From Euglena gracilis (lineage: Eukaryota): a stretch of DNA of 64,000 bases. The stretch lies in contig CP154954.1 of assembly GCA_039621445.1 (NCBI GenBank), forward strand, positions 5,131,955-5,195,954, read 5' to 3'. A model generated the notes under the pieces. The model saw nothing but the letters and a program-made list of their open reading frames with translations. It made no database searches and was not told where the DNA came from. Shown here piece after piece: positions 1 to 64,000 of the stretch (its first letter is position 1; each line of letters opens with the position of its first letter). The translations under genes and the position numbers were made by a program.

Positions 1-43
1 CAACTGTGTTTGGAACTCCCCTCCAATCATCCTGCTGTTTCAG

Positions 44-3000
44 AAGGAAAGGAACGCTGCTGCCATGGAGCACACCACGACAGAGCTGATTCTCATTTTG
101 GAGGCTGCGCTGTTTTTCCGCCCAATTTATCACTTTTTTTTGCACTGAAGGACTGTATTTGACCAGTTCAGCAGTTCAATCATATGTTTTCGAAAGATCA
201 CATTTCTGTGAGTTGATTTACAATTGTGGAAGGCAGAGCAATCTTTTGTAAGATGATTTAACTTGAAGAAACGTGGCCTTGCCTTTTCCAATTTTTTTTG
301 TATTCATCTTCATTCATCTTCTTTCATCTGCACCTTCATTCATCTTTTTTTTTTACTCTTGTCCTGCTTTAGTTTTTTCTTCTCTGTTCCACACAAATTG
401 ACCCTACGTTTACTCTGCAAATGTTGTGATTTTTTGAGTCCGAGATGCTTCCACACATCATGAACAATGCAGAAGGTAGATCTGTCCATTGTTTTTTTTG
501 GCAGTTTCTCCTCCGCCAAGCTTGCCATTTGATCGGATGTTTGCATCATTAAACATAAACATCATGATGGTGGAAAAAAAAAGAACAAAAAAAAACGGAC
601 CAACAGCGCCCCAGCGAAAGACTGGGTGTTGGTGGAGTCAGCCTTGGAGGCTTTTGAGCAGCTGCAGACAGGAACCAGGGCCAAATGGAAAATGCACCTC
701 CTGTGACGAGAGTTGTTTTCCTGTGGCGCTTTCGGCACCACTGGTCACAGAAACTGCATATTCATAGACCAAACAACAAGTCTCGGCACTATGAATACAT
801 TTCTACACCAAAACACATTTTTTGTTTCACAACGTGCAGGATGTTTGAACTGTCTCACGACAGACCAAGGACCGTTTTTACAGTATCTTTAGTTACAAAG
901 TGATTTTCGAGTCAATACCCGCAGAAATGTGTTTGTGGAATAACTCCCCCCCAAATAATAACCCCCCCCCCCCCCCCCCCCCCAAGTAATAACCCCCCCT
1001 GAGTTCGGCCGCCCAAATAATAACCCCCCCCCTCCGGCAGGTGTGAATGCAAAGGAAAAGAGATTCAAAAAATAACAGAATGTTGCAAAAAAATTCCAAA
1101 AATGGATAAAATATAAAAGAAAGTATGCCATTAAAGCACCCATTTTTCAAAAAAGCCCCAAAATGCCAAAAAGTGACCACTGGAGCCGGTGGAGGGTTTT
1201 TTTGAGTCGATTTTTGACTTCCAAAAATCCCCCCCCCAAATGATAAATCCCCCAAATAATAAACTCCCCCTGGACCCCGACTTCGAGTGTCCAAATAATA
1301 AACGGGGGGGGGAGGTTTATTATTTTGGGAGGTTTACTCTGTGCGAAGCAATTTTTCTGCATGAGGCTGTGAAAATTGTCGTTGCTGTTGTTTTTTTTTT
1401 GGTCGGACGTGATGTTCTTTTTATGTGTTTTCATGCATGTTCCCCCCCCAAGGTTCTGCACTTTTTTTTGTATTTTCGTGCTTTTGTTTGATTTTCCCCA
1501 GTTTTTACATTTTGCACCTTTTTTTTTCAAAAGCATTCTCCACAACTCTTCACAACTCTTCCTTTCAACCCATTTCCCCCCTTTGAAGTATTTTGTGATT
1601 CCTTTTTTGAGTTTTGGTGCATTTCGCAGTTTTGTTTTCTTGGCCGACGTGTGGTCGTGACCATGTTTGTGCCATGCGTTCTTCTTGTTTACCAGGCCAA
1701 TCTCCCCCTTCCTATTTGCGTTGCACAGCACCAGACCTATCCCTAACCCCAGATAGGAGTGTCGGGAGCCTATCGACGAGTTTTTTGTTGTTGTTGTCGA
1801 GCGCCTGAAGGGTGGCTAGATGGTAGCGGATTCTCTGTCGGAGGTGCAAAAATTGCGCAAAAATGGGGAAGAAATGCCGTCAAATTTTGGGTCAAAACTC
1901 GACTTTCGCACAATTGGCAATTGTTCGCGGCGTTTTTTTCAGTGATGTTTGGCCCCCTGTTTCGACCTCCTGTCAGGCCAGTTCTAGCCTTGAGTTGGGA
2001 CCCTCCATGTGGGGAGAAGTGGGGGCAGCACGGAGCCTTTTTCAGCCCCAATTTTCTCAGCCTCTGAGTTGGACCCCCTGGGAGGGTTCGCCAAGGGTGA
2101 AGCATCCCCCCCATGTGGTTAGTTTCCACCAGTTTGGTGGACAAGCAGCGGAGGGGCACAATGCTGCACAATGCTGATGCGATTCTGGCGGTTCGGCCAA
2201 CGGTCATACCTCCGTCCCTTCCGCCCTGGAGTTGGTCCAATTGTTGCAGTCAGGCAAAGCCAACTGGACGTTGCCCGGGCCACTTATTAAATGTGCAGTT
2301 GGGAATGGAAGCCAGAGGAAACTCGAGGTTGATGGTTGATGGTTTTTATTTGAAAGAGAATCCTCCATCATCCATCACCCAAAGCTATAATTATCCTTTT
2401 TGTGTTTTGAAAATTTTATTTTCTATTAGGTAATTCTTGTTTAGTTTAGGAATCCTGATGTTTGTGAAAATTGGTGAATGATTTTGCATCAAAGGTCCCC
2501 ACTGCCTCAACAATTTTGCTCAGCCATTGCAATTTAGAGATACTGCTCATTTATTCTGCATACCTTAATGCAGTTTTTTTTGACATTTTCGAATTCCAAG
2601 TCCCGCCCCAAGTGCCTCTGATACGATACCCCATTGAACCCTGTTGAACCCAATGAATTTTGGCTTCTTTCTGCCCGTTCGGTTGAATTGTGGAGTTCAA
2701 GTCGACAGGATTTTGTCTAAACTGTGATGCCAACGCCCACTGTCAACGTTGTCCGCTACCGGTCACACTACCAGTACGGTTACCCCATGTGGATGTTCTC
2801 CATCATCGGCGAGCGGAACGAGCAAACCTTCGCCAAGAAGTACCCTCAAATGATGCAGTATTTCTGCAACTGTTTCCACTGGTGTGGCCCGTGCACTGGG
2901 ATGTGGTATACACATTTGCCACCTGCGTCATGATTATAGATGACTCATGTCTTCAAATATTAGTCCGAATGTATCAACTTCATTTATGTAAGTATTTATG

Positions 3001-6000
3001 CAAGGTTCTTACAACACATGACAAAAATTGATGGCATGATCGCCTCAACTGTTCAGCAAACACATTTCTCGGTTGCCAGTTGCCCTGTCCTGCATTGCAG
3101 AAAAACAAACATTCTTTCTTCTTGTGAACAAACCAGATGTATGTTTTTTTTAGACACGATTAGTTTGAAGGTTGGGGAGGTTCCTTCCGACTGTCCCTGC
3201 CACATGTTGCAGGTACACAATGGCGGAGATGCAGAAGAAGTATCCCAGGCCAGCCGCGTGCCAAATGAACTTCACCTTCGGGTGAACGACCTGCCGTGTG
3301 TTTGAAAGTGCTCGCATTAGCCACAACTTTGCTTCTTTTTTTCTTGTTTTCTGTTTCCTTTTTATTTGATGCTTTTCCTTTCAAGTACTCCTCTTCTATT
3401 GGCTCCCGCGGCTGGGCCCATATCTTCTCGTTTTGCGGAGCCAATTCCACCGTGATTTGCGTTGATCAGGGACGCGATGCGGCACCGAAAATCCGCAGAA
3501 AGCGTGGGTACGCGCATGCCTTGAAGGAAGGCCTCAACCTCAACCTCGGGGTCTGCGCTCATGCCATTGCACAGATGGCACGAACTGGGTGAGGGGAATG
3601 GGGGTGGGGTGGGGGGATAGGAATGGGTACATTCTTTCCTAGAGGCGAGGGGTTGGGGTGGGGGTTATGTTTGGGATAGGGTTTGGATCTCGTTGGCCAG
3701 GTCGAGGGTTAAAGTTAGGAATGAGATCTGGGAGGGGGCAGGGAGGGCGTGGGGTTGGGGTCCCGGGTTCGTGCTGTGTCTCTTCCATTGTTCCTCCAGT
3801 TGTTCCGCTCGGTGTTTACACATATGTGCCTGGTTTGGGGTGTCAGGGTGCTTGGCATTGTCTGGCAAATACCCCCAGCGAATGGTGAAGGGCCACTCCT
3901 GGACCATCCCTGGCCCTGACTCTTCGCGGTGCAACTGGACCAACAACCCCACCCAGTGGCGATTGGACAACCCCTCGGATGAGGTTGGTCCCAAACATCA
4001 AACAGAGGAGATCATGTCCAAACTCACAACAGAACGTTTAAAAATGTCCAACACTGTTTCTCCCGTGCATCCAGGATAATGCCTCTCAAAATGGGTGAGA
4101 CACGTGTTCCCATCTTTCATCATGCTTCATTGGGCTGGAGGCATCCAAAGGTGGTGTGGTGCCCATGATTTTCATGATTACAATCTAAATCAAAATCATA
4201 GGCATAATCATAATCACAATCAGAATCATAAGCATAATCAGAATCGTGATTGTAATTGGAATCACAATCATACTCAGAATGGTGATCGTAGTTTTTGATC
4301 AAGTTGAACCAGTTTTTTTTTAACTTTATTATGATTTCCACATTTTGGCTCGGAAATTCCCCCAGAGTCCAATGCCATAAAATCTGTATATTCTAATATC
4401 TACATAATTCTGTATATTTACCAGTAACTTTGAAATTGTTGCAAAGTCGACAAAGCTAACGATTGCAGAATTGTCGACCCCGTCTGTATCGTGTAATCGT
4501 TTCCTTTCCACCAACCCCACATTCTTTCCGCACACACCGGCCACTGGCCGCGCCCTCTTCAAAGCCGCGTTCTGGCGCCAGCATTTGTCCCCCATCGCGC
4601 ACACCTGTGGCCCGGCCCAGGCCAACAGGTCTGCCGGTGTTGCTGCATTTCTTGCTTGGAACCGGTATTTTTTTTTATTGGCAGACGATTCCAGTCAGGG
4701 ATTTATTGGGTGACCGCCGGACCCCCTTTCCCCAAGGGAACCCCAAAGGGCGTTGTGGGTCCCCGGCCAGAGGTGGGGGGTTTCGGTCATTTTTTTCCGA
4801 TGCGAAGCGACGTTTTTGACTTTTTGTTTTTTTTTTTGACCCAAAACCCCAAAATTGACACCCAAAGGGCCTTAAAAGAATCCTTTTCCATCGTTCCCTC
4901 AGCTGAATTTGTATTTGTCTGCACTGCTGTGGACAAGATTGGCCAGAGGATGACATTGGCTTTTTCAGCAAAGGCTGATGAGACTGGAGCTTTTTCAGGC
5001 AGAGGCAAGGCTGGCTAGGGCATTCTGCTGAGCTTGATATTATGTGCAGTTCCGTTGCCTGACAAACTGCAGGTGTTTCGAGGACACCCTGGATACCAAG
5101 CCAGAGACATGGAAGGCCAAGCATTTGACCGTCGCCTTCACCGAAGGTGACTTTGTGGTCCTTCCAAGCTGTCGGAAATGGAATAAGGGAACGTGGTGCT
5201 GAAACCTTGTCATCCTTCTGATCCTTCTCCATTTCCCCCCGAACAATTGGCATACACTTACGAATGATTCCTGGGGATAGGCATTGGTAAAAACTTGTTC
5301 TGAAAAATTGCCGGCGGAAAACTGAAATACTTCTGAAATGGTCCGTACACACGTGGGAGGTTTTGTTGAAAATGGCAATGAGAAGAATTTTGCTTATACC
5401 TGATGCTTTCATTTTGTGGCTGGTTACTCGTCGCGCAAAAATCAGCGGTTTGGGCGAAGTTCTCATTTTGGCTTAGAAAAACTGGGTGGTTTCCTTAAAG
5501 TTGACCAATAGTATTTGATAAGCTAACATCGTTTTTTGCTATTACAGCATCATTGACATTTTTTTTCTAAACCGTGCATACCTCATTGAAACCTTCTTTT
5601 GTTTTGTTGTTCCGCGGGTTTCATGATTATAAACAGAACCCTACACTTTTTTTTTAAATTTTTTTTTGCCTGCAATTTATCCTCTTTCCACACCTTAATT
5701 CTATGTGCATTTACTCCACTGCCCAAATTGTCCCAACCAATTTTATCTATGTCAATATGCATGTACATATGGCAACCATTGGTTATACGCCCCCCGCCCC
5801 AGGGGGGGGGGTCGTATAACCAATCCAGGGGGGTCAAATTTTTTGGGTTATTGATGGAACTGGGTTAGGGTTAGGAGTTTGGCCTAATTTTCAGGCTAAC
5901 GTGTACATCTAACACTAATGAATAAGTTAGGCCCAGAATTAATAATCTAATAAACTCAACAAAGAAGACAATGTGTGTGTGCATATGTATGTACATGGAT

Positions 6001-6720
6001 GCACATGTATGCATACATGTATATATGCACATACAGATATACATGTACATGTGTATGATACATGTATGTACATTACACATATATGCATGTACAATCCAGG
6101 GGGTTATTGATGGAATATGGTTTGGTATATTTTTTTCGTTTTTTTTTTTGCCTCAATCCCCTCACATCTTTTGCTGGTGAAATTTCAGTAAATTTTTATA
6201 TTTTCAAGGTCATTACCCACGACTTTGGTCGTTGAACATGGCCGCTTTAACCATGAATCATGGGTGAAGCACCGGCGTTGCAATTTCACAGTGCACGGAA
6301 CCAGTGGGTTGCAAGTTTGCATTCTCTTTGCTTTGTTTCTCTTAGCCGACCACTGTCCCCTCCGTGCCCCCTCTGCCCAGGTTTATTCAAACACGTGGAC
6401 ATCCAAAAGTACGGCAACAAGTCTCAGACCGACCACGTGTACCACGGCCGCCGAGGGGTCCAGGGCGTCGCTGAAGCTGCATACCCCCCTCCCCCCCCCC
6501 CCCGAGGTGGGGGGCCAGCCAGCCAGCAGCCCTTTTCCACCCAGCCGCCTTTTCCATTCAGCCCAAGTTCTCCCGGCTCTGAGCTGACCATGCTGAAAGC
6601 GCAGAGCCGGGTCGTTCCGCGACACCCTGGAGGGGGCAGAAAAGACGCAAAGCCTCACAGACGGTAACCCCCCCCGGTCTTTTCCCTCCATTGTGGGTCT
6701 GCTTTGTGCAGTGCTGTTGA
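44..6720 (+). CDS. Multi-exon gene A, 5' end outside window; putative GT-A fold (GT2-like) glycosyltransferase. Approximate exons: 44-102, 616-665/672, 1960/1965-1975, 2730-2881, 3213-3279, 3440-3568, 3870-3983, ~4100-4146, ~4551-4628, 5073-5146, 6381-6457, 6601-~6720
   Basis: Spliced peptide reads RNAAAMEHTTTELILILEKDWVLVESALEAFEQL...LLSPTPTVNVVRYRSHYQYGYPMW...CNWTNNPTQW...ALFKAAFWRQHL...RCFEDTLDTKPETWKAKHLTVAFTEGLFKHVDIQKYG. The hydrophobic strand plus ExD motif and the C-terminal GLFxHxD resemble GT-A nucleotide-sugar transferases; NFT/NST/NWT sequons fit a luminal protein. GT-AG introns at 2882-3212, 4629-5072 and 5147-6380 keep the frame. The frame of the ~4100 exon and the 3' end are unresolved. 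Confidence 0.6.
103..615 (+). other. Nonconventional (non GT-AG) intron, gene A
   Basis: 5' GGCTGCGCTGTTTTTCCG pairs with 3' CGGACCAACAGCGCCCCAGC; removal joins TTG GA|G AAA GAC TGG (LEKDW). Confidence 0.75.
895..1342. mobile_element. MITE-like repeat with CCCCAAATAATAACCCC motifs
   Basis: Several CCCCAAATAATAA motifs plus an inverted copy (TTATTATTTTGGG ~1318-1329); related arrays at ~33355-33770 and ~38355-38440. Ends and TSD not resolved. Confidence 0.45.
1976..2729 (+). other. Nonconventional intron, gene A
   Basis: GGC-CAGTTCTAG ... CTAAACTG-TGATG: CAG at +4..+6 and CTG at -8..-6; joins LLS|PTPTVNVVRY in frame after a micro-exon. Confidence 0.6.
5777..6110. mobile_element. Repeat family with CGTATAACCAAT / CCAGGGGGTC motifs and internal GGTTAGGGTTAGG
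   Basis: Related sequence at ~19262-19300 and ~20700-20935 (partly inverted); flanked by (CA/TA)-rich low-complexity DNA. Confidence 0.5.
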
Positions 6721-7208
6721 TGCGTGTTGCCGCAGGAAGATTCTGTATGGTTCTGGATGTTTGTGTTGCACTTTACCTCATTCCGTGGAGCTCTGTGAGA
6801 TTATCTGCTCCCCCAAACCTGCCCCTTCTCTTTACGAAAAACAGCCTGGCCTACCACGAAACCTCCCGCGAGGTCACGCCTCCTAACCGAAATTTTCACA
6901 CCGTCTTCTCAGACGTGGCCCCACGCCGCCATCCGGTTGCCTTGCTTTCCTGTTCCGCGGTGCTCACTGCGGGCTGTCACACAGGAAGTGCGGCTTGCGT
7001 CCACCGGATCCCATTTGATGATCCGCCCACCCACCAGTGCGCATCACGTCTTTTGGCACCTCTTGTTCTTCACATTTCCTTTCCACTCTTGTGGTGTTTT
7101 GAATCCGAGGGCTGTGGCAACCCCCCCATGACTTGGCTCCACCCTTGCCTTTGGCAGTGGCTGGGCATATTTCCAGTAAAAGCGCCGAGACGGTGGCGAT
7201 CACGACAG

Positions 7209-7260
7209 CCACCACCACCACCACCACCACCACCACCACCACCACCACCACCACCACCAC

Positions 7261-7321
<61 letters not shown>

Positions 7322-7950
7322 ACCGCCGCCGCCGCCCCCGCGCCTCCGCCGCCCGCCGCCGCCCGCCGCCGCCTCGCCGCCGCCGGCCGCCGCCCTCCGC
7401 GGCCGCCAGCCCGCCGCCGCCGCCGCCGCCGCCGCCCTCCCCCGCGCCCCGCCGCCCGCCGCCCGCCGCCCACGCCCCGCCGCCCTCCTCCCGCCGCCCG
7501 CCCCCCCGCCGCCCTCCGCCCCGCCCCGCCGCCGCCTCCTCCCTCCTCCCGCCCGCGCCCTCCGCCCGCCGCCCGCCTCCCGCCGCCCTCCGCCCGCGCC
7601 CCCGCCCGCCGCCGCCGCCCTCCGCCCGCCGCCCCTCCGCCCGCCGCCCGCCGCCGCCCGCCCTCCCTCCGCCCGCCGCCACCGCCCGCCGCCCGCCGCC
7701 GCCCGCCGCCCTCCGCCCGCCGCCCGCCCCCTCCGCCCTCGTCCGCCCGCGCCCCGCCCCTCCCGCCGCCCCTCCTCCCACGCCCGCCGCCTCCCGCCGC
7801 CGCCTCCCTCCGCCCGCCTCCCGCCGCCCGCCCCCCGCCTCCAGCCTCCGCTCCTCCCGCCTCCCGCCTCCCTCCGCCGCCGCCTCGCGCCCGCCCCCCC
7901 GCCCTCCGCCCGCCCTCCTCCCGCCTCCGCTCCGCTTCCCCCAGCCACCA
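7209..7950. repeat. (CCA)n-(CCG)n microsatellite grading into degenerate CCG/CCCG repeat
   Basis: Directly visible; explains the long poly-Pro/Gly/Ala/Arg ORFs in several frames. Confidence 0.95.
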
Positions 7951-9049
7951 TGAGTTTTTTGTGACCACCGGTGCTGCAACAACTTTCCTTTTGTGTGCCA
8001 GCTGTGTCACTACAGCACGAAACCTTCCAGTTTCTTCCCATTTTTCTCCATTGCAAAGAAGGGCATTTGGTGGTATTTTTTTTCCCAGAAAGAAACACCG
8101 TCTGCTATGTATTTATGGCGACGCAGGGACAGATACCAATGTTCCAACGTTTGAACGGACACGGTGCTTCCACTACTTGGAGACCCTCCTGGTCAGCAGC
8201 TTTAAGCAGCCGATCTCACACTTAAGCTTTTCTCTGTTCTTTTGCAATTGCGCAAAGGAACTCGATGTGGTTTGAGTCCAGGTTTTTGAACCGCCGGCAC
8301 TCTGTGTGTGGATCTTCATCATTTCCGGGGGTGAACCATGCGTACAGGCCAAAATTGCTGCGTTTTCTAGTCTGCCAACCATCCCTGCTTATAGTTTTTC
8401 CTGCATTGAAAACATTTACAGCAGGAAAAATCATCGAAAATCTTGAATTTATCGGGTCCCAAAAAATGTCGTGAAGTATCGGCTTTATTGGGGGTGCGTG
8501 TTCTTTTTGCTGTTTTTTGGGGCCATTTTGGGATTCTCCAAAGTCACAAAATGAGCATATCGGGGCACAAAATGATCATATAGGTTTTATCGTCTTATAT
8601 CGAGGATATCGGGGTGTCAATCTATCAAAATTTATTGGGACCCCCCCCCAAACCCAATATCAATATCCATCCTTGATCCAGAAATATTCCATTCAGCTGG
8701 CATAAAAGTAATCGAACAAGCCCATTGCAGGATGCACGTCTTTTCAGGCTCAAACTGAAAGGGAGTTATTTTTTCTTTTTTGATTGGCAGCGGCGGTCCA
8801 ATGGCAGGTCGAACAGGGGTCGAAAATTAAACGTTGAGAAACTCATTTTTTGACGTTTTGGGTGGTTTGGCCAGAGATACCTTCCCTCTCCCCCGAAACT
8901 CGACCCGTTTTTACCAAAACATGGCCATGTTTTCGCCATTTTGCCTGTGCTGGGACTGGAATTTCTCTTTGGCTAAGGCTGCATCGTGCTGTACCAGCGA
9001 GCCTCTGCGCTGGAAAGGCGGCAAAAGAGTAGTGGAGTGCACACCTCAG

Positions 9050-9070
9050 GGCCCGCCCCGCCGCGCACAG
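9050..9070 (+). promoter_or_regulatory. Probable spliced-leader trans-splice acceptor (AG 9069-9070) of the SEC14 gene
   Basis: C-rich tract ending in CAG 25 nt before the ATG; similar arrangement at 19032-19033 and 55939-55940. Euglenozoan mRNAs are SL trans-spliced. Confidence 0.4.
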
Positions 9071-9095
9071 ACCGGCCGTCCCCCCGGTCCCCGCC

Positions 9096-12000
9096 ATGAT
9101 GGACACCTGGGCCCGGTGGCAGGCTGCAGAGCGGGCCCCCGACCTGCGCCCCTCGCACTACGACCTGGCGCTGGCCCCGGCGGAGCAGGCGGCGATGCAA
9201 GAGATGCACCGCCGGTGTGCCGGCATGGCTGTGCCATCAAGCGCGCGCGGGGGGGGGGGTAATCCTAGCAGCAGGATTTGACTGCAGGATTTGACCCCCA
9301 CCCAAAATCCAAAGTCCTGAAAATCACAAATTTTCAGTTTGCATTTTTGCTCCCCCCCGTATCAATGCAACTGGAGTGAACAAGCAACCACACTTTCCAG
9401 ATAGACTTGGGTGGTCGATGTGGGCGTCCGTTCCGTTTTTTTTCCCCCAGGTCTGTGTGCATACTTGTAGTTAGTGCGACCGGAAAAAATGTTTCCGTGC
9501 GCCGCGACTACCGCGGAATTTTTTTTTGAAACCGGCAGCGCCACGGCAAAAATTTTTCTGTGCGCCGCGCATGCCGCGGCACTGGTTTATGTGTGCGCCA
9601 CGACCGCCGTGGAAACTTTTGAAATTTGTGCCGCGACCACCATGGCAATTGTCTTTTTAAATTATGTGCCACATATACTTCCTTTCGGCCCCTTCCCCTG
9701 CCTGGCCTCTTTGATACTTTCTTGACCATGGTGCTGTGGGGCGGCCCCTTTGATGGTTCACAGGCACTGCGTCGGGGTAGACCCCCTGCCGAAGTTCCTG
9801 CAGGACGCCACGTTCCGGCACACTGTGTTCCGGCGCTACCTTGGCGCCCGCTCCTGGGACATCGACCGCGCGAGCCGCATGCTTGGCCGGTGTGTGCTAA
9901 TCCTTGGCCCAGACATACAGCGCCAGACGAACACCCCAAAAGACGAACCCCCCCCAAGCGCCAAAATGTGCATTCTTCGAGTTGATACAGGTTTGATATT
10001 AGCACAACCGAATTAGAAGTGCTTCCTTTCGTCCACCATTCACTTCCTCAATTCCATATTCTGCATATTTATTCCATACTAATTCCTATTCAGCTTTCAT
10101 CTTTTGTTATTTCCTTCGGCAACCTCCTTGGCCACCACATTATCAGTCAAGGATTGTTTGTCAAAATTCGACACCTCGAAAAATTCCAAAATGCACCCAG
10201 GGTTACCCTCTTTGACTCCAAATTTACCCCAATCCCCCCCAAAATGACAATCCTGATGATAGTTCGCAAGAGTTCGCACACAAAAGTTGCAACAAGTCTG
10301 TTTCTGGGGTTTTTTCGCAAAAGAAAGAGAAACAACCAGTCACAAGGCTCCTTTCTTTATCTTCACCAGGGAGGGGTGGTCTGTTGTATGCTGTCTGTTG
10401 GCTTGTCAGCCTGAGGTGGTATTTCATCAGTTAGGGGGGGAGAATGGGGGGTTGTAAGTTACAGGCCAAGGCTCCAACCGTGGCATTTTTTGGGAGGTTG
10501 CTGTGGTTGTGTGCATCCCTCCGTGAAATTTCAAGCCCCAGAGTGGCGGGATGTGCTGGTTGGGTTTGGGCTGCCGGGCTGTTGCTGGTGTTTGGGTTGA
10601 TCTCCCCGGGGTCCCCAAACCCACCCCAATGTTGCCCCCCCCCTCCACAGGACGCTCGCATGGCGGGCGGAGAACAAGATGGACACGCTGCCCTTCCTCC
10701 CGGCGCCCACCCACACCACTGCACCACCTCTTCTTCCACCCGCGCGGGGGGGGGGGGGCTTGAGGGCCACACCAGCTCTGTTTGAACATGACCTTTCACT
10801 TCAGATTGCACAGTGGATGTTGCCCGACCCCAGGGGAACATCCCTGTCGGGAACACTGGCAGTTTTTGTATTTTTTGCTTTTGCACCGTTTTGTAATTTT
10901 TTGTGTATTGTGAGGAGTTCCTGCGTTCCACACCCACCGCTGGCCACTACCTGGCATTTTTTTTGGCCAAGTTGCCGTGACCTGCCATTTGGCAAAGAAA
11001 TATGTCTCGTGCCCAAAAGCAAGTGAAAGGAAGTAGGAAGCAACCCTGCCATCTGATTTCGGGTGCAAGGACGTGCCCCCGATGGCTTCTCACGGGGCTA
11101 CCACCTGGACCCCCACAGCGATTTGTACGGCCGGGAGTTGCGGAGCGACCCGGTGACCGACCGCTTCCTGCAGCAGATCCAGAAGGTCCGCCCAACGGAT
11201 TGTTTGGCGGCGCTTGCCAACGACCCCCCTCCCTGAACGTCCAGGGTTTTGGAGTTGAAGTGGGTGATAGAAAAACAAGTTGTGTGTGTAAGCCTTGCCT
11301 GTTCTGCCGCTATCACCGCTCCATGTGTGTTTGCTTGCCAGGTGTACCACGGCACATGGCACATGTGGGACCGGGAGGGCAACCCGGTGTTCATCGAGCG
11401 GACCGGCTACTCCGATCCTCACCTTGGGCTCGGCAGACCCCCACCCCCACCCCCACACAGCCGGTGCCATCCGTTTTCTGTTTCTTTCCCAATACAACCC
11501 GACACATTGATTTCCATTGGAATACGGTCTTCTCGCATTTTGAAACTGGTTTTTAGTCCATTCTGCAAGGCATCACTGTAAGCAGGGTCGCTCCCTCGAA
11601 GAAGTCTCACCTTTGGCTGACCCAATCCAAACTTCAGCATACCCTGAACCCACATCAAACCAAAACCCTACCTGAATCCCAAGCTTCCAACTGCTAATGT
11701 TACCACGCCCCCATTCCATGCCACCCCCCTACCCTACCTCTCCTGATCCTCTCCCGGGGTTGTATCATATTCAAACACACCTGATGGTGATGTGAACACC
11801 CATTTTTTTTGAGCAATGTCCATGGTACGTACACACATATATGCACACATATATACGACAGAGGGGATGCTGACACACACAGTTTTCCAGGCTTCTGCTA
11901 AAGGTTCACAGTGACGCCAGAATTTCTGGAATGAAATCAGCCAAAAAGGCACATTAGAAACACGTGGCGCTGGAATAATTTTTCCAGTCAGGGGACCCCC

Positions 12001-15000
12001 AGGTGGTCCAGGTAGTAGCTTTTTCCAATGCCTAGGGAGTGGACCCCCGGGGTTCTCAATAGCCCCCCCAGGGAAATGCGCCCCAGGGGAATGCGCTGCC
12101 TGGGAAACTGTCCTCTGCCCTCTAACCTCTGCCCTCTGTACTTGCTAACCTATCCTCATATGAACCTGTCACCTGCCCTTGTCCCCACTGACCTGCACCT
12201 GATTTTTTGATTTGCCATTTTTTTGTTGAAAAAGGTATGTTTCCCTCGTGGATGATATTGGTTTTATTTTTTTTCCTGGCTTCGAATCGTGAATATGTTA
12301 AGACCCCCAGTGTCGGGTACCACACATTGTGCACACCGTGCGTCTTTCATGGCCTACTCTTTAAAAAAATTCGAACAATCAATGCGGACCATGTAATATT
12401 GTCAAAAAATTTATATTGGGGTCAAATTTCATCGAAAGGCGCACAGCGTGCAAAGTGTGCACGGTGTGTGGCACGGTGTGTGGCATGGTGTGGCACGGTG
12501 TGTGGCACGGTGGCACGGCGTGACACGGTGTGTGGCACGGCGTGGCACGGTGCGTGGCACGGCGTGGCACGGTGTGTGGCACGGTGTGCATAGTGTGCCG
12601 CACACCATGTGTCAGCCGCCCCCGAGAGCTACTTGCATAACCGCCCCCAACGACCCCCACCCGTTTTTTTCCCTGGCCGGCCCCAGCCCCCGCGCCATGG
12701 TGCGGATCGGCAAGGAGGCCGCCAAGGAGCGCGGTACGGGCACCAGCTTCGAGGAGGAAATCCTGCACGGGCACCTGCTGTCGATGGAGCTGGGGCTGCA
12801 CCTCACCAAGCTGCAGACGGCAAAGCTCCGTATGTCCCGGCCCCAAGTGACTCTGGAACGTTTCTTTCCTCTCCCCCTTTTTCTCCAACACAACTCCGAA
12901 TATTTATTCCTACAACAGCCGTATTTGACTGACATCGATTCTGACCACACGAAACATCTCATCATGGAATCACGGTATGCAAATATTTGGAACTATTATC
13001 ATTGTAAACCGACAGTGTCTGGAAATGCTCTCACAAATCATGAGCTATTTCCCATTGCAATTGACATGGCAATTTGCCATGTGCATTTCCAGCCCCTCCA
13101 AAAATTAATTAAAATTAATTCTTTCATCTATAGACAACCATTGCAGTTGGTTGGATTGCTTGGATTGGATGACCAGTGACTGAGAACACCTCCAAATTGA
13201 CCACACACATCTGTCTGTCAGATCGGCCCATCTTCCAGTTCACATACGTGCTGGACCTCAAAGGATACAAGCTGTCCCACCTCCACCAGCCAATTTTCTC
13301 CGGTGTGATACCTTTTCCACCCTAATTTTTTTCTTCCCCCCTCTGTCACATTGAATTAACTTTGAATTAAATTGTGGGTGTGGCATTCACCAGGCAGTTG
13401 CAGACAAATTGGAACAAGACCACCTCTTTATTTGCTCTTTGAACCATTTTGGAAATTTCCCCCCCTCCGAGGTCCTTCAGCAATGCCCTGACCTGAAGTC
13501 GGAGTCCGGTGGCTTTATTATTTGAGGGGTGGGTTGGAATTTGGGCGAAATTCCCCAAAAGAGCTCCACAAGAGCTCCGGGTCCCCAAGCCTTTTTTTTT
13601 GCTCTTTGAGCTGTTTTGCAAAATAGAAGCTCTTTTTATTATGCTTACTCTGGCCAAATTGCATCAATTTTTACTGATTCTCCCGATGTTTTTTTGGGGG
13701 TCATTTGTCCTCTTGGCTTCGTTTGCCTTCACTATTGTGTGGAGGGAGGCCTATTTTTTATTATTTGTGCAGCACATTATTTGCAAGTCATCAGGCAGGG
13801 TTCTCATTTGGGTTTTTAGAATCAGAGGGTCACAGAGCATACAAAATCGGTTGCGTAGGCCATTTTTGTACGTGTTTTTTTCCACAAGTTTTGGAGGCAT
13901 GTTGCTACTCTTCATTCAGAATCAAAACTTTGAAGAAGTCAATGCCTGTCTTGAACCTCCGTCGTCGTTTTGGCTTTGGGGTTTCCCTTTGTTCCCTTGT
14001 GACCTGCCGCGCGTGCCCACCATACTGCTTTTGTTGCAGCCCTCAAAGCGATCATTGAGAATGACAAGCGGCACTACCCGATTCGCCACCTCGCTAAGAG
14101 AAGACTGCCTCTGGGGCACCCTCTCTGCCCAATTCCTCTCTCATTGACCCTGCTGGCAGACGTCTATGTCAGTTGGGGGGGGATGTCTGGGCCAGGGCAG
14201 TATGGGAATCGGCCAAACAGCCAGGGTGGATGGGTGGGGAGACCGACCATCCCCCCACCCCCCACCACCGCCCGTCCTTGCGGGATCACCAATTTCCGAC
14301 CCCAAAAATTTTTCTGGGTGGATTTCTTAAACAAAACCCGTGAAAATGCTGTGGTGGGTGGGGGGGTCGACCCCCCCCCCAGGCCTTCCTGTGCAGCGCT
14401 CTCTGGGTCGCTGGACGGCAACTTTGTCGGGACCCCTCGGACCTCAGCGGGGGCGGTGGCGGCCGAGACGACCTGCCACGCCTTCGTCGTTAATGCCCCG
14501 AGCATCGTGACGGTGGCGTGGGCCCAGTGGTCCCCTGTGTTCCATTTCCACTCAACTGACAACACGAGAAACCCTCAACCTGTCAAAGTGCCTGGTGCCG
14601 CACTTTCCGAAAGACGAGTTGATGTTCATGTGCTTTTTCCATTTCGATCAACAAAACCAAGAGAATTGGAGACCACCAATTGCTTTGATGCATGCCTTCT
14701 GTTCAACGGGTTAATATTTTTTTCATGAATGCAGTGTGGGCAAACTTGCGGTTTTGTGTCATGTGTTTGTTCCCTTTCTTGTTTGTCTTCAACTGTTGCA
14801 ACGTTTATTTTGCGGAGCACTGCCCACAACATTATCAGCCCCCTTCTCGACCAGCGGACGCGGGAAAAGGTGCGCATCCTGGGCAGCAACTACCACCCGG
14901 CCCTCGAGAAGGTCATTGCTCCCGCCCAGTTGCCTCTCAGGAGGCACCCTTTTGGCCAGACTGCCTCCACACTGTTGCCATACGGAACACCTCCATCCCA

Positions 15001-16161
15001 ATCACCAGCTTGTTGGTGCTACCACAGAGTCTCTTAACTGTCCACCTGGAGGGATTGCTATCTTTGCCTCCACAATTGAGAAACAAAACTCGGAGTCATC
15101 CTTCTGTAAGAAGACACTATTGCTTTTAAATAATCATAGTAATTTAAAGGTCACATACGCTGTTTAACCATTTCATTAAGAAAACACAGGAAATTAATCA
15201 GCATTACCCCTGATTTGTATCATATAATGTCATGTTGCGTACATCTGTTGCTCAATGAGCTTTTCTTAATGAGCTGGACAAAATCTTTAAGCCACGATAT
15301 TCTTTTTCTGCTTGAAGACCCAGCCATGTGTCACTTGAGCTTTGAGGTGCAGGGATGCAGTGAAAACAGGAAAGTTTACAGACTAAATGCCTAAATCTTA
15401 CAGGGTGGGCAAAATTGGGGGGGGGAATTGTGGAAATCAAAAATTTTGGTCAAGTACCATAATTTCACCATAACAGTGTAGTTTTAGTAGTTATTCTTTT
15501 AGTATTCTTTCTAACCAGTTTCACCCTCTGGCATGAAGTTTCAGCCCAAAGTGACAAAAAATGGATGGAAAATGGTTGAAAATAGCCCGAAAATGACAAA
15601 AAATATCTATTTTGGCAAAGATTTACCTTTTGTGGCTTTTTTTGAGGCAAAATAGCCGGATTTTGTTCAGTGCCGCTATGAAAAAACAGGGGGGCTCCAC
15701 AAAAAATGGTTGAATAATTTTTTTTTTGCAAAAAACATTTTTTTTTAAGGTTGAAAATTTTCCGAGACTATTTTACGATATTTTTTTGCCGTAATTTTTG
15801 TATACCATCTGATTAATACTCACTTGAACTCTCGCGCTAACCCTTATTTTTTCCAGAAGCTTAAAATAAACCGTCGGTTACCTGATCACCCCTTCGGCTT
15901 AAAGTCCGTTTAACTTTTTTTGATTTATATAATTTGATTTTTTTTATACCACATTCATTTTAATACGATGAGAAAATATGACATATGACAGGCCAATTCA
16001 TTTTTGAATGTTTTTTTTTCCTTGTAGTCTACATTTGGTAATATTTTATACACAAATATTTCTGTTTGAAAATTTCCAACAGTTTTTGTGGCTTCTGGTG
16101 CCTCCCGCCACCGATCTTCCTTGGGGGCGAGTGCGAGTGCCCCGGGGGCTGTGTGCCATGA
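9096..16161 (+). CDS. SEC14/CRAL-TRIO domain lipid-binding/transfer protein, 319 aa; exons 9096-9214, 9764-9889, 10651-10708, 11081-11185, 11342-11420, 12692-12829, 13222-13302, 14040-14080, 14465-14521, 14828-14934, 16113-16161
   Basis: Exons sum to 960 nt with no internal stop. Hallmark motifs in order: FRRYLGARSWDIDRASRML..TLAWR (CRAL-TRIO N), HMWDREGNPVFIERTG..DP, FTYVLDLKG, HYPET..AFVVNAP..VAWNIISPLLDQRTREKVRILG, QLPIFLGGECECPGGC. Five GT-AG introns and five nonconventional introns. Confidence 0.93.
10709..11080 (+). other. Nonconventional intron (SEC14 intron 3)
   Basis: ACC-CAC..TGCACC ... GGTGCA..GTG-CCCCC; +4..+6 CAC pairs with -8..-6 GTG; joins PAP|DGF. Confidence 0.8.
11421..12691 (+). 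other. Nonconventional intron (SEC14 intron 5)
   Basis: ACC-TTGGGCTCGGC ... GCCGGCCCCAG-CCCCC; joins GAT CCT C|GC GCC ATG (DPRAM); no GT donor near the exon end. Confidence 0.8.
12455..12600. repeat. GTGGCACG/GTGTGGCAC tandem minisatellite
   Basis: Directly visible, inside SEC14 intron 5. Confidence 0.9.
14081..14464 (+). other. Nonconventional intron (SEC14 intron 8)
   Basis: ATT-CGCCACC ... GGTGGCG-GCC stem; removal restores the conserved HYPE motif. Exact boundary uncertain by about 1 nt. Confidence 0.85.
14522..14827 (+). other. Nonconventional intron (SEC14 intron 9), full consensus match
   Basis: GCC-CAGTGGTCC ... GGAGCACTG-CCCAC; joins VAW|NIISP. Confidence 0.9.
14935..16112 (+). 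other. Nonconventional intron (SEC14 intron 10)
   Basis: TCT-CAGGAGGCACC ... GGTGCCTCCCG-CCACC, 10 of 11 pairs in the +4/-6 register; joins TTG CC|G ATC (QLPIFLGG). Confidence 0.9.
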
Positions 16162-19045
16162 GGTGCCTTACCCCCTTTCACTGTACAACAGCCTCAGCCA
16201 CCCTGTTGGCTTGATGTCTTGCACACCCCCCTCTCACCCACGGCATCTTTTTTGGCTGACCAGGATTGGCACTGCAAAAGCAAGGACGGATGTGCAAGTT
16301 TCACAATTGCCCAGAATTTTTGCAGGAATGTAAAAAGTGATTTCGAACCTTTGGCTATCAGTCATTTTACAACTCTAAAAGGCAATGAATGCTGGACAGA
16401 TTGTCATTCCACATCTCGAGAGGTGAATCTCTGGAAAATTTTTCAAACGGAAGAGCAATTTCCCCGAACAATCACCCAGATAAAAATTCGGAGGTCAAAG
16501 TTTGGGGGGAAAAAACACAAAAAATCACACATTTCCCCAAAAATTCATGTCTCCATTTCCTCAAAAAAAACGTTTCTCAGTGCTTCTGCGACGTGGGTGG
16601 GGATGGGGAATCGCAGACCCCGACAAGGGTGATGTTGCCGACGGGGGGGGGGCATTTTCGACCCGATTATTGTGGTCCTCCAGCCCTCCGAAAATGGTCC
16701 TCTTCAGGGGTCTGGGCCAGAAAACCGAGTCAGTCACTCGGTCACTCTGAAAAACCAGCCCCCCCCCACCCCTGGGTCGGCCAGTGTGTCGGGCGTTACA
16801 TGGACCCCAACGTTGTGCATTCCACCGGAAACCGGAATACGATGCGGTGGGTTGCGTCCACACCTCTGGTGGGAGGCGCCGGGGAGGGGGGGTTGGCCAA
16901 CTTCCAGTCTGCTTGGCCCCGGGTGCCCGGCGTCAGGGCGTGCCCATCTGCCCTGCCCACCCGGAGCTGTCGCTGTCCCTGTGATGCCCCACGTGACCCC
17001 TTTGCCGCCACACCGGCTGCCACTGTGGCGGCCCCATTGGCCCCGGGGCAACCCGTTTTCCCTGCCAGGGAGCTGCAAACCACGGACGATTTTTCCATTT
17101 TTGTTTCGTCCCCTCCCCCAGGGCTTTCCATAACTGATTTCTGTGGCCTCTCCAATTGAAACCCTTTGCATGCTTCTGACTGGTTTGTGCATAACATGGT
17201 GTTCCCCCAGCAATTTTCTTTGTGATAATGTTTTCCTCAAAGTAGACGGCACGCAAAGCACAAGATCACCAAAAATACAAATAGATTTAAAACTGCGAGT
17301 TGAAGTTTATGCATTTTGAGGGGGGCCGGGTGTGACAACGTTTTCGTGCCCCTGTCGCTTTCCCTTGTTGGCCCTCGTCCCTTGCCTCGCCCCAAACCTT
17401 CGAAAGGCGACCCCATGTGCAGCGCATGCCTCAGGTTGCTGGGGCAGCCAACTCTGGCCGGCACTGGCCCCTACCCTCATTGCTGATGACGCAGAATTCA
17501 GCTGATTCAGTGTTCACTCATTTGTGCCGACCCCAACCCAAATCCAACCCCCCCAAATAAGATCGCCTGTGATTTTCAGAAAAAGCTCCAAAGCAACCCC
17601 CAATGAAACTATTAAAATCCCAAAATGGGTGACATTCTGACCTTTTTATTTTTTCTTGTGTCAAATTTGCCATTTTTTTCCCGGATGATTTTTGTTCATT
17701 ACAACATCCTGTTTGGACCTATTTGCAAGGCTTTTTTTCAGCTGAAACCTTAAAAAAGAAACACCCCAATTAAGACCCCAATGTGGTTTGAAGAAACACC
17801 CGATTTGACTTTTGGAGGGGATTTTATTTCTTGGGCCAAACTTCTTTCACGATACTTGGCGACAGCGGCATCCAGGGTAGACTCCTCCCCGCGAAGAGGG
17901 GCTGCAACAGCGCCCAAACTGCGCCGCTGCAACAATGCTAGCTCAGCCAGCTGACACCTTTTTTGTTGCTGGGCGAGCCAAAAAGCGCTTTGCATCATTT
18001 TTTTTTTTGATGCAAAGCGCCTGAAGTCTTTTGAAAAGGTGGTCAAGAATCGTTAATCACAATGTGACTTTGAGGGGTTTGTGGGAGGGGGGTTTGGTGT
18101 TGCTGCTTACTTTTTCTTGAAACAGTGCTTGGTCGCCCTTTATCCTTTCCTGTGTTTTTTTTTGTTGTTGTTTTGGCTCCTCCCCCCTCCAGCACCCTCA
18201 CCCTGCTCGTTGGCCTACATTTTCAGCCCTAGCCCAGCAACTCTTAACGAGAATCTGCATGGTTGGGTGGGTCGACCACACGAAACCCAGCTTGGCAGCG
18301 CGGGACTGGCGGGAAAGCCTCTGTTTAGCACAATGTGGTACCATTCTTCAATCATCCGCACCACTGATCTGCAATTTCCCAACGCTTTCGTTGCCTTTTC
18401 CTGTGTCCCTCAGATTTTTATTTGACTTCTGCATTTCGATCACGTGAAACTCCAGGGACAATGCATTATTACAACTTCCTACAATGTCAGCAATTTACGC
18501 AAGGTTTCACAATTTTTGTTTCACCACAGTAAGAGGCAATGGTCCTGCAAATTTCCCAGGGCCTCCGACATCAATCCCCCCCTTTTTGATTTGGAACTCT
18601 TTTTGATTGCAGTTGAATTTTTCTCACGACGGCAGCTTTGAGCCAAAGCGATGGTGACACCTCTCACACCGTGCTTGCACTTTTTTCACAAATAGATTAT
18701 TTTTCCCCCTAAATGATGCAGAACTGATATGGTTACAGAATTGATATGGTTACTTCAATGACAACACAACAACACAACACCCAAAAATACAACTTATGAA
18801 AGAGCAGATGAATTCCTTCCGTTAATATTTAAAAAGCCCAATGTTTTGACACCACGCACCGGACGCGGCTAAACCTGAGCTGGGCTTCAAAGAACTCTGG
18901 TGAACCAAAATAAAAACGGGCAAACCCAGCATTCACACACCCTCTGCAGCCACCCCTCACCTCGCCGCCAAATGAATTCGGGTGTGTGGTCCTGACCATC
19001 ACAGTGTTCCGGCTGCTGAACTTCTACCTGTAGTCCCTGGTCATC

Positions 19046-22000
19046 ATGGCCCGCAAGAAGTCCCACGTGATGTACCCAACCCAGTACGCCGCGCACGGGA
19101 CCTTGATATACCTTAGTGCATTTCGGGAGCAACTCAGTCTGGTTTATACCCCCAGCGCCTGGGGAGGCGACCCCCTCCCCAGGAATGCGGGACCCATAAT
19201 GTCCTCCCTCTCCCAATGGAACAAACTTAGCCCTGTCAAGTTCGGCTTTAAATTGTGCTCTGACCCCTGGGGGTCGTATAACCAATGGCTGCCATTTGTA
19301 CATACACTCATGGCTGCCATACATGTAAACATATATACATACATATACATATATTTAGGTGCGTGTGTATGTATGTATGTATATGTGTGTGTATGTTCAC
19401 ATTGTATAAATATGGGTATGGATATGAGAGCGCCTGTTCATCTAGAAAGAGGTCGGGCCAGAGGAGGAATTTTAGGACCCAGAACCCCAAGAGTTGGCCA
19501 AATCAAGGTGTGGGCAGATCCTGGGCAAACTGTATCAAAAATGAACCTCTGAGGGGCAGTCCCTAGCGGTGGGTCCGAATCCTGCCATGAGGTTGTGCGG
19601 GTCCAAAACAGGCTTCTTCTCAAGGCCTGGGTTGGCCACCCGCCCCAAGGGGACGCGCCAAAAAATCGGGCCATTTAAGGGCATTTCCCGAAAATTTGAA
19701 CCTCCTGGTCCCCCCCAGCCCGGCCTGGACCCACCCATCCACCCCCCTCCCCCATTTCTTCATGGAGGGGACTCTTCCAAGTAAAAAAAGAATTTAGCCC
19801 AGTCCGGGGGGTCTACCGCAAAAATGGTTACCTGCCATTTTGAAGGCTCTGAGGAGGCTCCCTGGAGGCTCCAGGTAACCAGGCTCCAGGGAGGCTCCTC
19901 TCTGGTCCTCCAAGGAGGCCCCTAACCTGAGCTTCAGTCGCCAGGTCACGATTGAAGGGGCGCCTCCTCCAGGTTACCACCTCATTTATCGCTTCACAAA
20001 ACTGCAAAAAATGGTCAGAAGAACGATTTCATGAGGTATTTGAGGGAATAGGTTTCGGGTTAAGGTTCTACTGCAAACAGTTGAGCCTGTCCTGCTCATC
20101 GTTGATAAGCTAAACCCCCCAAATAACAGGGCGGGGTGCCCCGTTACTGGCATCATCTTTTTGACCTTCCCCCTGCCCCGTTATTTGGGCACTGCCCATC
20201 ATCATGGGAAGAACGATTTACAAACCTGAGATCCGAGACCTTGAATATGATTTCGACCCATCCCTGATTCCGCTTGCACCATCCGTCTCTTCTGTCCCTC
20301 CCCCAAAACCTGCTGTGAAGCACTCGCGGCAGGCAAGCGTTGTGCAATATTTTCGTCGTCGTTAACCTCTTGGACCAAAAAACAAAAAACTGAGGGTGCC
20401 CCGTTGGAACCATCTTTTTCGGCCTGCCCCCTGCCCCGTTACTTGGGCACTGCCCACTCAAAGAGCACTGCCCCGTCATTGGGGGGGGGGTAGCCTCTAT
20501 TGGGTACTCAGCAAACCCAAACAGCCGCCCAACTAGGGTTAAAAAAAAAACAAACGTGGGGGGACATGAGCGAGGCGCCGAAGATGCCGAGCAAGGGTCC
20601 CCCCATGTGTGTTGGCCTAATTGGGTGGCTCTTTGGGGTTGCAGGTTCCCAGTAGGAGCCAATTTCAAACGCCCCCAAATTATGGGGCTCAAATTATGCG
20701 GTGTGTAACCATTCCAGGGGGTCAAAATTTTTTTGTGTTATTAATGGAGCAGGGTTAGGGGCAGGAATCCTGCTAAATCACTTTTGGCCTAACTTGTACA
20801 CCTAACGCTTCTCTATCAGTTAGGCCTAAAGTTCGGCCTAACTCCTAACCCTAACCTGTTCCGTCAATCACCCAAATTTTTACGCGACCCCCTGGATTGG
20901 TAATATGACCCCCCCCCCCCGGATGGGGCGTATAGCAGGGATCCTCACACGTCCTGAAAAGGAAATTCACGGAAATTCACGGAGGATCACGGAAATGGGC
21001 GGCAGGCCATTTTGACGGAAATCACGGAAATTCACGGATGAGGCGGAGGGTTCGGAAACTTTTTTGGGTCTTTTTGGAATGTGCTTTCTTTGTGCAGATG
21101 CCTTTTTGATGGGATGTTTTGCACATTCTCTGCTATTCCAAACAGACAATCACGAGAGCAAAGCCTCATTCAGACAATCACAGATTCTTTGTGGCCGCTT
21201 TCCTCCATTCTGGTCTCCCGGTCACAAAATTGGACCACGAAAGCATCAGAGATGTTCTCCAGAAATGCACACAAATTGAGGGCGTGTGGGTTTTTGCTTA
21301 TTCAGAAAATGACCTTCCCTTTCTGCCCAGGCTGCATCCAGAATGGTCAATCGTGACATCGGTCCGCTGACAGGGTTTTGCAACCCATTTTGGGGCAATG
21401 AAGAAAAAAATTCAAGGACAAAAGGTTTCCCCCCCCCTCCTGTACGTTTTTTATTTCATATCCAGTGTGGATAGGAACTGATGAATGTATTGACAGTTCT
21501 GGGCATGCGACCATAAACATTTTGTTGGGCATGCAAGGGAAGATCTAGGTTGAAGCATGGTTCAGTTGGGTTGCAAAGGGCCAAACTTGGGTATGAATTG
21601 GCTTCAGCTGTTGTCGAGGCCCTGGAGGATCTCCAGGACTATAATTTGGAGAAACAATCTGCTGCCACAACTGCCCAAATATGGCTTCGATGCAGAATGG
21701 AATGTGGCTTTTGAACAGGAAAATCACGGAAAATCACGGAAAATCACGGAAAATCACGGATACATTTTGGCCTCGGCCAGCACGGACATGTGAGGATCCC
21801 TGCGTATAGCCAATGAGCCAATGGCTGCCGCATAAACATATCTACATTTGCATGTGTCTATATATATGTACATTCCACTTAGACGGCCAAAGTGGCACTT
21901 AAGGGTCTTGGCCGATTTTGACTGAACGCGAACTTTGAACGTGTCTGTCTGACTCCATTTCTCGGGTTTGAAACCCCGGCCGACCACTTGCTTTTAGTCG

Positions 22001-25000
22001 TCCCGTCGGCAGCGGTCTCTCACGGTTTGTACCCCAGCACACCGCTGCTGACGGACACTTTTTTTTACCCCGTCGGCGGCTTGTCCCTCTCGGGTTTGCG
22101 ACACCGGCCCGCGACTCGAAAAATAAACCCATGCTGCCCCCCCAGCGACTGCCCAAACCTCGCCAAACAGCGTTCCCTCGCCCTCCTCTGTCTTCCAAAG
22201 CCAAAGAGGGGGGATGTCCCCCAAGGCGCGCCAAAGGTTCCTCGGAAGGGACGCCAGCATTCAGGTGCAGTTGCGCGCGACCTGAGGTGGGGTGGATGGG
22301 AAGCCCTTCGGTGTTGAGGTAGGTGGTAGGGGGGGGGGGTCCGGACCCCCTCCTTGACAGGTGCCAAAAACAGCAAAAAAATTTCTTCCGGCGCTGCGCG
22401 CCAGAAAATGAGCAAAAACACACCTTTTGCTGACTTTTGGACATATTGCCCATTTTTTGATGTGTTGGTGTTTTCCTCCAAAAAAAGTTCAAAAAAATTC
22501 AAAAAATGAGCATTTTTGGATCAATTTTCAAAGAAAAACCAGGATTTTTGACCGATTTCGACCCGATTTCCGGCCCTTTGTCCGTCTATGAAATCGAAAA
22601 TCGAAAAAATTTCGGCCCCCTCACTCAGTTTCGAGGTAGGAGGGGGGGGGTCCGACCCCCCCCCCCCCTCAAGGCTTCCCATCCATCCCTGGGTGACCCC
22701 TTTTTTGCTGTGGGGCTTGGAGGGAGAGGTGCCGGGCTTTGAAGCATGGGGGGAGAATGGAAAGGGTCGGAGGGGAAACGCCCGCAGGCGTTTGGCACAG
22801 GTGGGGCGGGGAGGGGGTAAACCTAGGCGGCCTAAGGTTTTGATTTTGGTGTGTAAGCGCAACGTTGCAATTTTTTAAAAAACCCGGCGGTGTAACCCAC
22901 CCTTTTGACCCTCTGGTTCCGCGGGGACCCGGGCACGTGCATCATTTGCCGATGTTGGCACCCAGGAACAGGTCGAATTTTGGTGTTTTTTTTTTGGCCT
23001 GTGCACCAAATTAAAAACAGTTCGAAACCCTGGGTTTGAACTCCAGGACACGTGAGTTTTCCCAAAACAGGGCCAAAAACCCCGCTGTGTCTCCTTCGTT
23101 TTTGATGCCTTGACTGTGTTCCCCGACACAGTGAATTTTGGCCCTTTTGTTGCTTTTTTTTTTTAATGCTCTGCGATATGTCCGTGAAGGGTTGCCTGCT
23201 GAGGTGTCCAGGGGGTGGACTCTACACACACTTTGTGAAAAGTTTGAAACATGGCGTGTCAGGGAGCTGTGATCCCTGCCGGTGCAGCGGGAGCCACCCA
23301 CGTGGAGGGGTTGGGGGGATTGAGGGCAGGGTCTTGTCCCAACGTCTGGTGAGCAACGTCAGGCCCCACACTGCCAGGCATGGAAGGCAATGGTTATGGA
23401 TATTGTGCTCAAGCGCAACAGTTATACACTGCGCACACGCGCGAGGGCTTTTGCAGACAGCTAAGGTGCATTTACTACCATTCGAATTCCAAGCCTCCAA
23501 GCCAAACACCCTTGTTGGGTTTTGTACCAATTTTACAACTATTTTTATAATTATTCTGTATTCCACTTTGTTTTCATTCTGGGTGTATGTTCAACAACGT
23601 AACTCCCCTCTCTCTCTCTCTCTCTCTCTCTCACCCACATGTTGAATTACAAAAAGTAAAAAATTTGCGCCAAAGCGCAAAGCATTTTATTTTTTGTAAT
23701 GAAACAAATCCTTGTGCCACTGTGCAAATGCGCAATGGAGTCCCCTCGTTTCATCACCCGCCGCTTTGTGTTCATGCACACTGGGACCCGGGAGAGCTGT
23801 GCCCGCAGACCGTGGAGTTCCACGTCGTTGCTTTCGTCCCCAGGCTTTGGGGTGCAGGGAGACACTATTTTCAGACTGTTTTGAGTCTCAGGCCTCGGTG
23901 TTCGAAAACAGAATTTTTTTTGGATTTGCGCGTTGGCGCAAATTTACAGTCACTTTCAAAGCTAAGTGCGAGTTAGGCCGCCTAAGCCCCCCCTCCAGCC
24001 AGCCAGCAGCCTTTTCCCAGCCCCGGACCCCCTGCCCCCGTCAACGAGATTTATTTATTCCCAGTCGCCCAAAGGGCGGGTGGACGGTAATGGATTTTTC
24101 GCTTTGGACCAAAAGTGGGCAAAAATGGGTCGGAAAAAGTTGTCCAGGACATTTTTGGGGTCAAAAATTCGATTTTTTTTTGCATAGTTGCTTTTTTTTT
24201 TGTGATTTCGTGTTGTTTTTTTTAGTTCCCGGTTCAGCTCCAGTCCAGGTTTGGCCCAGCTCCAGCCCAGGACCCCTATGGGCGTGAGGTCAGCCAGCCA
24301 GCCCAAATCTTCCAGCATCTGAGCTGTACCCCCGCCCACCCCTGGGGGTCTTTAAGCAACGCCCTGGTTCAGTTGTTTCGTCATTAGTTTTTTTTTTTTT
24401 TGATTACCCCCCTCCACCTGGCTGCTGGCCTATAACAAAGCGTTTTTTTGGGGGCATTTTCACCTGGGTGGCTCATTGGCCCCCCTCAGACCATTGCGTC
24501 TACCTCGCTGCCCTGAAGCTTGCCCCTTGGTCTGCTGTAGCCGAACGAAACGCAACGGGGGACAAGTCTCGCATCCCCGACTTGGACGGCATGTGCAGCG
24601 TTCCATCCGCCCCCACCCCTGCCTTTTCCCAGGCAAGCCGCACTCTCCACAGAATGCTGTCCTCTCTGTCGCTGCCCTGCGGCGCCGATGTGCGGGTGGA
24701 GTGGACGGGCTCCAGAGCGGCTCGGACGGCGTGCAGGCGATTGCCGTGTTTAGCCGAAGGTTGGGGTGGTGTCGACCTTCCCTGGACGAGGCATGCTTTT
24801 TATGGTTGCAATGGATTGCACACAAATGTAGGAAACATAGGAAATGTAGGAAATACAGGAAATATGGGAAATATGGGACAAAATAGTATGCAGGCTCCGC
24901 AACCGTGCTTTTTACCACACGCCATCGTCAAATGCTTTTACCAGAGACTTATTTCCAGAAAACCCAGGCTAACAATCAGCAATTTTTTTTCCAGTTTCTT

Positions 25001-26194
25001 GTCCTTTTTTTTCCCCTGGAAATTTCATTTCTGAAGTTCAGTTGTTGTGGTCGTTGGGGTTAAGCTGTTTGCAGCGCCATTGGCCGAGTCGGCCCGACCA
25101 GGGCAGACCGTTGCCAAACCACGGCCGATTTTTTAGATCCCCAAAGGTGAGGTTACGACCAGGGAGGATGCTGCCACACCACGTGCACCGCGTGGCGCAG
25201 CGTGTGCACCACGTGGGAAGTTTTTCCAACGTTCCTTGGATTTTTTTCCCTTCATTTTGGCCACCTTTGGCCGCCTGTAACCTCCTTGTTTCATTTTCCG
25301 CTACTTGTTGCCAATTTTTGTTTTTTTTTGCTTTATTTGGTGTCGTTTCCCATTTGAACCTTTTTTTTTCCATGCTACTGTTGGTCACTTTGAGGCGGCT
25401 GTTTTTCATTTTTAACAATATTTCAATTTTGAACCCTTTTTAGCCATTTTTTTTGCCAGTTGCGGTGGTTGAAGATGATAGTGGCATGGAGTGTGGCACA
25501 TAGTGCACCTGTGGCACCATGCGGTGCACGCGGTGGTGCCAGGGTTTTTTTTTGTCGTGGACCCTGGGGGGGGCAGGGTGGGTCCGTCCGCCCCCCCCCC
25601 CCCCCCGACTGACGCCTGGCTCGCTGGACCCAGGCGGGGGGGGGGTCCAGTTTAAGAAATTCTCTGGAATGTGGACACAGGTTTACGATGTGGCTGAAGA
25701 CATTAAAAAAGTCAAAGTAATTGAATTTAACGAATATTCAAAATATTGTGACAAAAGAGTAAAAAGTCTGGCCCGTTGTGTGACAACAGAGCCCAGAAGG
25801 CCAAAAAAATGTATGAGAACAACACAAGTGTCATTGTATTTTTTTTTCTGAATCATGATTATTTTATGTTGACATACCTTTCTCAACCTCCGGTAAATTG
25901 TCCCGTCTAGAACATCAAATTCGGAATGGACCAAGGAGCTATTGGAGCCATGTGAGGAGCCACATTTGCACAGTGGCCTGGGGCTGCTGAAGCTTTTGCA
26001 ATCCCATCACCGCCAGTTGGCCGTCCGAGTCGGCAGGGCTTTTGCAGATAGCTAAGGTGCATTTACTGCCATTCGAACTCCAAGCCTCCAAGCCAAAACA
26101 CGCTTGTTGAGTTTTGTATCAATTTTACAATTATTTTTTTCATTATTCTGTATTCCACTTTATTTTCATTATGGGTGTATGTTCAACAACTTAA

Positions 26195-26232
<38 letters not shown>

Positions 26233-26440
26233 CTGAATCGGTGTTGCTGGGGGAACTCCTTGGGGGGGAACTCCTTGCCGACCCGAGAGTGTGTGCTTGT
26301 GGGGGAAGTGTGTTGTCAGTCGGTGTGGGCGCGTGTGTTGTCAGTCTGTGTTGCGGTTTCGCCCCAGGCTGGCAGGTGGGGCATCGTCGGGGTGACGACC
26401 CTGCCAACCTTCGTCCCCGACCGCTCTTGTCTGTGTGGTG
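19046..26440 (+). CDS. Probable multi-exon gene C, unknown product; exon-like segments 19046-19149, 22237-22264, ~23805-23838, ~24470-24588, 24633-24728, 26368-~26425; may continue downstream
   Basis: ATG 12 nt after a pyrimidine-rich TAG; MARKKSHVMYPTQYAAHG... Paired intron ends CCC-CAGCGCCTGGGGA / TCCCCCAAGGCGCGCCAAAG (19150-22236) give LSLVYTFLGRDASIQ. Downstream frames are ambiguous and no family was recognised. Confidence 0.4.
20936..21802. mobile_element. hAT-like non-autonomous element (CAG...CTG termini) nested in another repeat
   Basis: TIR CAGGGATCCTCACACGTCC / GGACATGTGAGGATCCCTG (1 mismatch); flanking direct repeat CGTATAG (7-9 bp depending on end choice); subterminal AAATCACGGA repeats. 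Confidence 0.85.
23444..23631 (+). repeat. ~190-bp interspersed repeat ending in (CT)n, copy 1
   Basis: Near-identical to 26035-26228 (AGGGCTTTTGCAGA.AGCTAAGGTGCATTTACT...GTATGTTCAACAAC.TAACTCC(CT)n). Confidence 0.85.
26035..26228 (+). repeat. ~190-bp interspersed repeat ending in (CT)n, copy 2
   Basis: Direct copy of 23444-23631. Confidence 0.85.
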
Positions 26441-26868
26441 CAGACCGTTAAAAACGAGCTCTGCGTCACCCTCCCGGGGGTGGGGGGGGCTGGAAAAAAA
26501 ACGGCCCAAAAAAACAAGACAGCGCGGGACGGAAAAATGGTCCACTACCTACGGGGCACCCTCCGGGACAGCACCCTTTTTTAGTCAAGGCCCTTTCGGT
26601 GTGGAGAAAGGCAAAAAATTGCCGAAAAATACGGACGGCACCCGAAGGCTTGGGGCGCGAGTACCCAATTCAAGCCGCCAGTCCTGGGGTCGCAGCACCA
26701 ACCCCGGGGGAGGGGGTGGCCTGAGCCGCCGGTTGCTCAGCAGAACTGCCGCGGGTTTAGCCCACAAAATGGGGCGCTGGGGGCGAGGCATGGGGGTGCG
26801 AAACAACCGCGCCATGCAATTCTGGGGAAAACGCCATGGAAAGCTCCATGGGACGCAGGGAAACTGCG

Positions 26869-26872
<4 letters not shown>

Positions 26873-26942
<70 letters not shown>
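26873..26942. repeat. (CT)n microsatellite
   Basis: Directly visible. Confidence 0.95.
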
Positions 26943-26944
<2 letters not shown>

Positions 26945-27493
26945 AGGCTCTGATAATTCCAGGTCCAATCCATCAGGAATCTAACTTTCCCCTGATGTTT
27001 TGTATCCTTTATGCCATACAGGGCTCCTCGTTTCAAAGATACCAACTCCCTCCTCCTTTGTTTGACACAGTTTGATTGAGCCAGTGTGTGTGATTAACTC
27101 TGCTATTTTTTTGATCCACTGCCCTTGTGTGAACGAAATAATTCTTCCCACTTGTTTTGGGTGGTCAATGATAATGTGTGGCGTTGGTGCTTTTTTTCTG
27201 CCTTTTCTTGCCGCATTTCGCCAGCAAAAATGCATTCCAAAGTACAAACCATTCCATGAGTCATCCCCAAGTCAAAACACCGCCACTGTACTGTTTCAAA
27301 CTGGCAATGGCTCTTCAAGGACGAAAGGACATCCCCACCGACGTCTCCGTTCATGTCCGTTCGTCCCGGCCTTCATTCCCTGGCTGACATTTCCCGCTGC
27401 AGGGTTCTTCTCTAATGGATAGGGTGTGTGTGAATAATAATTTGTGTGTGTGCATGGACATTCATAAATAAGTTGGGCATCCTAATTCACGGG

Positions 27494-27824
27494 CATACCA
27501 TTGCTTAACCCCCCCCCCCCCGGGTGACTGACTGGTTGTTTCAGAGTGACTGAATGGTTTTCTGGCCAAGAGCCCCCCAGGGTGGGGGGTAGGCCGAAAA
27601 TGAAAAAGTGGCTGACCGGCTCCAAAGGCACCGGACTTTTTTTTGCAATTTTGAGATTTTTTGGCAATATTGCCTTGCCAACATGAGTGCGTTCAAGGGT
27701 GGCCGATCTCCCCCAGGGGGGTAAAGTTACTGACTGGTTTTTGAGAAAAAGCGACTGGTTTTCTCAGAGAGGAAAGTGACACCCCCCCCCCTCCCCCCAG
27801 CGGGGGTCGCTAAGCAATGGTGTG
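27494..27824. mobile_element. hAT-like MITE, CATACCATTGCTTA family
   Basis: TIR CATACCATTGCTTA / TAAGCAATGGTGTG; 8-bp flanks TTCACGGG / TTCGGGGG (6/8); internal GTGACTGACTGG motifs. Confidence 0.75.
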
Positions 27825-28682
27825 TTCGGGGGGCAATATAATTTAGGAGGTTCATCGTTTGATAATTGTTTTCAAAAAATATTGATATGCACATTTTCGT
27901 TTAATTTCAGGCTTTTTCTCCTTGTTATTTCAATACTTTTTTCCTTGATATTTCCTCAAATTTGTTGTTCCACTGCATGACGTTGATGATTGGTAGAGTT
28001 AATTCATAACTACAAGGTGGGGTGAATTTTGTGCCCCCAACTAAGTCTTAGATTCATTGAAGGATAAAGTTAGCGTTGCAATTCTCAAGTTTGAGTTTTC
28101 TGTGTATGATTCTGGACAGTTATGAAAGCTGCGTATGAATTGCACCAAATGTTTATTCCCACATGGGGCAGGGGATTGGTCAGGATTATTTAGGAGTTAG
28201 GGCAGTTTTGTTTAGTTAGGGCAGGGGATTGGTTAGGTTTAGGGTTCCCCCCATTGGCATTCTTCCAGCCTAAATTCGCAAGATCTGAGATAGGTTGAGC
28301 GCTTGCTATCGGAACAATAAGAACGCGGAACATGTCAGAATGCCAGAGGCAGGCTGCCATTCCAGTACGACCCTGGCCTCGCCTGGCACATCCCACTCCC
28401 TCCAGCCCCACCAGCTCGGACAGCAGTGTTGGGACCCACGGTCCATTCGGCAGGAGCCCTCCGCTCACCCCGGCGGTGCCCACGCCACCCGTGCCTCCGC
28501 GGTGGTCATGCGGCTCCATCGATTGCCACCGGCTCCGTCTTATTATGAAAACCACACAACTGCCAATATTGGAATCGTTGTCCAGCTGGAGAGGTGGAAG
28601 GGGTGCTGAATTTGAGAAATAGAAAGGAGTTGGAAAGCAACCGTTTTTTTGCTTGCGCTTCCGAGAGTATACCGTAAAGCGC

Positions 28683-29907
28683 CAGGGCGGTCCATAAAGG
28701 ACGGGATTTTTTTTATTTTTAGCTAAGGACCGCCCCTTAAGGACCCCCCCCCCCAATACACAGAAACCCGAAAAATTGGACCCGAAAAATTTTCCGGCAC
28801 CTCGGCACGCGGTGTTTTTTTTTGACCCATTTTGGGACCCATATGGGAGGTCCCCCCAAAAACCCCTCAAAACCCCATTTTTTCACACCTTCCAAAAATT
28901 CAACATTTTCTCAAAAATTTAGTTTTGAGATTTTTTTGAAGCAAAAAAGCCATTGAAAACCCAAAAAATTTCCAAGAGAAAAAATGTCAGTAAAATTTCG
29001 ACTGTGCCAAAATTTGGTCCACTTTTTTTTGACCTTCGTTATTTTCCACCCCCTCCTAAAAACTACTAAATTTAACCCTGAAACCTTTGAGATGTTTTTT
29101 TTTGTGAAGAAATGAGGTTTTCCATCAAAAAATCATGTACCGTGGGGGGAACTGGAGGCCGAAAAAATTGAGTGAGAAAAAATTGGCGTACAGAAATCCT
29201 GCCAATTTTTTCCGGCCCTTTTTTGAAAATCCTGCCAATTTTTTACCATTTTCCCCCAATTTTTTGGTTGCCATGGAAGAAATCTTGCCATAACTGGACG
29301 TTTTCACATAAAAAATTCTGCCAATTTTTTCCGGGCCGTTTTCAGGTTTGACACCTAATTTTTTGGCTTCCAATTTTGTCGGTTCTAATTTTATCCAGCC
29401 CCAATTCCCCCCCCCTGATATTTTGGGTTCATTTTTCAAAAAAATTCAGAAATTCTTCAGCCCAAATCCCCGTTTTCCCGAAATTGGTGAAAATACTGCC
29501 CAAAACCCCCCAAACAAACCCCATTTTTTTTCAAACCTTCTAAAATTTCAACATTTCTCAAAATTTTGATTTGAGAGTTTTTGTAAGCAAAAAAAAAATG
29601 CCACTGAAAATCCAAAAAAATTTCAAAGGGAAAAAATGTCAGTAAAATTTGAATGTTCCAAAATTTGGTCCCATTTTTTTTGACCTGCATTTTTTTTGAC
29701 CGCCTTCCTAAAAACTAACATTTTCAGCCCTAAAATTTTGGTGATTTTTTGGGAAAAAATGTGATTTCCATCAAAAAACCATGTATTTTGGGTTCATTTT
29801 TCAAAAAAAATTTTCAAAAATTTTCCCCAGCCAAAATCCCCTTATCCTTATTTTTTGGTTGAAGTGTATGGGGACAGGATTTTTTTTTTTGCTTAAGGAC
29901 CGCCCTG
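28683..29907. mobile_element. hAT-like MITE with perfect 8-bp TSD
   Basis: TIR CAGGGCGGTCC / GGACCGCCCTG; TSD TAAAGCGC at 28675-28682 and 29908-29915; internal duplication of about 300 bp. Confidence 0.92.
29140..29418. mobile_element. TA-target (Tc1/mariner-type) MITE nested in the hAT-like MITE
   Basis: Imperfect TIR CCGTGGGGGGAACTGGAGGC / GCCCCAATTCCCCCCCCCTGA between TA dinucleotides. The second internal repeat of the host shows the empty site (CATGTATTTTGGG at ~29780). Confidence 0.85.
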
Positions 29908-32900
29908 TAAAGCGCTGGGTGGAGGTTTTAAAATTATTTTCAGTTAAATTATTTTTTTCTCAAATAACAAACGTGATTTGGCAATTGACTATTTACAATA
30001 TTGCTTGTGATGACACATACCAACTGTCGGAGAAGCAAGTCAAGGACCGTTTTCAGTACAGATAAACCTTGCACTTTTTTCTTGCACACTGCAAAGTTTT
30101 TTTCCAGCTTTGTTTTTTTTTTCAGGCTCTCAATCAGGCTTTGTTACGACAGTGCAATTGTGTGTGCCAAACGGGTTCAATTGCCGAATTGAATGCCACG
30201 CGACAGATAGCCCCCCTTCTTGAGGAGCCCCCCCATTTCACAGCAGAACCCTCTGACGAGGGCTGCCCCCTTGAATCACAAGACAACCAGGTTTGCTGCT
30301 GTGGCAATCGTGTCCTGAGTACAATATCCCTGGTCGTTGGTGCAAACCATTGGTCGCATGAAGGGGTGGCTGTGGTTATCGTTGGGAAGGATTTGAGCCT
30401 CCTGTCACTGTCCATTTCGCTGCCGTGTTGGCGAGGCAAATTTAGCTTTTCGGGCAGATATTTCGCCTGGTGTTGTTTGTCACAACCTCAGGATTTAAGG
30501 ACCTTCCCCCCCCAGAGGGGGGTCCGCAGGCGAACTGGGAAAAGGTGTTGACTTGACCCCCTTGGGGTGGGGAAGTTCAGTGGAGGTCCAACAGCCAAAA
30601 CCCAACTGATCAGGGGTCAACAGTGGCCCCAAAATGGCATTTTCTTGTGGTTTTTGGTTCTTTAGCTCCAAATTTGGTTGGAAAAGCCAAAACCCAACTG
30701 GGTTGGCATTTTCCAGCCAAATTTGGAGCTAAAGAACCAAAAAACCACAAGAAAGTGCCATTTTGGGGGCCATTTTTGACCCCTTTTTCAATTCAAAGAG
30801 TTCAAAAACCCTTGCCTCACTACCCCGGTGGCGCTGTTCGTTCATTTGTTTTGTTTGAGCGGTTGTAGTTGGTCATTAGTTGTTTTCAATTTCGGCGCCG
30901 TTCCACCCAGCAGGATGAAAAGTGAAGCAACTTGCTGCTGATAGCCAGTCTCCGCTTGCTCCCCATGCCCTCGGCACCCATTCCATGCCTCTGCCAATCG
31001 CGACCCTTTCCTTCGTTCATGACCCGTATTCTTTCAACTGTCCCTGATTTAATGCCAAAACAATTAATTCTTCAGTTCCTTTTCAGAGGAGCCTTGGAGT
31101 TGCACTTGCACTTGCACTCATTGTTTTCCAAAGGATTTTAAAATTTGACGTCTTCCGGCATCCCCTCCAACCAGCAGTTTCTTATTTTGGCTTGCACCCC
31201 CTGGGTCTGCAACAGCTGGAGAATCAGTGCCAGGTTCAGTAATGGCTTAGTGCATTTGACAAAATAATGAGAAATATTTTTGACAAAGCTGTTTTATTGT
31301 GGCCCACCCACCCACGACCTCCACACCCAAGAGAGGTTTGGCCAGCTGTTTTTCATTTCTTATGGCCAGTTGCATGGTTGTTAGGGCATTTGTTCTTTAA
31401 GTGTATGCAGTTAATGGTATGTCGTTATGCACACCATCCCTTTGTAAGCTGTTTAGCGTCTGCTCTTTGCAGTTTTGCTTATTTTTTCTCAAAAAACGAA
31501 TTTGTATTCAATGTATTCAATGTATTATTTTTAGGTTTGCTAGGAAACCAATTTGAAAAAAAAATGATCCCAGGGACTGCACCAACGGACCCCGTGCAAT
31601 ATGCTGACGCCACATCCCAGCATCTTCGTCTCGGCCTGGGAATGGACCGCGAAGTGAAAACCGTTGTGTTATCAGAAATTTTTGTCACCAACCACATTTC
31701 CTGAGCAATGGATAATTTAATGAGGGATACTCAAAACAGATTGGACAATGGATAATTTCCCACCACTGCAACAGCTTTGGGACAACGTTTCCACCTCATT
31801 GTGCACAGTGCATAACCACCAAAAGAGTACCAGGAAAAAAAACGGTGGGCAAGCCCTGTGTCCACAAGCCTGCCCCCAGGGATAAGTAATTGGTTTTTGG
31901 CCCAAATCCTTGAGGGTGGGAGTCAGCAAAAAACACCCTTTCCTTTAAAATGACCCGGAAAAGAATTTGGCCAGTTTCCCTTGGATTATAGTACTTGTAT
32001 CCAGTGACTGGCACCCCTGGCAGGGGGGGGGGGTGACTGACTGGCTTCTTTTTTTTAAAAAAAAAGTGACAGCCTCGTTGTTGGAAGAGAGGAAATAACA
32101 CCCCCATGGCCTTAGCGGCGTAACTCGCATTTAAGGGTTTGTTCATGCTCGCAACGCTTTTCTACAAAGGTCGGCCCCGCATCTGGGAAAACAAAAATCT
32201 GCTTGTTTCACGCCTCGCGATACCCGTTGCAAAAATTGGTCCTCACTATCCTTAGTGGGGGGGGTGTGGGGTTGTGGGGGGGGTTGGGTTTGGGTGGGGG
32301 TTAACAAACAATTTTTCCCTGTTACTGTGTGCATTTTTGGAATCGCTGTGAAATGTGCTTTCTACATCGATGTCACTTGTGGGGTCAAAAAAAAAACCGG
32401 TAGGAATTATTTAAAAGTCCTAAAGTGGCATTTTGACTGGTATTTGGGGGGCAATGGGGGTCCAGGGGAGGGCAGCTGGTCGACCAGGTCATCAGAATGG
32501 GGGGGGGCAGACATGCTTCAGGTCCATGCAAAACTGACATCATCACAAATGTAGCCACAAGAACAACAAAAGGCTGGTGGTTTTTTGGATACAGAGAATA
32601 TTTTATTTAAATGAACACGGTGAAGAAATTGGAAAGCCGATTCCAGACCCAGAAAACCGGAAGATTACAGATACGAAACTTAAGAGTTCTGGACAGAACT
32701 CATTTTTTTTGGAGAACTATTCATGTGCGCATTTGCACACCAACCATTGTGAATTATTACAAACTATTGCATATCGAAGAAATTCCGGTCTCAGGTAGTG
32801 CATCCTGTTCGGTAGGTTATGTCTTGTGACAGAAATTTTGTCTTGTATGTTTCATCTCCTACTGCCAATCGTTTTCATGTCGGTTTACAAACCGTGAAAA

Positions 32901-35900
32901 TGATATAAAAACAGTGGTACATTTGCACGCAGCCGTCCTTCGTCACGCATTGAAAATTGCACCCGCTCGCCAGTGGGGGTGAGTGGGGAGGTGAGGGAGG
33001 GGTGAGGGAGGGGTGTGGAGGGGTGTGGGGGGGGGGGGGGTGTGGGGTGGTGTGGGGCAGTGTGTGGCCAATTCGCCAGTGGTGGTGCCAATATTTTGCA
33101 GTACCTCTGTTATAAATCACGGAGGTTTCTAATTATCCTGCGCAATATGGGCGGTGCGGCAGATTCATGTCCTGTTCTGTGAAACAGGTAGGTTGACCAC
33201 ACTGGCTGGTATGCCTATGCGGTATTTGCCAGGTGCTCCACACAGATTTCACGCCGATGGTTTCGCATGAGTTGGAAGATGTGATGTGCAGCTGAGTAGA
33301 AATGATTGTGGCATGAAAGACACATCTCCAGAATTTCGCCTCTTTTAATGGACTGAAATACCCCCCCCCCCCAAATATAACCCCCCCCAAATACAAATCC
33401 CCCCAAATATACCCCCCCCCCTGAAGGCCTTGAAATCCCGCCCGAATATAAAACTACCCTCCGGCGCGAAGCGCTGGAAGGAAAATATTTCGACAAAAAC
33501 TCTCCTGAAATTGTGATTTTTGGCAGATTTGGGAGCAATTTTTACCAAAAATGTGTGAAAATTGCTTCTTTGCCTGAAAGGTGAGATACTAGGACCCCCA
33601 AGGGTGGGTGTATTTGTTATTTTGGACCGAAAAATTTCCTACTGGATCCCGCCAGGAAGTTGATTTTTCCGATCGAATATAACCCCCCCCAAATATTAAA
33701 CCCCCCTGGGGGTTTTGAAATTTCCATCCAAATATAAAAACAGGGGGGTTTATATTCGGGGGGGGGGGGGTTGTGCGTATGTCAGATTTTCAGGTCTTAC
33801 TTGTGAACTGAAGGTTCGTGTGCAAAATTGGGCATATCGACCATTTGTTTATTTTTTCAAGTAAAAAACCCACAAGTGGTCGATTTGTTCAAAATTACAC
33901 ACCATTTGGCACAAATAAACGCAGGTAGTCGGTGTGCGCAAATGCGCACATCGACCATTTTGCACAAATACTCAAATGGTTGGTCTGCGCAAATGTGCAG
34001 ATGGTCAGTTTAATGCATTTGCGCAATCCATCCCTTCAGCTGAAGTTGTGGAAAATATCCTGCTTGTTTTGTTTGCCTCATGAAACCGAACAGCTACCTT
34101 TTTTCTTGTTTTCAGCAGGTCAAATTGTTTAAAGTGTGTAATTGGGAAGTGTGCAAGGGAGATGGGCAAAAATGGGTGAATTTTTGGCTGCACCCTGGTG
34201 GTTCAGTGAGGAAGAGGGGGGAGGGTGGGGGGAGGGGGAGGAGGCACAGCCCCCCTCTCCCCTCACTCACCCAAAATTGTTTCATTTTTCGATGTTTTTC
34301 CATGAAAATGGTCCTAAAGTGTGAAATTTTGGCTGTGCCTGGGGGGGGGAGGCGATGGCTGTTGCTACACCGGGGCTTGTTGACAGCCTGGTGGCTGCAA
34401 GAAACCTGCAAACATGTATTTTGACTAAAAAAATCCACGGGACAAGTGGCGGGGGCTTTGAGGATGAATCATGGACCTAGTGGCGCCGGTGGGCGTGAGC
34501 CGCGACGTGCTCTCAGTTTACCACATACCAGAGGGTACAGTCTGCACATGGACCTGGACATGGGCCCTGGCCTGGACCCGGCCCCTGAGAAACCTGGTTG
34601 TATCGGACAGACCCTCTTTCCACTGAGCTACTGAGCTACAGTCACCTTCTCCTTCCAAGTTTCAACTTTCTGTGGCAAAACTGATTTTTTGCTGCTCTGG
34701 GAGCCCCCCCCCCGGAGCCTTCCCTCCGTGGAGCCTTTCTGAGCCTGGTTACCTACTCCTCCAGGTACAGAGGTAGCCTCCTCGGGATCCTTATTTTTGT
34801 GATAAACCCTGAGGCAGGTTAATATAAAACGTTCCTCAAAATTTCTGTGGAGAAGCGAGAGAGAAATAATAGTTCTAGGGTGTGTGCGCGCGCGCGCGTG
34901 TGAGTTCCGGGCCAGTCGTGCACGCTGGGGATTTTGTGCCATGCAGAAATAAAACAAAAAGCTGGAAAAGCAAGAAATTTGGCCAAAGCAGGAAGTGAAA
35001 GCCCTCAAAAAGAGAATTTGCTCGGATCTGTCACACTCGTGCTGCCCCTCGATCCAAGTTCTCAAGGTTCTGGAAGCTCTGGCGAAGAAATCAAACTCCG
35101 GGCGTGTGTGTGTTTGCGCAGACCAACCAAAAAAGTTTTTGTGCGAGTTACGCCAAAGTCAATAAAAATATGCGTGCTCCTGGCATTTCAAGTCAGTTTG
35201 GCACCCAACCACCCACTGTTGGAAAGGGCTGTTGAGGCCAATATGGCTTTGGCCTTTATATTCCAGTGGTCGGCTATTCCCAGGTTTCCCTCCTCCCCTT
35301 CTCCAAATCACAGCCTCGGTAACCATATAGCCACCGTGCCAGCCATGTTTGCTGCATTCTTTTTAGGTCGCCCCTCCTGCTACAAGTTCGCATGTGTTTC
35401 TACTCCTTTCCAGCCACTCTCATTGTCTATCACCTTTTCTTATCTCCCCATTCTCTTTCTGATTTCTGATTCTGATGCTTTATTTTTTATACTTTTTTTT
35501 AATTGAATTGCTTTAATACCATAAAATAGGGCAACCTCAGTGGGATGTGGGGAAGACCACAATTCTTTTTTGGAAGAGCATTTGGAAGGGCCCATGCAAT
35601 GCTTCCATCAAAAAATAACCCTGGATGATTCTGGGTGTGTTCATTGGAATTGGCTGTTCCGCCACAGCGGGTGTGTTGCACGTGTTGCCGAGACAGACAA
35701 GCAGGCAGACAAATAATGCGAGACACAACGAGTGAGAGGGAGGGGTAGGGTTGGTGGGTGTGCCAGGGCTTTCGGGAATCCCTGAAACCCAATGGGTGGT
35801 GGGTGGGGTGGTCGACCCATAGGAAGCATGGGAAGACCTGGTGGGGATGGTCGACCAGATAGGGGGTCGACCCCCCACAAGCCCGCAAAGAAAATTTTGA

Positions 35901-38900
35901 CCTAAATTTCTGCGCCTCCAGTAATATGGGAAGACCTGGTAGGTTGGTGGGGGGACCCCAAGGCCCTTGGGGTCCCCTGCTGGAGGCGGGGTTTTGGCTA
36001 TTTTTGGCACAAACACTGACAAAACACAAACGTGAAACACAACACGTTTTTTTTTTTACTCCAACCCTAACCCTAACCCTGATTTATATACAAGACAGAC
36101 AGACAGATATTGGTTGATATGTGCATTGTATTTCATTTTGAAGTTCCAATTCATTCATCCTCTGACACAAATTGACCAAATATTCCAGTAGCTGGGTCAT
36201 GCCATTTTGCAATTCCCAACTTCCAATATAACGTTTGCCTGTTATGCGGTTCTGAGTTAACAAGATACGTTTTCGTCCTTTTTTCATATTTCTCTGCTGC
36301 CTGTCAACAGCGAACTTTTTGTTCGCGCCTTTGCTGCTGCAGAAGGTCGTTTCTCGTTTTCTGCATTCTGATGCAACTGAGTAATTGCGAAGTTCTCTGG
36401 GTGAGAGAGAGGGAGGAAGGTCGCCCCCCCCCACCCCTGTTGCGGCCAGTCAGCCTTTGTCACAAACGGCCCAGACGCTGCAGAACGAGGGGCCACAGTA
36501 ATGTTCACCTCTCGTTTCCAAAGAAGGACCTCCCAGAAGCACTAATGCCCGGATTGCAGCTGTTTTTGATGTGAAATAATCCACCCGAACCAGCACCGTT
36601 TTTATACGCATACCTCGCACCAAAAAAACATCCATGGAGCACAGGCAGAATCGATGTGCTGATATTTTTGAACGCTGAACGTCGAAAGCTGCGCAAAGGT
36701 CCCCCCCCGAAATTATAAGACCCTTTTCAGTCCAGAGGAGAGTTGGGAAGAACGGAAGTCTAGATAGCTCTGGTTTGCCATGGTGTTTATTTGATGCATG
36801 TTGCAAGAACGAAGACCGGTGCAACGAACCCGATGGGTGCAGTGGAGCAGGAGCACGCCACGCTGTGGACCAGTTTGCTGGGAGCCCTTTTGCGAACCCA
36901 CCTCCCCCGTGATAGCTGACCTTCAACCTACCCACCATCGTCCGCCCACAAGACAATGAGCCTGGCTTCTGATTCTGTAATGCATAATTCATATGTGGCG
37001 TCAAACTCCCACATTTAATTTGGAGTGGTTGTTTCCAAGACATTAATGATTTGAAGCACAGACCATTATTTGACCAAAGAATTTTTTTGCCTCCTCTGTC
37101 GTTTTTTTTCTACAAAAGATTTTGCAGTGGTGTGTGTCAGGGATGGGCTCATACCGAAACAGATAACTACGGATGATTACGGATAGCTATGATAAGCCCA
37201 AAAACCCTCAATATGAATAACTGCGGATAACTACGGATACGCCAAAATTTTGATTGTTAAGGCCATTTTTGGCAATTATGGGCCACTTTTTGCTGCTTCA
37301 TCTGGATGCTTTGGCTACTTTTTTGACTGCTTCTTTTGACACTTTTGGCCATTTCTGACTGCTTTTGGTTGCATTTGGTCACTTTTGACGACTTCTGACT
37401 GTTTCAGCTGCTTCCCATTTTCAGCCCTCATTTTGGCCATTTCTGGCTGTTTCTGGCCGCTTTCAGCCGTTTTGTGGATAGAATATGTTTTTTGATTTGA
37501 TTTGGTCTTTTGTGCCTTTTTTTTTCAGGCCGCTTCGCTGCTTTCCAGCTGTTTCTGGCTGCTTTTGGACGGCTTACTCATTTTTCAGTGACAATTTTTT
37601 TATTGTGGGCATTTCTGAGTCGATATTGCAATCAATCTTTCTGTTCTCATTGGTTGCAGCAATTTCTGGGTGGATGTCCCCAGTCAGCACAGGCACTGTT
37701 GCAATTACGGATATTTGTGGATAACAACAAATGGTAACCCATGTTCTGATTATCGTCCTAATGACCACCTCTCAGCAACGATGCGAGGCTTGCAGCTGTC
37801 ATACAGTCTCCACTAAGAACCCGTGCCCTGGTTGCTATTGCCGTGCCCATGCCAGGTGTAAACACCCCATCCGCTCATGACCCATGTCTCCATATCTGTC
37901 CACTTCCCTCTTTGTTTAAGGAGGTGTCTCTCGCATTCCAGGCAAGGCATCACTTAAACTGGAGGGCACCTCATCCCTGGCTGGGAGGGTCCACCAGCCA
38001 GCTGCCTTTTTCCAGCCTCGGGCCCCCCATCGAAGAGTTTGATTTATTTTGCAGTAAGAAGGCTGGATGAGACGTTTCTTTCCCAGAACCTGGGCGGAGG
38101 GGAAAAAATCCGTCTAGATTTCTAATTAATCATCACAGAAAGGCTTGAAAATGCCCAAAAGAAGAAGGAAGAAAATGAAAAGAAGAAGGTAAAAATCACA
38201 ATCTCTGACAACACATTACAAAAAAATTCGATTTTTCTGGATCATCTGACCTCCAAAAAATGATAAATTGCAAAAGAAAGTACAAAAAATGACCCCAAAG
38301 GGGGGGTTTTGGCGCTTTTTTTGGCTCCAATGGGTCTTCGAAAAATTTCGAAAATAATACCCCCCCCAAATAAAACCGCCCCTCCTCGGGCCGGGACTCC
38401 GGGCGAAAAAAATAATACCCCAGGGGGTGTTATTTGGGGGGGTTCATCCTATCATTTCACAAATATGACACATATTCGACCCCTGGGATGAGGTATGCAT
38501 TCCGGGTGGTTCCATCCCCCCCTCTGCCTGGGAGTTGGACACATTCCGACAGCTGCCATGTTGGAGTATCGCAGGCAGGAAGACCCAAGCATCGCCAAAG
38601 AGGCTGAAGCTCACAAGAACAGAAATTTGGAAACAAGGCGTCGCCTGAGGACGCCCGCCCGGGTGCGGATGGAAAATTTGGGCTGGCTCGAAAGAGGCTG
38701 CTGGGTTTGAACTGGGTAGTTGAAAAAAAAAATAGAAACTGCAAAAAAATACTGTCCAAGGATGCAAAAAAAAAATCAATTTTTTCTAAATATTGTGCTA
38801 GCCAGCATTTTTTCTGCCGATTTTTGCGTGTTTTTTGGTCTGTATTGCCCCTCAAAAGCAAAAAAAGAAATCCGTTGCCGGTGATTGGCTGGTTTGATAT

Positions 38901-39356
38901 CAGAGTTCTTTTGAACATGTTTTACCCTTGCCACCATCATGGAAATGTATCTTGTGGTATTTCTCAACAGGAAAATACACACACATCCGGGATTCCCCCA
39001 AATGAACGCAAAAAATATTATACATTAACAATGCATTGTCAGAATATTTTTTTCTAAAACTGGGGCAGAATAATTGGAGGAGCAACTTGTGCATTTTTTA
39101 TCCCTCCGATTTGTAGGATCCAATTCCTATTTTGCGGGGTCCTGCTTAGCTTTTAATCTCCTCGTTCTTTTGTGCTGCACTGATATACCGTTACACCACA
39201 GTTTTTTTTGGGGGGGCTCCTTAAACCATTGGTTGGTTGGTTAGTTGGCCGGTGGTCTTGTTTCCAACGCTGGGCTGGCTGCCTTAGAAGCCCCCTCACA
39301 CAGTCGAACGCGCTCGCCGCTGCCGCCCTAGCGCAGGCGAGTGTCTTGTCCTCTTA

Positions 39357-39974
39357 CCTCCCCCCCCCCTTGTCCAACGACCGAGCTTGTCTAACGACCG
39401 GGCTTGTCCAACGACCACCCCCCCCCCGGTCAGAGACGATCTTTTTTGTATACGATGTTGGTTCGGCCAAAATGGCTAAAAGTTGGCTAAAAACAGTCAA
39501 AAATAGCCCAAAATGGCCTAAAATGGCCAAAGGATGGCCAAAAGTGCCCAAAAAGTTGCCAAAAATAGCAAAAATAAGGCAAAAATGGCCAAACGTAGCC
39601 AAAAACAGCCTAAAGTGGCCAAAAATGGGCAACGTGGGCCAAAGTGTGGCCAACAGTTGCCAAAAGTGGCCAAAAGCGACCAAACATGGCGAAAAGCGGT
39701 CAAAAATGCCTAAAAATTCCCAAAAGTGCCCCAAAAATGTCCAAAAATGGCCAAAAGTGGCCAACCGTAGTCAAGAAATAGCATAAATGGCCAAAAACAG
39801 CCCAAAAATGGCCATATACCCCTATCTATGGTAAATTTTCCTCCAACTTGGGCTCCACCCCCCTTGTCTAACGACCACCCCCCCTGGTCGGAGACGAACA
39901 TTGGCCATTTTAGCGACCGCCCCCCCCAGTCGGAGACGAACATTAGTGGTCGTTGGACAAGGGGGGGGGGGAGG
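39357..39974. mobile_element. TA-target MITE, poly-C TIR family
   Basis: TA-CCTC(C)nTTGTCCAACGACC ... GGTCGTTGGACAA(G)nAGG-TA; interior of degenerate CCAAAA(A/G)TGG 10-11-mers. Confidence 0.9.
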
Positions 39975-41059
39975 TACAGGAACAACACGTTAGTTCCTGT
40001 TGTGCTGCTGCTGACCGTTTTCTGGATGCACGCCCACCCAAGCCCGCATTGTCAGAAGCACACCAATGGAGCACTGGACCACTCTCTGTACGTACGTTCT
40101 TACCGAAAAAAGCAGCTTTCCTGGTTTACATAATGTAGCTTCGGCGACGTGTGCGTTTCTGTGGTCGATTTGTTAACTCGTAAATCATGTTAGTTGAAGA
40201 CCTTCTGAAAATGAAGAATTGTTGAAATGGATTCAAGAGGATGGGCAGGGTTCTGTGCAACGACCTCCCCCTCTTCTGGTCCGATGCAATCTTTCTGGAT
40301 ACGTTGGCTCCATAAATATGTAAACATTTTTTTTGCTTTTTTTTGCTAATAAAAAATGGTAAAATGAACGAAAAAATGGAAAATATCACAATATATGGGA
40401 AATATCAAATGGAAAAAGTTTTAGCGACCGCCTCCCTGGTCAGAGGCAAACATTTATGGCCGTTGAATGGGGGGTTTTTGGGTGTCGAGAAAACGTCGAG
40501 ACCAGGGTTCTTCAAAAGGACTCACAGTACAACTCTGGGGGTGTCGACTGCAGCTAGTCCAAACTTGGTTTGGACCCCCCAGGGGTTCCGCTTGCAGGCC
40601 AGGTGGTGTTTTTTTTCCCACAAGTGACTGGCACAAAGCACCGGAAACTTTTTATTTGACCCCCAAAACCTGCCAAACATACCCAATTTGCATTTTTTGG
40701 CATTTTTCCTGGAAAAAAAACCAGCCAAAACAACACACAAAAACCCATTTCCACCTGGGCGAGCAGCTAGTTGGGGTGAGTTTTCCAGTTGGGGTACCTG
40801 GGGGGCCCCGGACCCTGGACCTCCCAGGAGAGAGGGGTCCAGCTAGTGGCTTTTCTAGTGGCTAGTTTTCGGACCCCCAGGTATCCCAAGGCATAATGCA
40901 ATACGTATGCGTGCCTGCGCGCGTTTTTGGTTGTGTGAATTTATGTGTTTGGTTTTTGTTTACAGGTGTTGATTTTTTTTATTTCAAATTGTCCCATCAC
41001 GCTGGTTTTTCGCATTGGCACTCGATTCGGCTGCATTGGTCCTGAACCTTTGCACCTAC

Positions 41060-41770
41060 AATCTGACCAAGGTCTTCAAAATTCATTTCCGTTCCGCCCT
41101 GCTTGCTGGAGTATAGTTAGAGAACGCTTTCTTCCTTCCCACCTCATTCGTTGCACTGCGACCGCTTTGACCCTAACATGTCTTTGCCTGTGGTAACAGA
41201 GGGTGCTTTGTTTGTGGTTGTCTGTCCATTGACTCCCTGTTTGCGTTTTTAGGTGCTTACCCCTCCCCCCCATTTGTAATGAACCCCCTTGCCCAATGAA
41301 CAAGGGGTGTGGACCTTCCAGTTTGTTAGCTTTTACAGCAATGAAAATGCCCATATACTCACGCTCAAAGAGTTTGCCTAATTCTCTAGATTTCATTTTG
41401 GTGTCCATTCGGCTTGGGGGGGGGGAGGACGTACATGAATATCACTGCAAATTAAAAAATACCTGCGTTTCATGGATTCCAGACCATTTCGCATTCCCCA
41501 TTGGAAAGTGGTCAACCAACGATGGTGGGTCAGGCGTGAACCGTCACTGCTTGATGGGACAAGACATCGGAAGACTCGCCACAATGCTGCTTTCGCGGCA
41601 TGGCCCCTTTCCAACCCATGGCCCCAATCCAACTTCGCCTCATCGCGGAGCTCTCCTCATACCGGTCAATCCGAATGCAGATTGGTTTCACCAATTATCC
41701 TATGAGTGTTTTCATTGGTGGGATTTACCTGCTGATGATGTACCACTGTTTATATATTATTACCACCTGT
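41060..41770 (+). pseudogene. Possible degenerate DIRS-type retrotransposon fragment (end of RNase H plus methyltransferase-like domain)
   Basis: WSIVRERFLPSHLIRCTATALT resembles the A.YIP...N..AD.LSR RNase H end; IPDHFAF and GALLIPVNPNADWFHQL...DLP...PLF resemble DLFAS and L+AP.WP...WF..L motifs. Recognised by eye only. Confidence 0.35.
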
Positions 41771-41964
41771 AAAAGAAATCATTTTTCGTCTTTGTTTTTT
41801 TTGACGCATTCGGAATGTGCGAATTGCGTGTGCCAAGATACTTGGTACCTATGGCATCCTGCTGAAGCGTCCCCACTGCTGCATCATTTGTTGAACACCG
41901 GTTGCAGTGTATTCTACTTGAGTTGAGTTGGACATTGCGATGGTCCATCTGAATGAGAAACTTA

Positions 41965-42360
41965 CCCCCCCCCCCCCGTGGTACGACCACCCCTCATTTA
42001 CGACCACCCCCCGGTCACAGGTTGCAGGTCATGGGGGTGTTAATGATCATCCCCCCCCCGGTCGCAGGTTGCAGGTTGCGAATTTTTTTTTGTATTTTTG
42101 AATATGTTCCGTGGATGATGCTGTTGTTTCCAAGTGTCGTTGCTTTTCATGCCCCGTCCCCCCCATTCCCCCCGGGGGATGTCCAGCAAGCAGCTCGTTT
42201 CCAGCCAGCAGCCTTTTTGCCAGCCGGAGGCTGGACCCCTCCGGGGTCCTTAAGAAAACCCCTGTTAACACCACCTTACCTACGACCGCCCCCCTCATTT
42301 ATGACACCCCCCGGTCGCAGGTTGCAAGAACCCGGTTGTACGACAAAGGGGGGGGGCGGG
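41965..42360. mobile_element. TA-target MITE, poly-C TIR family (GGTCGCAGGTTGCA subfamily)
   Basis: TA(C)nGTGGTACGACC ... GGTTGTACGACAAA(G)nCGGG; same internal motifs as 49560-49685. Confidence 0.75.
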
Positions 42361-45300
42361 TTCCTGCAGCCACCCCCCCCCCCCAAATGTTTAGCTCCCT
42401 CAACTTTTCATTTTGGTGGGATTTCAAGATCCTCAGGGGGCGTTACATTTTTAGGGGCGAAGTCAAACTATCTGGGTGACCAACACAAACATTTCTTGTG
42501 AATCCCTATTTTGTGTACGACTTCCTGAATTTCTGGGACGAGGAGGACGTTGGCCTTAAGTAATTGAAAGTAGCAAGTTTGACGGATTCAGCCTGCGCCC
42601 ATCAACCAATCGCCCCCGCCGACACCTAATTGTACAGCTTTCCACGCTTTCCCCTATTTCGGGCCAGGCTCCTTCAGTTGTTCTGAAATGCTGAATTGGT
42701 GAGGATTTTTGTTTGAAGTCCAACCTGCTGGGTCACGTGGGTCATGTGCGGATTTTGCGCTGTCGTAGGTTTTGAACTTGGAAGTGGAAGTGGAATCCAG
42801 ACCGAAGCTCGGTATGGAGTAAACAGAATCACCCCGAAAACTCCGTTTCCGAAGAAGTCTCTCCCCATTCCTTTGGGAGTCGCTGCCCGGAAGCCGTGCG
42901 GCAAGCTGTTACGATTGAGGTGTGGAAGCGGCGCAAGCGACAGGGAATCCTGCTTAGAGGTTGCCTCCATGGGCTGTTGACCACAGCTGCCTTTGCCTTT
43001 GGCCCTTGCTGGCTGTTCTATGGGTTTCCTCAGTTGGAATCAACCCGTGTGTACCACATTTCGTTAAAATGGCCCAAAATGCCCTGAAATGGCCAAATAT
43101 GGCCTACAATGACCTTTTGGCCCCCTATGGGGGGTCCCTGGAATGACCTGAAATGGCCTAAAATGGCCTAAAATGGGAAATATTCTGTTGCACAAAATTT
43201 CTTTTCTGTGGACAATTTGAAGCCATCAGGTGATGATTTCCGTGTATGTGGATGGCAACCGGTGGATTTGGTGGACGATGGTTGAGGAGCCTGCCCCTCT
43301 GACAAACAAACAAACAAACACATTTTATCCCATTTGTGTGAAGCTAAAAAGGTTTGATATCTGACCACTAAATTGCAACCCAGCAGCTAGCAAAAATGGC
43401 CTGACAAGGCCTAAAATGGACTAAAGTGGCCTAAAATGGCCCAAAATGTCTCAAGTTGGCCCGAAGTGCCCCAAAATGCCCCAAAATGAAAATAATTTTG
43501 CGGCTTGAAATTTTTATCATCCATTGAATGTTTTCCCCCACGTGTGGAGCTTCAGACACCTTAAATGACTTTTTGACCTGACCTCCGGAAAATGTGAAAT
43601 GGCAGACAGCTTGGATGCCGCATATGGCAAATGATTGTCTCTTCTGAGATGGTGGGGATCCCCGTGCTCATGGCTTCAGCAAACTTCTCCAGCAAGAACC
43701 TAAAACCGAAGCACCTGGAACATTCCTTAAAATTGAATTGAAAAAATGTTTTTCAGTTTTTTAAATTTTTGAGTTGGAAAAATACAATTTTTGGAATCAG
43801 CGCCATTGCATTTCCTCAAAAAAGGGTTTTGCAACCATCATTTGCCCTTCCAGATAACATTTTGTCCAACATTTTTCCAAATAGAATTTTCTGCAGAAAA
43901 TACCTACCATTCAGAATTCCTCTACGGGTATGGATTAAGGTTTGTTGAGCTTCCTGTGGTTTCGATCCAGTGCCAATGAATTTTGCATGCTTTTTTTGGA
44001 TGCGCATTTCCTTAGGAATAAGCGAATTTTTGCACACACAATGATGCAGTTTTTGGACAAAACAACCCAAAATTATGATTTTCAGAACCCCCACCAATAG
44101 TTTAAAATGGCTTCAAATGGCTTTAAATGGCTTAAAATGGGCAAATTTTTGGGCTTCACTGTAGTTGTTTGCCTGTGTGGCTTTTGGTCCACAATTTTGC
44201 TGCCTGAAGTTAGTTCCCTGCAGATGCCCGCCACTTGGTTTCACAGGGCCAGGCAAGGACAGCTACCGGATCCTACCGGGTCCCACCGGACCCCACCGGA
44301 TCCCTCCTGAGACAAAAAATTAGGGATGACTGTCCTTGCCTGCACAGGGCTTGTTTACGTCCAATATTTTTCACCAAACGCACAGGAGTGCACTGAACCC
44401 CAATGATATTTTCTCTCGGTTTCACCTTTGATGTCGGCCCGTCTACCCAGAGGAAGTTGTGCGTCTTTCCAAACCGTGACCTAATGCCTCCAAGATGAAC
44501 AAACACCAAAAGGTTGGGAAATCAGTTTCGGTGTGAAGCACCACATTTTTTTTCATTCGCGCTTATTCATTTGTCTAAGGACCCCCATCCTTTCCAGGCC
44601 TTATCAGGGGAAATGCAAAGAGCTGTTGACCAAAACCTGGTCAATTAGTGCCTAGACAAGGCCACCAGAGGCAAAGGGTGGCGATCCACCCCCTGGTGGC
44701 GCCTCTCAGAACAGAAACGGGCTCACCCCGACCCCAGGGATGCCATTCCACCAGCTCATGCACCCAATGTCCAGCCTACCCCTCCGCATTTCAGCATTGA
44801 AATAGTCACCGATACCACGGACCGTATTGTTTGCTTGGGGGGCACACCTCTTGCAGTCTGAAAGGTGTGCCAGTGGTGGAATGACTCTCCTTCCCAACCT
44901 GCCATGGGGTTGACCTAGCCCGCGTTGTCTGCCCAAATTTTTTCGCTGTTTTTTTCACGGAAAAGTTCACGGGTACCCGTAAACTTTTGCTCCAAAAATT
45001 TCCGGGAAAATTTCTGGGTTGGTTGCCACCTCGATAAAAACGACCCCTTTGACCCCGTTTTGGACACTTTAGGCTTTTTGCTGTATCAGGAATTTTTGGC
45101 CCTTTTGTGTCGATTCCACTGATGTCCACATTTTTCCCCAAGAATTCTCTTAATTTTGGTGCCGGCTGAAATCAACTGCCACCCCCCCAGCAGAGGCTGT
45201 TTCCGAAACTTTGTGTTTGGCCCCAAAAAGGCCCGATAATTGCTGTACAGCGGTTATCTGGCTAAATGCCTGCAAAACCCGTAAACACCGTTTTCCTCAT

Positions 45301-48300
45301 TTCCTTTTGCAACAGTGAGACCCCTTGCTTCTCCTGGGCAGGAAAAGAAGGTTTACGGGAAACCGTGAAGTGAATGATGTTTACGGTTTACCGTGAACAT
45401 TGTTTGAAGTATGCAAATAAGCCGTGTTAACGAGGGGGTGTAGGGCTCTCGTTCTTGGTTCCCCTGATGGCTTTCAAGCAGCTGGACACCCCCCGGTGCT
45501 CCCCCCTTGCCTCTTGGATTGGTAGGGCATCACACAGGAGCGGTAGATTGCCAAAAGCCGAAGGGGGGATACCGTTGCTGTGAGGGTACTCTGGAGGAGT
45601 TATGTCGTTTCCACCACTCAACTCCTGGGAGCGGAGTCAACAGCCGCCGCCAGAATGCCCCGTATTTTTCTGACTGGGCCCCAAGCTGTTTTGAAACGCA
45701 CTTTCCGAGTCCACCTAAACTGCCAGATGGGGGGTCTCCCAGAGGGGGGAAGGACACATTCAGGCAGGAGAGCGGTTTTGGTGAGAGTGTTCCGACCCAC
45801 TGCCCACTCTGTGAATCACTACTCAGCGCCACCATGTCAATCCATTGCAACCTATTTTGGGCTCTCCTGATAAGAAGCAAACCGTCTGCTGCGCTTAGGA
45901 CCAGTGCAGTGGGAGGGGGAAGCTCATCGGATCTCACCCCATCAGCCTGCTTGACGAGGAGAGCAGAGGTTCTCCTCCTTCACGGTTGACCGTAAACAAC
46001 GCACAAAGTGAGTTTTACGTGAAACCGTAAACAGTGCTCGGTTCAAGAAAGGTTTACGTGAAATCGTAAATGAAGAAAGGTTTACGTGAAACTGTAAATA
46101 TCCGGATATCAGTGTTTTTGCCCCTGTGGTGCCACAGACTTTCTCCGTTGTTGTCTCGGGCCCAGAAGTGGAGGGGCAACCCCCCAGCTGGTGCGCACTC
46201 ACCCAAGTGGTTTTCAGGTAATCTCACACAGCTGAGTCGTGCTCGTTGCATTCTTTCCACCCTTTTCAAGCAAGTCGCTCGTGTCTCTCTGTCGATCTCT
46301 CGCGATGGACTGTGCTTTAAAGATAGAGGAGAGGGGGTTCCCTGAAATAACACTGCTTTTTGCGGTCCAAAGATTATTTGCAGTGATCAAAAGAAGTTCC
46401 CTATAAAATGACCCGCTAACCTTCGAAACGTATTGGCGAAGGATGCTGCAAAGAAGGCTATTTTTTTGACCTGTTGAAAGCCGCCAAAAAAATCTTTGAT
46501 TTTTTTGGCGGTTGTCAGTGACAATCCTCAGAGTCCGTTGCTCTGAGTAGTGTTTCCCACAATTGCAACAAGCATCAGCGGATGGGTTCTGAAAACGTAC
46601 TCTACGCTCCACAGTTTCACGTTCAGCATAATTCAGCCTCTTTGCAGAGCTCTTCAAACCTGCAGAGCGAAATGTGTTTCTGAGGGCAGTTCTCTATAAT
46701 GTTGAAATGGAATGCGCAAATGGATGAATAATTTTCCGGGACATTCCTGTAAGTGGGGGAGTTTGAAGGGAAACCGCATTGGATTCTTAAGATGCGGGGT
46801 ACCTTGATGTTGGGATGGAGCTGCTGAGGCCTATCAAGTGGTGAGGAAGCAGGGTGACCCCCTGCAGTGAGCCCTTAAACAGCTCATTCTGGGTTGTTGT
46901 TGACGGACCTTTCTTGGGGGGCATCGGGGGAAGTCGGGGGAACGGAGGGCACCTGTTACCCAGCCCAAGGTGTGCCGAGGTGATTGCGGCCGGTCTATGG
47001 CAACTGGGCTCATTAGCAGTAACTTGGTTTCTGTGCCCAGAGTGAAGTCTGTTCTCCAAACCTGTCCTAAGTTTACGTGAAACCTTGAACATCATTTCAT
47101 TATGTCGCAACTGCACCTGGTGAGAGGGGGAACCGACGCCCCACAAGCAACCCCAGCCAGTGTTTGTGGGGAACACCTCCGCAGCTTGGCACCAACACTA
47201 CACTGACATGAGCAAAGCGTGCCTTGTTCCAGTGCTGTTCCCACAGAACGTTGGGACCGTACCAGGAAGGGATGCACCGATAACAAATAATTTCAGAAAG
47301 CAAGTTTACGGAAACCCGTGACCATGTTCAGTCGTTGCATTGGACATATGGGGTGGGGGCTGGGTCAAAAGGGCTATAACCACAGCTCCTGGTGGTTGGA
47401 GACAAGGTTCGGGTCCCATTCACAAACAAGAGGGGAGCAGCACAAGTCCGCGGGAAACCGTAAACAAGTTCAAGGTCACGGTTCTCCGTAAACTTCTGTT
47501 TTTGAATGTTTACGGATAACCGTGAACCTCCTTCACCGCGCAACCTTTTTTTCGGGCTCCCAACCGTTCAGGGGAACCCGTAAGGCATCGGCAGGGTGGA
47601 ACAATCCCAGAACTATTTCAGAACACCTTGGGACCCACAATTTTCACGGCAAAATCGGAAAATTCGGGCGAAATCGGGGCGTTTTTCGGGTGGGCAGACA
47701 ACGCGGGCTAGGGTTACTCCGGGCCATATCGGACCTCCTCCCCCCACCCAACCCTGACCACTTTGCGGGCAGCAGTGTGCAGTTTGACCTCGCTGAACCA
47801 TCAATGTACTGGAGGGAGCCGCCCGTGGGACGCTTCACCGGCGAATTTCCACGATTCCAGTGATTTTGTTTGGGAGAATGGCAAAGATTGTGTTTGTTCC
47901 TGGACCAATAACCGGGAAGCGGTCAGTGCTACCTGAATCGGGCATTTCCCCCTGCATGGAAAACAAGGTTGCAAGCAAAAGAGCGATGTAAAGAAAACCT
48001 CGGAAATTGCCGCCATGGAGGCCTTTCAACCCTATGGGGACATGTACCTCCCCGCAACGTGGGAATGTGCCTTGGCCCATGGTGCCTGCCATGGCAGAAG
48101 CACAAAGAGGTTCCCATAAAGGTGGCATTTTACCCCTGCTCGGCACTATCCGTGTTGGGTGTGCCGCCCTATACCCCTGGACCCTGTGACATGCCCCCCC
48201 CCCCCCCCCCCGGCGAAGGGGCAGTGCTCGGGGGGGGGGGGGCTGGACCTGTATTTTTTTATAGTATCCGAAGCCTATTTTCAAGTAATTTCTTTTTTGA

Positions 48301-48401
48301 TTAAAAAAAACATCACAGAAACCATAAAAATATGACATAAATTGAAATAACCAGATAGATTAAAACAAAGTGAAAATAAGTAATATTTAATTTTAATATT
48401 A

Positions 48402-49685
48402 CCTGCCCCCCCCCCCTAGTTGCACTAAGGCTTCTTGTCTGTTTATGGCCGGCGCTAACTTCGCTTCTGGCCCAGTTTGCTGTGTGGTGAGTGGCCAGGT
48501 ACCCCTTAAACCAGTGCTCTTTTGTTGCTCCGCCTGGCCGGGTGAGCAGCTCTGGTGTAATTCCAGCGCTGTAGGGACATACAGTCACCTTGTGTGGTTG
48601 GTGTGGTTCCATTGGGTGGGTCTACACCCTTGCGCCCCAGTGCTGCTCTTGCCTCCTGCCCTCTTCCCACTTTTCTGTGTGGGGGATGCATGGTGTAGGC
48701 ACAACACCATGACTTGAAAAATTCCGGTGTGGCCTCACGGTCCTGTGGCTTTGGTAAACCCGGGTCACCAAATCTCGGCCTTAGGACAGTTGGCGGGTGG
48801 GTAGTGTGCCGCTGGGTACCAGTAGTTCCTTACATACTGGTACCCGCGCTCCATGCCCTGTCTGGGGTTGGTTTGGGCGGTCCTCTGCCTCGTGGGTGGA
48901 TCCCTCTCTGCTGACTTCCCCTTTGGGGTTGGGTTGCTGGGGGTGTGCTCCTACTAGGCCGGCGAGCCCAACGGCCCCCCTGCCATATCCCCCAGGCGGT
49001 CGCACGAAGCGGCCATGCCCCCCTACAGAGGCATCGGAGTCGCGTTTTCCGCTGCTGGATTCCGCGGGGGTCCCACTTTCTTCCCCTCACTCCTCCCATT
49101 TTCCCTTCTGGCCACAGGGGTGGGCCGGGTTGGTCAAGGCCACCAGGGGCACCCGGGTGGGCTGGTCAAGGCCCTCTGGGGTACCCGGACACCAAAGCGA
49201 TGGCTATTCAGGGCCTTGGGCACCCTCGCTTTGGCGACGTTCCCACCACTGCAACACACCACCTAAAATCGTCACAAATGGTGTGTGGTCACCGCTTCTG
49301 GTTGCCACGTGAGTACGTGGCCCCACGGCTTGCGTGGGTGGTCCCCCTTAGTTGCACTAAGGCTTCTTGTCTGTTTATGGCCGGCACAAACTTCGCTTCT
49401 GGCCCAGCTGGCTGTGTGGTGAGTGGCCAGGTACCCCTTACACCAGTGCTCTTTTGTTGCTCCGCCTGGCTGAGTGAGCAACTCTGGTGTAATTCCAGCG
49501 CTGTAGGGACATACACTCACCTTGTGTGGTTGGTGTGGTTCCCGCTGGTGTGGTTCCCCTTGTCGTACAACCGCCCCTCATTAACGACCCCCCCCCGGTC
49601 GCAGGTTGCAGGTTATGGGGGTTACGCCCCCCCCCCCCCCGGTCGCAGGTTGCAGGAACCCGGTCGTACGACAGGGGGGGGCGGG
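48402..49685. mobile_element. TA-target MITE whose left TIR is interrupted by an insertion
   Basis: TA-CCTGCCCCCCCC[insert]CCCTTGTCGTACAACC ... GGTCGTACGACAGGGGGGGGCGGG-TA. Confidence 0.8.
48417..49560. mobile_element. Non-coding element bounded by ~194-bp direct repeats (48417-48610 and 49349-49542)
   Basis: Two near-identical copies TAGTTGCACTAAGG...GTGTGGTTCC; no TG..CA ends; CCCCT at both junctions. Confidence 0.85.
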
Positions 49686-50134
49686 TAATAAGTTTTTAAT
49701 ATTAATTATTTTATATTATATACATATTTTTTTCATTTTATATTTTTCATTTTGTTTTATATAAATCAATTTTATTTTATATAAATAAACTAAATAGGCA
49801 GCACCTCTGCGCATGATTTGTGCTGCATCTTCTTTGAAGTTCTGGGCACACCGCACTTTTGGATGTTTCCACTTTCGCTTTCAGAACTTTCGCTTTCAGG
49901 AACACCATCAATTCTCTAGAACGCTTGGAAATGGAATCCCCCGCGCCCCAGGACCTCCCCCACCCCCTCCCCATAACCCTCACTCTCCACTCATTTTTGA
50001 GGGTATTTTATTCATTTTATTTTTTTGCGTGTCCCCCTGAATTGGTCAGAAATGCCCCAAAGCAGTGGGGTTGTCGGCTTGCTTCCCCTCCTTCGCCAGA
50101 AAATCGCTGCCGTGGGGTCACGCGGTCATACGCC

Positions 50135-50285
50135 CAGTCATGTGCGGTGTCATATGTGCGGTATCATGTCATGTGCGGTGTCATGTGTGCAGTGTCATGT
50201 CATGTGCGGTGTCATGTGTGCAGTGTCATGTCATGTGCGGCGTCATGTGCGGTGTGCGCAGCCATACTCCCAGTCATGTGCGGTG
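50135..50285. repeat. GTCAT/GTGCG degenerate tandem repeat
   Basis: Directly visible; similar CATGT repeat at ~60340-60435. Confidence 0.85.
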
Positions 50286-51835
50286 CCCCGGGGGATGTGC
50301 CGGCCCCTCGCACGCCCCTGCACGCTTGCTGCATTCCGCCTCGGTCGCCTCCATCCCCAGGGTGGGACGCGCTGCCCGCTGCCCAGGCGTGGGGGATGCC
50401 AACCATAGAGGCTGAGGACCAGCCTCCGTATGTCTCGTGGATGTAGTCTCCCCTTCTTAACCCCAGGTTTTCACCTTGCATTGTCTTATTGACAATCAAC
50501 AGAAAGGTTCAGGGTTCTTTGGTAATTAAGGTGTCTATTGTTCTTTTTTCCCCATTGGACCACCCCTCCACCAGGCTCATGGTTGCACATTTTATTGTGG
50601 TATATCATTTGTTATAAGACGCTGTTTTTCAAACTGTTTTTTTGTGTTGATTATTTTTGCAAGGTTTTGTTGTGCATGCATGTGTTGGTTTTGAGAGATT
50701 TGCTTAGAAATAATTTCGATTCAATATAATTTTCTGATTTGGGATCCAATTTTCAGCTGAGACCTGTTTTTCGCCAGAAATAGAAAACTTCGAACCTTTG
50801 GTTCCTAATCATACATGCGTTCTGTTTCTTGACGATTTGCTAACAGCACTTATCTGTTAGGTGGCCAAAACGTTCAGTCCGGAACCAATTTTTGTAAAGT
50901 TTCCTAATTGATGCGTCTTGTTTCTAGCTTATTTTTTTTCTACATACAAAATGTATTGTAGATCATTTTGTAAATTTCTGATCACAAATCTCCACCCCAA
51001 TCGACAGAAGTGCTTCTTTTGCATTCCCAACTCAGGCATGTTTTTTTCTCGATGTGAACCCGGGGAGTGGGGTCGAGTTCCACCGTGGGTGGCCCAGTCT
51101 CCCCATCAGGCTTCCAAGTGCCCTCCACGGTCACGGGGATCTGTAAAAACCGATGGGGCGCGAGCAAACCTTTTATTGTGTTTCAATTTTTTTTCAATAA
51201 AAAAATGGTGAAACTGTGGATCGTTTTTGGCGTCCCATTCTCCGCCGGCCCACCCTGGCGGTCTCTCCCTCCCGACGTCGTGCCTCTGCCATTGGCAGGG
51301 ACTCTCCCCCCTCCAGTCTGCACCGCCAGCGCCGACTGCACCTCCAGCGCGCCTGGCCTTCCACATGCGCTCAGCCGCCACGAGTCCCGCAATCTCGGGT
51401 GGCAAAGAGACCTTTCCTCCCCTGGACTGACCCCGTGTGGAAAGCCGTGCAAGACAACCGTACACACGTCTCTGTCTTTTGCTCTTTGCCAGGAGCAGGC
51501 ATTATTATTTTCCCCAAAATTTTAAGGTATTTTTTAAAGATTTTTTAAGGCATTCGAAGGCTTTCCAAGGCGCTATTTTCCAGGTGGTCCAAGGGCTATC
51601 CAACCAACTTTTTTTGATTTTGAATGTTTTCCAAAATCAAGTCCAAGTGTTTTCCAAAAAAAGTAAAAAAAGCATTTTTTGAATTTTGGTTGGGCAGATG
51701 ATGTTCCAGCGATGCCAGAAATCATTTTTTTCTTCCTGGATTTGGCTCGAGGTTTTGCGCTTTGATATTTGTTCAGTCGGAGAAAAACCACCAGTGCTAA
51801 TTGTTTAAGGCATTTTCAAGCATTTTCAAGAGTTT

Positions 51836-52166
51836 ATACATACATACATACATACACACATACATACATACATACATACATACATACATACATACATACA
51901 TACATACATACATACATACATACATACATACATACATACAAACATACATACATACATACATACATACATACATACATACATACATACATACATACATACA
52001 TACATACATACATACATACATACATACATACATACATACATACATACATACATACATACATACATACATACATACATACATACATACATACATACATACA
52101 TACATACATACATACATACATACATACATGCATGCATGCATACATACATACATACATACATACATA
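51836..52166. repeat. (TACA)n microsatellite
   Basis: Directly visible; source of the HTYI/MYVC ORFs. Confidence 0.97.
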
Positions 52167-52347
52167 CCTCCCCCCCTTGTCGTTGACACGGTGTGTTCGT
52201 TGACACCCCCCCCCCCCGTGTCGACGACACTTTTCTGGAACACTACCTATTGAATCACAGTCACATTGACGTGGCGTATCGTTGACACACCCCCCGTGTC
52301 AACGGCACTCTCCTGGAACATTGGCATGTCAACGACAAGGGGGGGGT
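52167..52347. mobile_element. TA-target MITE, poly-C TIR family
   Basis: TA-CCTCCCCCCCTTGTCGTTGACA ... TGTCAACGACAAGGGGGGGGT-TA, abutting the (TACA)n array. Confidence 0.85.
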
Positions 52348-53720
52348 TACTTGCCCCCCCCCCCCGGGGGTGAGTATGATATCGTTAATCTATGGTGCAA
52401 GACGCGTCGCTGACAGCCTCCCCGCTCCCCGGCGATTCCAGGAGGTGGAAAGGTTGAAGAATTTGGGTGAAAGATTGTCTTCAAATTAGAACAAACCATT
52501 GACCCAAAATCTGGGAAATAAGTTGCATCCCCCCCAACACTGTGGACCCCTCCCCGAGCTCCTTTGGGGCCGCTCTTCATCCCCACACCCATGAGCGGGA
52601 GCACACAGCGACCAGCAGTATTGAGTGACCCAGTAACAAGAAGGTCACGAGGACCTGTCAACATATTTTGATTTAATTCTGTACGGATGGATTTCCTTCC
52701 AAGAGTCGACGTTAACCAACCGTCATATCTACACCTATGAGGCTTCTTTCTTTATTAACTTCTATTTATTTGTTTTATCAGTTTAATTAATTTTTTCATT
52801 AGTTTTATAAATTAATTAATTATTGCTTTTACAAAACCGATTTTTTTGAGAATTCGATATCTATGCTCAAGTATTGTACTGAGAAAAACTACCCCAACAC
52901 GCACATGTGTGGTCCATACATCGCAGCTAACAGCCAAAAATTTGACCAAAGCTGGGGGTGCCAGTGGTGAACTTCGGTTGGGAGTTTTCAGATTCTTTCT
53001 TCTCGTGAAGGTTTTTGGGCTATTTAGCTTATTTGTTACTTCCTCATTTGGCTCCTCCTCCCCCAGTGCATACCCCCCCCAGGTGCTTGGTCCCCCACCC
53101 TTTTTTTCATGCCAACCTGGCCCCATGAATTTAGCCCCCAGCCTCTGCTTGCGATATTGGCCCCCTCTTTTCAGGCTCTTCGGCCTGTTTTGCCCTCTCC
53201 CGACAAAAACACACAATACGTTAATTGACCCCCTCCCAAAAGGCTGCCCCCCCCGGTTTCACTTTCAATCGCGGACACGGGGGAGGTACCTCCTAATTCC
53301 AGGTTTCTGAGGGAAAAGAAGGCTCCCCAGCCAGGTCAAGCCGTGGTCCAATGGGGGGGGGGTCCTCTATGTGTCCTCCCCAGGGAGAGACATCGTTGGG
53401 GGACCCCGCAGCAAGGACCTGTTCAGCTCTCTTGCCACCCAGCCCGTTTGGCGCTCCAGGGCACGGATTCATTTAACGCCTGTTTCGCCCACTTGGGACG
53501 GTAATGCGAATGGGTGGGTGGGTAGGGCCTCTGGAACCCCACTGGGGGGGGGGGTGCGTCAAATTTTTTTTGGCTGTTTTATTACAGTCAGCTTGACTGT
53601 TGGCATGCAATTCCATTCTGCTTTCAGTGGAAGGTGTTTCTTTTCCTCGTGTTGGAATTTGTCCGAAATCAGCCAGGCCTCGGTCCAAAGAAACCTCGGT
53701 TCAAAGAAACAAACGTTTGA

Positions 53721-53983
<263 letters not shown>

Positions 53984-55947
53984 AAGTCATCTGTCTTCTA
54001 ATCGGATATTCATTTAGTGACCTCCCCAGGGGGGGGGGCACTTTTCCTTGGGCCCAAACCCACCCCCCCCCTTTTTTCGAAAATTCATCCCCCCCACAAA
54101 CGACCAACCACCCCACCCACCCAAAAACCCTGCCAAATCGGCCGAAAAATGATTAAGAAATTTGCAGCCAAAAATCTGACCCATGGCGCTTCCCACCCCC
54201 TCCCGAGGGGGTCCAGAGGCCCCAACCCACCCACCCACCCAACCTTGAAAACCTACCGACCCTCCCCCCGGAGGTCACACAGGTACCAAGTGAATCTATG
54301 CTTCTGGTGCCAGTCCATAGTCACGCACATGAAGCATAATTCAGAGGGAAATAATTTCGATGTGTGAGGCAAGGACAAGCGCAACCATCGCAGCTGGTGG
54401 AGCAATCACAAATCACAGGAAATTGGCAAGGATGTGTGTGAAGCGCCGGAGGAATCCCGTGCCAAAAGCAAATATATGACAGACGTGGTGCGCAAGAATG
54501 CAATCCCCCACTTCTTGCGAAACATGATGAGAAGAATTAACTGGGAATGCAAAGGTTGGTAACCCCCTTTGCCCATTATGATGCATTATTGTGCTGCAGT
54601 TTATTTTTTGTAAATTTGCGTACCCTACCACTGAAGGCAGCAGTCATAAAAGCGCACGCTCCCTTTGGGATTGAAAATGTAAAAATCCATAAAAACTAGG
54701 CATTGAAACAACACAATATGGAACTCTGTACTGATGTATGCAATGTGGTTGATCATGCCATTGATTCAGTTCACAGGTTTGAGAAAACTGGAGAGTTTGC
54801 GAGGACTGTGGCTCTCAATTCTGAGTAGCTCCATTAAACTGAGAATTGTGAAAAATAATCACCACCTTCTGCCACCCTTGCCTCAGATACAGCAATCTTC
54901 TCTAAATATGCCGCTGACAGGTGCCAAATGCCACAGCCCAAAAGGGAGGACCCAATAATTTTGTTTCCCTGGGACAATTTCAAAGCTGTTGCAGAAGAGT
55001 CACAGATACGTTGCAGAGTTGCAGAATGTCCTGCCTTGGTGCCAACCATTCTACAACATCAACTCGTATCTCTCTGCTCATTGGCAAAACTATCAAATTG
55101 ATTGGCTATCCCCCCGGCCACCTGGCTAGCGCAAGCTTAGGTGGCACCTTCCCAGGCATGAAAGCAGCCCCGGATTCACCCAGTGACCCCACCCGGAGGG
55201 ACACTTTTCCCAGGGCCCAACCCCCACCCACAAATTATCACAAAAAAGTCGAAAAAATCGAAAAAAATTGTCCAAAAAAAAAAACGATGTTTTTTTTGGC
55301 GTCCCGGACGCGGAAAACCTGTTTTTTTTAGGCGAAAATGAGCGTTTTTCGACCTCCCAGCACCCCGTTTTTGGCCCGAAACCCATGGAGTTTGGGTCAA
55401 AAGTGGTCAAAAAAAGTCGGCAAAATCGAGGGAAAAAAATGTCCGAAACAATGTTTTTTGGCCTCCCGCCCACCCACCCACCCACGACACCCTACCCCGG
55501 GGGGGGGGGCAAAATCGCCCACCCACCCACCCAAAACCCAGCCAAACCCCCTCCCATGCCAGGGCTGTGTGGGAAATCTCGAAGCCTGACAGGTGGCCCC
55601 ACCTGCGATCACGGTGGCTGACAGCCTTGTTATAGCTTATGGCGGGGAGAGGGCAAGTTTTCATAATTTGTGTAATTTTCATTTTCTTTTGCAGAATCCA
55701 AATCATGAAAATTGCATTTTTTTTTGTGTGTCGGTCTCACTTTCTTTGGGGGGAAGCTAAGCTGCAACGTTTTTCTTCCCAAAGGTTCGCCACCCCCCCG
55801 TCGGGCCGCTGGCCACCAGCAGAGGCTCCACTCTCAACCCACCTTAAAGCCCCGAAGGAAGCACCCCACCGGCAAACCATTGTGCGTTGGCAAGCCCCAG
55901 CGAGTTGCCCCCTCCTCCCCGCCCCTGCCCCCCCCCCCAGCGCCCGC

Positions 55948-58900
55948 ATGTCCCACCCGTACTACGCCGCCCCGGCGGCCCCGGCCCCCGCGCCGTACTC
56001 CACCGTGTACGCGCCGCAGGCCGCTGCCCACGGCCAGGGCTAGGGCTGGATGGCAGCCCCTCCGCGTCCTGGACGGGAGGTGCAAACGGGTTTTTTTTGT
56101 TTTTTTTTGTTGGCTTGATGTTTTCTGCTTTTTTTTTGAAAATTGAAAAATAAAATAGAATAAAAAATAAATTAAAAGAATTGCCAAAAATCTGACGAAT
56201 TTTTTTGGGGCAAATTCTCTGCAAAAATTTTGCCCCCATTATCCACATTTTTTTTATTCCTGCTTTTGCATCGCGTTTTTTCCGGGGGCCCATGTTGCGT
56301 CCCCTCCGGTGGTGGTGGTGAGCGGTCCTTCAGCCCACCGCCCACCACTGTGCCAGTGGGGGTGCCCCCCCCCCCCGGGCCCTGCCCCCAGCGCCCCGTA
56401 CGCCCCGGGGGGCTCGTCGTCCCTCGCCGCCATCGACAAGGAGATGCAGTCCCTCCGCTCCAACCTCGACATCCTCGTCCGCAAGCGGGAGGCCCTCGCG
56501 CAGCCCGGCCCCAGCGGGGGCTCCAGATGATCGCTTGGGCACTGGTCGACCCCTTGGCCGGGGGAATTGGTGGGCTGGTTGTTGTTGATGCGGGGAAAGA
56601 AAGCTAAAAGTCACACAAAAATAATTAAAGAATTTTTGTTTTTTTTGTTTTTTTCTGCTCTTTTTTTTTCTCTGCCCTTTTTTATCTTTTTTTTTTTTGG
56701 GGCCCCATTTTCCACTCTTTTTTTTGTCCCACCGCACACTGCCAGTGGGGGGCCCCCCCCTGCCCCCAGCGCCCGGGACGCCCCTCGTCTCGCGGCCATC
56801 CAAGGAGATGCAGTCCCTCCGCTCCAACCTCGACATCCTCGCGCACGGGAGGCCTCGCGCAGCCCCCCAGCGGATCGTCATTTCGTCTTGTTTTTGGCCT
56901 GGTTGTTGTGGAAAAAAGGGACTACCAAAGTCACACACGGGCAAAGTGAACAAGGGGGAGGAAGGGAGAACATGGGGGAAAAGCGCTGTTGCAGCAGCTG
57001 TTTTTTTTTGTCTTGGTGTGTTTTGGTTCTTTTTCATGGAAAAGAAATTTCAAACTCTGCGGCGGATCTCACATTTGGCATAGTTGGCTTGTTCGCAAAA
57101 GAAAATGCGCAAAGGAACCCAAATTTTTTCCTGTGCAACGCAGTGTCCTCCCCAGTACCTCCCGCCCCCCCAAGCCCAATGAACAATAAGGTGACAATCT
57201 AGACCGTCCAAACGGGGAGTGTTCATTGGGCTTGGGGTACGGTTTCTGTGTAGATAACAGGGAATTTCTTAAGGACCCCCGGGGGGGGGGGGGCCAGCCT
57301 CCGGCTGGGAAAAAGGGGGCTGGGTGGATTTGAGCTGCTGGCTGGACCCCCCCCCCCGGGGGGGTGGGGGGGGGGCCCAGCCGGCCGAAGGCCGGCCCAG
57401 CCGGCCGCAGGCCGACCAGCCAACTGGGCTGTCCAGCTCACTTATCCCTGCATTTTTTCCCCTCATCACAGCCCCTCCATCGCAGCCCCCCAGCCTTGAT
57501 CTAGCTCCACCCATCAAAATGTCGAAAATGGCAAAAATGTGTTAGAAAATTTTGTTTTTCCTCGACCCAGCCCAGCCCAGCCTGCTCCAGCCCCGGACCC
57601 CGGCCTCCGGCCGGGCTGGACCCGACTTTATTTCACTCGACCCCGGGGGGGGGGCTCCCAGCCCGAATTTGGGCTGCTGGCTGGATTTGAGCTGCTGGCT
57701 GGCTGGACCCCCCCCCCCGGGGGGTAGGGTACCCTCCGGCTTAAGAAATTCCCTGGTAGATAAGGTATATGGTGACAATCTAGACGGTCCGAACACCCCC
57801 TGTTCATTGGGCAAGGGTGTTCATTAGGCATGGGGGGGGGAGGTATGTACATTGTCCGTCTTGCTCGTCTCTCCCCAATCAAGCTCCACCACTGTAGTTT
57901 AACCGTCCTGGCACCCCCCACATATTCATTTACCGCCTACAATAACCCCGCAGAGTTTGACAGAAGGAGGCTGGTGGAGGAGGGGGTGCATCCGCCCTTA
58001 TTATTGAGCGTTACATTATCATCATCATTATCATTAAGGAATTGTTGCAGCATCCCCCCAGCACCGGGGCCCAAAAACGGTCATTCTCCAGGAAAATGGC
58101 TTGGGTCGGGCAGGGGCCAGGATATATAAGTGAGCATTGGTTTTGCGCAAGTCGGGGAGTCCAGACCACTGGACCAGGGGGGCCCCGGGTCCAGATTGAC
58201 CCCGGTGGGGGAAGAAAAATTTTTTTTCAGCCGACTCTACCCCACCCTCGTGGTCCAGCCAGCTAGCCAGCAGTTTTTTTCCCCAGCCAGCAGCTCCGAG
58301 CCAGGCTGTGGACTAGAGCAATAAACTTTTCGAGTAAAGCAGGCTGGACCGAATTTTTTCTTTCGGCCCAAAGGGGTCAAAAATCAAAACGGCCGAAGAT
58401 AGCATTCTTAAGTGGTTTTGGCGATTTCACCTCAAAAATTTGGCTGAAAATACTCCAACCGGTTTGGGCTTTTCCCCGCCTGTTTCCAGGTGCCACTCAT
58501 GTCCAGCCTGGCAGCCAGTGACACCCCCCCCCCCCCCCCCCTAAACCCCCGACCCCTAGGGGGGAGGGGGAGGGATTCAACCAGCACCTTTTTCCAGCCG
58601 GCCTCCCCAAAAGTCAAAATTTTCCTTCCGGTGCTTGTGCCGACAACTTTTGGCTTTTTAGAAGAATTCCGCCCAAAAAGTGCCCAAAGCCACACGTTTA
58701 GGGGCAAAATTATTTGGCCCGCAAAGATCAGTCACGCAGACAGTGCCACTATACAGGGTTTGTGTAGAGAGTGGTCCGACCCCCCCCCACCCCCCCTTGT
58801 ATCGAACCCTGCCAGGTTTGAACCCCCCCATTGCGGGTCGTGTGTGTTGGGATTTCAAAAAAAAAGTGGGTGGATTTGGGCCATACCATTGCTTAAGGTC

Positions 58901-61900
58901 CGTCCCCCCCGGGGGGACTGACTGGGTTTTTTTTGCAGTGAGTGACTGGTTTTTGCACATATGGCATAAAGTGGAGCCCCACAGTCGAGTGTGGGGTACT
59001 GTGGGGGGTAAGTGTCGGGGGGGGGGAGTGTGCGGGGTAAGTGTGGGGTGACAGCGGGGGGGAGTGTGGGGGGGGGTGTGGGGTGACAGTAGGGGGGAGT
59101 GTGGGGGGTAAGTGTGGGGGGGAGTGTGGGGGGTAAGTGTGGGGTGACATGGGGTGGGAGTGTGGGGGGTAAGTGTGGGGTGACAGTGGGGGGGGAGTCA
59201 ATCTGGTCTAAATTCTGTCCACGCCTTTCGATCCTAGTGTACTTTATACCGGCTGTCACTACTGCACCAGATCACACACCCACGGCCGAAACTCCTCCCA
59301 CATGAGAGCGCACCTGCCCCTGAAGGGTTTTGTTCACTTGCCGCTATTTTCTATCTTCGTTTTCGGAAGATAAGGATTTTGATAATTTGGATCTGGGGGG
59401 GGTCCGGGGGGAGCATGCCCCCCCCCGGGACGAGGCCGAAGGCCAAGTGAGTCAAAAAATGACACTCAAACGTTGGGCCACATGCAGGAATCTGGCAATT
59501 TCCTTTTCACACAAAAGGGGAGTGTGGGGGGTAAGTGTGGGGTGACAGTGGGGGGGAGTGTGTGGGGTGACAGTGGGGGTGTGGGGTATCCCACAGTACT
59601 GCGGGGTACTGTGGGGGCTCCACTTTATGCCATCTCTCGGTTTTTGGCTCCAGACCCCCCCCACCCGGGGTGGTGGGTTGGCCCTGGGGGGGTCACTTCC
59701 CTCTTTCAACCCCCCCCCCCCAAGGCCCCAGGGGGTCACTCTGCCTCAGCCAAAAATGGCCTAAAATCGACGAGTGTTGGCCAACCTGTCCCAAACATTT
59801 TTTCTTACAACTTCCCCGCCCCCCCCCCCCCCCGGGAGGGGGGTGCGTAAGCAAGCATGATTTGGGTCCCGGAAAAGTTGCCCCGGGGGTTACGAAGTGA
59901 GTCTATGACCCCCTCCCCCCCACGAAGTGCCCTCCCTCTTGGGTGGAGCGGGGCTGGCCTCCGAGGCGGAGCGCAGCCGCCTCATCAGCAAGCGCCAGGC
60001 GGAGGAGCTGCAGAAGCTGGAGCACGAAGGCCAGAAGATGGTGGAGGCCCCGCCGGCGCCTGGGTCCGGATATTTGTGCGCAGATGCACGTGACGAACGA
60101 GCAGGTACATGCACGTGTGCAGCGTAGAAATACGTCACCATCCCCTCACACAGTTGAACAAAAACCAACCCCAGAACCTTGTGATTTACCACGGATAACA
60201 ACAGAATAGCCCGAAACCACCCAATACAACAAACCACAGATACCGACGGATATCTTCGGACAGCGACAGAGAAGATTTTGACCCCCAACTACAGATAAGT
60301 CCCTGCATATAGAACGGTACAAAGAAGCATGCGTGCTTCTTTGTCATGCCATGCATCGTATGTCATGCATGTCATGCCATGCATGTCATGCATGCTTTGT
60401 ATGTCATGCATGTCATGTCATGCATGGCATGCATGCTTTGTTTTTTTTGTGCTGTTTTTGCTTTTCTGCCTGCAACAATTTGCACACCCACACTCAGACC
60501 GGCGGAAAATCACGCAACGTTTTCTGCGCCCCGCCGTTGCAGGCGCCGGGGGGATTGGGATCCGGGAGCGGCTGCAACGGGAGCGGGAACTGTGGAAGGA
60601 GCGGGCGGAGCGGGAGGCCCAGGAAGCCCGGCTGCGCTCCCACCGGGGCCGTCCCTGTGGCCGCCCCTGTGGTGCACGCAGGCCACGGGCAAGCACACAT
60701 GGTCCCCGCCAGAGGCTTTTTTTCAGGACCGGGGGGGGGGTCGGACCCACCCCCCGTCCCCGGGCGGGGGGGGGGGGGTCTCGGGGGGCCAACTTATAGG
60801 GGGTCAATTTTGGGGTCCAAAAAATTCTGTTTTCGGCGCTTTTTGAAATTCGATTTTCGTGCTTTTCAGAATTCGATTTTCGGCGCAAAGCGCTGAAAAT
60901 AAAAAAAACCCGCCTCCGGCGGGATACCCACTGGGCCCGACCCCCCCCCCCCACCCGGGGATGGGACCCACCCACCAACCCCCCCCAGGCCACAAAACTC
61001 AGGAAAATATCTGGTCCCTGCCACCCAAGAATTAGTCCCACAAAATCTGTACGCTGCCCCCTGTACTCGTGTTCTTGTCCTCTTGGGATCTTTGTTTTTG
61101 AAAGCACTTTCGTGATTCGACACATAAAACGGTCTACACTCCAAACTGGAGGTTGCCATTCGGGCTTGCATTTGCTTGGTTGTGATGTTGGGATGCTACA
61201 ACCTCCGTTTGTTCTCGCTGTCTTGTCACGGGACAGTTTCTGACGGGGGCTGCCATGTAACACAATTATGCAAACAATGTTTTTTTGATCTTTTTGATCT
61301 TCAACTTTTTATTTTATGTTTTGATTCTTCTGAAACACCGCTTTGGCCAGGTTCGCGCTGGTTGCCGAGGCGGACAGCCCTCCCGTGTGTGACCGTGCAG
61401 GAGCAGGAGCGGGACCTGGAGCGGCTCGCTCGGGAGCGCGCCGCGGACCGACACCGGGAGGAGGTCTCCCGCTATGCCCCCCGGGAGCCGCCCGCCCGCC
61501 GCGGCTACGAGGCCCCTCCTGCGCGGGCAGCGGCCTGCGTCCGTGTGGTTTTTCCTTTTTTTTTGGAAGAGAACACAACTCTTTTTTTTAGTGTTTTTTT
61601 TTAGTGTTTTTTTTAGTGTTTTTTTAAGTGTTTTTTTTTTAGTTTTTTTAGTGTTTTTTTTAGTGTTTTTTTTAGTGTTTTTTTAGTACATCCGTTTTGT
61701 TAAAATTCGCTTCGTTTTGATGACACTGAGCGGGGGATTTTGAAACAAAAATTATGCAAACTTTTGGTTGGTTTTGTTTTTAACAGATCCCACCCGGAGT
61801 GTGGAGAACTTTATGGGAGGTTGGTGGAGTTTTTTGTTGTGTGTTTTTTGTTTTTTTTTTGGAAGTTTTTTTTTTTTTAAGTGTTTTTTTGTTTTTTATT

Positions 61901-63932
61901 TTTTTTTTATGTTTTGTTTTTTTTGTTTTTTTTTTTTTTTTTTGTGTTTTTTGTGTTTTTTTTAGTACTTCGTGTTTGTTAAAATTTTTTTGTGGCTTTG
62001 TTTTTTTTTTGTTTTTTTATTTTTTTTTATTCGTTTTTTTTTTTTTTATTTTTTTTTTTTTTTGTACGTTTCCCTCGCTGGTCTAAAGAGACGCTCCGTT
62101 GGATTTTCCCCTGGGGTTTTTTGTTGCAGAAGATCCTGCCTGTGTGGGTGTGATGGTACTAATACAGCGATGCCCCAGGTGTGCAATAGCCCACGTGCTG
62201 TAGTGCACCGGAATGCAATGCACTTTGTGGAGCTGCAGCTGCAAGGATGCCAGTGTCAGGAAATGGTCATTTTTTTCATTTTTTTTGCTTTCTCCCAATC
62301 CACTAATCCACTGGAAGTTGAATGTGCTGCGGGTGCTGAAGAACAATGTGCTGTGGGGTGCTGCCTGGCTTGGACCGCATTCGCCCTCACGGCTTGGAGT
62401 ATGAGCGGAGTCATGCTTGTGCCAACAGCCAAACCATCGGTGGTTTCCTCCTTCCCTGTGCTTAGGAAATGGTTCCCGATACCATCTGCTGTTTTGTAAC
62501 TCCGGATCAGAGGCCGGGAACGGCAGGGGCTTTCAGCCAGCAGTTCCCAGCCCAATTGCGGACTCGGACTGCGAGACTTGGGCTTTCCCCCCTTTTTTTG
62601 GCAGATTTTTTTCCCCCAGCCGGTCCAACCAGGCAGCCAGCCCCTGGGGGGGGGGGGTTCCAGCCAGCGCCTCTTTTCTTTTTACATCCAGACAACTTTT
62701 TTCAGCCAGCAGGCTGGATTGTGCGGAGCTGTCACATCACAGGCAGGCATCGGAGAGCCTGACATTTTCCTGAGTCTTGAAAAGTCTTTGGGCATACCCC
62801 CCCTTTAGATCCATTTTTGGCCACCTCCAAGCAACCTTCCCTGGATTGGCGTGAAAGTTGGATAAAACAATGTCTCTGATTTCTGAAGGACCCAGAGGGG
62901 GTAGGCGACCCCAGAAAATGGTCCCTTTGGGGTCTGTTGACTCGTCATGTTCGAAATTCCATTTGTAAGAATCGTACCCCCCCCCCCCTATTCCAACGAC
63001 CCCGTGTCTGACGACCCGGCGCGAAGCGCCGGCCTGAAAACTTTGCCGCCCAAAATCCTCCAAAGAATGCCCTCTGGAGCACTTTTTGGGCAAAAAAGTG
63101 TCATAAATGCAAAAAAAATGCAAAGCGCTGAAAGGAAAAAAATGACTATTTTTGGGTCCCCCCCGTCCACATATTTTTGGATTCCAAAACCATTTTGTCC
63201 AACGGCCGACCCCCCTAGTCGGAGGACCCTACGTCCAGGGACCCTCCGGTCATTACCGGTCGGTAGACACGCTGGGGAGAGTGGCTGAAGTTGCAATCCA
63301 GTTGTGTGCCGGCCGACGTGTCAGGTGAGAAGTTCTCTGGGGGGGTTAGGTACGAGGAGTGGGTGGTGCGCCGTGGTTGCTCTCCAGTCCGGCCCGCTCG
63401 CTCACGCACGGCCCCGTCGGGGAGGAGCGGCCACGGCTGCCGGACCGCGACCGCGACTATGACGATCGCCCCCGGGAGTTTGACTACGGGAAGGGGAAGG
63501 GGAAGGGCGATGCCGGGGCCGCCTTTCACGAAGATATGGGCTCTCCACCGTCGTTGTTGGGCTGGAGTGGAGTGCTGTGTCGTGGCGTGTCGTGTTGCGT
63601 TGCATCATATCGTGCAGTGTCGTGTCGACGCGGAGTGGTGTTTCGTGTCGTGGTGCCGTGTCCCGTCACGTCGTTTCGTGTTGTGTCGTGCCGTGTTGTG
63701 TCATGTCGTGTAGTGTAATGTCGGGCGTTGTGTCGCAGTGTGTTGTGGTGTGGTGTGGTGTGGTGTGGTGTGTCGTGCTGTGCCTTCATCAGGTTGAGAA
63801 TTATGAGTGTCTTTCTTCCCATGCTAGCCACAAAGAGAAAGGCTACCCCCTGGAGGCAAAGGCAAAGGCAAGGGCGACTTCGGCAGTCGTGGGGAGTACC
63901 GCAGCCGACCGGAATACGACAGCCAGGGGTGA
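55948..63932 (+). CDS. Multi-exon gene D: Pro/Ala/Tyr-rich N-terminus, E/R-rich coiled coil, DR and KG repeats; exons 55948-56031, 56390-56497, 59963-60046, 60557-60637, 61395-61520, 63410-63508, 63858-63920/63932; may continue past the window
   Basis: Spliced peptide MSHPYYAAPAAPAPAPYSTVYAPQAAAH|SAPYAPGGSSSLAAIDKEMQSLRSNLDILVRKREAL|EAERSRLISKRQAEELQKLEHEGQKMVE|GIRERLQRERELWKERAEREAQEARLR|VQEQERDLERLARER...YEAPP|GPVGEERPRLPDRDRDYDDRPREFDYGKGKGKG|KGKGKGDFGSRGEYRSRPEYD. Strong GC3 bias; every intron has complementary ends and none is GT-AG. Confidence 0.8.
56032..56389 (+). other. Nonconventional intron (gene D intron 1)
   Basis: GGC-CAGGGC ... GCCCTG-CCCCC; in-frame TAG inside, so it must be removed. 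Confidence 0.88.
56727..56872 (+). pseudogene. Degenerate tandem copy of gene D exon 2 with flanks
   Basis: AAGGAGATGCAGTCCCTCCGCTCCAACCTCGACATCCTC is repeated from ~56438-56476, with many small deletions around it. Confidence 0.85.
57158..57843. mobile_element. TA-target MITE, poly-C TIR family, host of a nested hAT-like MITE
   Basis: TA-CCTCCCGCCCCCC..CCAATGAACA ... TGTTCATTAGGCATGGGGGGGGGAGG-TA; internal repeat GGTGACAATCTAGAC x2. Confidence 0.8.
57258..57755. mobile_element. hAT-like MITE with perfect 16-bp TIR and 8-bp TSD
   Basis: TIR CAGGGAATTTCTTAAG / CTTAAGAAATTCCCTG; TSD GTAGATAA at 57250-57257 and 57756-57763. Confidence 0.95.
58882..59859. mobile_element. hAT-like MITE, CATACCATTGCTTA family
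   Basis: CATACCATTGCTTA / TAAGCAAGCATG; flanks ATTTGGGC / ATTTGGGT (7/8); internal GTGTGGGG arrays. Confidence 0.8.
60047..60556 (+). other. Nonconventional intron (gene D intron 3)
   Basis: GCC-CCGCCGGCGCCTG ... CAGGCGCCGGGG-GGATT, 10-bp perfect stem; joins MVE|GIR. Confidence 0.85.
60638..61394 (+). other. Nonconventional intron (gene D intron 4)
   Basis: TCC-CACCGGGGCCGTCC ... GGACAGCCCTCCCGTGTG-TGACC; joins RLR|VQE. Confidence 0.7.
60710..61013. mobile_element. hAT-like MITE (CAG...CTG) with 8-bp TSD
   Basis: CAGAGGCTTTT / AAAATATCTG (imperfect); flanks GTCCCCGC / GTCCCTGC (7/8). Confidence 0.7.
61550..62065. repeat. T-rich low-complexity tract including (T)nAGTG repeats
   Basis: Directly visible. 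Confidence 0.9.
62977..63350. mobile_element. Probable TA-target MITE, poly-C TIR family
   Basis: TA(C)nTATTCCAACGACC resembles the end of 39357-39974; right end GGGGGGGTTAGG-TA is degenerate. Confidence 0.5.
63509..63857 (+). other. Nonconventional intron (gene D intron 6)
   Basis: CCGGGGCCGCCTTTC ... GAAAGGCTACCCCCTGG complementary ends; splits the KG repeat; boundary uncertain by 1 nt; contains a GTGTC repeat. Confidence 0.75.
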
Positions 63933-64000
63933 CAGCTGCCAATGGATACCCCCGCCCCACCTCTCTTTTGGGCAGCCTCCTTGGTCCATTTGGGCACCAC

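Follow-up and report, generated by a model that had tools for sequence, protein, structure and literature searches.

A Sec14-like gene of Euglena gracilis with conventional and nonconventional introns in one transcript

Genes that carry conventional and nonconventional introns side by side are well described in euglenids, the known examples being tubA, tubB, gapC, and hsp90 (Milanowski 2014/2016; Guminska 2018), complemented by genome-wide data (Gao 2024; Nomura 2025); many genes contain both classes (Nomura 2025). According to Gao 2024, 16,151 of 28,337 E. gracilis introns (~57%) are nonconventional and 12,186 are conventional, the latter with the consensus GTGTG at the 5' splice site (G at +5) and CAG at the 3' end. 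Nonconventional introns are described as being removed after the conventional ones and as structurally unlike self-splicing or tRNA introns (Guminska 2018). Their excision products are circular according to a 2024 review (PMC11282704) and the discussion of Nomura 2025, both of which cite Guminska 2021 for the circle-versus-lariat test on tubA. Nomura 2025 defined a noncanonical splicing code, 5'-N3CDG-/-CH'GN5-6|R, which fits 61.2% of nonconventional introns, so that ~39% lie outside it, and introduced a knock-in assay for such introns. The trans-acting factors are still called unknown in the discussion of that paper, in keeping with what an earlier note on this DNA, made from the sequence, had stated about the removal machinery; the same note had proposed a circle-versus-lariat test. 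In Gao 2024, nonconventional splicing is reported to be spliceosome-dependent in some other species, with experimental verification needed in E. gracilis.

The gene described here lies in a 64,000-nt window (the whole stretch of DNA that was analysed). It shares with the known mixed genes the non-GT-AG borders, the paired ends, the short direct repeats that flank some junctions, and the purine with which the next exon begins, as well as GT-AG introns in the same transcript and spliced-leader (SL) trans-splicing of the same mRNA. There is no difference in kind; only the host gene is another one, i.e., Sec14-like.

Transcript structure and gene product

We mapped two transcript-contig runs (X1 and X3), a raw RNA-seq run (X21), and a DNA contig run (X20) onto positions 8000-18000 of the window; X1 and X3 come from studies other than that of X21. 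The exon-intron structure and the spliced product were thereby observed directly (Table 1). The gene reads on the + strand from 9096, the A of the ATG, to 16161, where the TGA stop ends, and the joined exons form a coding sequence (CDS) of 960 nt, corresponding to 319 aa plus stop. The spliced alignment allowing non-canonical junctions, which the earlier note had proposed as a check, revealed ten joints inside the CDS, five with GT..AG and five with other borders (CC..CC, CA..CC, AT..CC, GC..AC, and CT..AC); the predicted ten introns, their five-to-five division, and the 319-aa product are matched to the base. One X1 contig (word depth 355) contains all ten joints. An X3 contig (depth 106) contains nine; it begins at 9763 and carries a 13-nt loose end matching the end of exon 1. 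Each of the ten CDS joints and three joints in the untranslated region (UTR) was found in 6 to 105 X21 reads, and X21 depth was 0 to 0.04 in bins wholly within introns vs. 4 to 19 in exon bins. No back-joints were found among the RNA joints listed. Low-depth X1 contigs also occur in introns 5, 9, and 10, all of them nonconventional, whereas bins lying entirely in the GT-AG introns 2 and 7 have none, which is at most a hint of circular or later excision. A tandem repeat of 12-nt period occupies 12455-12588 in intron 5.

Table 1. Features of the Sec14-like gene. Joints name the last base of one exon > the first base of the next; X21 reads are summed over both mate directions.
Feature	Position	Strand	Borders and length	Evidence
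AG acceptor of outron (SL trans-splice site)	9069-9070	+		17 X21 reads
Mature 5' UTR	9071-9095	+
Exon 1, coding from ATG	9096-9214	+		RNA joints
Intron 1, conventional	9215-9763	+	GTGTG...CACAG, 549 nt; GT..AG at slide +1	joint 9213>9763, 44 reads, X1 contig
Exon 2	9764-9889	+		RNA joints
Intron 2, conventional	9890-10650	+	GTGTG...C-rich tract...CACAG, 761 nt	joint 9888>10650, 25 reads, 2 contigs
Exon 3	10651-10705	+	end readable as 10705 to 10708	RNA joints
Intron 3, nonconventional	10706-11077	+	CC..CC, 372 nt	joint 10705>11078, 37 reads, 2 contigs, 0 in DNA
Exon 4	11078-11185	+		RNA joints
Intron 4, conventional	11186-11341	+	GTCCG...GCCAG, 156 nt	joint 11183>11340, 33 reads
Exon 5	11342-11419	+		RNA joints
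Intron 5, nonconventional	11420-12690	+	CA..CC, 1271 nt	joint 11419>12691, 40 reads, 2 contigs
Exon 6	12691-12829	+		RNA joints
Intron 6, conventional	12830-13221	+	GTATG...GTCAG, 392 nt	joint 12829>13222, 72 reads
Exon 7	13222-13302	+		RNA joints
Intron 7, conventional	13303-14039	+	GTGTG...TGCAG, 737 nt	joint 13301>14039, 90 reads
Exon 8	14040-14080	+		RNA joints
Intron 8, nonconventional	14081-14464	+	AT..CC, 384 nt, unique cut	joint 14080>14465, 105 reads, 2 contigs
Exon 9	14465-14521	+	starts with G	RNA joints
Intron 9, nonconventional	14522-14827	+	GC..AC, 306 nt, unique cut	joint 14521>14828, 88 reads, 2 contigs
Exon 10	14828-14932	+		RNA joints
Intron 10, nonconventional	14933-16110	+	CT..AC, 1178 nt	joint 14932>16111, 96 reads, 2 contigs
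Exon 11, coding part	16111-16161	+	ends TGA	RNA joints
3' UTR nonconventional intron, form 1	16256-16952	+	CT..CC, slidable 0 to +3	6 reads, X3 contig, 0 in DNA
3' UTR nonconventional intron, form 2	16280-16958	+	GC..CC	17 reads, X1 contig, 0 in DNA
Second 3' UTR nonconventional intron	17063-17359	+	N3-CAG ... CTG-N5|T, 297 nt	51 reads, 0 in DNA

All five conventional introns have GT..AG borders, G at +5, and a CAG end, and three of them start with GTGTG, in agreement with the consensus of Gao 2024. A GT..AG or GC..AG reading exists at no equivalent cut of the five other CDS introns, as the earlier note had maintained, nor of the three UTR forms; intron 9 has a GC start but an AC end.

The 319-aa product is identical at 318 positions to the EukProt protein EG_transcript_14713, which was also retrieved at 100% identity by the translation of exon 6; the EG_transcript prefix stands for E. 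gracilis transcripts (Ebenezer 2019). Pfam scores for the whole protein were taken on this near-identical entry. The CRAL_TRIO domain (PF00650), which had been predicted, was matched at E = 5.5e-31 (107.9 bits vs. a cut-off of 22.6; aa 138-309), and the match spans junctions 5 to 10 without a break. Exon 10 by itself gave a CRAL_TRIO match (3e-05), and exon 5 a weak one. SEC14-like protein 2 (SEC14L2, PDB 4omj) was matched at E = 5.7e-23 with aa 84-316 aligned, so that junction 3 is crossed as well, and yeast Sec14p (PDB 1aua) at E = 2.2e-14. CRAL_TRIO_N (PF03765), likewise expected, stayed below threshold in exon 2 by itself (14.1 bits vs. a cut-off of 23; E = 0.054) and was absent from the whole-protein Pfam matches at E ≤ 0.1. 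The gene encodes a CRAL_TRIO/Sec14-like protein, predicted by homology to bind (transfer) lipids. The CRAL_TRIO lipid-binding domain is common to this product and to SEC14-like protein 2 and yeast Sec14p, whereas CRAL_TRIO_N is below threshold and a GOLD domain is missing, since the protein comprises only 319 aa. With regard to the protein motifs by which the earlier note had placed the nonstandard junctions, DP|RAM, HYP|ET, and AW|NII match the RNA; LP|IFLGG deviates by 1-3 nt, the joint lying at L|P or within the Pro codon according to the RNA. The fifth nonstandard junction reads LPA|PDGF at the protein level.

The trans-splice site was observed directly as well: in 17 X21 reads, the loose end ATTTTTTTTC directly precedes G 9070, so that the reads spell ATTTTTTTTCG, and the conserved SL 3' end is reported as TATTTTTTTTCG (Yoshida 2016). 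The mRNA thus carries the euglenid SL 3' end at the AG acceptor. Because of these reads and the 318/319 match to EG_transcript_14713, the source is a euglenid, almost certainly Euglena gracilis, and the attribution to a euglenid made from the sequence was correct. At the other end of the transcript, the two forms of the first 3' UTR intron overlap and differ at both ends, as in the "overlapping" alternative splicing of E. gracilis (Gao 2024). Unlike those events, they lie in the 3' UTR, and the reading frame is therefore not shifted.

Pairing of the intron ends and fit to the splicing code

The intron ends have the potential to pair. Duplexes of the 20-nt ends ranged from -13.3 to -19.9 kcal/mol in all eight nonconventional introns compared vs. 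-3.1 to -12.4 kcal/mol in the five conventional ones, and whole-intron minimum free energy (MFE) folds contained 7-12 end-to-end pairs in each of the five CDS nonconventional introns vs. 16, 0, 0, 0, and 5 in the conventional introns. The ends of the GT-AG intron 1, which is conventional/intermediate-like, pair at -12.4 kcal/mol with 16 MFE pairs; pairing by itself can therefore not tell the intron classes apart. When the same intron ends were dinucleotide-shuffled, the observed energy was reached by a fraction of 0.030 for intron 8, 0.000 for intron 10 (0 of 500 shuffles at -19.8), and 0.16-0.29 for introns 3, 5, and 9. Only introns 8 (z of -3.3 with 12-nt ends) and 10 are thus individually significant, and much of the pairing therefore stems from base composition. 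The claim that the ends are complementary at all five junctions holds overall but unevenly: complementarity is strong in introns 8 and 10, moderate in introns 5 and 9, and weak in intron 3, whose terminal pairing amounts to 0 to -1.4 kcal/mol in a 10+U7+10 test.

Regarding the code of Nomura 2025, one of the five CDS nonconventional introns fits strictly, i.e., intron 9 (N3-CAG ... CTG-N5|A). The UTR intron 17063-17359 has the same N3-CAG...CTG-N5 arrangement but T as the next base. Intron 10, which is slidable by 0 to +2, reads N3-CAG ... CCG-N5|G at slide +2 (14935-16112) and fits except for an A.C mismatch at the middle position; eight extra pairs follow behind the motif. In intron 5 (slidable by 0 to +1), slide +1 gives N3-TTG ... 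CAG-N5|G, with U.G where the code has C-G, and in intron 3 (slidable by 0 to +3, with CCC at both junctions), slide +3 (10709-11080) gives N3-CAC ... GTG-N5|G, with the third pair inverted; register and purine are kept in both. Intron 8 is off the N5 register. Its 7-bp perfect helix joins +4..+10 with -10..-4 at -14.5 kcal/mol, leaving 3-nt spacers on each side, so that the strong helix lies 3 nt rather than 5-6 nt from the 3' end; an alternative, CGC/GTG, has a 6-nt 3' spacer. Taken together, three pairs in the +4..+6/-8..-6 register are formed in three of the five CDS introns (two of three in intron 10), and the downstream exon begins with a purine at a permitted slide in all five (G, G, G, A, and G). 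The four introns that are off the strict CDG/CH'G triplets fall within the ~39% of Nomura 2025.

Introns 3 and 8 are fully spliced (with 37 and 105 reads across the junction, respectively, at an intron depth of ~0) without CDG/CH'G triplets. If this is not chance, the machinery might, as a tentative and rather doubtful possibility, read helix geometry and the downstream purine instead of the triplet letters and tolerate an inverted third pair. This would widen the code to part of the ~39% of nonconventional introns outside it.

Removal of the two intron classes

We consider it very probable that the segment from 9071 to ~17685 on the + strand is a nuclear E. gracilis Sec14-like gene with spliceosomal GT-AG introns and separately removed nonconventional introns. 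The pre-mRNA receives the spliced leader by trans-splicing at AG 9069-9070. The assignment of a machinery to each intron is conditional: removal of the five GT-AG introns by the spliceosome is suggested by 5' sites of the GTGTG type, which is complementary to U1 and has G at +5, and by 3' sites that end in CAG. [quoted passage not shown]

A single divergent spliceosome might instead remove all twelve introns in one system, tolerating non-canonical borders if a helix holds the ends together. The spliceosome dependence reported for some other species and the call for verification in E. gracilis (Gao 2024) would agree with this, as would the end-to-end pairing of the GT-AG intron 1 and the 0.8% of E. 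agilis introns that bear both kinds of motif (Nomura 2025). However, the nonconventional introns of this gene have neither a GT 5' splice site nor a conventional CAG 3' splice site, and later removal (as described in Guminska 2018) and circular, non-lariat products (as reviewed in PMC11282704) argue against a common system. The same applies to the genetically defined code, which is not related to U1/U2AF recognition (Nomura 2025), and to the distinct trans factors argued for in the discussion of that paper. We therefore regard one spliceosome for all introns as improbable. The "two splicing systems" of the earlier note are the prevailing inference and not a demonstrated fact, with verification still needed according to Gao 2024.

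The remaining explanations fare far worse. Template switching by reverse transcriptase at short direct repeats, or mis-assembly, could create non-GT-AG joints, and direct repeats of 1-3 nt do flank three of the five CDS nonconventional joints. Introns 8 and 9, however, have no repeat at all, each of the five joints has 37-105 reads that begin at many different positions, as well as contigs from two other studies, and unspliced coverage is ~0. Intron removal moreover restores an unbroken CRAL_TRIO domain and yields the 318/319 match to a transcriptome-derived protein of a separate collection; the artefact reading is effectively refuted. A different genomic source of the mRNA, such as a paralogue or retrocopy that has no introns or is spliced in another way, is very improbable, as the DNA run covers the entire 8000-18000 stretch (30/30 bins) with no contig containing any of the ten CDS or 13 total joined forms, and RNA reads and DNA run share the single-base variants of the locus (e.g., at 9128, 9200, 9884, 10657, and 16189). 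U12-type introns have the 5' splice-site box consensus RTATCCTT. Such AT-AC introns, or tRNA-like bulge-helix-bulge introns, are brought to mind by the AT start of intron 8 and the possible AC ends of introns 9 and 10, but hardly merit consideration: AT and AC are combined in no intron, the box was found at no 5' end inspected, Rfam gave no matches in the window at gathering thresholds, and the structure is dissimilar to tRNA and self-splicing introns as described in Guminska 2018.

The gene is typical and not exceptional for E. gracilis, for which a mixture of both classes is already documented as the norm and is not new. From the class frequencies of Gao 2024 (12,186/28,337 conventional) and with independence assumed, we calculate P ~0.996 for the presence of both classes in a ten-intron gene and P ~0.22 for an exact 5:5 split. 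The outcome is a model of one Sec14-like gene of E. gracilis that is base-accurate and supported by RNA, with little weight beyond annotation, and the locus makes the question of the removal machinery no more testable than does the existing knock-in assay of Nomura 2025 or than do the introns already catalogued, which number hundreds of thousands. It does illustrate that euglenid nonconventional introns are recognisable from protein motifs in a sequence-only reading. Furthermore, introns 3, 5, 8, and 10 are natural, efficiently spliced, and off the strict code, and could be mildly useful as test cases.

Exon–intron map and transcript ends

We aligned four public runs to window positions 8000–18000: the transcript-contig runs X1 and X3, which come from different studies, the raw RNA-seq run X21, of which about 5% was read, and the DNA contig run X20, which contains 0.71 of the stretch's words. 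X1 and X3 were chosen among runs with 0.09–0.17 of the words, and the RNA status of such runs is a guess. Together, X1, X3, and X21 revealed ten joints between the ATG at 9096 and the stop codon at 16161. The X1 contig contains all ten and the X3 contig, which begins within exon 2, nine, while no joined form of these introns was found in X20 (0/10). X21 depth was 0–0.04 in bins lying wholly in introns vs. 4–19 in exon bins. As the RNA joints, the joint-free DNA run, and the near-zero intron depth agree, the number of introns proposed in an earlier note from sequence alone (five GT-AG, five other) is exact; RNA from three studies backs the joints, and the spliced alignment suggested there as a check recovered all of them in RNA reads or contigs and none in DNA. 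In the gene region, blocks with a GC content of 0.53–0.74 alternate with poorer stretches (0.37–0.62), and pieces of a Sec14-like protein are found in + strand stop-to-stop frames.

Splice features of the Sec14-like gene (CDS joints are written as last exon base > first exon base)
Feature	Position	Strand	Ends	Evidence
Trans-splice acceptor	9069-9070	+	AG	genome sequence; 17 SL-bearing X21 reads
Intron 1	9213>9763	+	GT..AG	44 X21 reads
Intron 2	9888>10650	+	GT..AG	25 X21 reads
Intron 3	10705>11078	+	CC..CC	37 X21 reads
Intron 4	11183>11340	+	GT..AG	33 X21 reads
Intron 5	11419>12691	+	CA..CC	40 X21 reads
Intron 6	12829>13222	+	GT..AG	72 X21 reads
Intron 7	13301>14039	+	GT..AG	90 X21 reads
Intron 8	14080>14465	+	AT..CC	105 X21 reads
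Intron 9	14521>14828	+	GC..AC	88 X21 reads
Intron 10	14932>16111	+	CT..AC	96 X21 reads
3' UTR intron, form 1	16256-16952	+		6 reads, X3 contig; absent from DNA run
3' UTR intron, form 2	16280-16958	+		17 reads, X1 contig; absent from DNA run
Second 3' UTR intron	17063-17359	+	CAG...CTG-N5|T	51 reads; absent from DNA run

At the 5' end, the SL-bearing reads carry ATTTTTTTTC directly ahead of window G 9070, and the spliced leader (SL) of E. gracilis has the conserved 3' end TATTTTTTTTCG (Yoshida 2016). With the SL 3' end placed on the reads at this AG, the gene is trans-spliced and has a 5' UTR of 25 nt. The euglenid source recognized in the earlier note is therefore right, as is also apparent from the prefix "EG_transcript_" of the matching protein, which denotes E. 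gracilis transcripts in Ebenezer 2019. Beyond the stop codon, the transcript sheds two additional nonconventional introns, the first of them in two overlapping forms that are unlike at both ends, i.e., the kind of event termed "overlapping" alternative splicing by Gao 2024. RNA depth runs out by about 17685. The exons past the stop codon hold no convincing second ORF, just proline-rich open stretches without family evidence, and we therefore treat this region as 3' UTR. An extra C in the C run at 17031 of the 3' UTR, present in the X3 contig and 20 of 54 X21 reads and absent from X20, probably reflects allelic variation in homopolymer length. At 9128, 9200, 9884, 10657, 11098, and 16189, the RNA runs and X20 alike differ from the window by single bases, and these are thus strain or allele differences, not editing.

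Several repeats lie in or near the gene. One is a simple C-rich repeat of roughly 720 bp at 7209-7930, some 1.1 kb ahead of the trans-splice site. It consists of (CCA)n followed by degenerate (CCG)n with a period of 7; its local GC content reaches 0.89, and all six frames are open throughout. Summed word depth in X20 was 100–1000x the baseline (~37) at 8334-8675, 9336-9700 (intron 1), and 14192-14381 (intron 8), segments at which partial contigs and loose ends are also numerous. Such a pattern suggests dispersed repeats of high copy number, or else G/C runs of low complexity, in or beside the gene; blastn found no second copy of the three segments within the 64-kb window. Furthermore, intron 5 contains a tandem repeat at 12455-12588 with a 12-nt period and about 12 copies (GTGTGGCACGGT), and tandem repeats in E. 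gracilis introns are mentioned by Gao 2024.

Spliced product

The joined exons amount to 960 nt, corresponding to 319 codons plus TGA. With the exon 6 translation as query, we identified one longer protein, EukProt EG_transcript_14713 (319 aa), which differs from the spliced product of the window by a single exchange (A239V). Pfam matches for individual exon translations were weak, with the exception of exon 10, and the full-length EukProt protein was used instead. It matched CRAL_TRIO (5.5e-31; residues 138-309) continuously over junctions 5–10, and SEC14-like protein 2 (4omj; 5.7e-23; residues 84-316) with junction 3 also spanned. Regarding the two Pfam domains for which the earlier note had proposed a search of the 319-aa product, CRAL_TRIO was thus recovered, whereas CRAL_TRIO_N gave no match above threshold with either the exon translations or the whole protein. 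EG_transcript_14713 is named in no paper of the literature searched, and none of the matches listed for Euglena gracilis Sec14/CRAL-TRIO mentioned Euglena gracilis. The model of this gene, with the isoforms of the 3' UTR, may already be present in Datasets S5-S8 of Nomura 2025, which include an improved E. gracilis gene set and intron lists, or in Table S1 of Gao 2024.

Borders and pairing of the two intron classes

The GT-AG introns have ends that correspond to the E. gracilis consensus of Gao 2024: three of five begin with GTGTG and the remaining two with GTCCG and GTATG, while G at +5 and a 3' CAG are common to all five. For the five odd introns, i.e., 3, 5, 8, 9, and 10, we enumerated all equivalent cuts. 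None can be read as GT/GC..AG at any of them, so that the absence of a usable GT-AG pair claimed earlier holds at every slide tested. Introns 3, 5, and 10 can be slid by 3, 1, and 2 nt, respectively, because of short direct repeats at their junctions, and the cut position is unique in introns 8 and 9.

Compared with the noncanonical code given by Nomura 2025 (5'-N3CDG-/-CH'GN5-6|R), intron 9 is an exact match (CAG...CTG-N5|A). Intron 10 reads CAG...CCG-N5|G at slide +2, with A.C as the middle pair and eight further pairs behind, and intron 5 reads TTG...CAG-N5|G at slide +1, with the pairs U.G, U-A, and G-C plus two more. Intron 3 at slide +3 (CAC...GTG-N5|G) forms three pairs, the third inverted, and in intron 8, +4..+10 and -10..-4 form a perfect helix of 7 bp, with CGC...GTG-N6|G as an alternative reading. 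All five allow a reading in which the next exon begins with a purine. Efficient splicing of introns 3 and 8 without the published triplets may mean that the machinery reads helix geometry, not letters; this is a lead rather than a finding, as it concerns two introns only and we estimate the chance of an in-register match at ~0.1 per intron.

Duplexes of the 20-nt ends had energies of -13.3 to -19.9 kcal/mol in all eight nonconventional forms and -3.1 to -12.4 kcal/mol in the five GT-AG introns. When the introns were compared individually with 500 dinucleotide shuffles, just introns 8 and 10 stood out (fractions of 0.030 and 0), and part of the pairing therefore stems from base composition. The fold test of Gao 2024 (10 nt + U7 + 10 nt of the intron ends) yielded 0 to -1.4, -6.5, -14.5, -5.7, and -3.1 to -4.4 kcal/mol for introns 3, 5, 8, 9, and 10, and -7.2, -0.6, -1.0, 0.0, and -1.9 kcal/mol for introns 1, 2, 4, 6, and 7. 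Whole-intron MFE folds contained 7, 12, 8, 11, and 8 end-to-end pairs in the former and 16, 0, 0, 0, and 5 in the latter. The complementary ends described in the earlier note are thus borne out by end-to-end pairs in each odd intron, but exceed shuffled expectation only in introns 8 and 10. A repeat search found no inverted repeats of at least 30 nt in 8000–18000; the introns hence lack long MITE-like terminal inverted repeats and have short terminal helices only. Intron 1 (9215-9763) pairs strongly at its ends (-12.4 kcal/mol, 20-nt ends; 16 MFE-fold pairs), and inspection of these ends found no nonconventional motif in register. As a GT-AG intron with paired ends, it is similar to those that Milanowski 2016 discuss as "conventional/intermediate".

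Probable splicing routes and comparison with published introns

The exon–intron map, trans-splice site, spliced product, and pairing potential were observed here, whereas the routes of removal are inferred from published work. For the GT-AG introns as well as the outron, the route would be the spliceosome, given that Gao 2024 report for E. gracilis both a GTGTG complementary to U1 and a CAG shared at the 3' splice site. The odd introns would be recognized by the terminal helix, fixed spacers, and downstream purine that Nomura 2025 defined genetically. Their excision would come after that of the conventional introns, the order reported by Guminska 2018, and they would be released as full-length circles, a result attributed to Guminska 2021 by both a review (PMC11282704) and Nomura 2025. 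The earlier description of the machinery as unidentified remains accurate, as Nomura 2025 still calls the trans-acting factors for nonconventional introns unknown.

That a single tolerant spliceosome handles both intron classes appears unlikely to us; in its favor, Gao 2024 caution that spliceosome independence requires testing. Template switching during reverse transcription is discarded as the origin of the joints, since two junctions are repeat-free and the coverage, the reading frame, and an independent transcriptome are concordant, and so is a retrocopy as mRNA source, given the lack of joined forms in the DNA run. U12-type and tRNA-type introns are dismissed on sequence. Self-splicing introns were considered and rejected, and Rfam gave no matches in the whole window at gathering thresholds.

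Regarding signal inside introns, short X1 contigs of low depth (2.8–5.6 vs. 355 for the mRNA contig) at 11551-11704, 14544-14768, and 14937-16098 sit inside nonconventional introns 5, 9, and 10. Of the bins that lie completely within an intron, those of introns 5 and 10 had non-zero X1 depth (6/6), and those of GT-AG introns 2 and 7 had zero (3/3). Such signal is what late removal or stability of the excised introns would produce, although DNA carry-over may also explain it.

In E. gracilis, Gao 2024 list 11,527 GT-AG, 659 GC-AG, and 16,151 nonconventional introns. Nomura 2025 report that 71.8% of E. agilis introns are nonconventional, that the share in E. gracilis is comparable, and that many genes carry both classes. 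From the published frequencies and assuming independence, a gene with ten introns is expected to be mixed in ~99.6% of cases and to have an exact 5:5 ratio in ~22%. The mixing of intron classes is an already known phenomenon; its earlier observation in this gene is confirmed and the interpretation supported, and the gene is a textbook euglenid gene.

Follow-up and report, generated by a model that had tools for sequence, protein, structure and literature searches.

The Euglena gracilis DNA analysed here (contig CP154954.1; 64,000 nucleotides, hereafter the window, in whose numbering all positions are given) contains a MITE at 57258-57755 that belongs to a family with CAGGG ends and 8-bp target-site duplications, and a member of the same terminal family lies as a nonconventional intron in the coding sequence of another gene (6458-6634). 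We consider it fairly probable that 57258-57755 is a hAT-like MITE and that the anatomy of its family is read by the nonconventional splicing of Euglena, so that the element is removed together with one duplication and the exon is restored. The origin of euglenid nonconventional introns and the mechanism of their removal have been a question for about thirty years, and, according to excerpts of PMC12501133, these introns make up 71.8% of the introns in E. agilis. The features discussed below are collected in Table 1.

Table 1. Features of the window, with positions, strand and the evidence on which each is placed.
Feature	Position	Strand	Basis
Left target-site duplication GTAGATAA	57250..57257	.	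repeat comparison; empty-site joint in DNA contigs
Nonautonomous DNA transposon (MITE), 498 bp	57258..57755	.	TIRs, duplication, scans vs shuffles
Right target-site duplication GTAGATAA	57756..57763	.	repeat comparison; empty-site joint in DNA contigs
MITE-like element, 1225 bp; repeat CAGGGCGGTCC(A/T)TAAG; exact duplication TAAAGCGC at 28675-28682 and 29908-29915	28683..29907	.	scans vs shuffles
MITE-like element, 93 bp; 13-bp repeat CAGGCAAGGACAG; exact duplication CACAGGGC at 44242-44249 and 44343-44350	44250..44342	.	scans vs shuffles
Weak element, flanks 7/8, inverted repeat 7/12; within nonconventional intron I4 (60642-61386)	60710..61013	.	scan vs shuffles
Weak element, CAT...ATG ends, flanks 7/8, poor 3' arm; inside intron I2	58882..59859	.	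end comparison
Weak element, ends CATACCATTGCTTAAC / CACACCATTGCTTAGC, inverted repeat 14/16, flanks 6/8	27494..27824	.	end comparison
Diverged partial copy of the 57258-57755 family, terminus CAGGGGTTTTCTTAAGGACC	42158..42264	-	family search
Solo MITE-type terminus CAGGGCATTGCTGAAGGACC, within conventional intron S7	13471..13490	-	terminus comparison
Solo MITE-type terminus CAGGGCGTTGCTTAAAGACC	24347..24366	-	terminus comparison
Nonconventional intron T10 of the P0004 gene, GTC-CAG...CTG-GAGGG, next exon G	6458..6634	+	protein mapping; scan
Gene for P0004 (eukprot EG_transcript_14727), 11 exon blocks in window, 10 introns	77..6664	+	protein mapping
Sec14/CRAL-TRIO gene (P0003, eukprot EG_transcript_14713), 11 exons	9096..16158	+	protein mapping
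DBC1-domain gene, first 8 exons	55940..63924	+	protein P0001 (eukprot EG_transcript_763, PF14443)
Exons of the DBC1-domain gene	55940/55948-56031, 56390-56497, 59963-60046, 60560-60641, 61387-61520, 62373-62402, 63422-63511, 63855-63924	+	protein mapping
Intron I1, GGC-CAGGGC...GCCCTG-CCCCC, next exon A; flanks CCCACGGC/CCCCCAGC, 6/8	56032..56389	+	protein mapping
Nonconventional intron 2 (I2), 3465 nt, GCG-CAG...CTG-GCCTCC, next exon G; 6-nt 3' spacer	56498..59962	+	P0001 mapping

The element at 57258-57755 carries perfect 16-bp terminal inverted repeats (TIRs; 57258-57273 and 57740-57755), of which the first begins CAGGGAATTTCTTAAG and the last is its exact reverse complement, and the 8-bp duplications on its two sides are identical. 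Its interior contains C/G-run and CCAGCC modules, and no coding capacity was seen in it. The empty site was recovered as DNA, since contigs of the public run X1 join 57249 directly to 57756, with 506 bases (498 + 8) absent; the 8 bases at this joint fit either side, and the joint is present in at least three DNA contigs, with a depth of 395 among the joints listed. The perfect 16-bp TIR, together with the exact duplication of 8 bp and the precise empty site, is the signature of DNA transposition, and the preliminary description of this element as a MITE with CAG...CTG ends and an 8-bp duplication is thus confirmed. DNA words in the bin 57322-57715 have a depth of 1.28 million, compared with about 40-90 for unique bins; this can be taken only as a rough indication that the copy number is very high. 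When the element is folded as RNA, its 16-bp TIRs form the stem that closes the minimum-energy structure (z = -4.49), and none of 100 shuffles did as well.

The MITE is placed within the nonconventional intron 56498-59962, not between two exons. An RNA joint that skips 57258-57755 was found in at least seven reads from three runs, among the joints listed, and the same joint is present in the DNA contigs, so that the skip demonstrates no splicing of the element. On its intronic location and the match between RNA skip and DNA joint, 57258-57755 was rejected as an intron of its own. It also fails the splicing code described below, as TAA-CAG...CTG-GTAGA is followed by T and not by a purine; a purine is reached only when a 6-nt spacer is read, with nine flank bases then removed. 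The best explanation is that the insertion has no effect on the host DBC1-domain gene at its locus.

The chance background for the element scans was provided by dinucleotide shuffles of the window. The window has three exact 8-bp duplications around an inverted repeat of at least 10/12, whereas 30 shuffles averaged 0.2; six of these shuffles held one such structure and none more. When CAG...CTG ends, flanks of at least 7/8 and an inverted repeat of at least 10/12 were required, four structures were found in the window, against three in total over 100 shuffles. In scans with duplication lengths of 6-10, the elements at 57258, 28683 and 44250 appear only at 8. The elements 28683-29907 and 44250-44342 are further clean CAGG...CCTG elements besides 57258-57755; the latter lies in AT-rich noncoding DNA and was absent from the preliminary description, which had listed several elements with CAG or CAT starts, CTG, ATG or GTG ends and 8-bp duplications. 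In that list, 57258-57755 and 28683-29907 proved exact, and 60710-61013, 58882-59859 (both 7/8) and 27494-27824 (6/8) weak. About three structures of the class of 60710-61013 (flanks 7/8, inverted repeat 7/12) are expected by chance, and this element, being wholly inside I4, was rejected as a separate intron. The 5' end of 58882-59859 is common to 27494-27824, and DNA contigs from other copies of 58882-59859 skip 58899-59638. The element at 20936-21802 can be read with either a 7- or a 9-bp duplication, and a repeat lies at 51942-52129. Second ends for the termini at 13490, 24366, 42264 and 20894 were looked for in the window and not found, and searches of the window with Rfam (gathering thresholds) and a tRNA scan gave 0 matches each.

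Introns were mapped from the three transcript-derived proteins P0001, P0003 and P0004, with exon borders based on these proteins and on RNA depth bins (reads mapped on 52200-64000); the border of I5 was taken from tblastn segment ends and then checked. As a result, 27 introns were resolved, 19 of them nonconventional. These were compared with the experimentally defined Euglena code 5'-N3CDG-/-CH'GN5-6 followed by an exonic R, in which, according to excerpts of PMC12501133, the 5' spacer is strictly 3 nt, the 3' spacer is 5 nt with 6 tolerated, CAG/CTG is required and the next exon starts with a purine. Ten of the 19 fit this code, eight of the 19 with strict CAG...CTG, and nine lie outside it, several of these with terminal helices at other offsets (sums 6, 10, 12, 16 and 20). 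The form NNN-CAG...CTG-NNNNN, which had been taken as that of nonconventional introns here, therefore describes seven of the 19, plus one with a 6-nt 3' spacer, and not the other resolved ones.

All seven complete introns of the DBC1-domain gene are nonconventional, and RNA depth is seen in every exon-holding bin, with loose ends at 55940 and 63924 in the RNA reads. I2 contains both the 57258-57755 MITE and 58882-59859 and uses 3 + 6 = 9, and the six terminal bases of I1 are identical to those of the 28683 element. In the P0004 gene, T4, T8 and T9 are GT-AG, T2, T5, T6, T7 and T10 fit the nonconventional code, and T1 and T3 do not; in the Sec14/CRAL-TRIO gene, S1, S2, S4, S6 and S7 can be GT-AG, S3, S5, S8 and S10 lie outside the code, and S9 (14522-14827, GCC-CAG...CTG-CCCAC, next exon A) fits it. 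Like the MITEs, I1, T2 and T6 bear CAGGG(C/A) ends. Readings of T2 and T6 as 2/6 and 0/8 splits, obtained by nucleotide-level sliding, were dropped, the protein-level equivalent placements including 3/5.

The intron at 6458-6634 fits N3-CDG...CH'G-N5-6 followed by R and is separated from the stop by 10 codons; it is made up of the 169 nt of the element 6461-6629 and of eight flank nucleotides. The element has an inverted repeat of 12/14, its flanks GAGGGGTC (6453-6460) and GAGGGGGC (6630-6637) match at 7/8 directly beside CAG and CTG, and it was recovered by the unbiased scan for CAG...CTG ends, flanks of at least 7/8 and inverted repeats of at least 10/12. Among the 2264 16-mers of the window that start with CAG, six agree with its 5' end in at least 12/16 positions. 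Two of them are the ends of the element itself, 5' and 3', and the others are the solo termini at 13490 (14/16) and 24366 (13/16), the end at 29907 (12/16) and a similar end at 20894. Its interior is 81% identical to 57258-57755 over 68 nt (E 1e-12). These sequence comparisons identify 6458-6634 as a copy of the MITE terminal-repeat family in coding sequence. In this one window, the family thus comprises one intron copy (6461-6629); at 57258, 42264, 28683, 13490 and 24366 it is present as solo ends or as copies that are free or intronic.

The transcript-derived protein P0004 lacks the 59 codons of 6458-6634 and differs by one residue at the junction, where the transcript has D and the window G or V; all 10 placements with no more than one residue mismatch remove 177 (169 + 8) nt. 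The P0004 transcript could stem from a paralogue or an allele that lacks the insertion, and since 6461-6629 is in frame and stop-free, read-through would also be possible. The minimum-energy fold of 6458-6634 leaves the ends unpaired (z = -1.53; 12 of 200 shuffles as good). In the window's own allele, the intron is presumably spliced. In its fit to the code and in the absence of element + 8 from P0004, 6458-6634 agrees with the expectation that an exonic copy of the TIR family is spliced in the CAG/CTG register. The intron 6458-6634 supports the idea that CAGGG elements create new introns.

In the mechanism that we propose, a transposase acting in trans would have recognised the CAGGG... inverted ends of 57258-57755, and the element would have entered an older repeat at a staggered cut of 8 bp; this repeat itself lies within the 3.5-kb intron 2 of the DBC1-domain gene. 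In family members of this anatomy, the outermost CAG and CTG would pair through the inverted repeat, with an 8-bp target copy on each side, and the nonconventional system would cut 3 nt upstream of CAG and 5 nt downstream of CTG; the state after insertion into coding sequence would be exemplified by 6461-6629. Such cuts remove the element plus one 8-bp duplication and restore the pre-insertion exon, and the arithmetic 3 + 5 = 8, as previously pointed out, is correct and coincides with the published N3...N5. The accompanying claim that hAT-type insertion accounts for the 3/5 asymmetry fell away, because with identical duplication copies any split gives the same mRNA; only the sum of 8 is accounted for and the asymmetry is left unexplained.

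The pooled flank identity of the code-fitting introns (35/80) is only weakly above the permutation null of 27.4 +/- 3.8 (P = 0.035), and it is 34/80 with the flank register shifted by +1. Pooled junction 8-mer identities are 36/80 for code-fitting, 29/64 for conventional and 28/72 for other nonconventional introns, so that the predicted excess of 8-nt junction repeats over background was not seen in this window's introns, the code-fitting ones not lying above the conventional ones (36/80 vs 29/64). A newly gained gapC intron of E. agilis has eight-nucleotide junction repeats, as described in part of PMC4770533, and a passage of the review PMC11282704 gives a pyrimidine/purine consensus at both junctions, as two copies of one target would produce. 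In the three free MITEs, a pyrimidine/purine step at duplication positions 5/6 is found in 0/3, and two of the three would start the next exon with a pyrimidine. We nevertheless infer a causal link between the 8-bp duplication and the 3 + 5 spacers, as against coincidence.

The class of the elements is putatively hAT. Elements of this superfamily have the terminal motif 5'-YARNG and the target consensus nTnnnnAn, and CAG ends are common to hAT elements everywhere, so that the trinucleotide match alone is weak. Eight-bp duplications are present at 57258, 28683 and 44250, with one copy in the empty site, and CAGGG, which fits YARNG, is found at 57258, 28683, 6461, 42264, 13490 and 24366; the 44250 element ends in CAGGC, a misfit at position 5. 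The target consensus is matched by GTAGATAA and not by TAAAGCGC, CACAGGGC or GAGGGGTC, which, with n = 4, is a weak test. A Pfam scan of 20 long ORFs without obvious low complexity (from 277 stop-to-stop ORFs of at least 90 aa) gave 0 families and no transposase, and the candidate class is therefore drawn from the 8-bp duplication and the CAGGG ends. The elements might instead belong to another superfamily with 8-bp duplications (Merlin, P or a Mutator-like group), which we consider unlikely. The ORFs scanned without a hAT transposase, the target consensus in only one of four duplications, the single CAGGC end and the 7- or 9-bp reading of 20936-21802 would agree with such a class, whereas the agreement of CAGGG with YARNG speaks for hAT. 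For E. gracilis, excerpts of PMC8101967 report Merlin families that have 8-bp duplications, but all families described there start 5'-GG after an 8-9-bp duplication, and the ends found here start with CAGG directly after the duplication.

If the sum of 8 were an accident, 57258-57755 and its relatives would be ordinary hAT-like MITEs, and 6458-6634 would be a polymorphic exonic insertion or an old look-alike intron. CAG/CTG ends and 8-bp duplications are indeed generic hAT traits, the junction-repeat identity of the code-fitting introns equals that of conventional introns, the geometry does not hold for nine of the 19 nonconventional introns, the purine or pyrimidine context of real junctions is missing from the free MITEs, and the 3' spacer tolerates 6 nt (PMC12501133, in part), as seen in I2. 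We nonetheless hold such a coincidence to be improbable, because in 6458-6634 four independent features agree (terminal family, interior module, 7/8 flanks in register and loss of element + 8), and 100 shuffles produced only three structures of this kind. An eight-nucleotide repeat at a new intron has also been published (PMC4770533, in part), and the CAGGG(C/A) ends of I1, T2 and T6 resemble MITE ends.

The origin could also have been a different or even the reverse one, with introns arising via double-strand-break repair or from reinserted intron circles and the non-genic MITE-like copies descending from introns. Break repair was proposed for the gapC 8-nt repeat by its authors (PMC4770533, in part), and excised nonconventional introns are circles with full-length ends (excerpts of PMC11282704 and PMC12501133), so that a circle would carry the 3 + 5 flank bases. 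This origin appears very improbable to us, as 57258-57755 bears the signature of DNA transposition in its perfect TIR, exact duplication and exact DNA empty site, and copies sit in untranscribed-looking AT-rich DNA and within other repeats. If a circle had been reinserted, moreover, the element should contain an 8-nt scar of the circle's junction, and no such scar is apparent.

The reading of MITEs as intron generators is thus partly supported overall: 6458-6634 belongs to the same family and the spacer sum matches, but 57258-57755 is not an intron and nine of 19 introns lie outside the code. It puts forward, as concrete candidates for the culprit, elements that end in CAGGG and make 8-bp duplications. 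Because the 3 + 5 spacers add up to the length of the duplication, it also gives a numerical reason for which an insertion would do no harm, and in 6458-6634 it has a family member that was found in coding sequence as an intron. More broadly, and only tentatively, nonconventional splicing may be an RNA-level excision matched to hAT-like CAGGG MITEs, in which case exonic insertions would be silent and become new introns at once, MITE families would be an ongoing source of Euglena's majority intron class, and the cutting enzyme might be related to the end-recognising machinery. The hypothesis can now be reduced to a genome-wide count and a knock-in with an existing assay, in which natural and synthetic nonconventional introns were spliced when knocked into an exon (PMC12501133, in part).

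A MITE origin of nonconventional introns is itself not new and, as the preliminary description had indicated in general terms, is already in print (PMC3935182, PMC11282704 and PMC12501133, in excerpts), having been put forward since 2014. When PMC3935182 was written, according to its authors, euglenids had no identified transposable element. We did not find the hAT-like family and the 8-bp arithmetic in print, as our literature search, supplements aside, returned no paper in which the N3/N5 geometry is linked to hAT or to an 8-bp duplication. The euglenid introns in excerpts of PMC3935182, PMC4770533 and PMC12501133 resemble those of the window in that CAG at +4..+6 pairs with CTG at -8..-6 and in their short junction repeats. 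The portions of Milanowski et al. 2014, 2016 and Nomura et al. 2025 at hand name no transposon family, superfamily or duplication length, whereas in the window one intron belongs to the same terminal family as copies that lie free and bear exact 8-bp duplications, and the length of the duplication is here connected with the sum of the spacers. Merlin elements are likewise DNA transposons of E. gracilis with 8-bp duplications, but have GG ends and, in the described copies, a DDE_Tnp_IS1595 transposase (excerpts of PMC8101967), whereas the elements in the window have CAGG ends and are noncoding.

With hAT MITEs and maize Ds, the window's elements share the 8-bp duplication, short CAGGG inverted repeats, a nonautonomous nature and removability from transcripts. 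Giroux et al. reportedly described Ds acting as an intron in maize in 1994. Ds employs the spliceosome with cryptic GT/AG, whereas for the elements of the window, with no hAT transposase among the ORFs scanned, exact removal by a hairpin-guided nonconventional system is proposed. The Introners of Micromonas, Aureococcus and dinoflagellates (Huff et al. 2016, as summarised in part of PMC11282704) are similar in that a DNA transposon and one target duplication are removed as an intron and the exon is restored, with inverted repeats and duplications at the junctions. Introners, however, are removed at spliceosomal GT/AG sites, which are co-opted in part from a duplication of 3-5 nt, whereas the elements described here have no GT/AG, an 8-bp duplication and cuts measured from the CAG:CTG stem; if the proposed mechanism is true, they would represent a non-spliceosomal counterpart of introner-type intron gain.

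The 498-bp element at 57258-57755 is a hAT-like MITE of ordinary appearance at a harmless site, placed in the putative hAT class solely by its duplication length and CAGGG ends. Its 5' end reads CAGGGAATTTCTTAAG, its 3' end is the exact reverse complement, and the direct repeat around it is 8 bases long and extends no further on either side. A scan of the 64 kb for exact 8-bp duplications with inverted ends of at least 10/12 returned three elements, against a mean of 0.2 in thirty dinucleotide shuffles; a scan asking for CAG...CTG ends together with flanks matching 7/8 or better and inverted ends matching 10/12 or better gave four in the window versus 3 in total over 100 shuffles. Among the elements with CAG/CAT starts, CTG/ATG/GTG ends and 8-bp duplications named in the preliminary description, 57258-57755 and 28683-29907 are exact, whereas the other three are weak. 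The RNA fold of the flagged MITE is closed by a 16-bp terminal stem (z = -4.49), and the DNA word depth over 57322-57715 was 1.28 million versus roughly 40-90 in unique bins, a rough sign only that its modules are very abundant. No transposase was detected among the 20 ORFs of the window that were checked.

Genes, elements and helix-bearing introns of the window
Feature	Position	Strand	Description
First gene (introns T1-T10)	77-6664	plus	EukProt protein mapped back
Sec14/CRAL-TRIO gene (introns S1-S10)	9096-16158	plus	EukProt protein mapped back
DBC1-domain gene (introns I1-I7), continues past window end	55948-63924	plus	EukProt protein mapped back
Flagged MITE with duplications	57250-57763		GTAGATAA, 498-bp element, GTAGATAA
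Clean element	57258-57755		The flagged MITE itself; exact 8-bp duplication, inverted ends at least 10/12
Clean element	28683-29907		Duplication TAAAGCGC, ends CAGGGCGGTCC...
Clean element, absent from the preliminary description	44250-44342		Duplication CACAGGGC, ends CAGGCAAGGACAG
Intron outside the splice code	60047-60559		10-bp terminal helix at 6/10
Intron outside the splice code	14936-16113		9-bp terminal helix at 4/8
Intron outside the splice code	104-616		8-bp terminal helix at 3/7
Intron outside the splice code	14081-14464		7-bp terminal helix at 3/3

The stretch 52200-64000 was compared with reads from four runs that bear the same species label, three of RNA and one of DNA. Among the joints listed, DNA contigs connected 57249 to 57756 (3 contigs, depth 395), leaving out 506 = 498+8 bases, and 8 bases at this joint fit either side. 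This empty site proves that the flagged MITE was inserted; since its surroundings are themselves a repeat, the genome holds copies without the MITE. The same joint was present in seven RNA reads (1, 3 and 3 across the three runs), but as the DNA already contains it, these reads are no evidence of splicing. Furthermore, the flagged MITE and 58882-59859 lie within I2 (56498-59962) and 60710-61013 within I4; none of the three is an intron of its own. If the flagged MITE were taken for an intron, its form would be TAA-CAG...CTG-GTAGA followed by T, which breaks the purine rule.

The weaker element 60710-61013 (flanks 7/8, inverted ends 7/12) belongs to a class with 15 members in the window versus about 3 per shuffle, and is therefore not significant individually. 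The elements 58882-59859 and 27494-27824, with flank matches of 7/8 and 6/8, share the CATACCATTGCTTAA end. In other copies of 58882-59859, DNA contigs connected 58898/58899 to 59639 (6 contigs among the joints listed), and these shorter copies indicate that the middle 740 bp is an insert in the window copy; it has its own inverted repeat (ATGGCATAAAGTGGAGCCCC...), the elements thus being nested. A possible fourth member of the CAGGG group is the 865-bp element at 20936-21802, which has inverted ends (C)AGGGATCCTCACA and a duplication of either 7 bp (CGTATAG) with CAGGG ends or 9 bp (GCGTATAGC) with AGGG ends. At 57293, 57375 and 60778, many RNA reads trail into long G runs at C/G homopolymer palindromes of repeats, suggesting that homopolymer length differs between the many copies. 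Long microsatellites, (ATAC)n followed by (GA)n, (TA)n and (CA)n runs, occupy 51842-52160 and 53700-53990, and 6700-7960, right behind the first gene's stop codon, is 66.7% G+C with several open frames dominated by proline, alanine and arginine codon repeats.

The exon peptide at 56390-56527 matched the EukProt record EG_transcript_763 (1195 aa, carrying Pfam PF14443) at 100%, and two more matched EG_transcript_14713 (CRAL-TRIO protein) and EG_transcript_14727; the window was therefore taken as Euglena gracilis-type nuclear DNA. RNA depth bins, rather than RNA joints, support the third gene's model, being non-zero in all exon-holding bins and near zero in unique intron bins. At 55940, a position preceded by a C-rich tract and AG, CAATTTTTTTTC stands ahead in seven reads of RNA run X22. 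It looks like the 3' terminus of the spliced leader of euglenids, and the site would accordingly be a trans-splice acceptor 8 nt ahead of the ATG of the DBC1-domain gene. Intron 2 of this gene contains exon 2 once more in degenerate form at 56625-57083 (peptide ...KEMQSLRSNLDIL...), with RNA depth close to zero (bin 56534-56927); this copy is probably a pseudo-exon out of a local duplication. At 61470-61480 the window reads APREPP versus APPQPP in the EukProt transcript, and the SNPs 60028 A>G and 61430 T>C are common to RNA and DNA runs; these, like the difference at 6636, are allelic or strain variants.

In total, 27 introns were placed, comprising 8 possible GT/GC-AG introns (S1, S2, S4, S6, S7, T4, T8 and T9) and 19 nonconventional ones, 10 of which obey the published code 5'-N3CDG-/-CH'GN5-6|R (PMC12501133). 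Of these, I1, S9, T2, T5, T6, T7 and T10 have CAG...CTG with spacers 3 and 5, I2 the same with spacers 3 and 6, I5 CGG...CTG and I6 CGG...CCG; the code-fitting placements of T2 and T6 are one of 2 and 5 same-protein placements, respectively, and the I5 border is taken from the protein-to-window mapping. The NNN-CAG...CTG-NNNNN form initially ascribed to the local introns thus holds for 8/19 nonconventional introns (I2 with a 3' spacer of 6), but not for the remaining 11. Outside the code are I3, I4, I7, S3, S5, S8, S10, T1 and T3, several of which have strong terminal helices at other offsets (see table), hinting at more splice-competent geometries or other source elements. I3 (60047-60559) also encloses a possible conventional GT...AG intron (60106-60542) with a pyrimidine tract, which would likewise preserve the reading frame; the two could be alternatives or form a "both-code" arrangement.

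In this code (PMC12501133), the 5' spacer has to be 3 nt long; the 3' spacer is 5 nt, and one of 6 nt still works, but less efficiently. Where an 8-bp duplication surrounds a CAG...CTG element, the element plus 8 bases would accordingly be removed and the exon restored, so that the proposed arithmetic, 3 + 5 equalling one duplication, is sound and agrees with the code. However, if the two copies are identical, the mRNA does not depend on where the split falls between 0/8 and 8/0; the duplication accounts for the sum of 8, not for the 3/5 asymmetry. One of the proposed checks was for an excess of 8-bp junction repeats. In the ten code-fitting introns, flank 8-mers matched at 6 (I1), 4 (I2), 1 (I5), 3 (I6), 2 (S9), 0 (T2), 2 (T5), 5 (T6), 5 (T7) and 7 (T10) of 8 positions, totalling 35/80 versus a permutation null of 27.4 +/- 3.8 (P = 0.035); a register shift of +1 gave 34 and the others 21-29. 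In the junction register, identity was 36/80 (45%) for code-fitting, 29/64 (45%) for conventional and 28/72 (39%) for other nonconventional introns of the window. Since code-fitting introns show no excess over conventional ones, the pooled signal is not convincing, and the evidence from junction repeats sits in the tail (T10 and I1).

The first gene ends with intron T10 (6458-6634) as its last, which was reached by both the unbiased scan and the intron map. T10 has the form GTC-CAGGGCGTCGCTGA...TCCGCGACACCCTG-GAGGG|G; its 169-nt core (6461-6629) has inverted ends of 12/14, with GAGGGGTC as the 8 bases ahead of CAG and GAGGGGGC as the 8 behind CTG. When its 5' end was compared with the 2264 CAG-starting 16-mers of the window, six reached 12/16 or more: that 5' end, the 3' end of the same core, the solo termini 13490 (14/16) and 24366 (13/16), the 1225-bp MITE 28683-29907 at its 29907 end (12/16), and a similar end at 20894. 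The interior of the core is 81% identical to the flagged MITE over 68 nt (E 1e-12), although C and G runs abound in this module. In 10/10 placements one residue off the transcript protein, 177 = 169+8 nt are removed. T10 therefore supplies the spliced exonic family copy that had been sought, in that the element plus 8 nt is absent from the transcript protein; however, the junction residue (6636) is D in the transcript versus G or V in the window, and the transcript may derive from a different allele or paralogue, perhaps one that lacks the insertion. Further caveats are that the element keeps the reading frame and has no stops, and that its minimum-energy fold leaves the ends unpaired.

A MITE-like origin of nonconventional introns was put forward in 2014 (PMC3935182) and restated in 2024 (PMC11282704, also in the legend to Fig. 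3D) and in 2025 (PMC12501133, discussion), and direct repeats are given for 84.4% of introns (PMC12501133). Among the main texts covered by our literature search, none names hAT or sets the sum of the spacers equal to the length of the duplication. The broader idea is a sharpened version of a published hypothesis, not proven here. Merlin elements with 8-bp duplications are described in E. gracilis (PMC8101967), but their ends begin with GG, unlike those of the window elements. In E. agilis gapC, PMC4770533 describes a strain-specific, recently gained intron with eight-nucleotide junction repeats, which its authors read as break repair. The idea gains one good local example, T10, and one published example, gapC.
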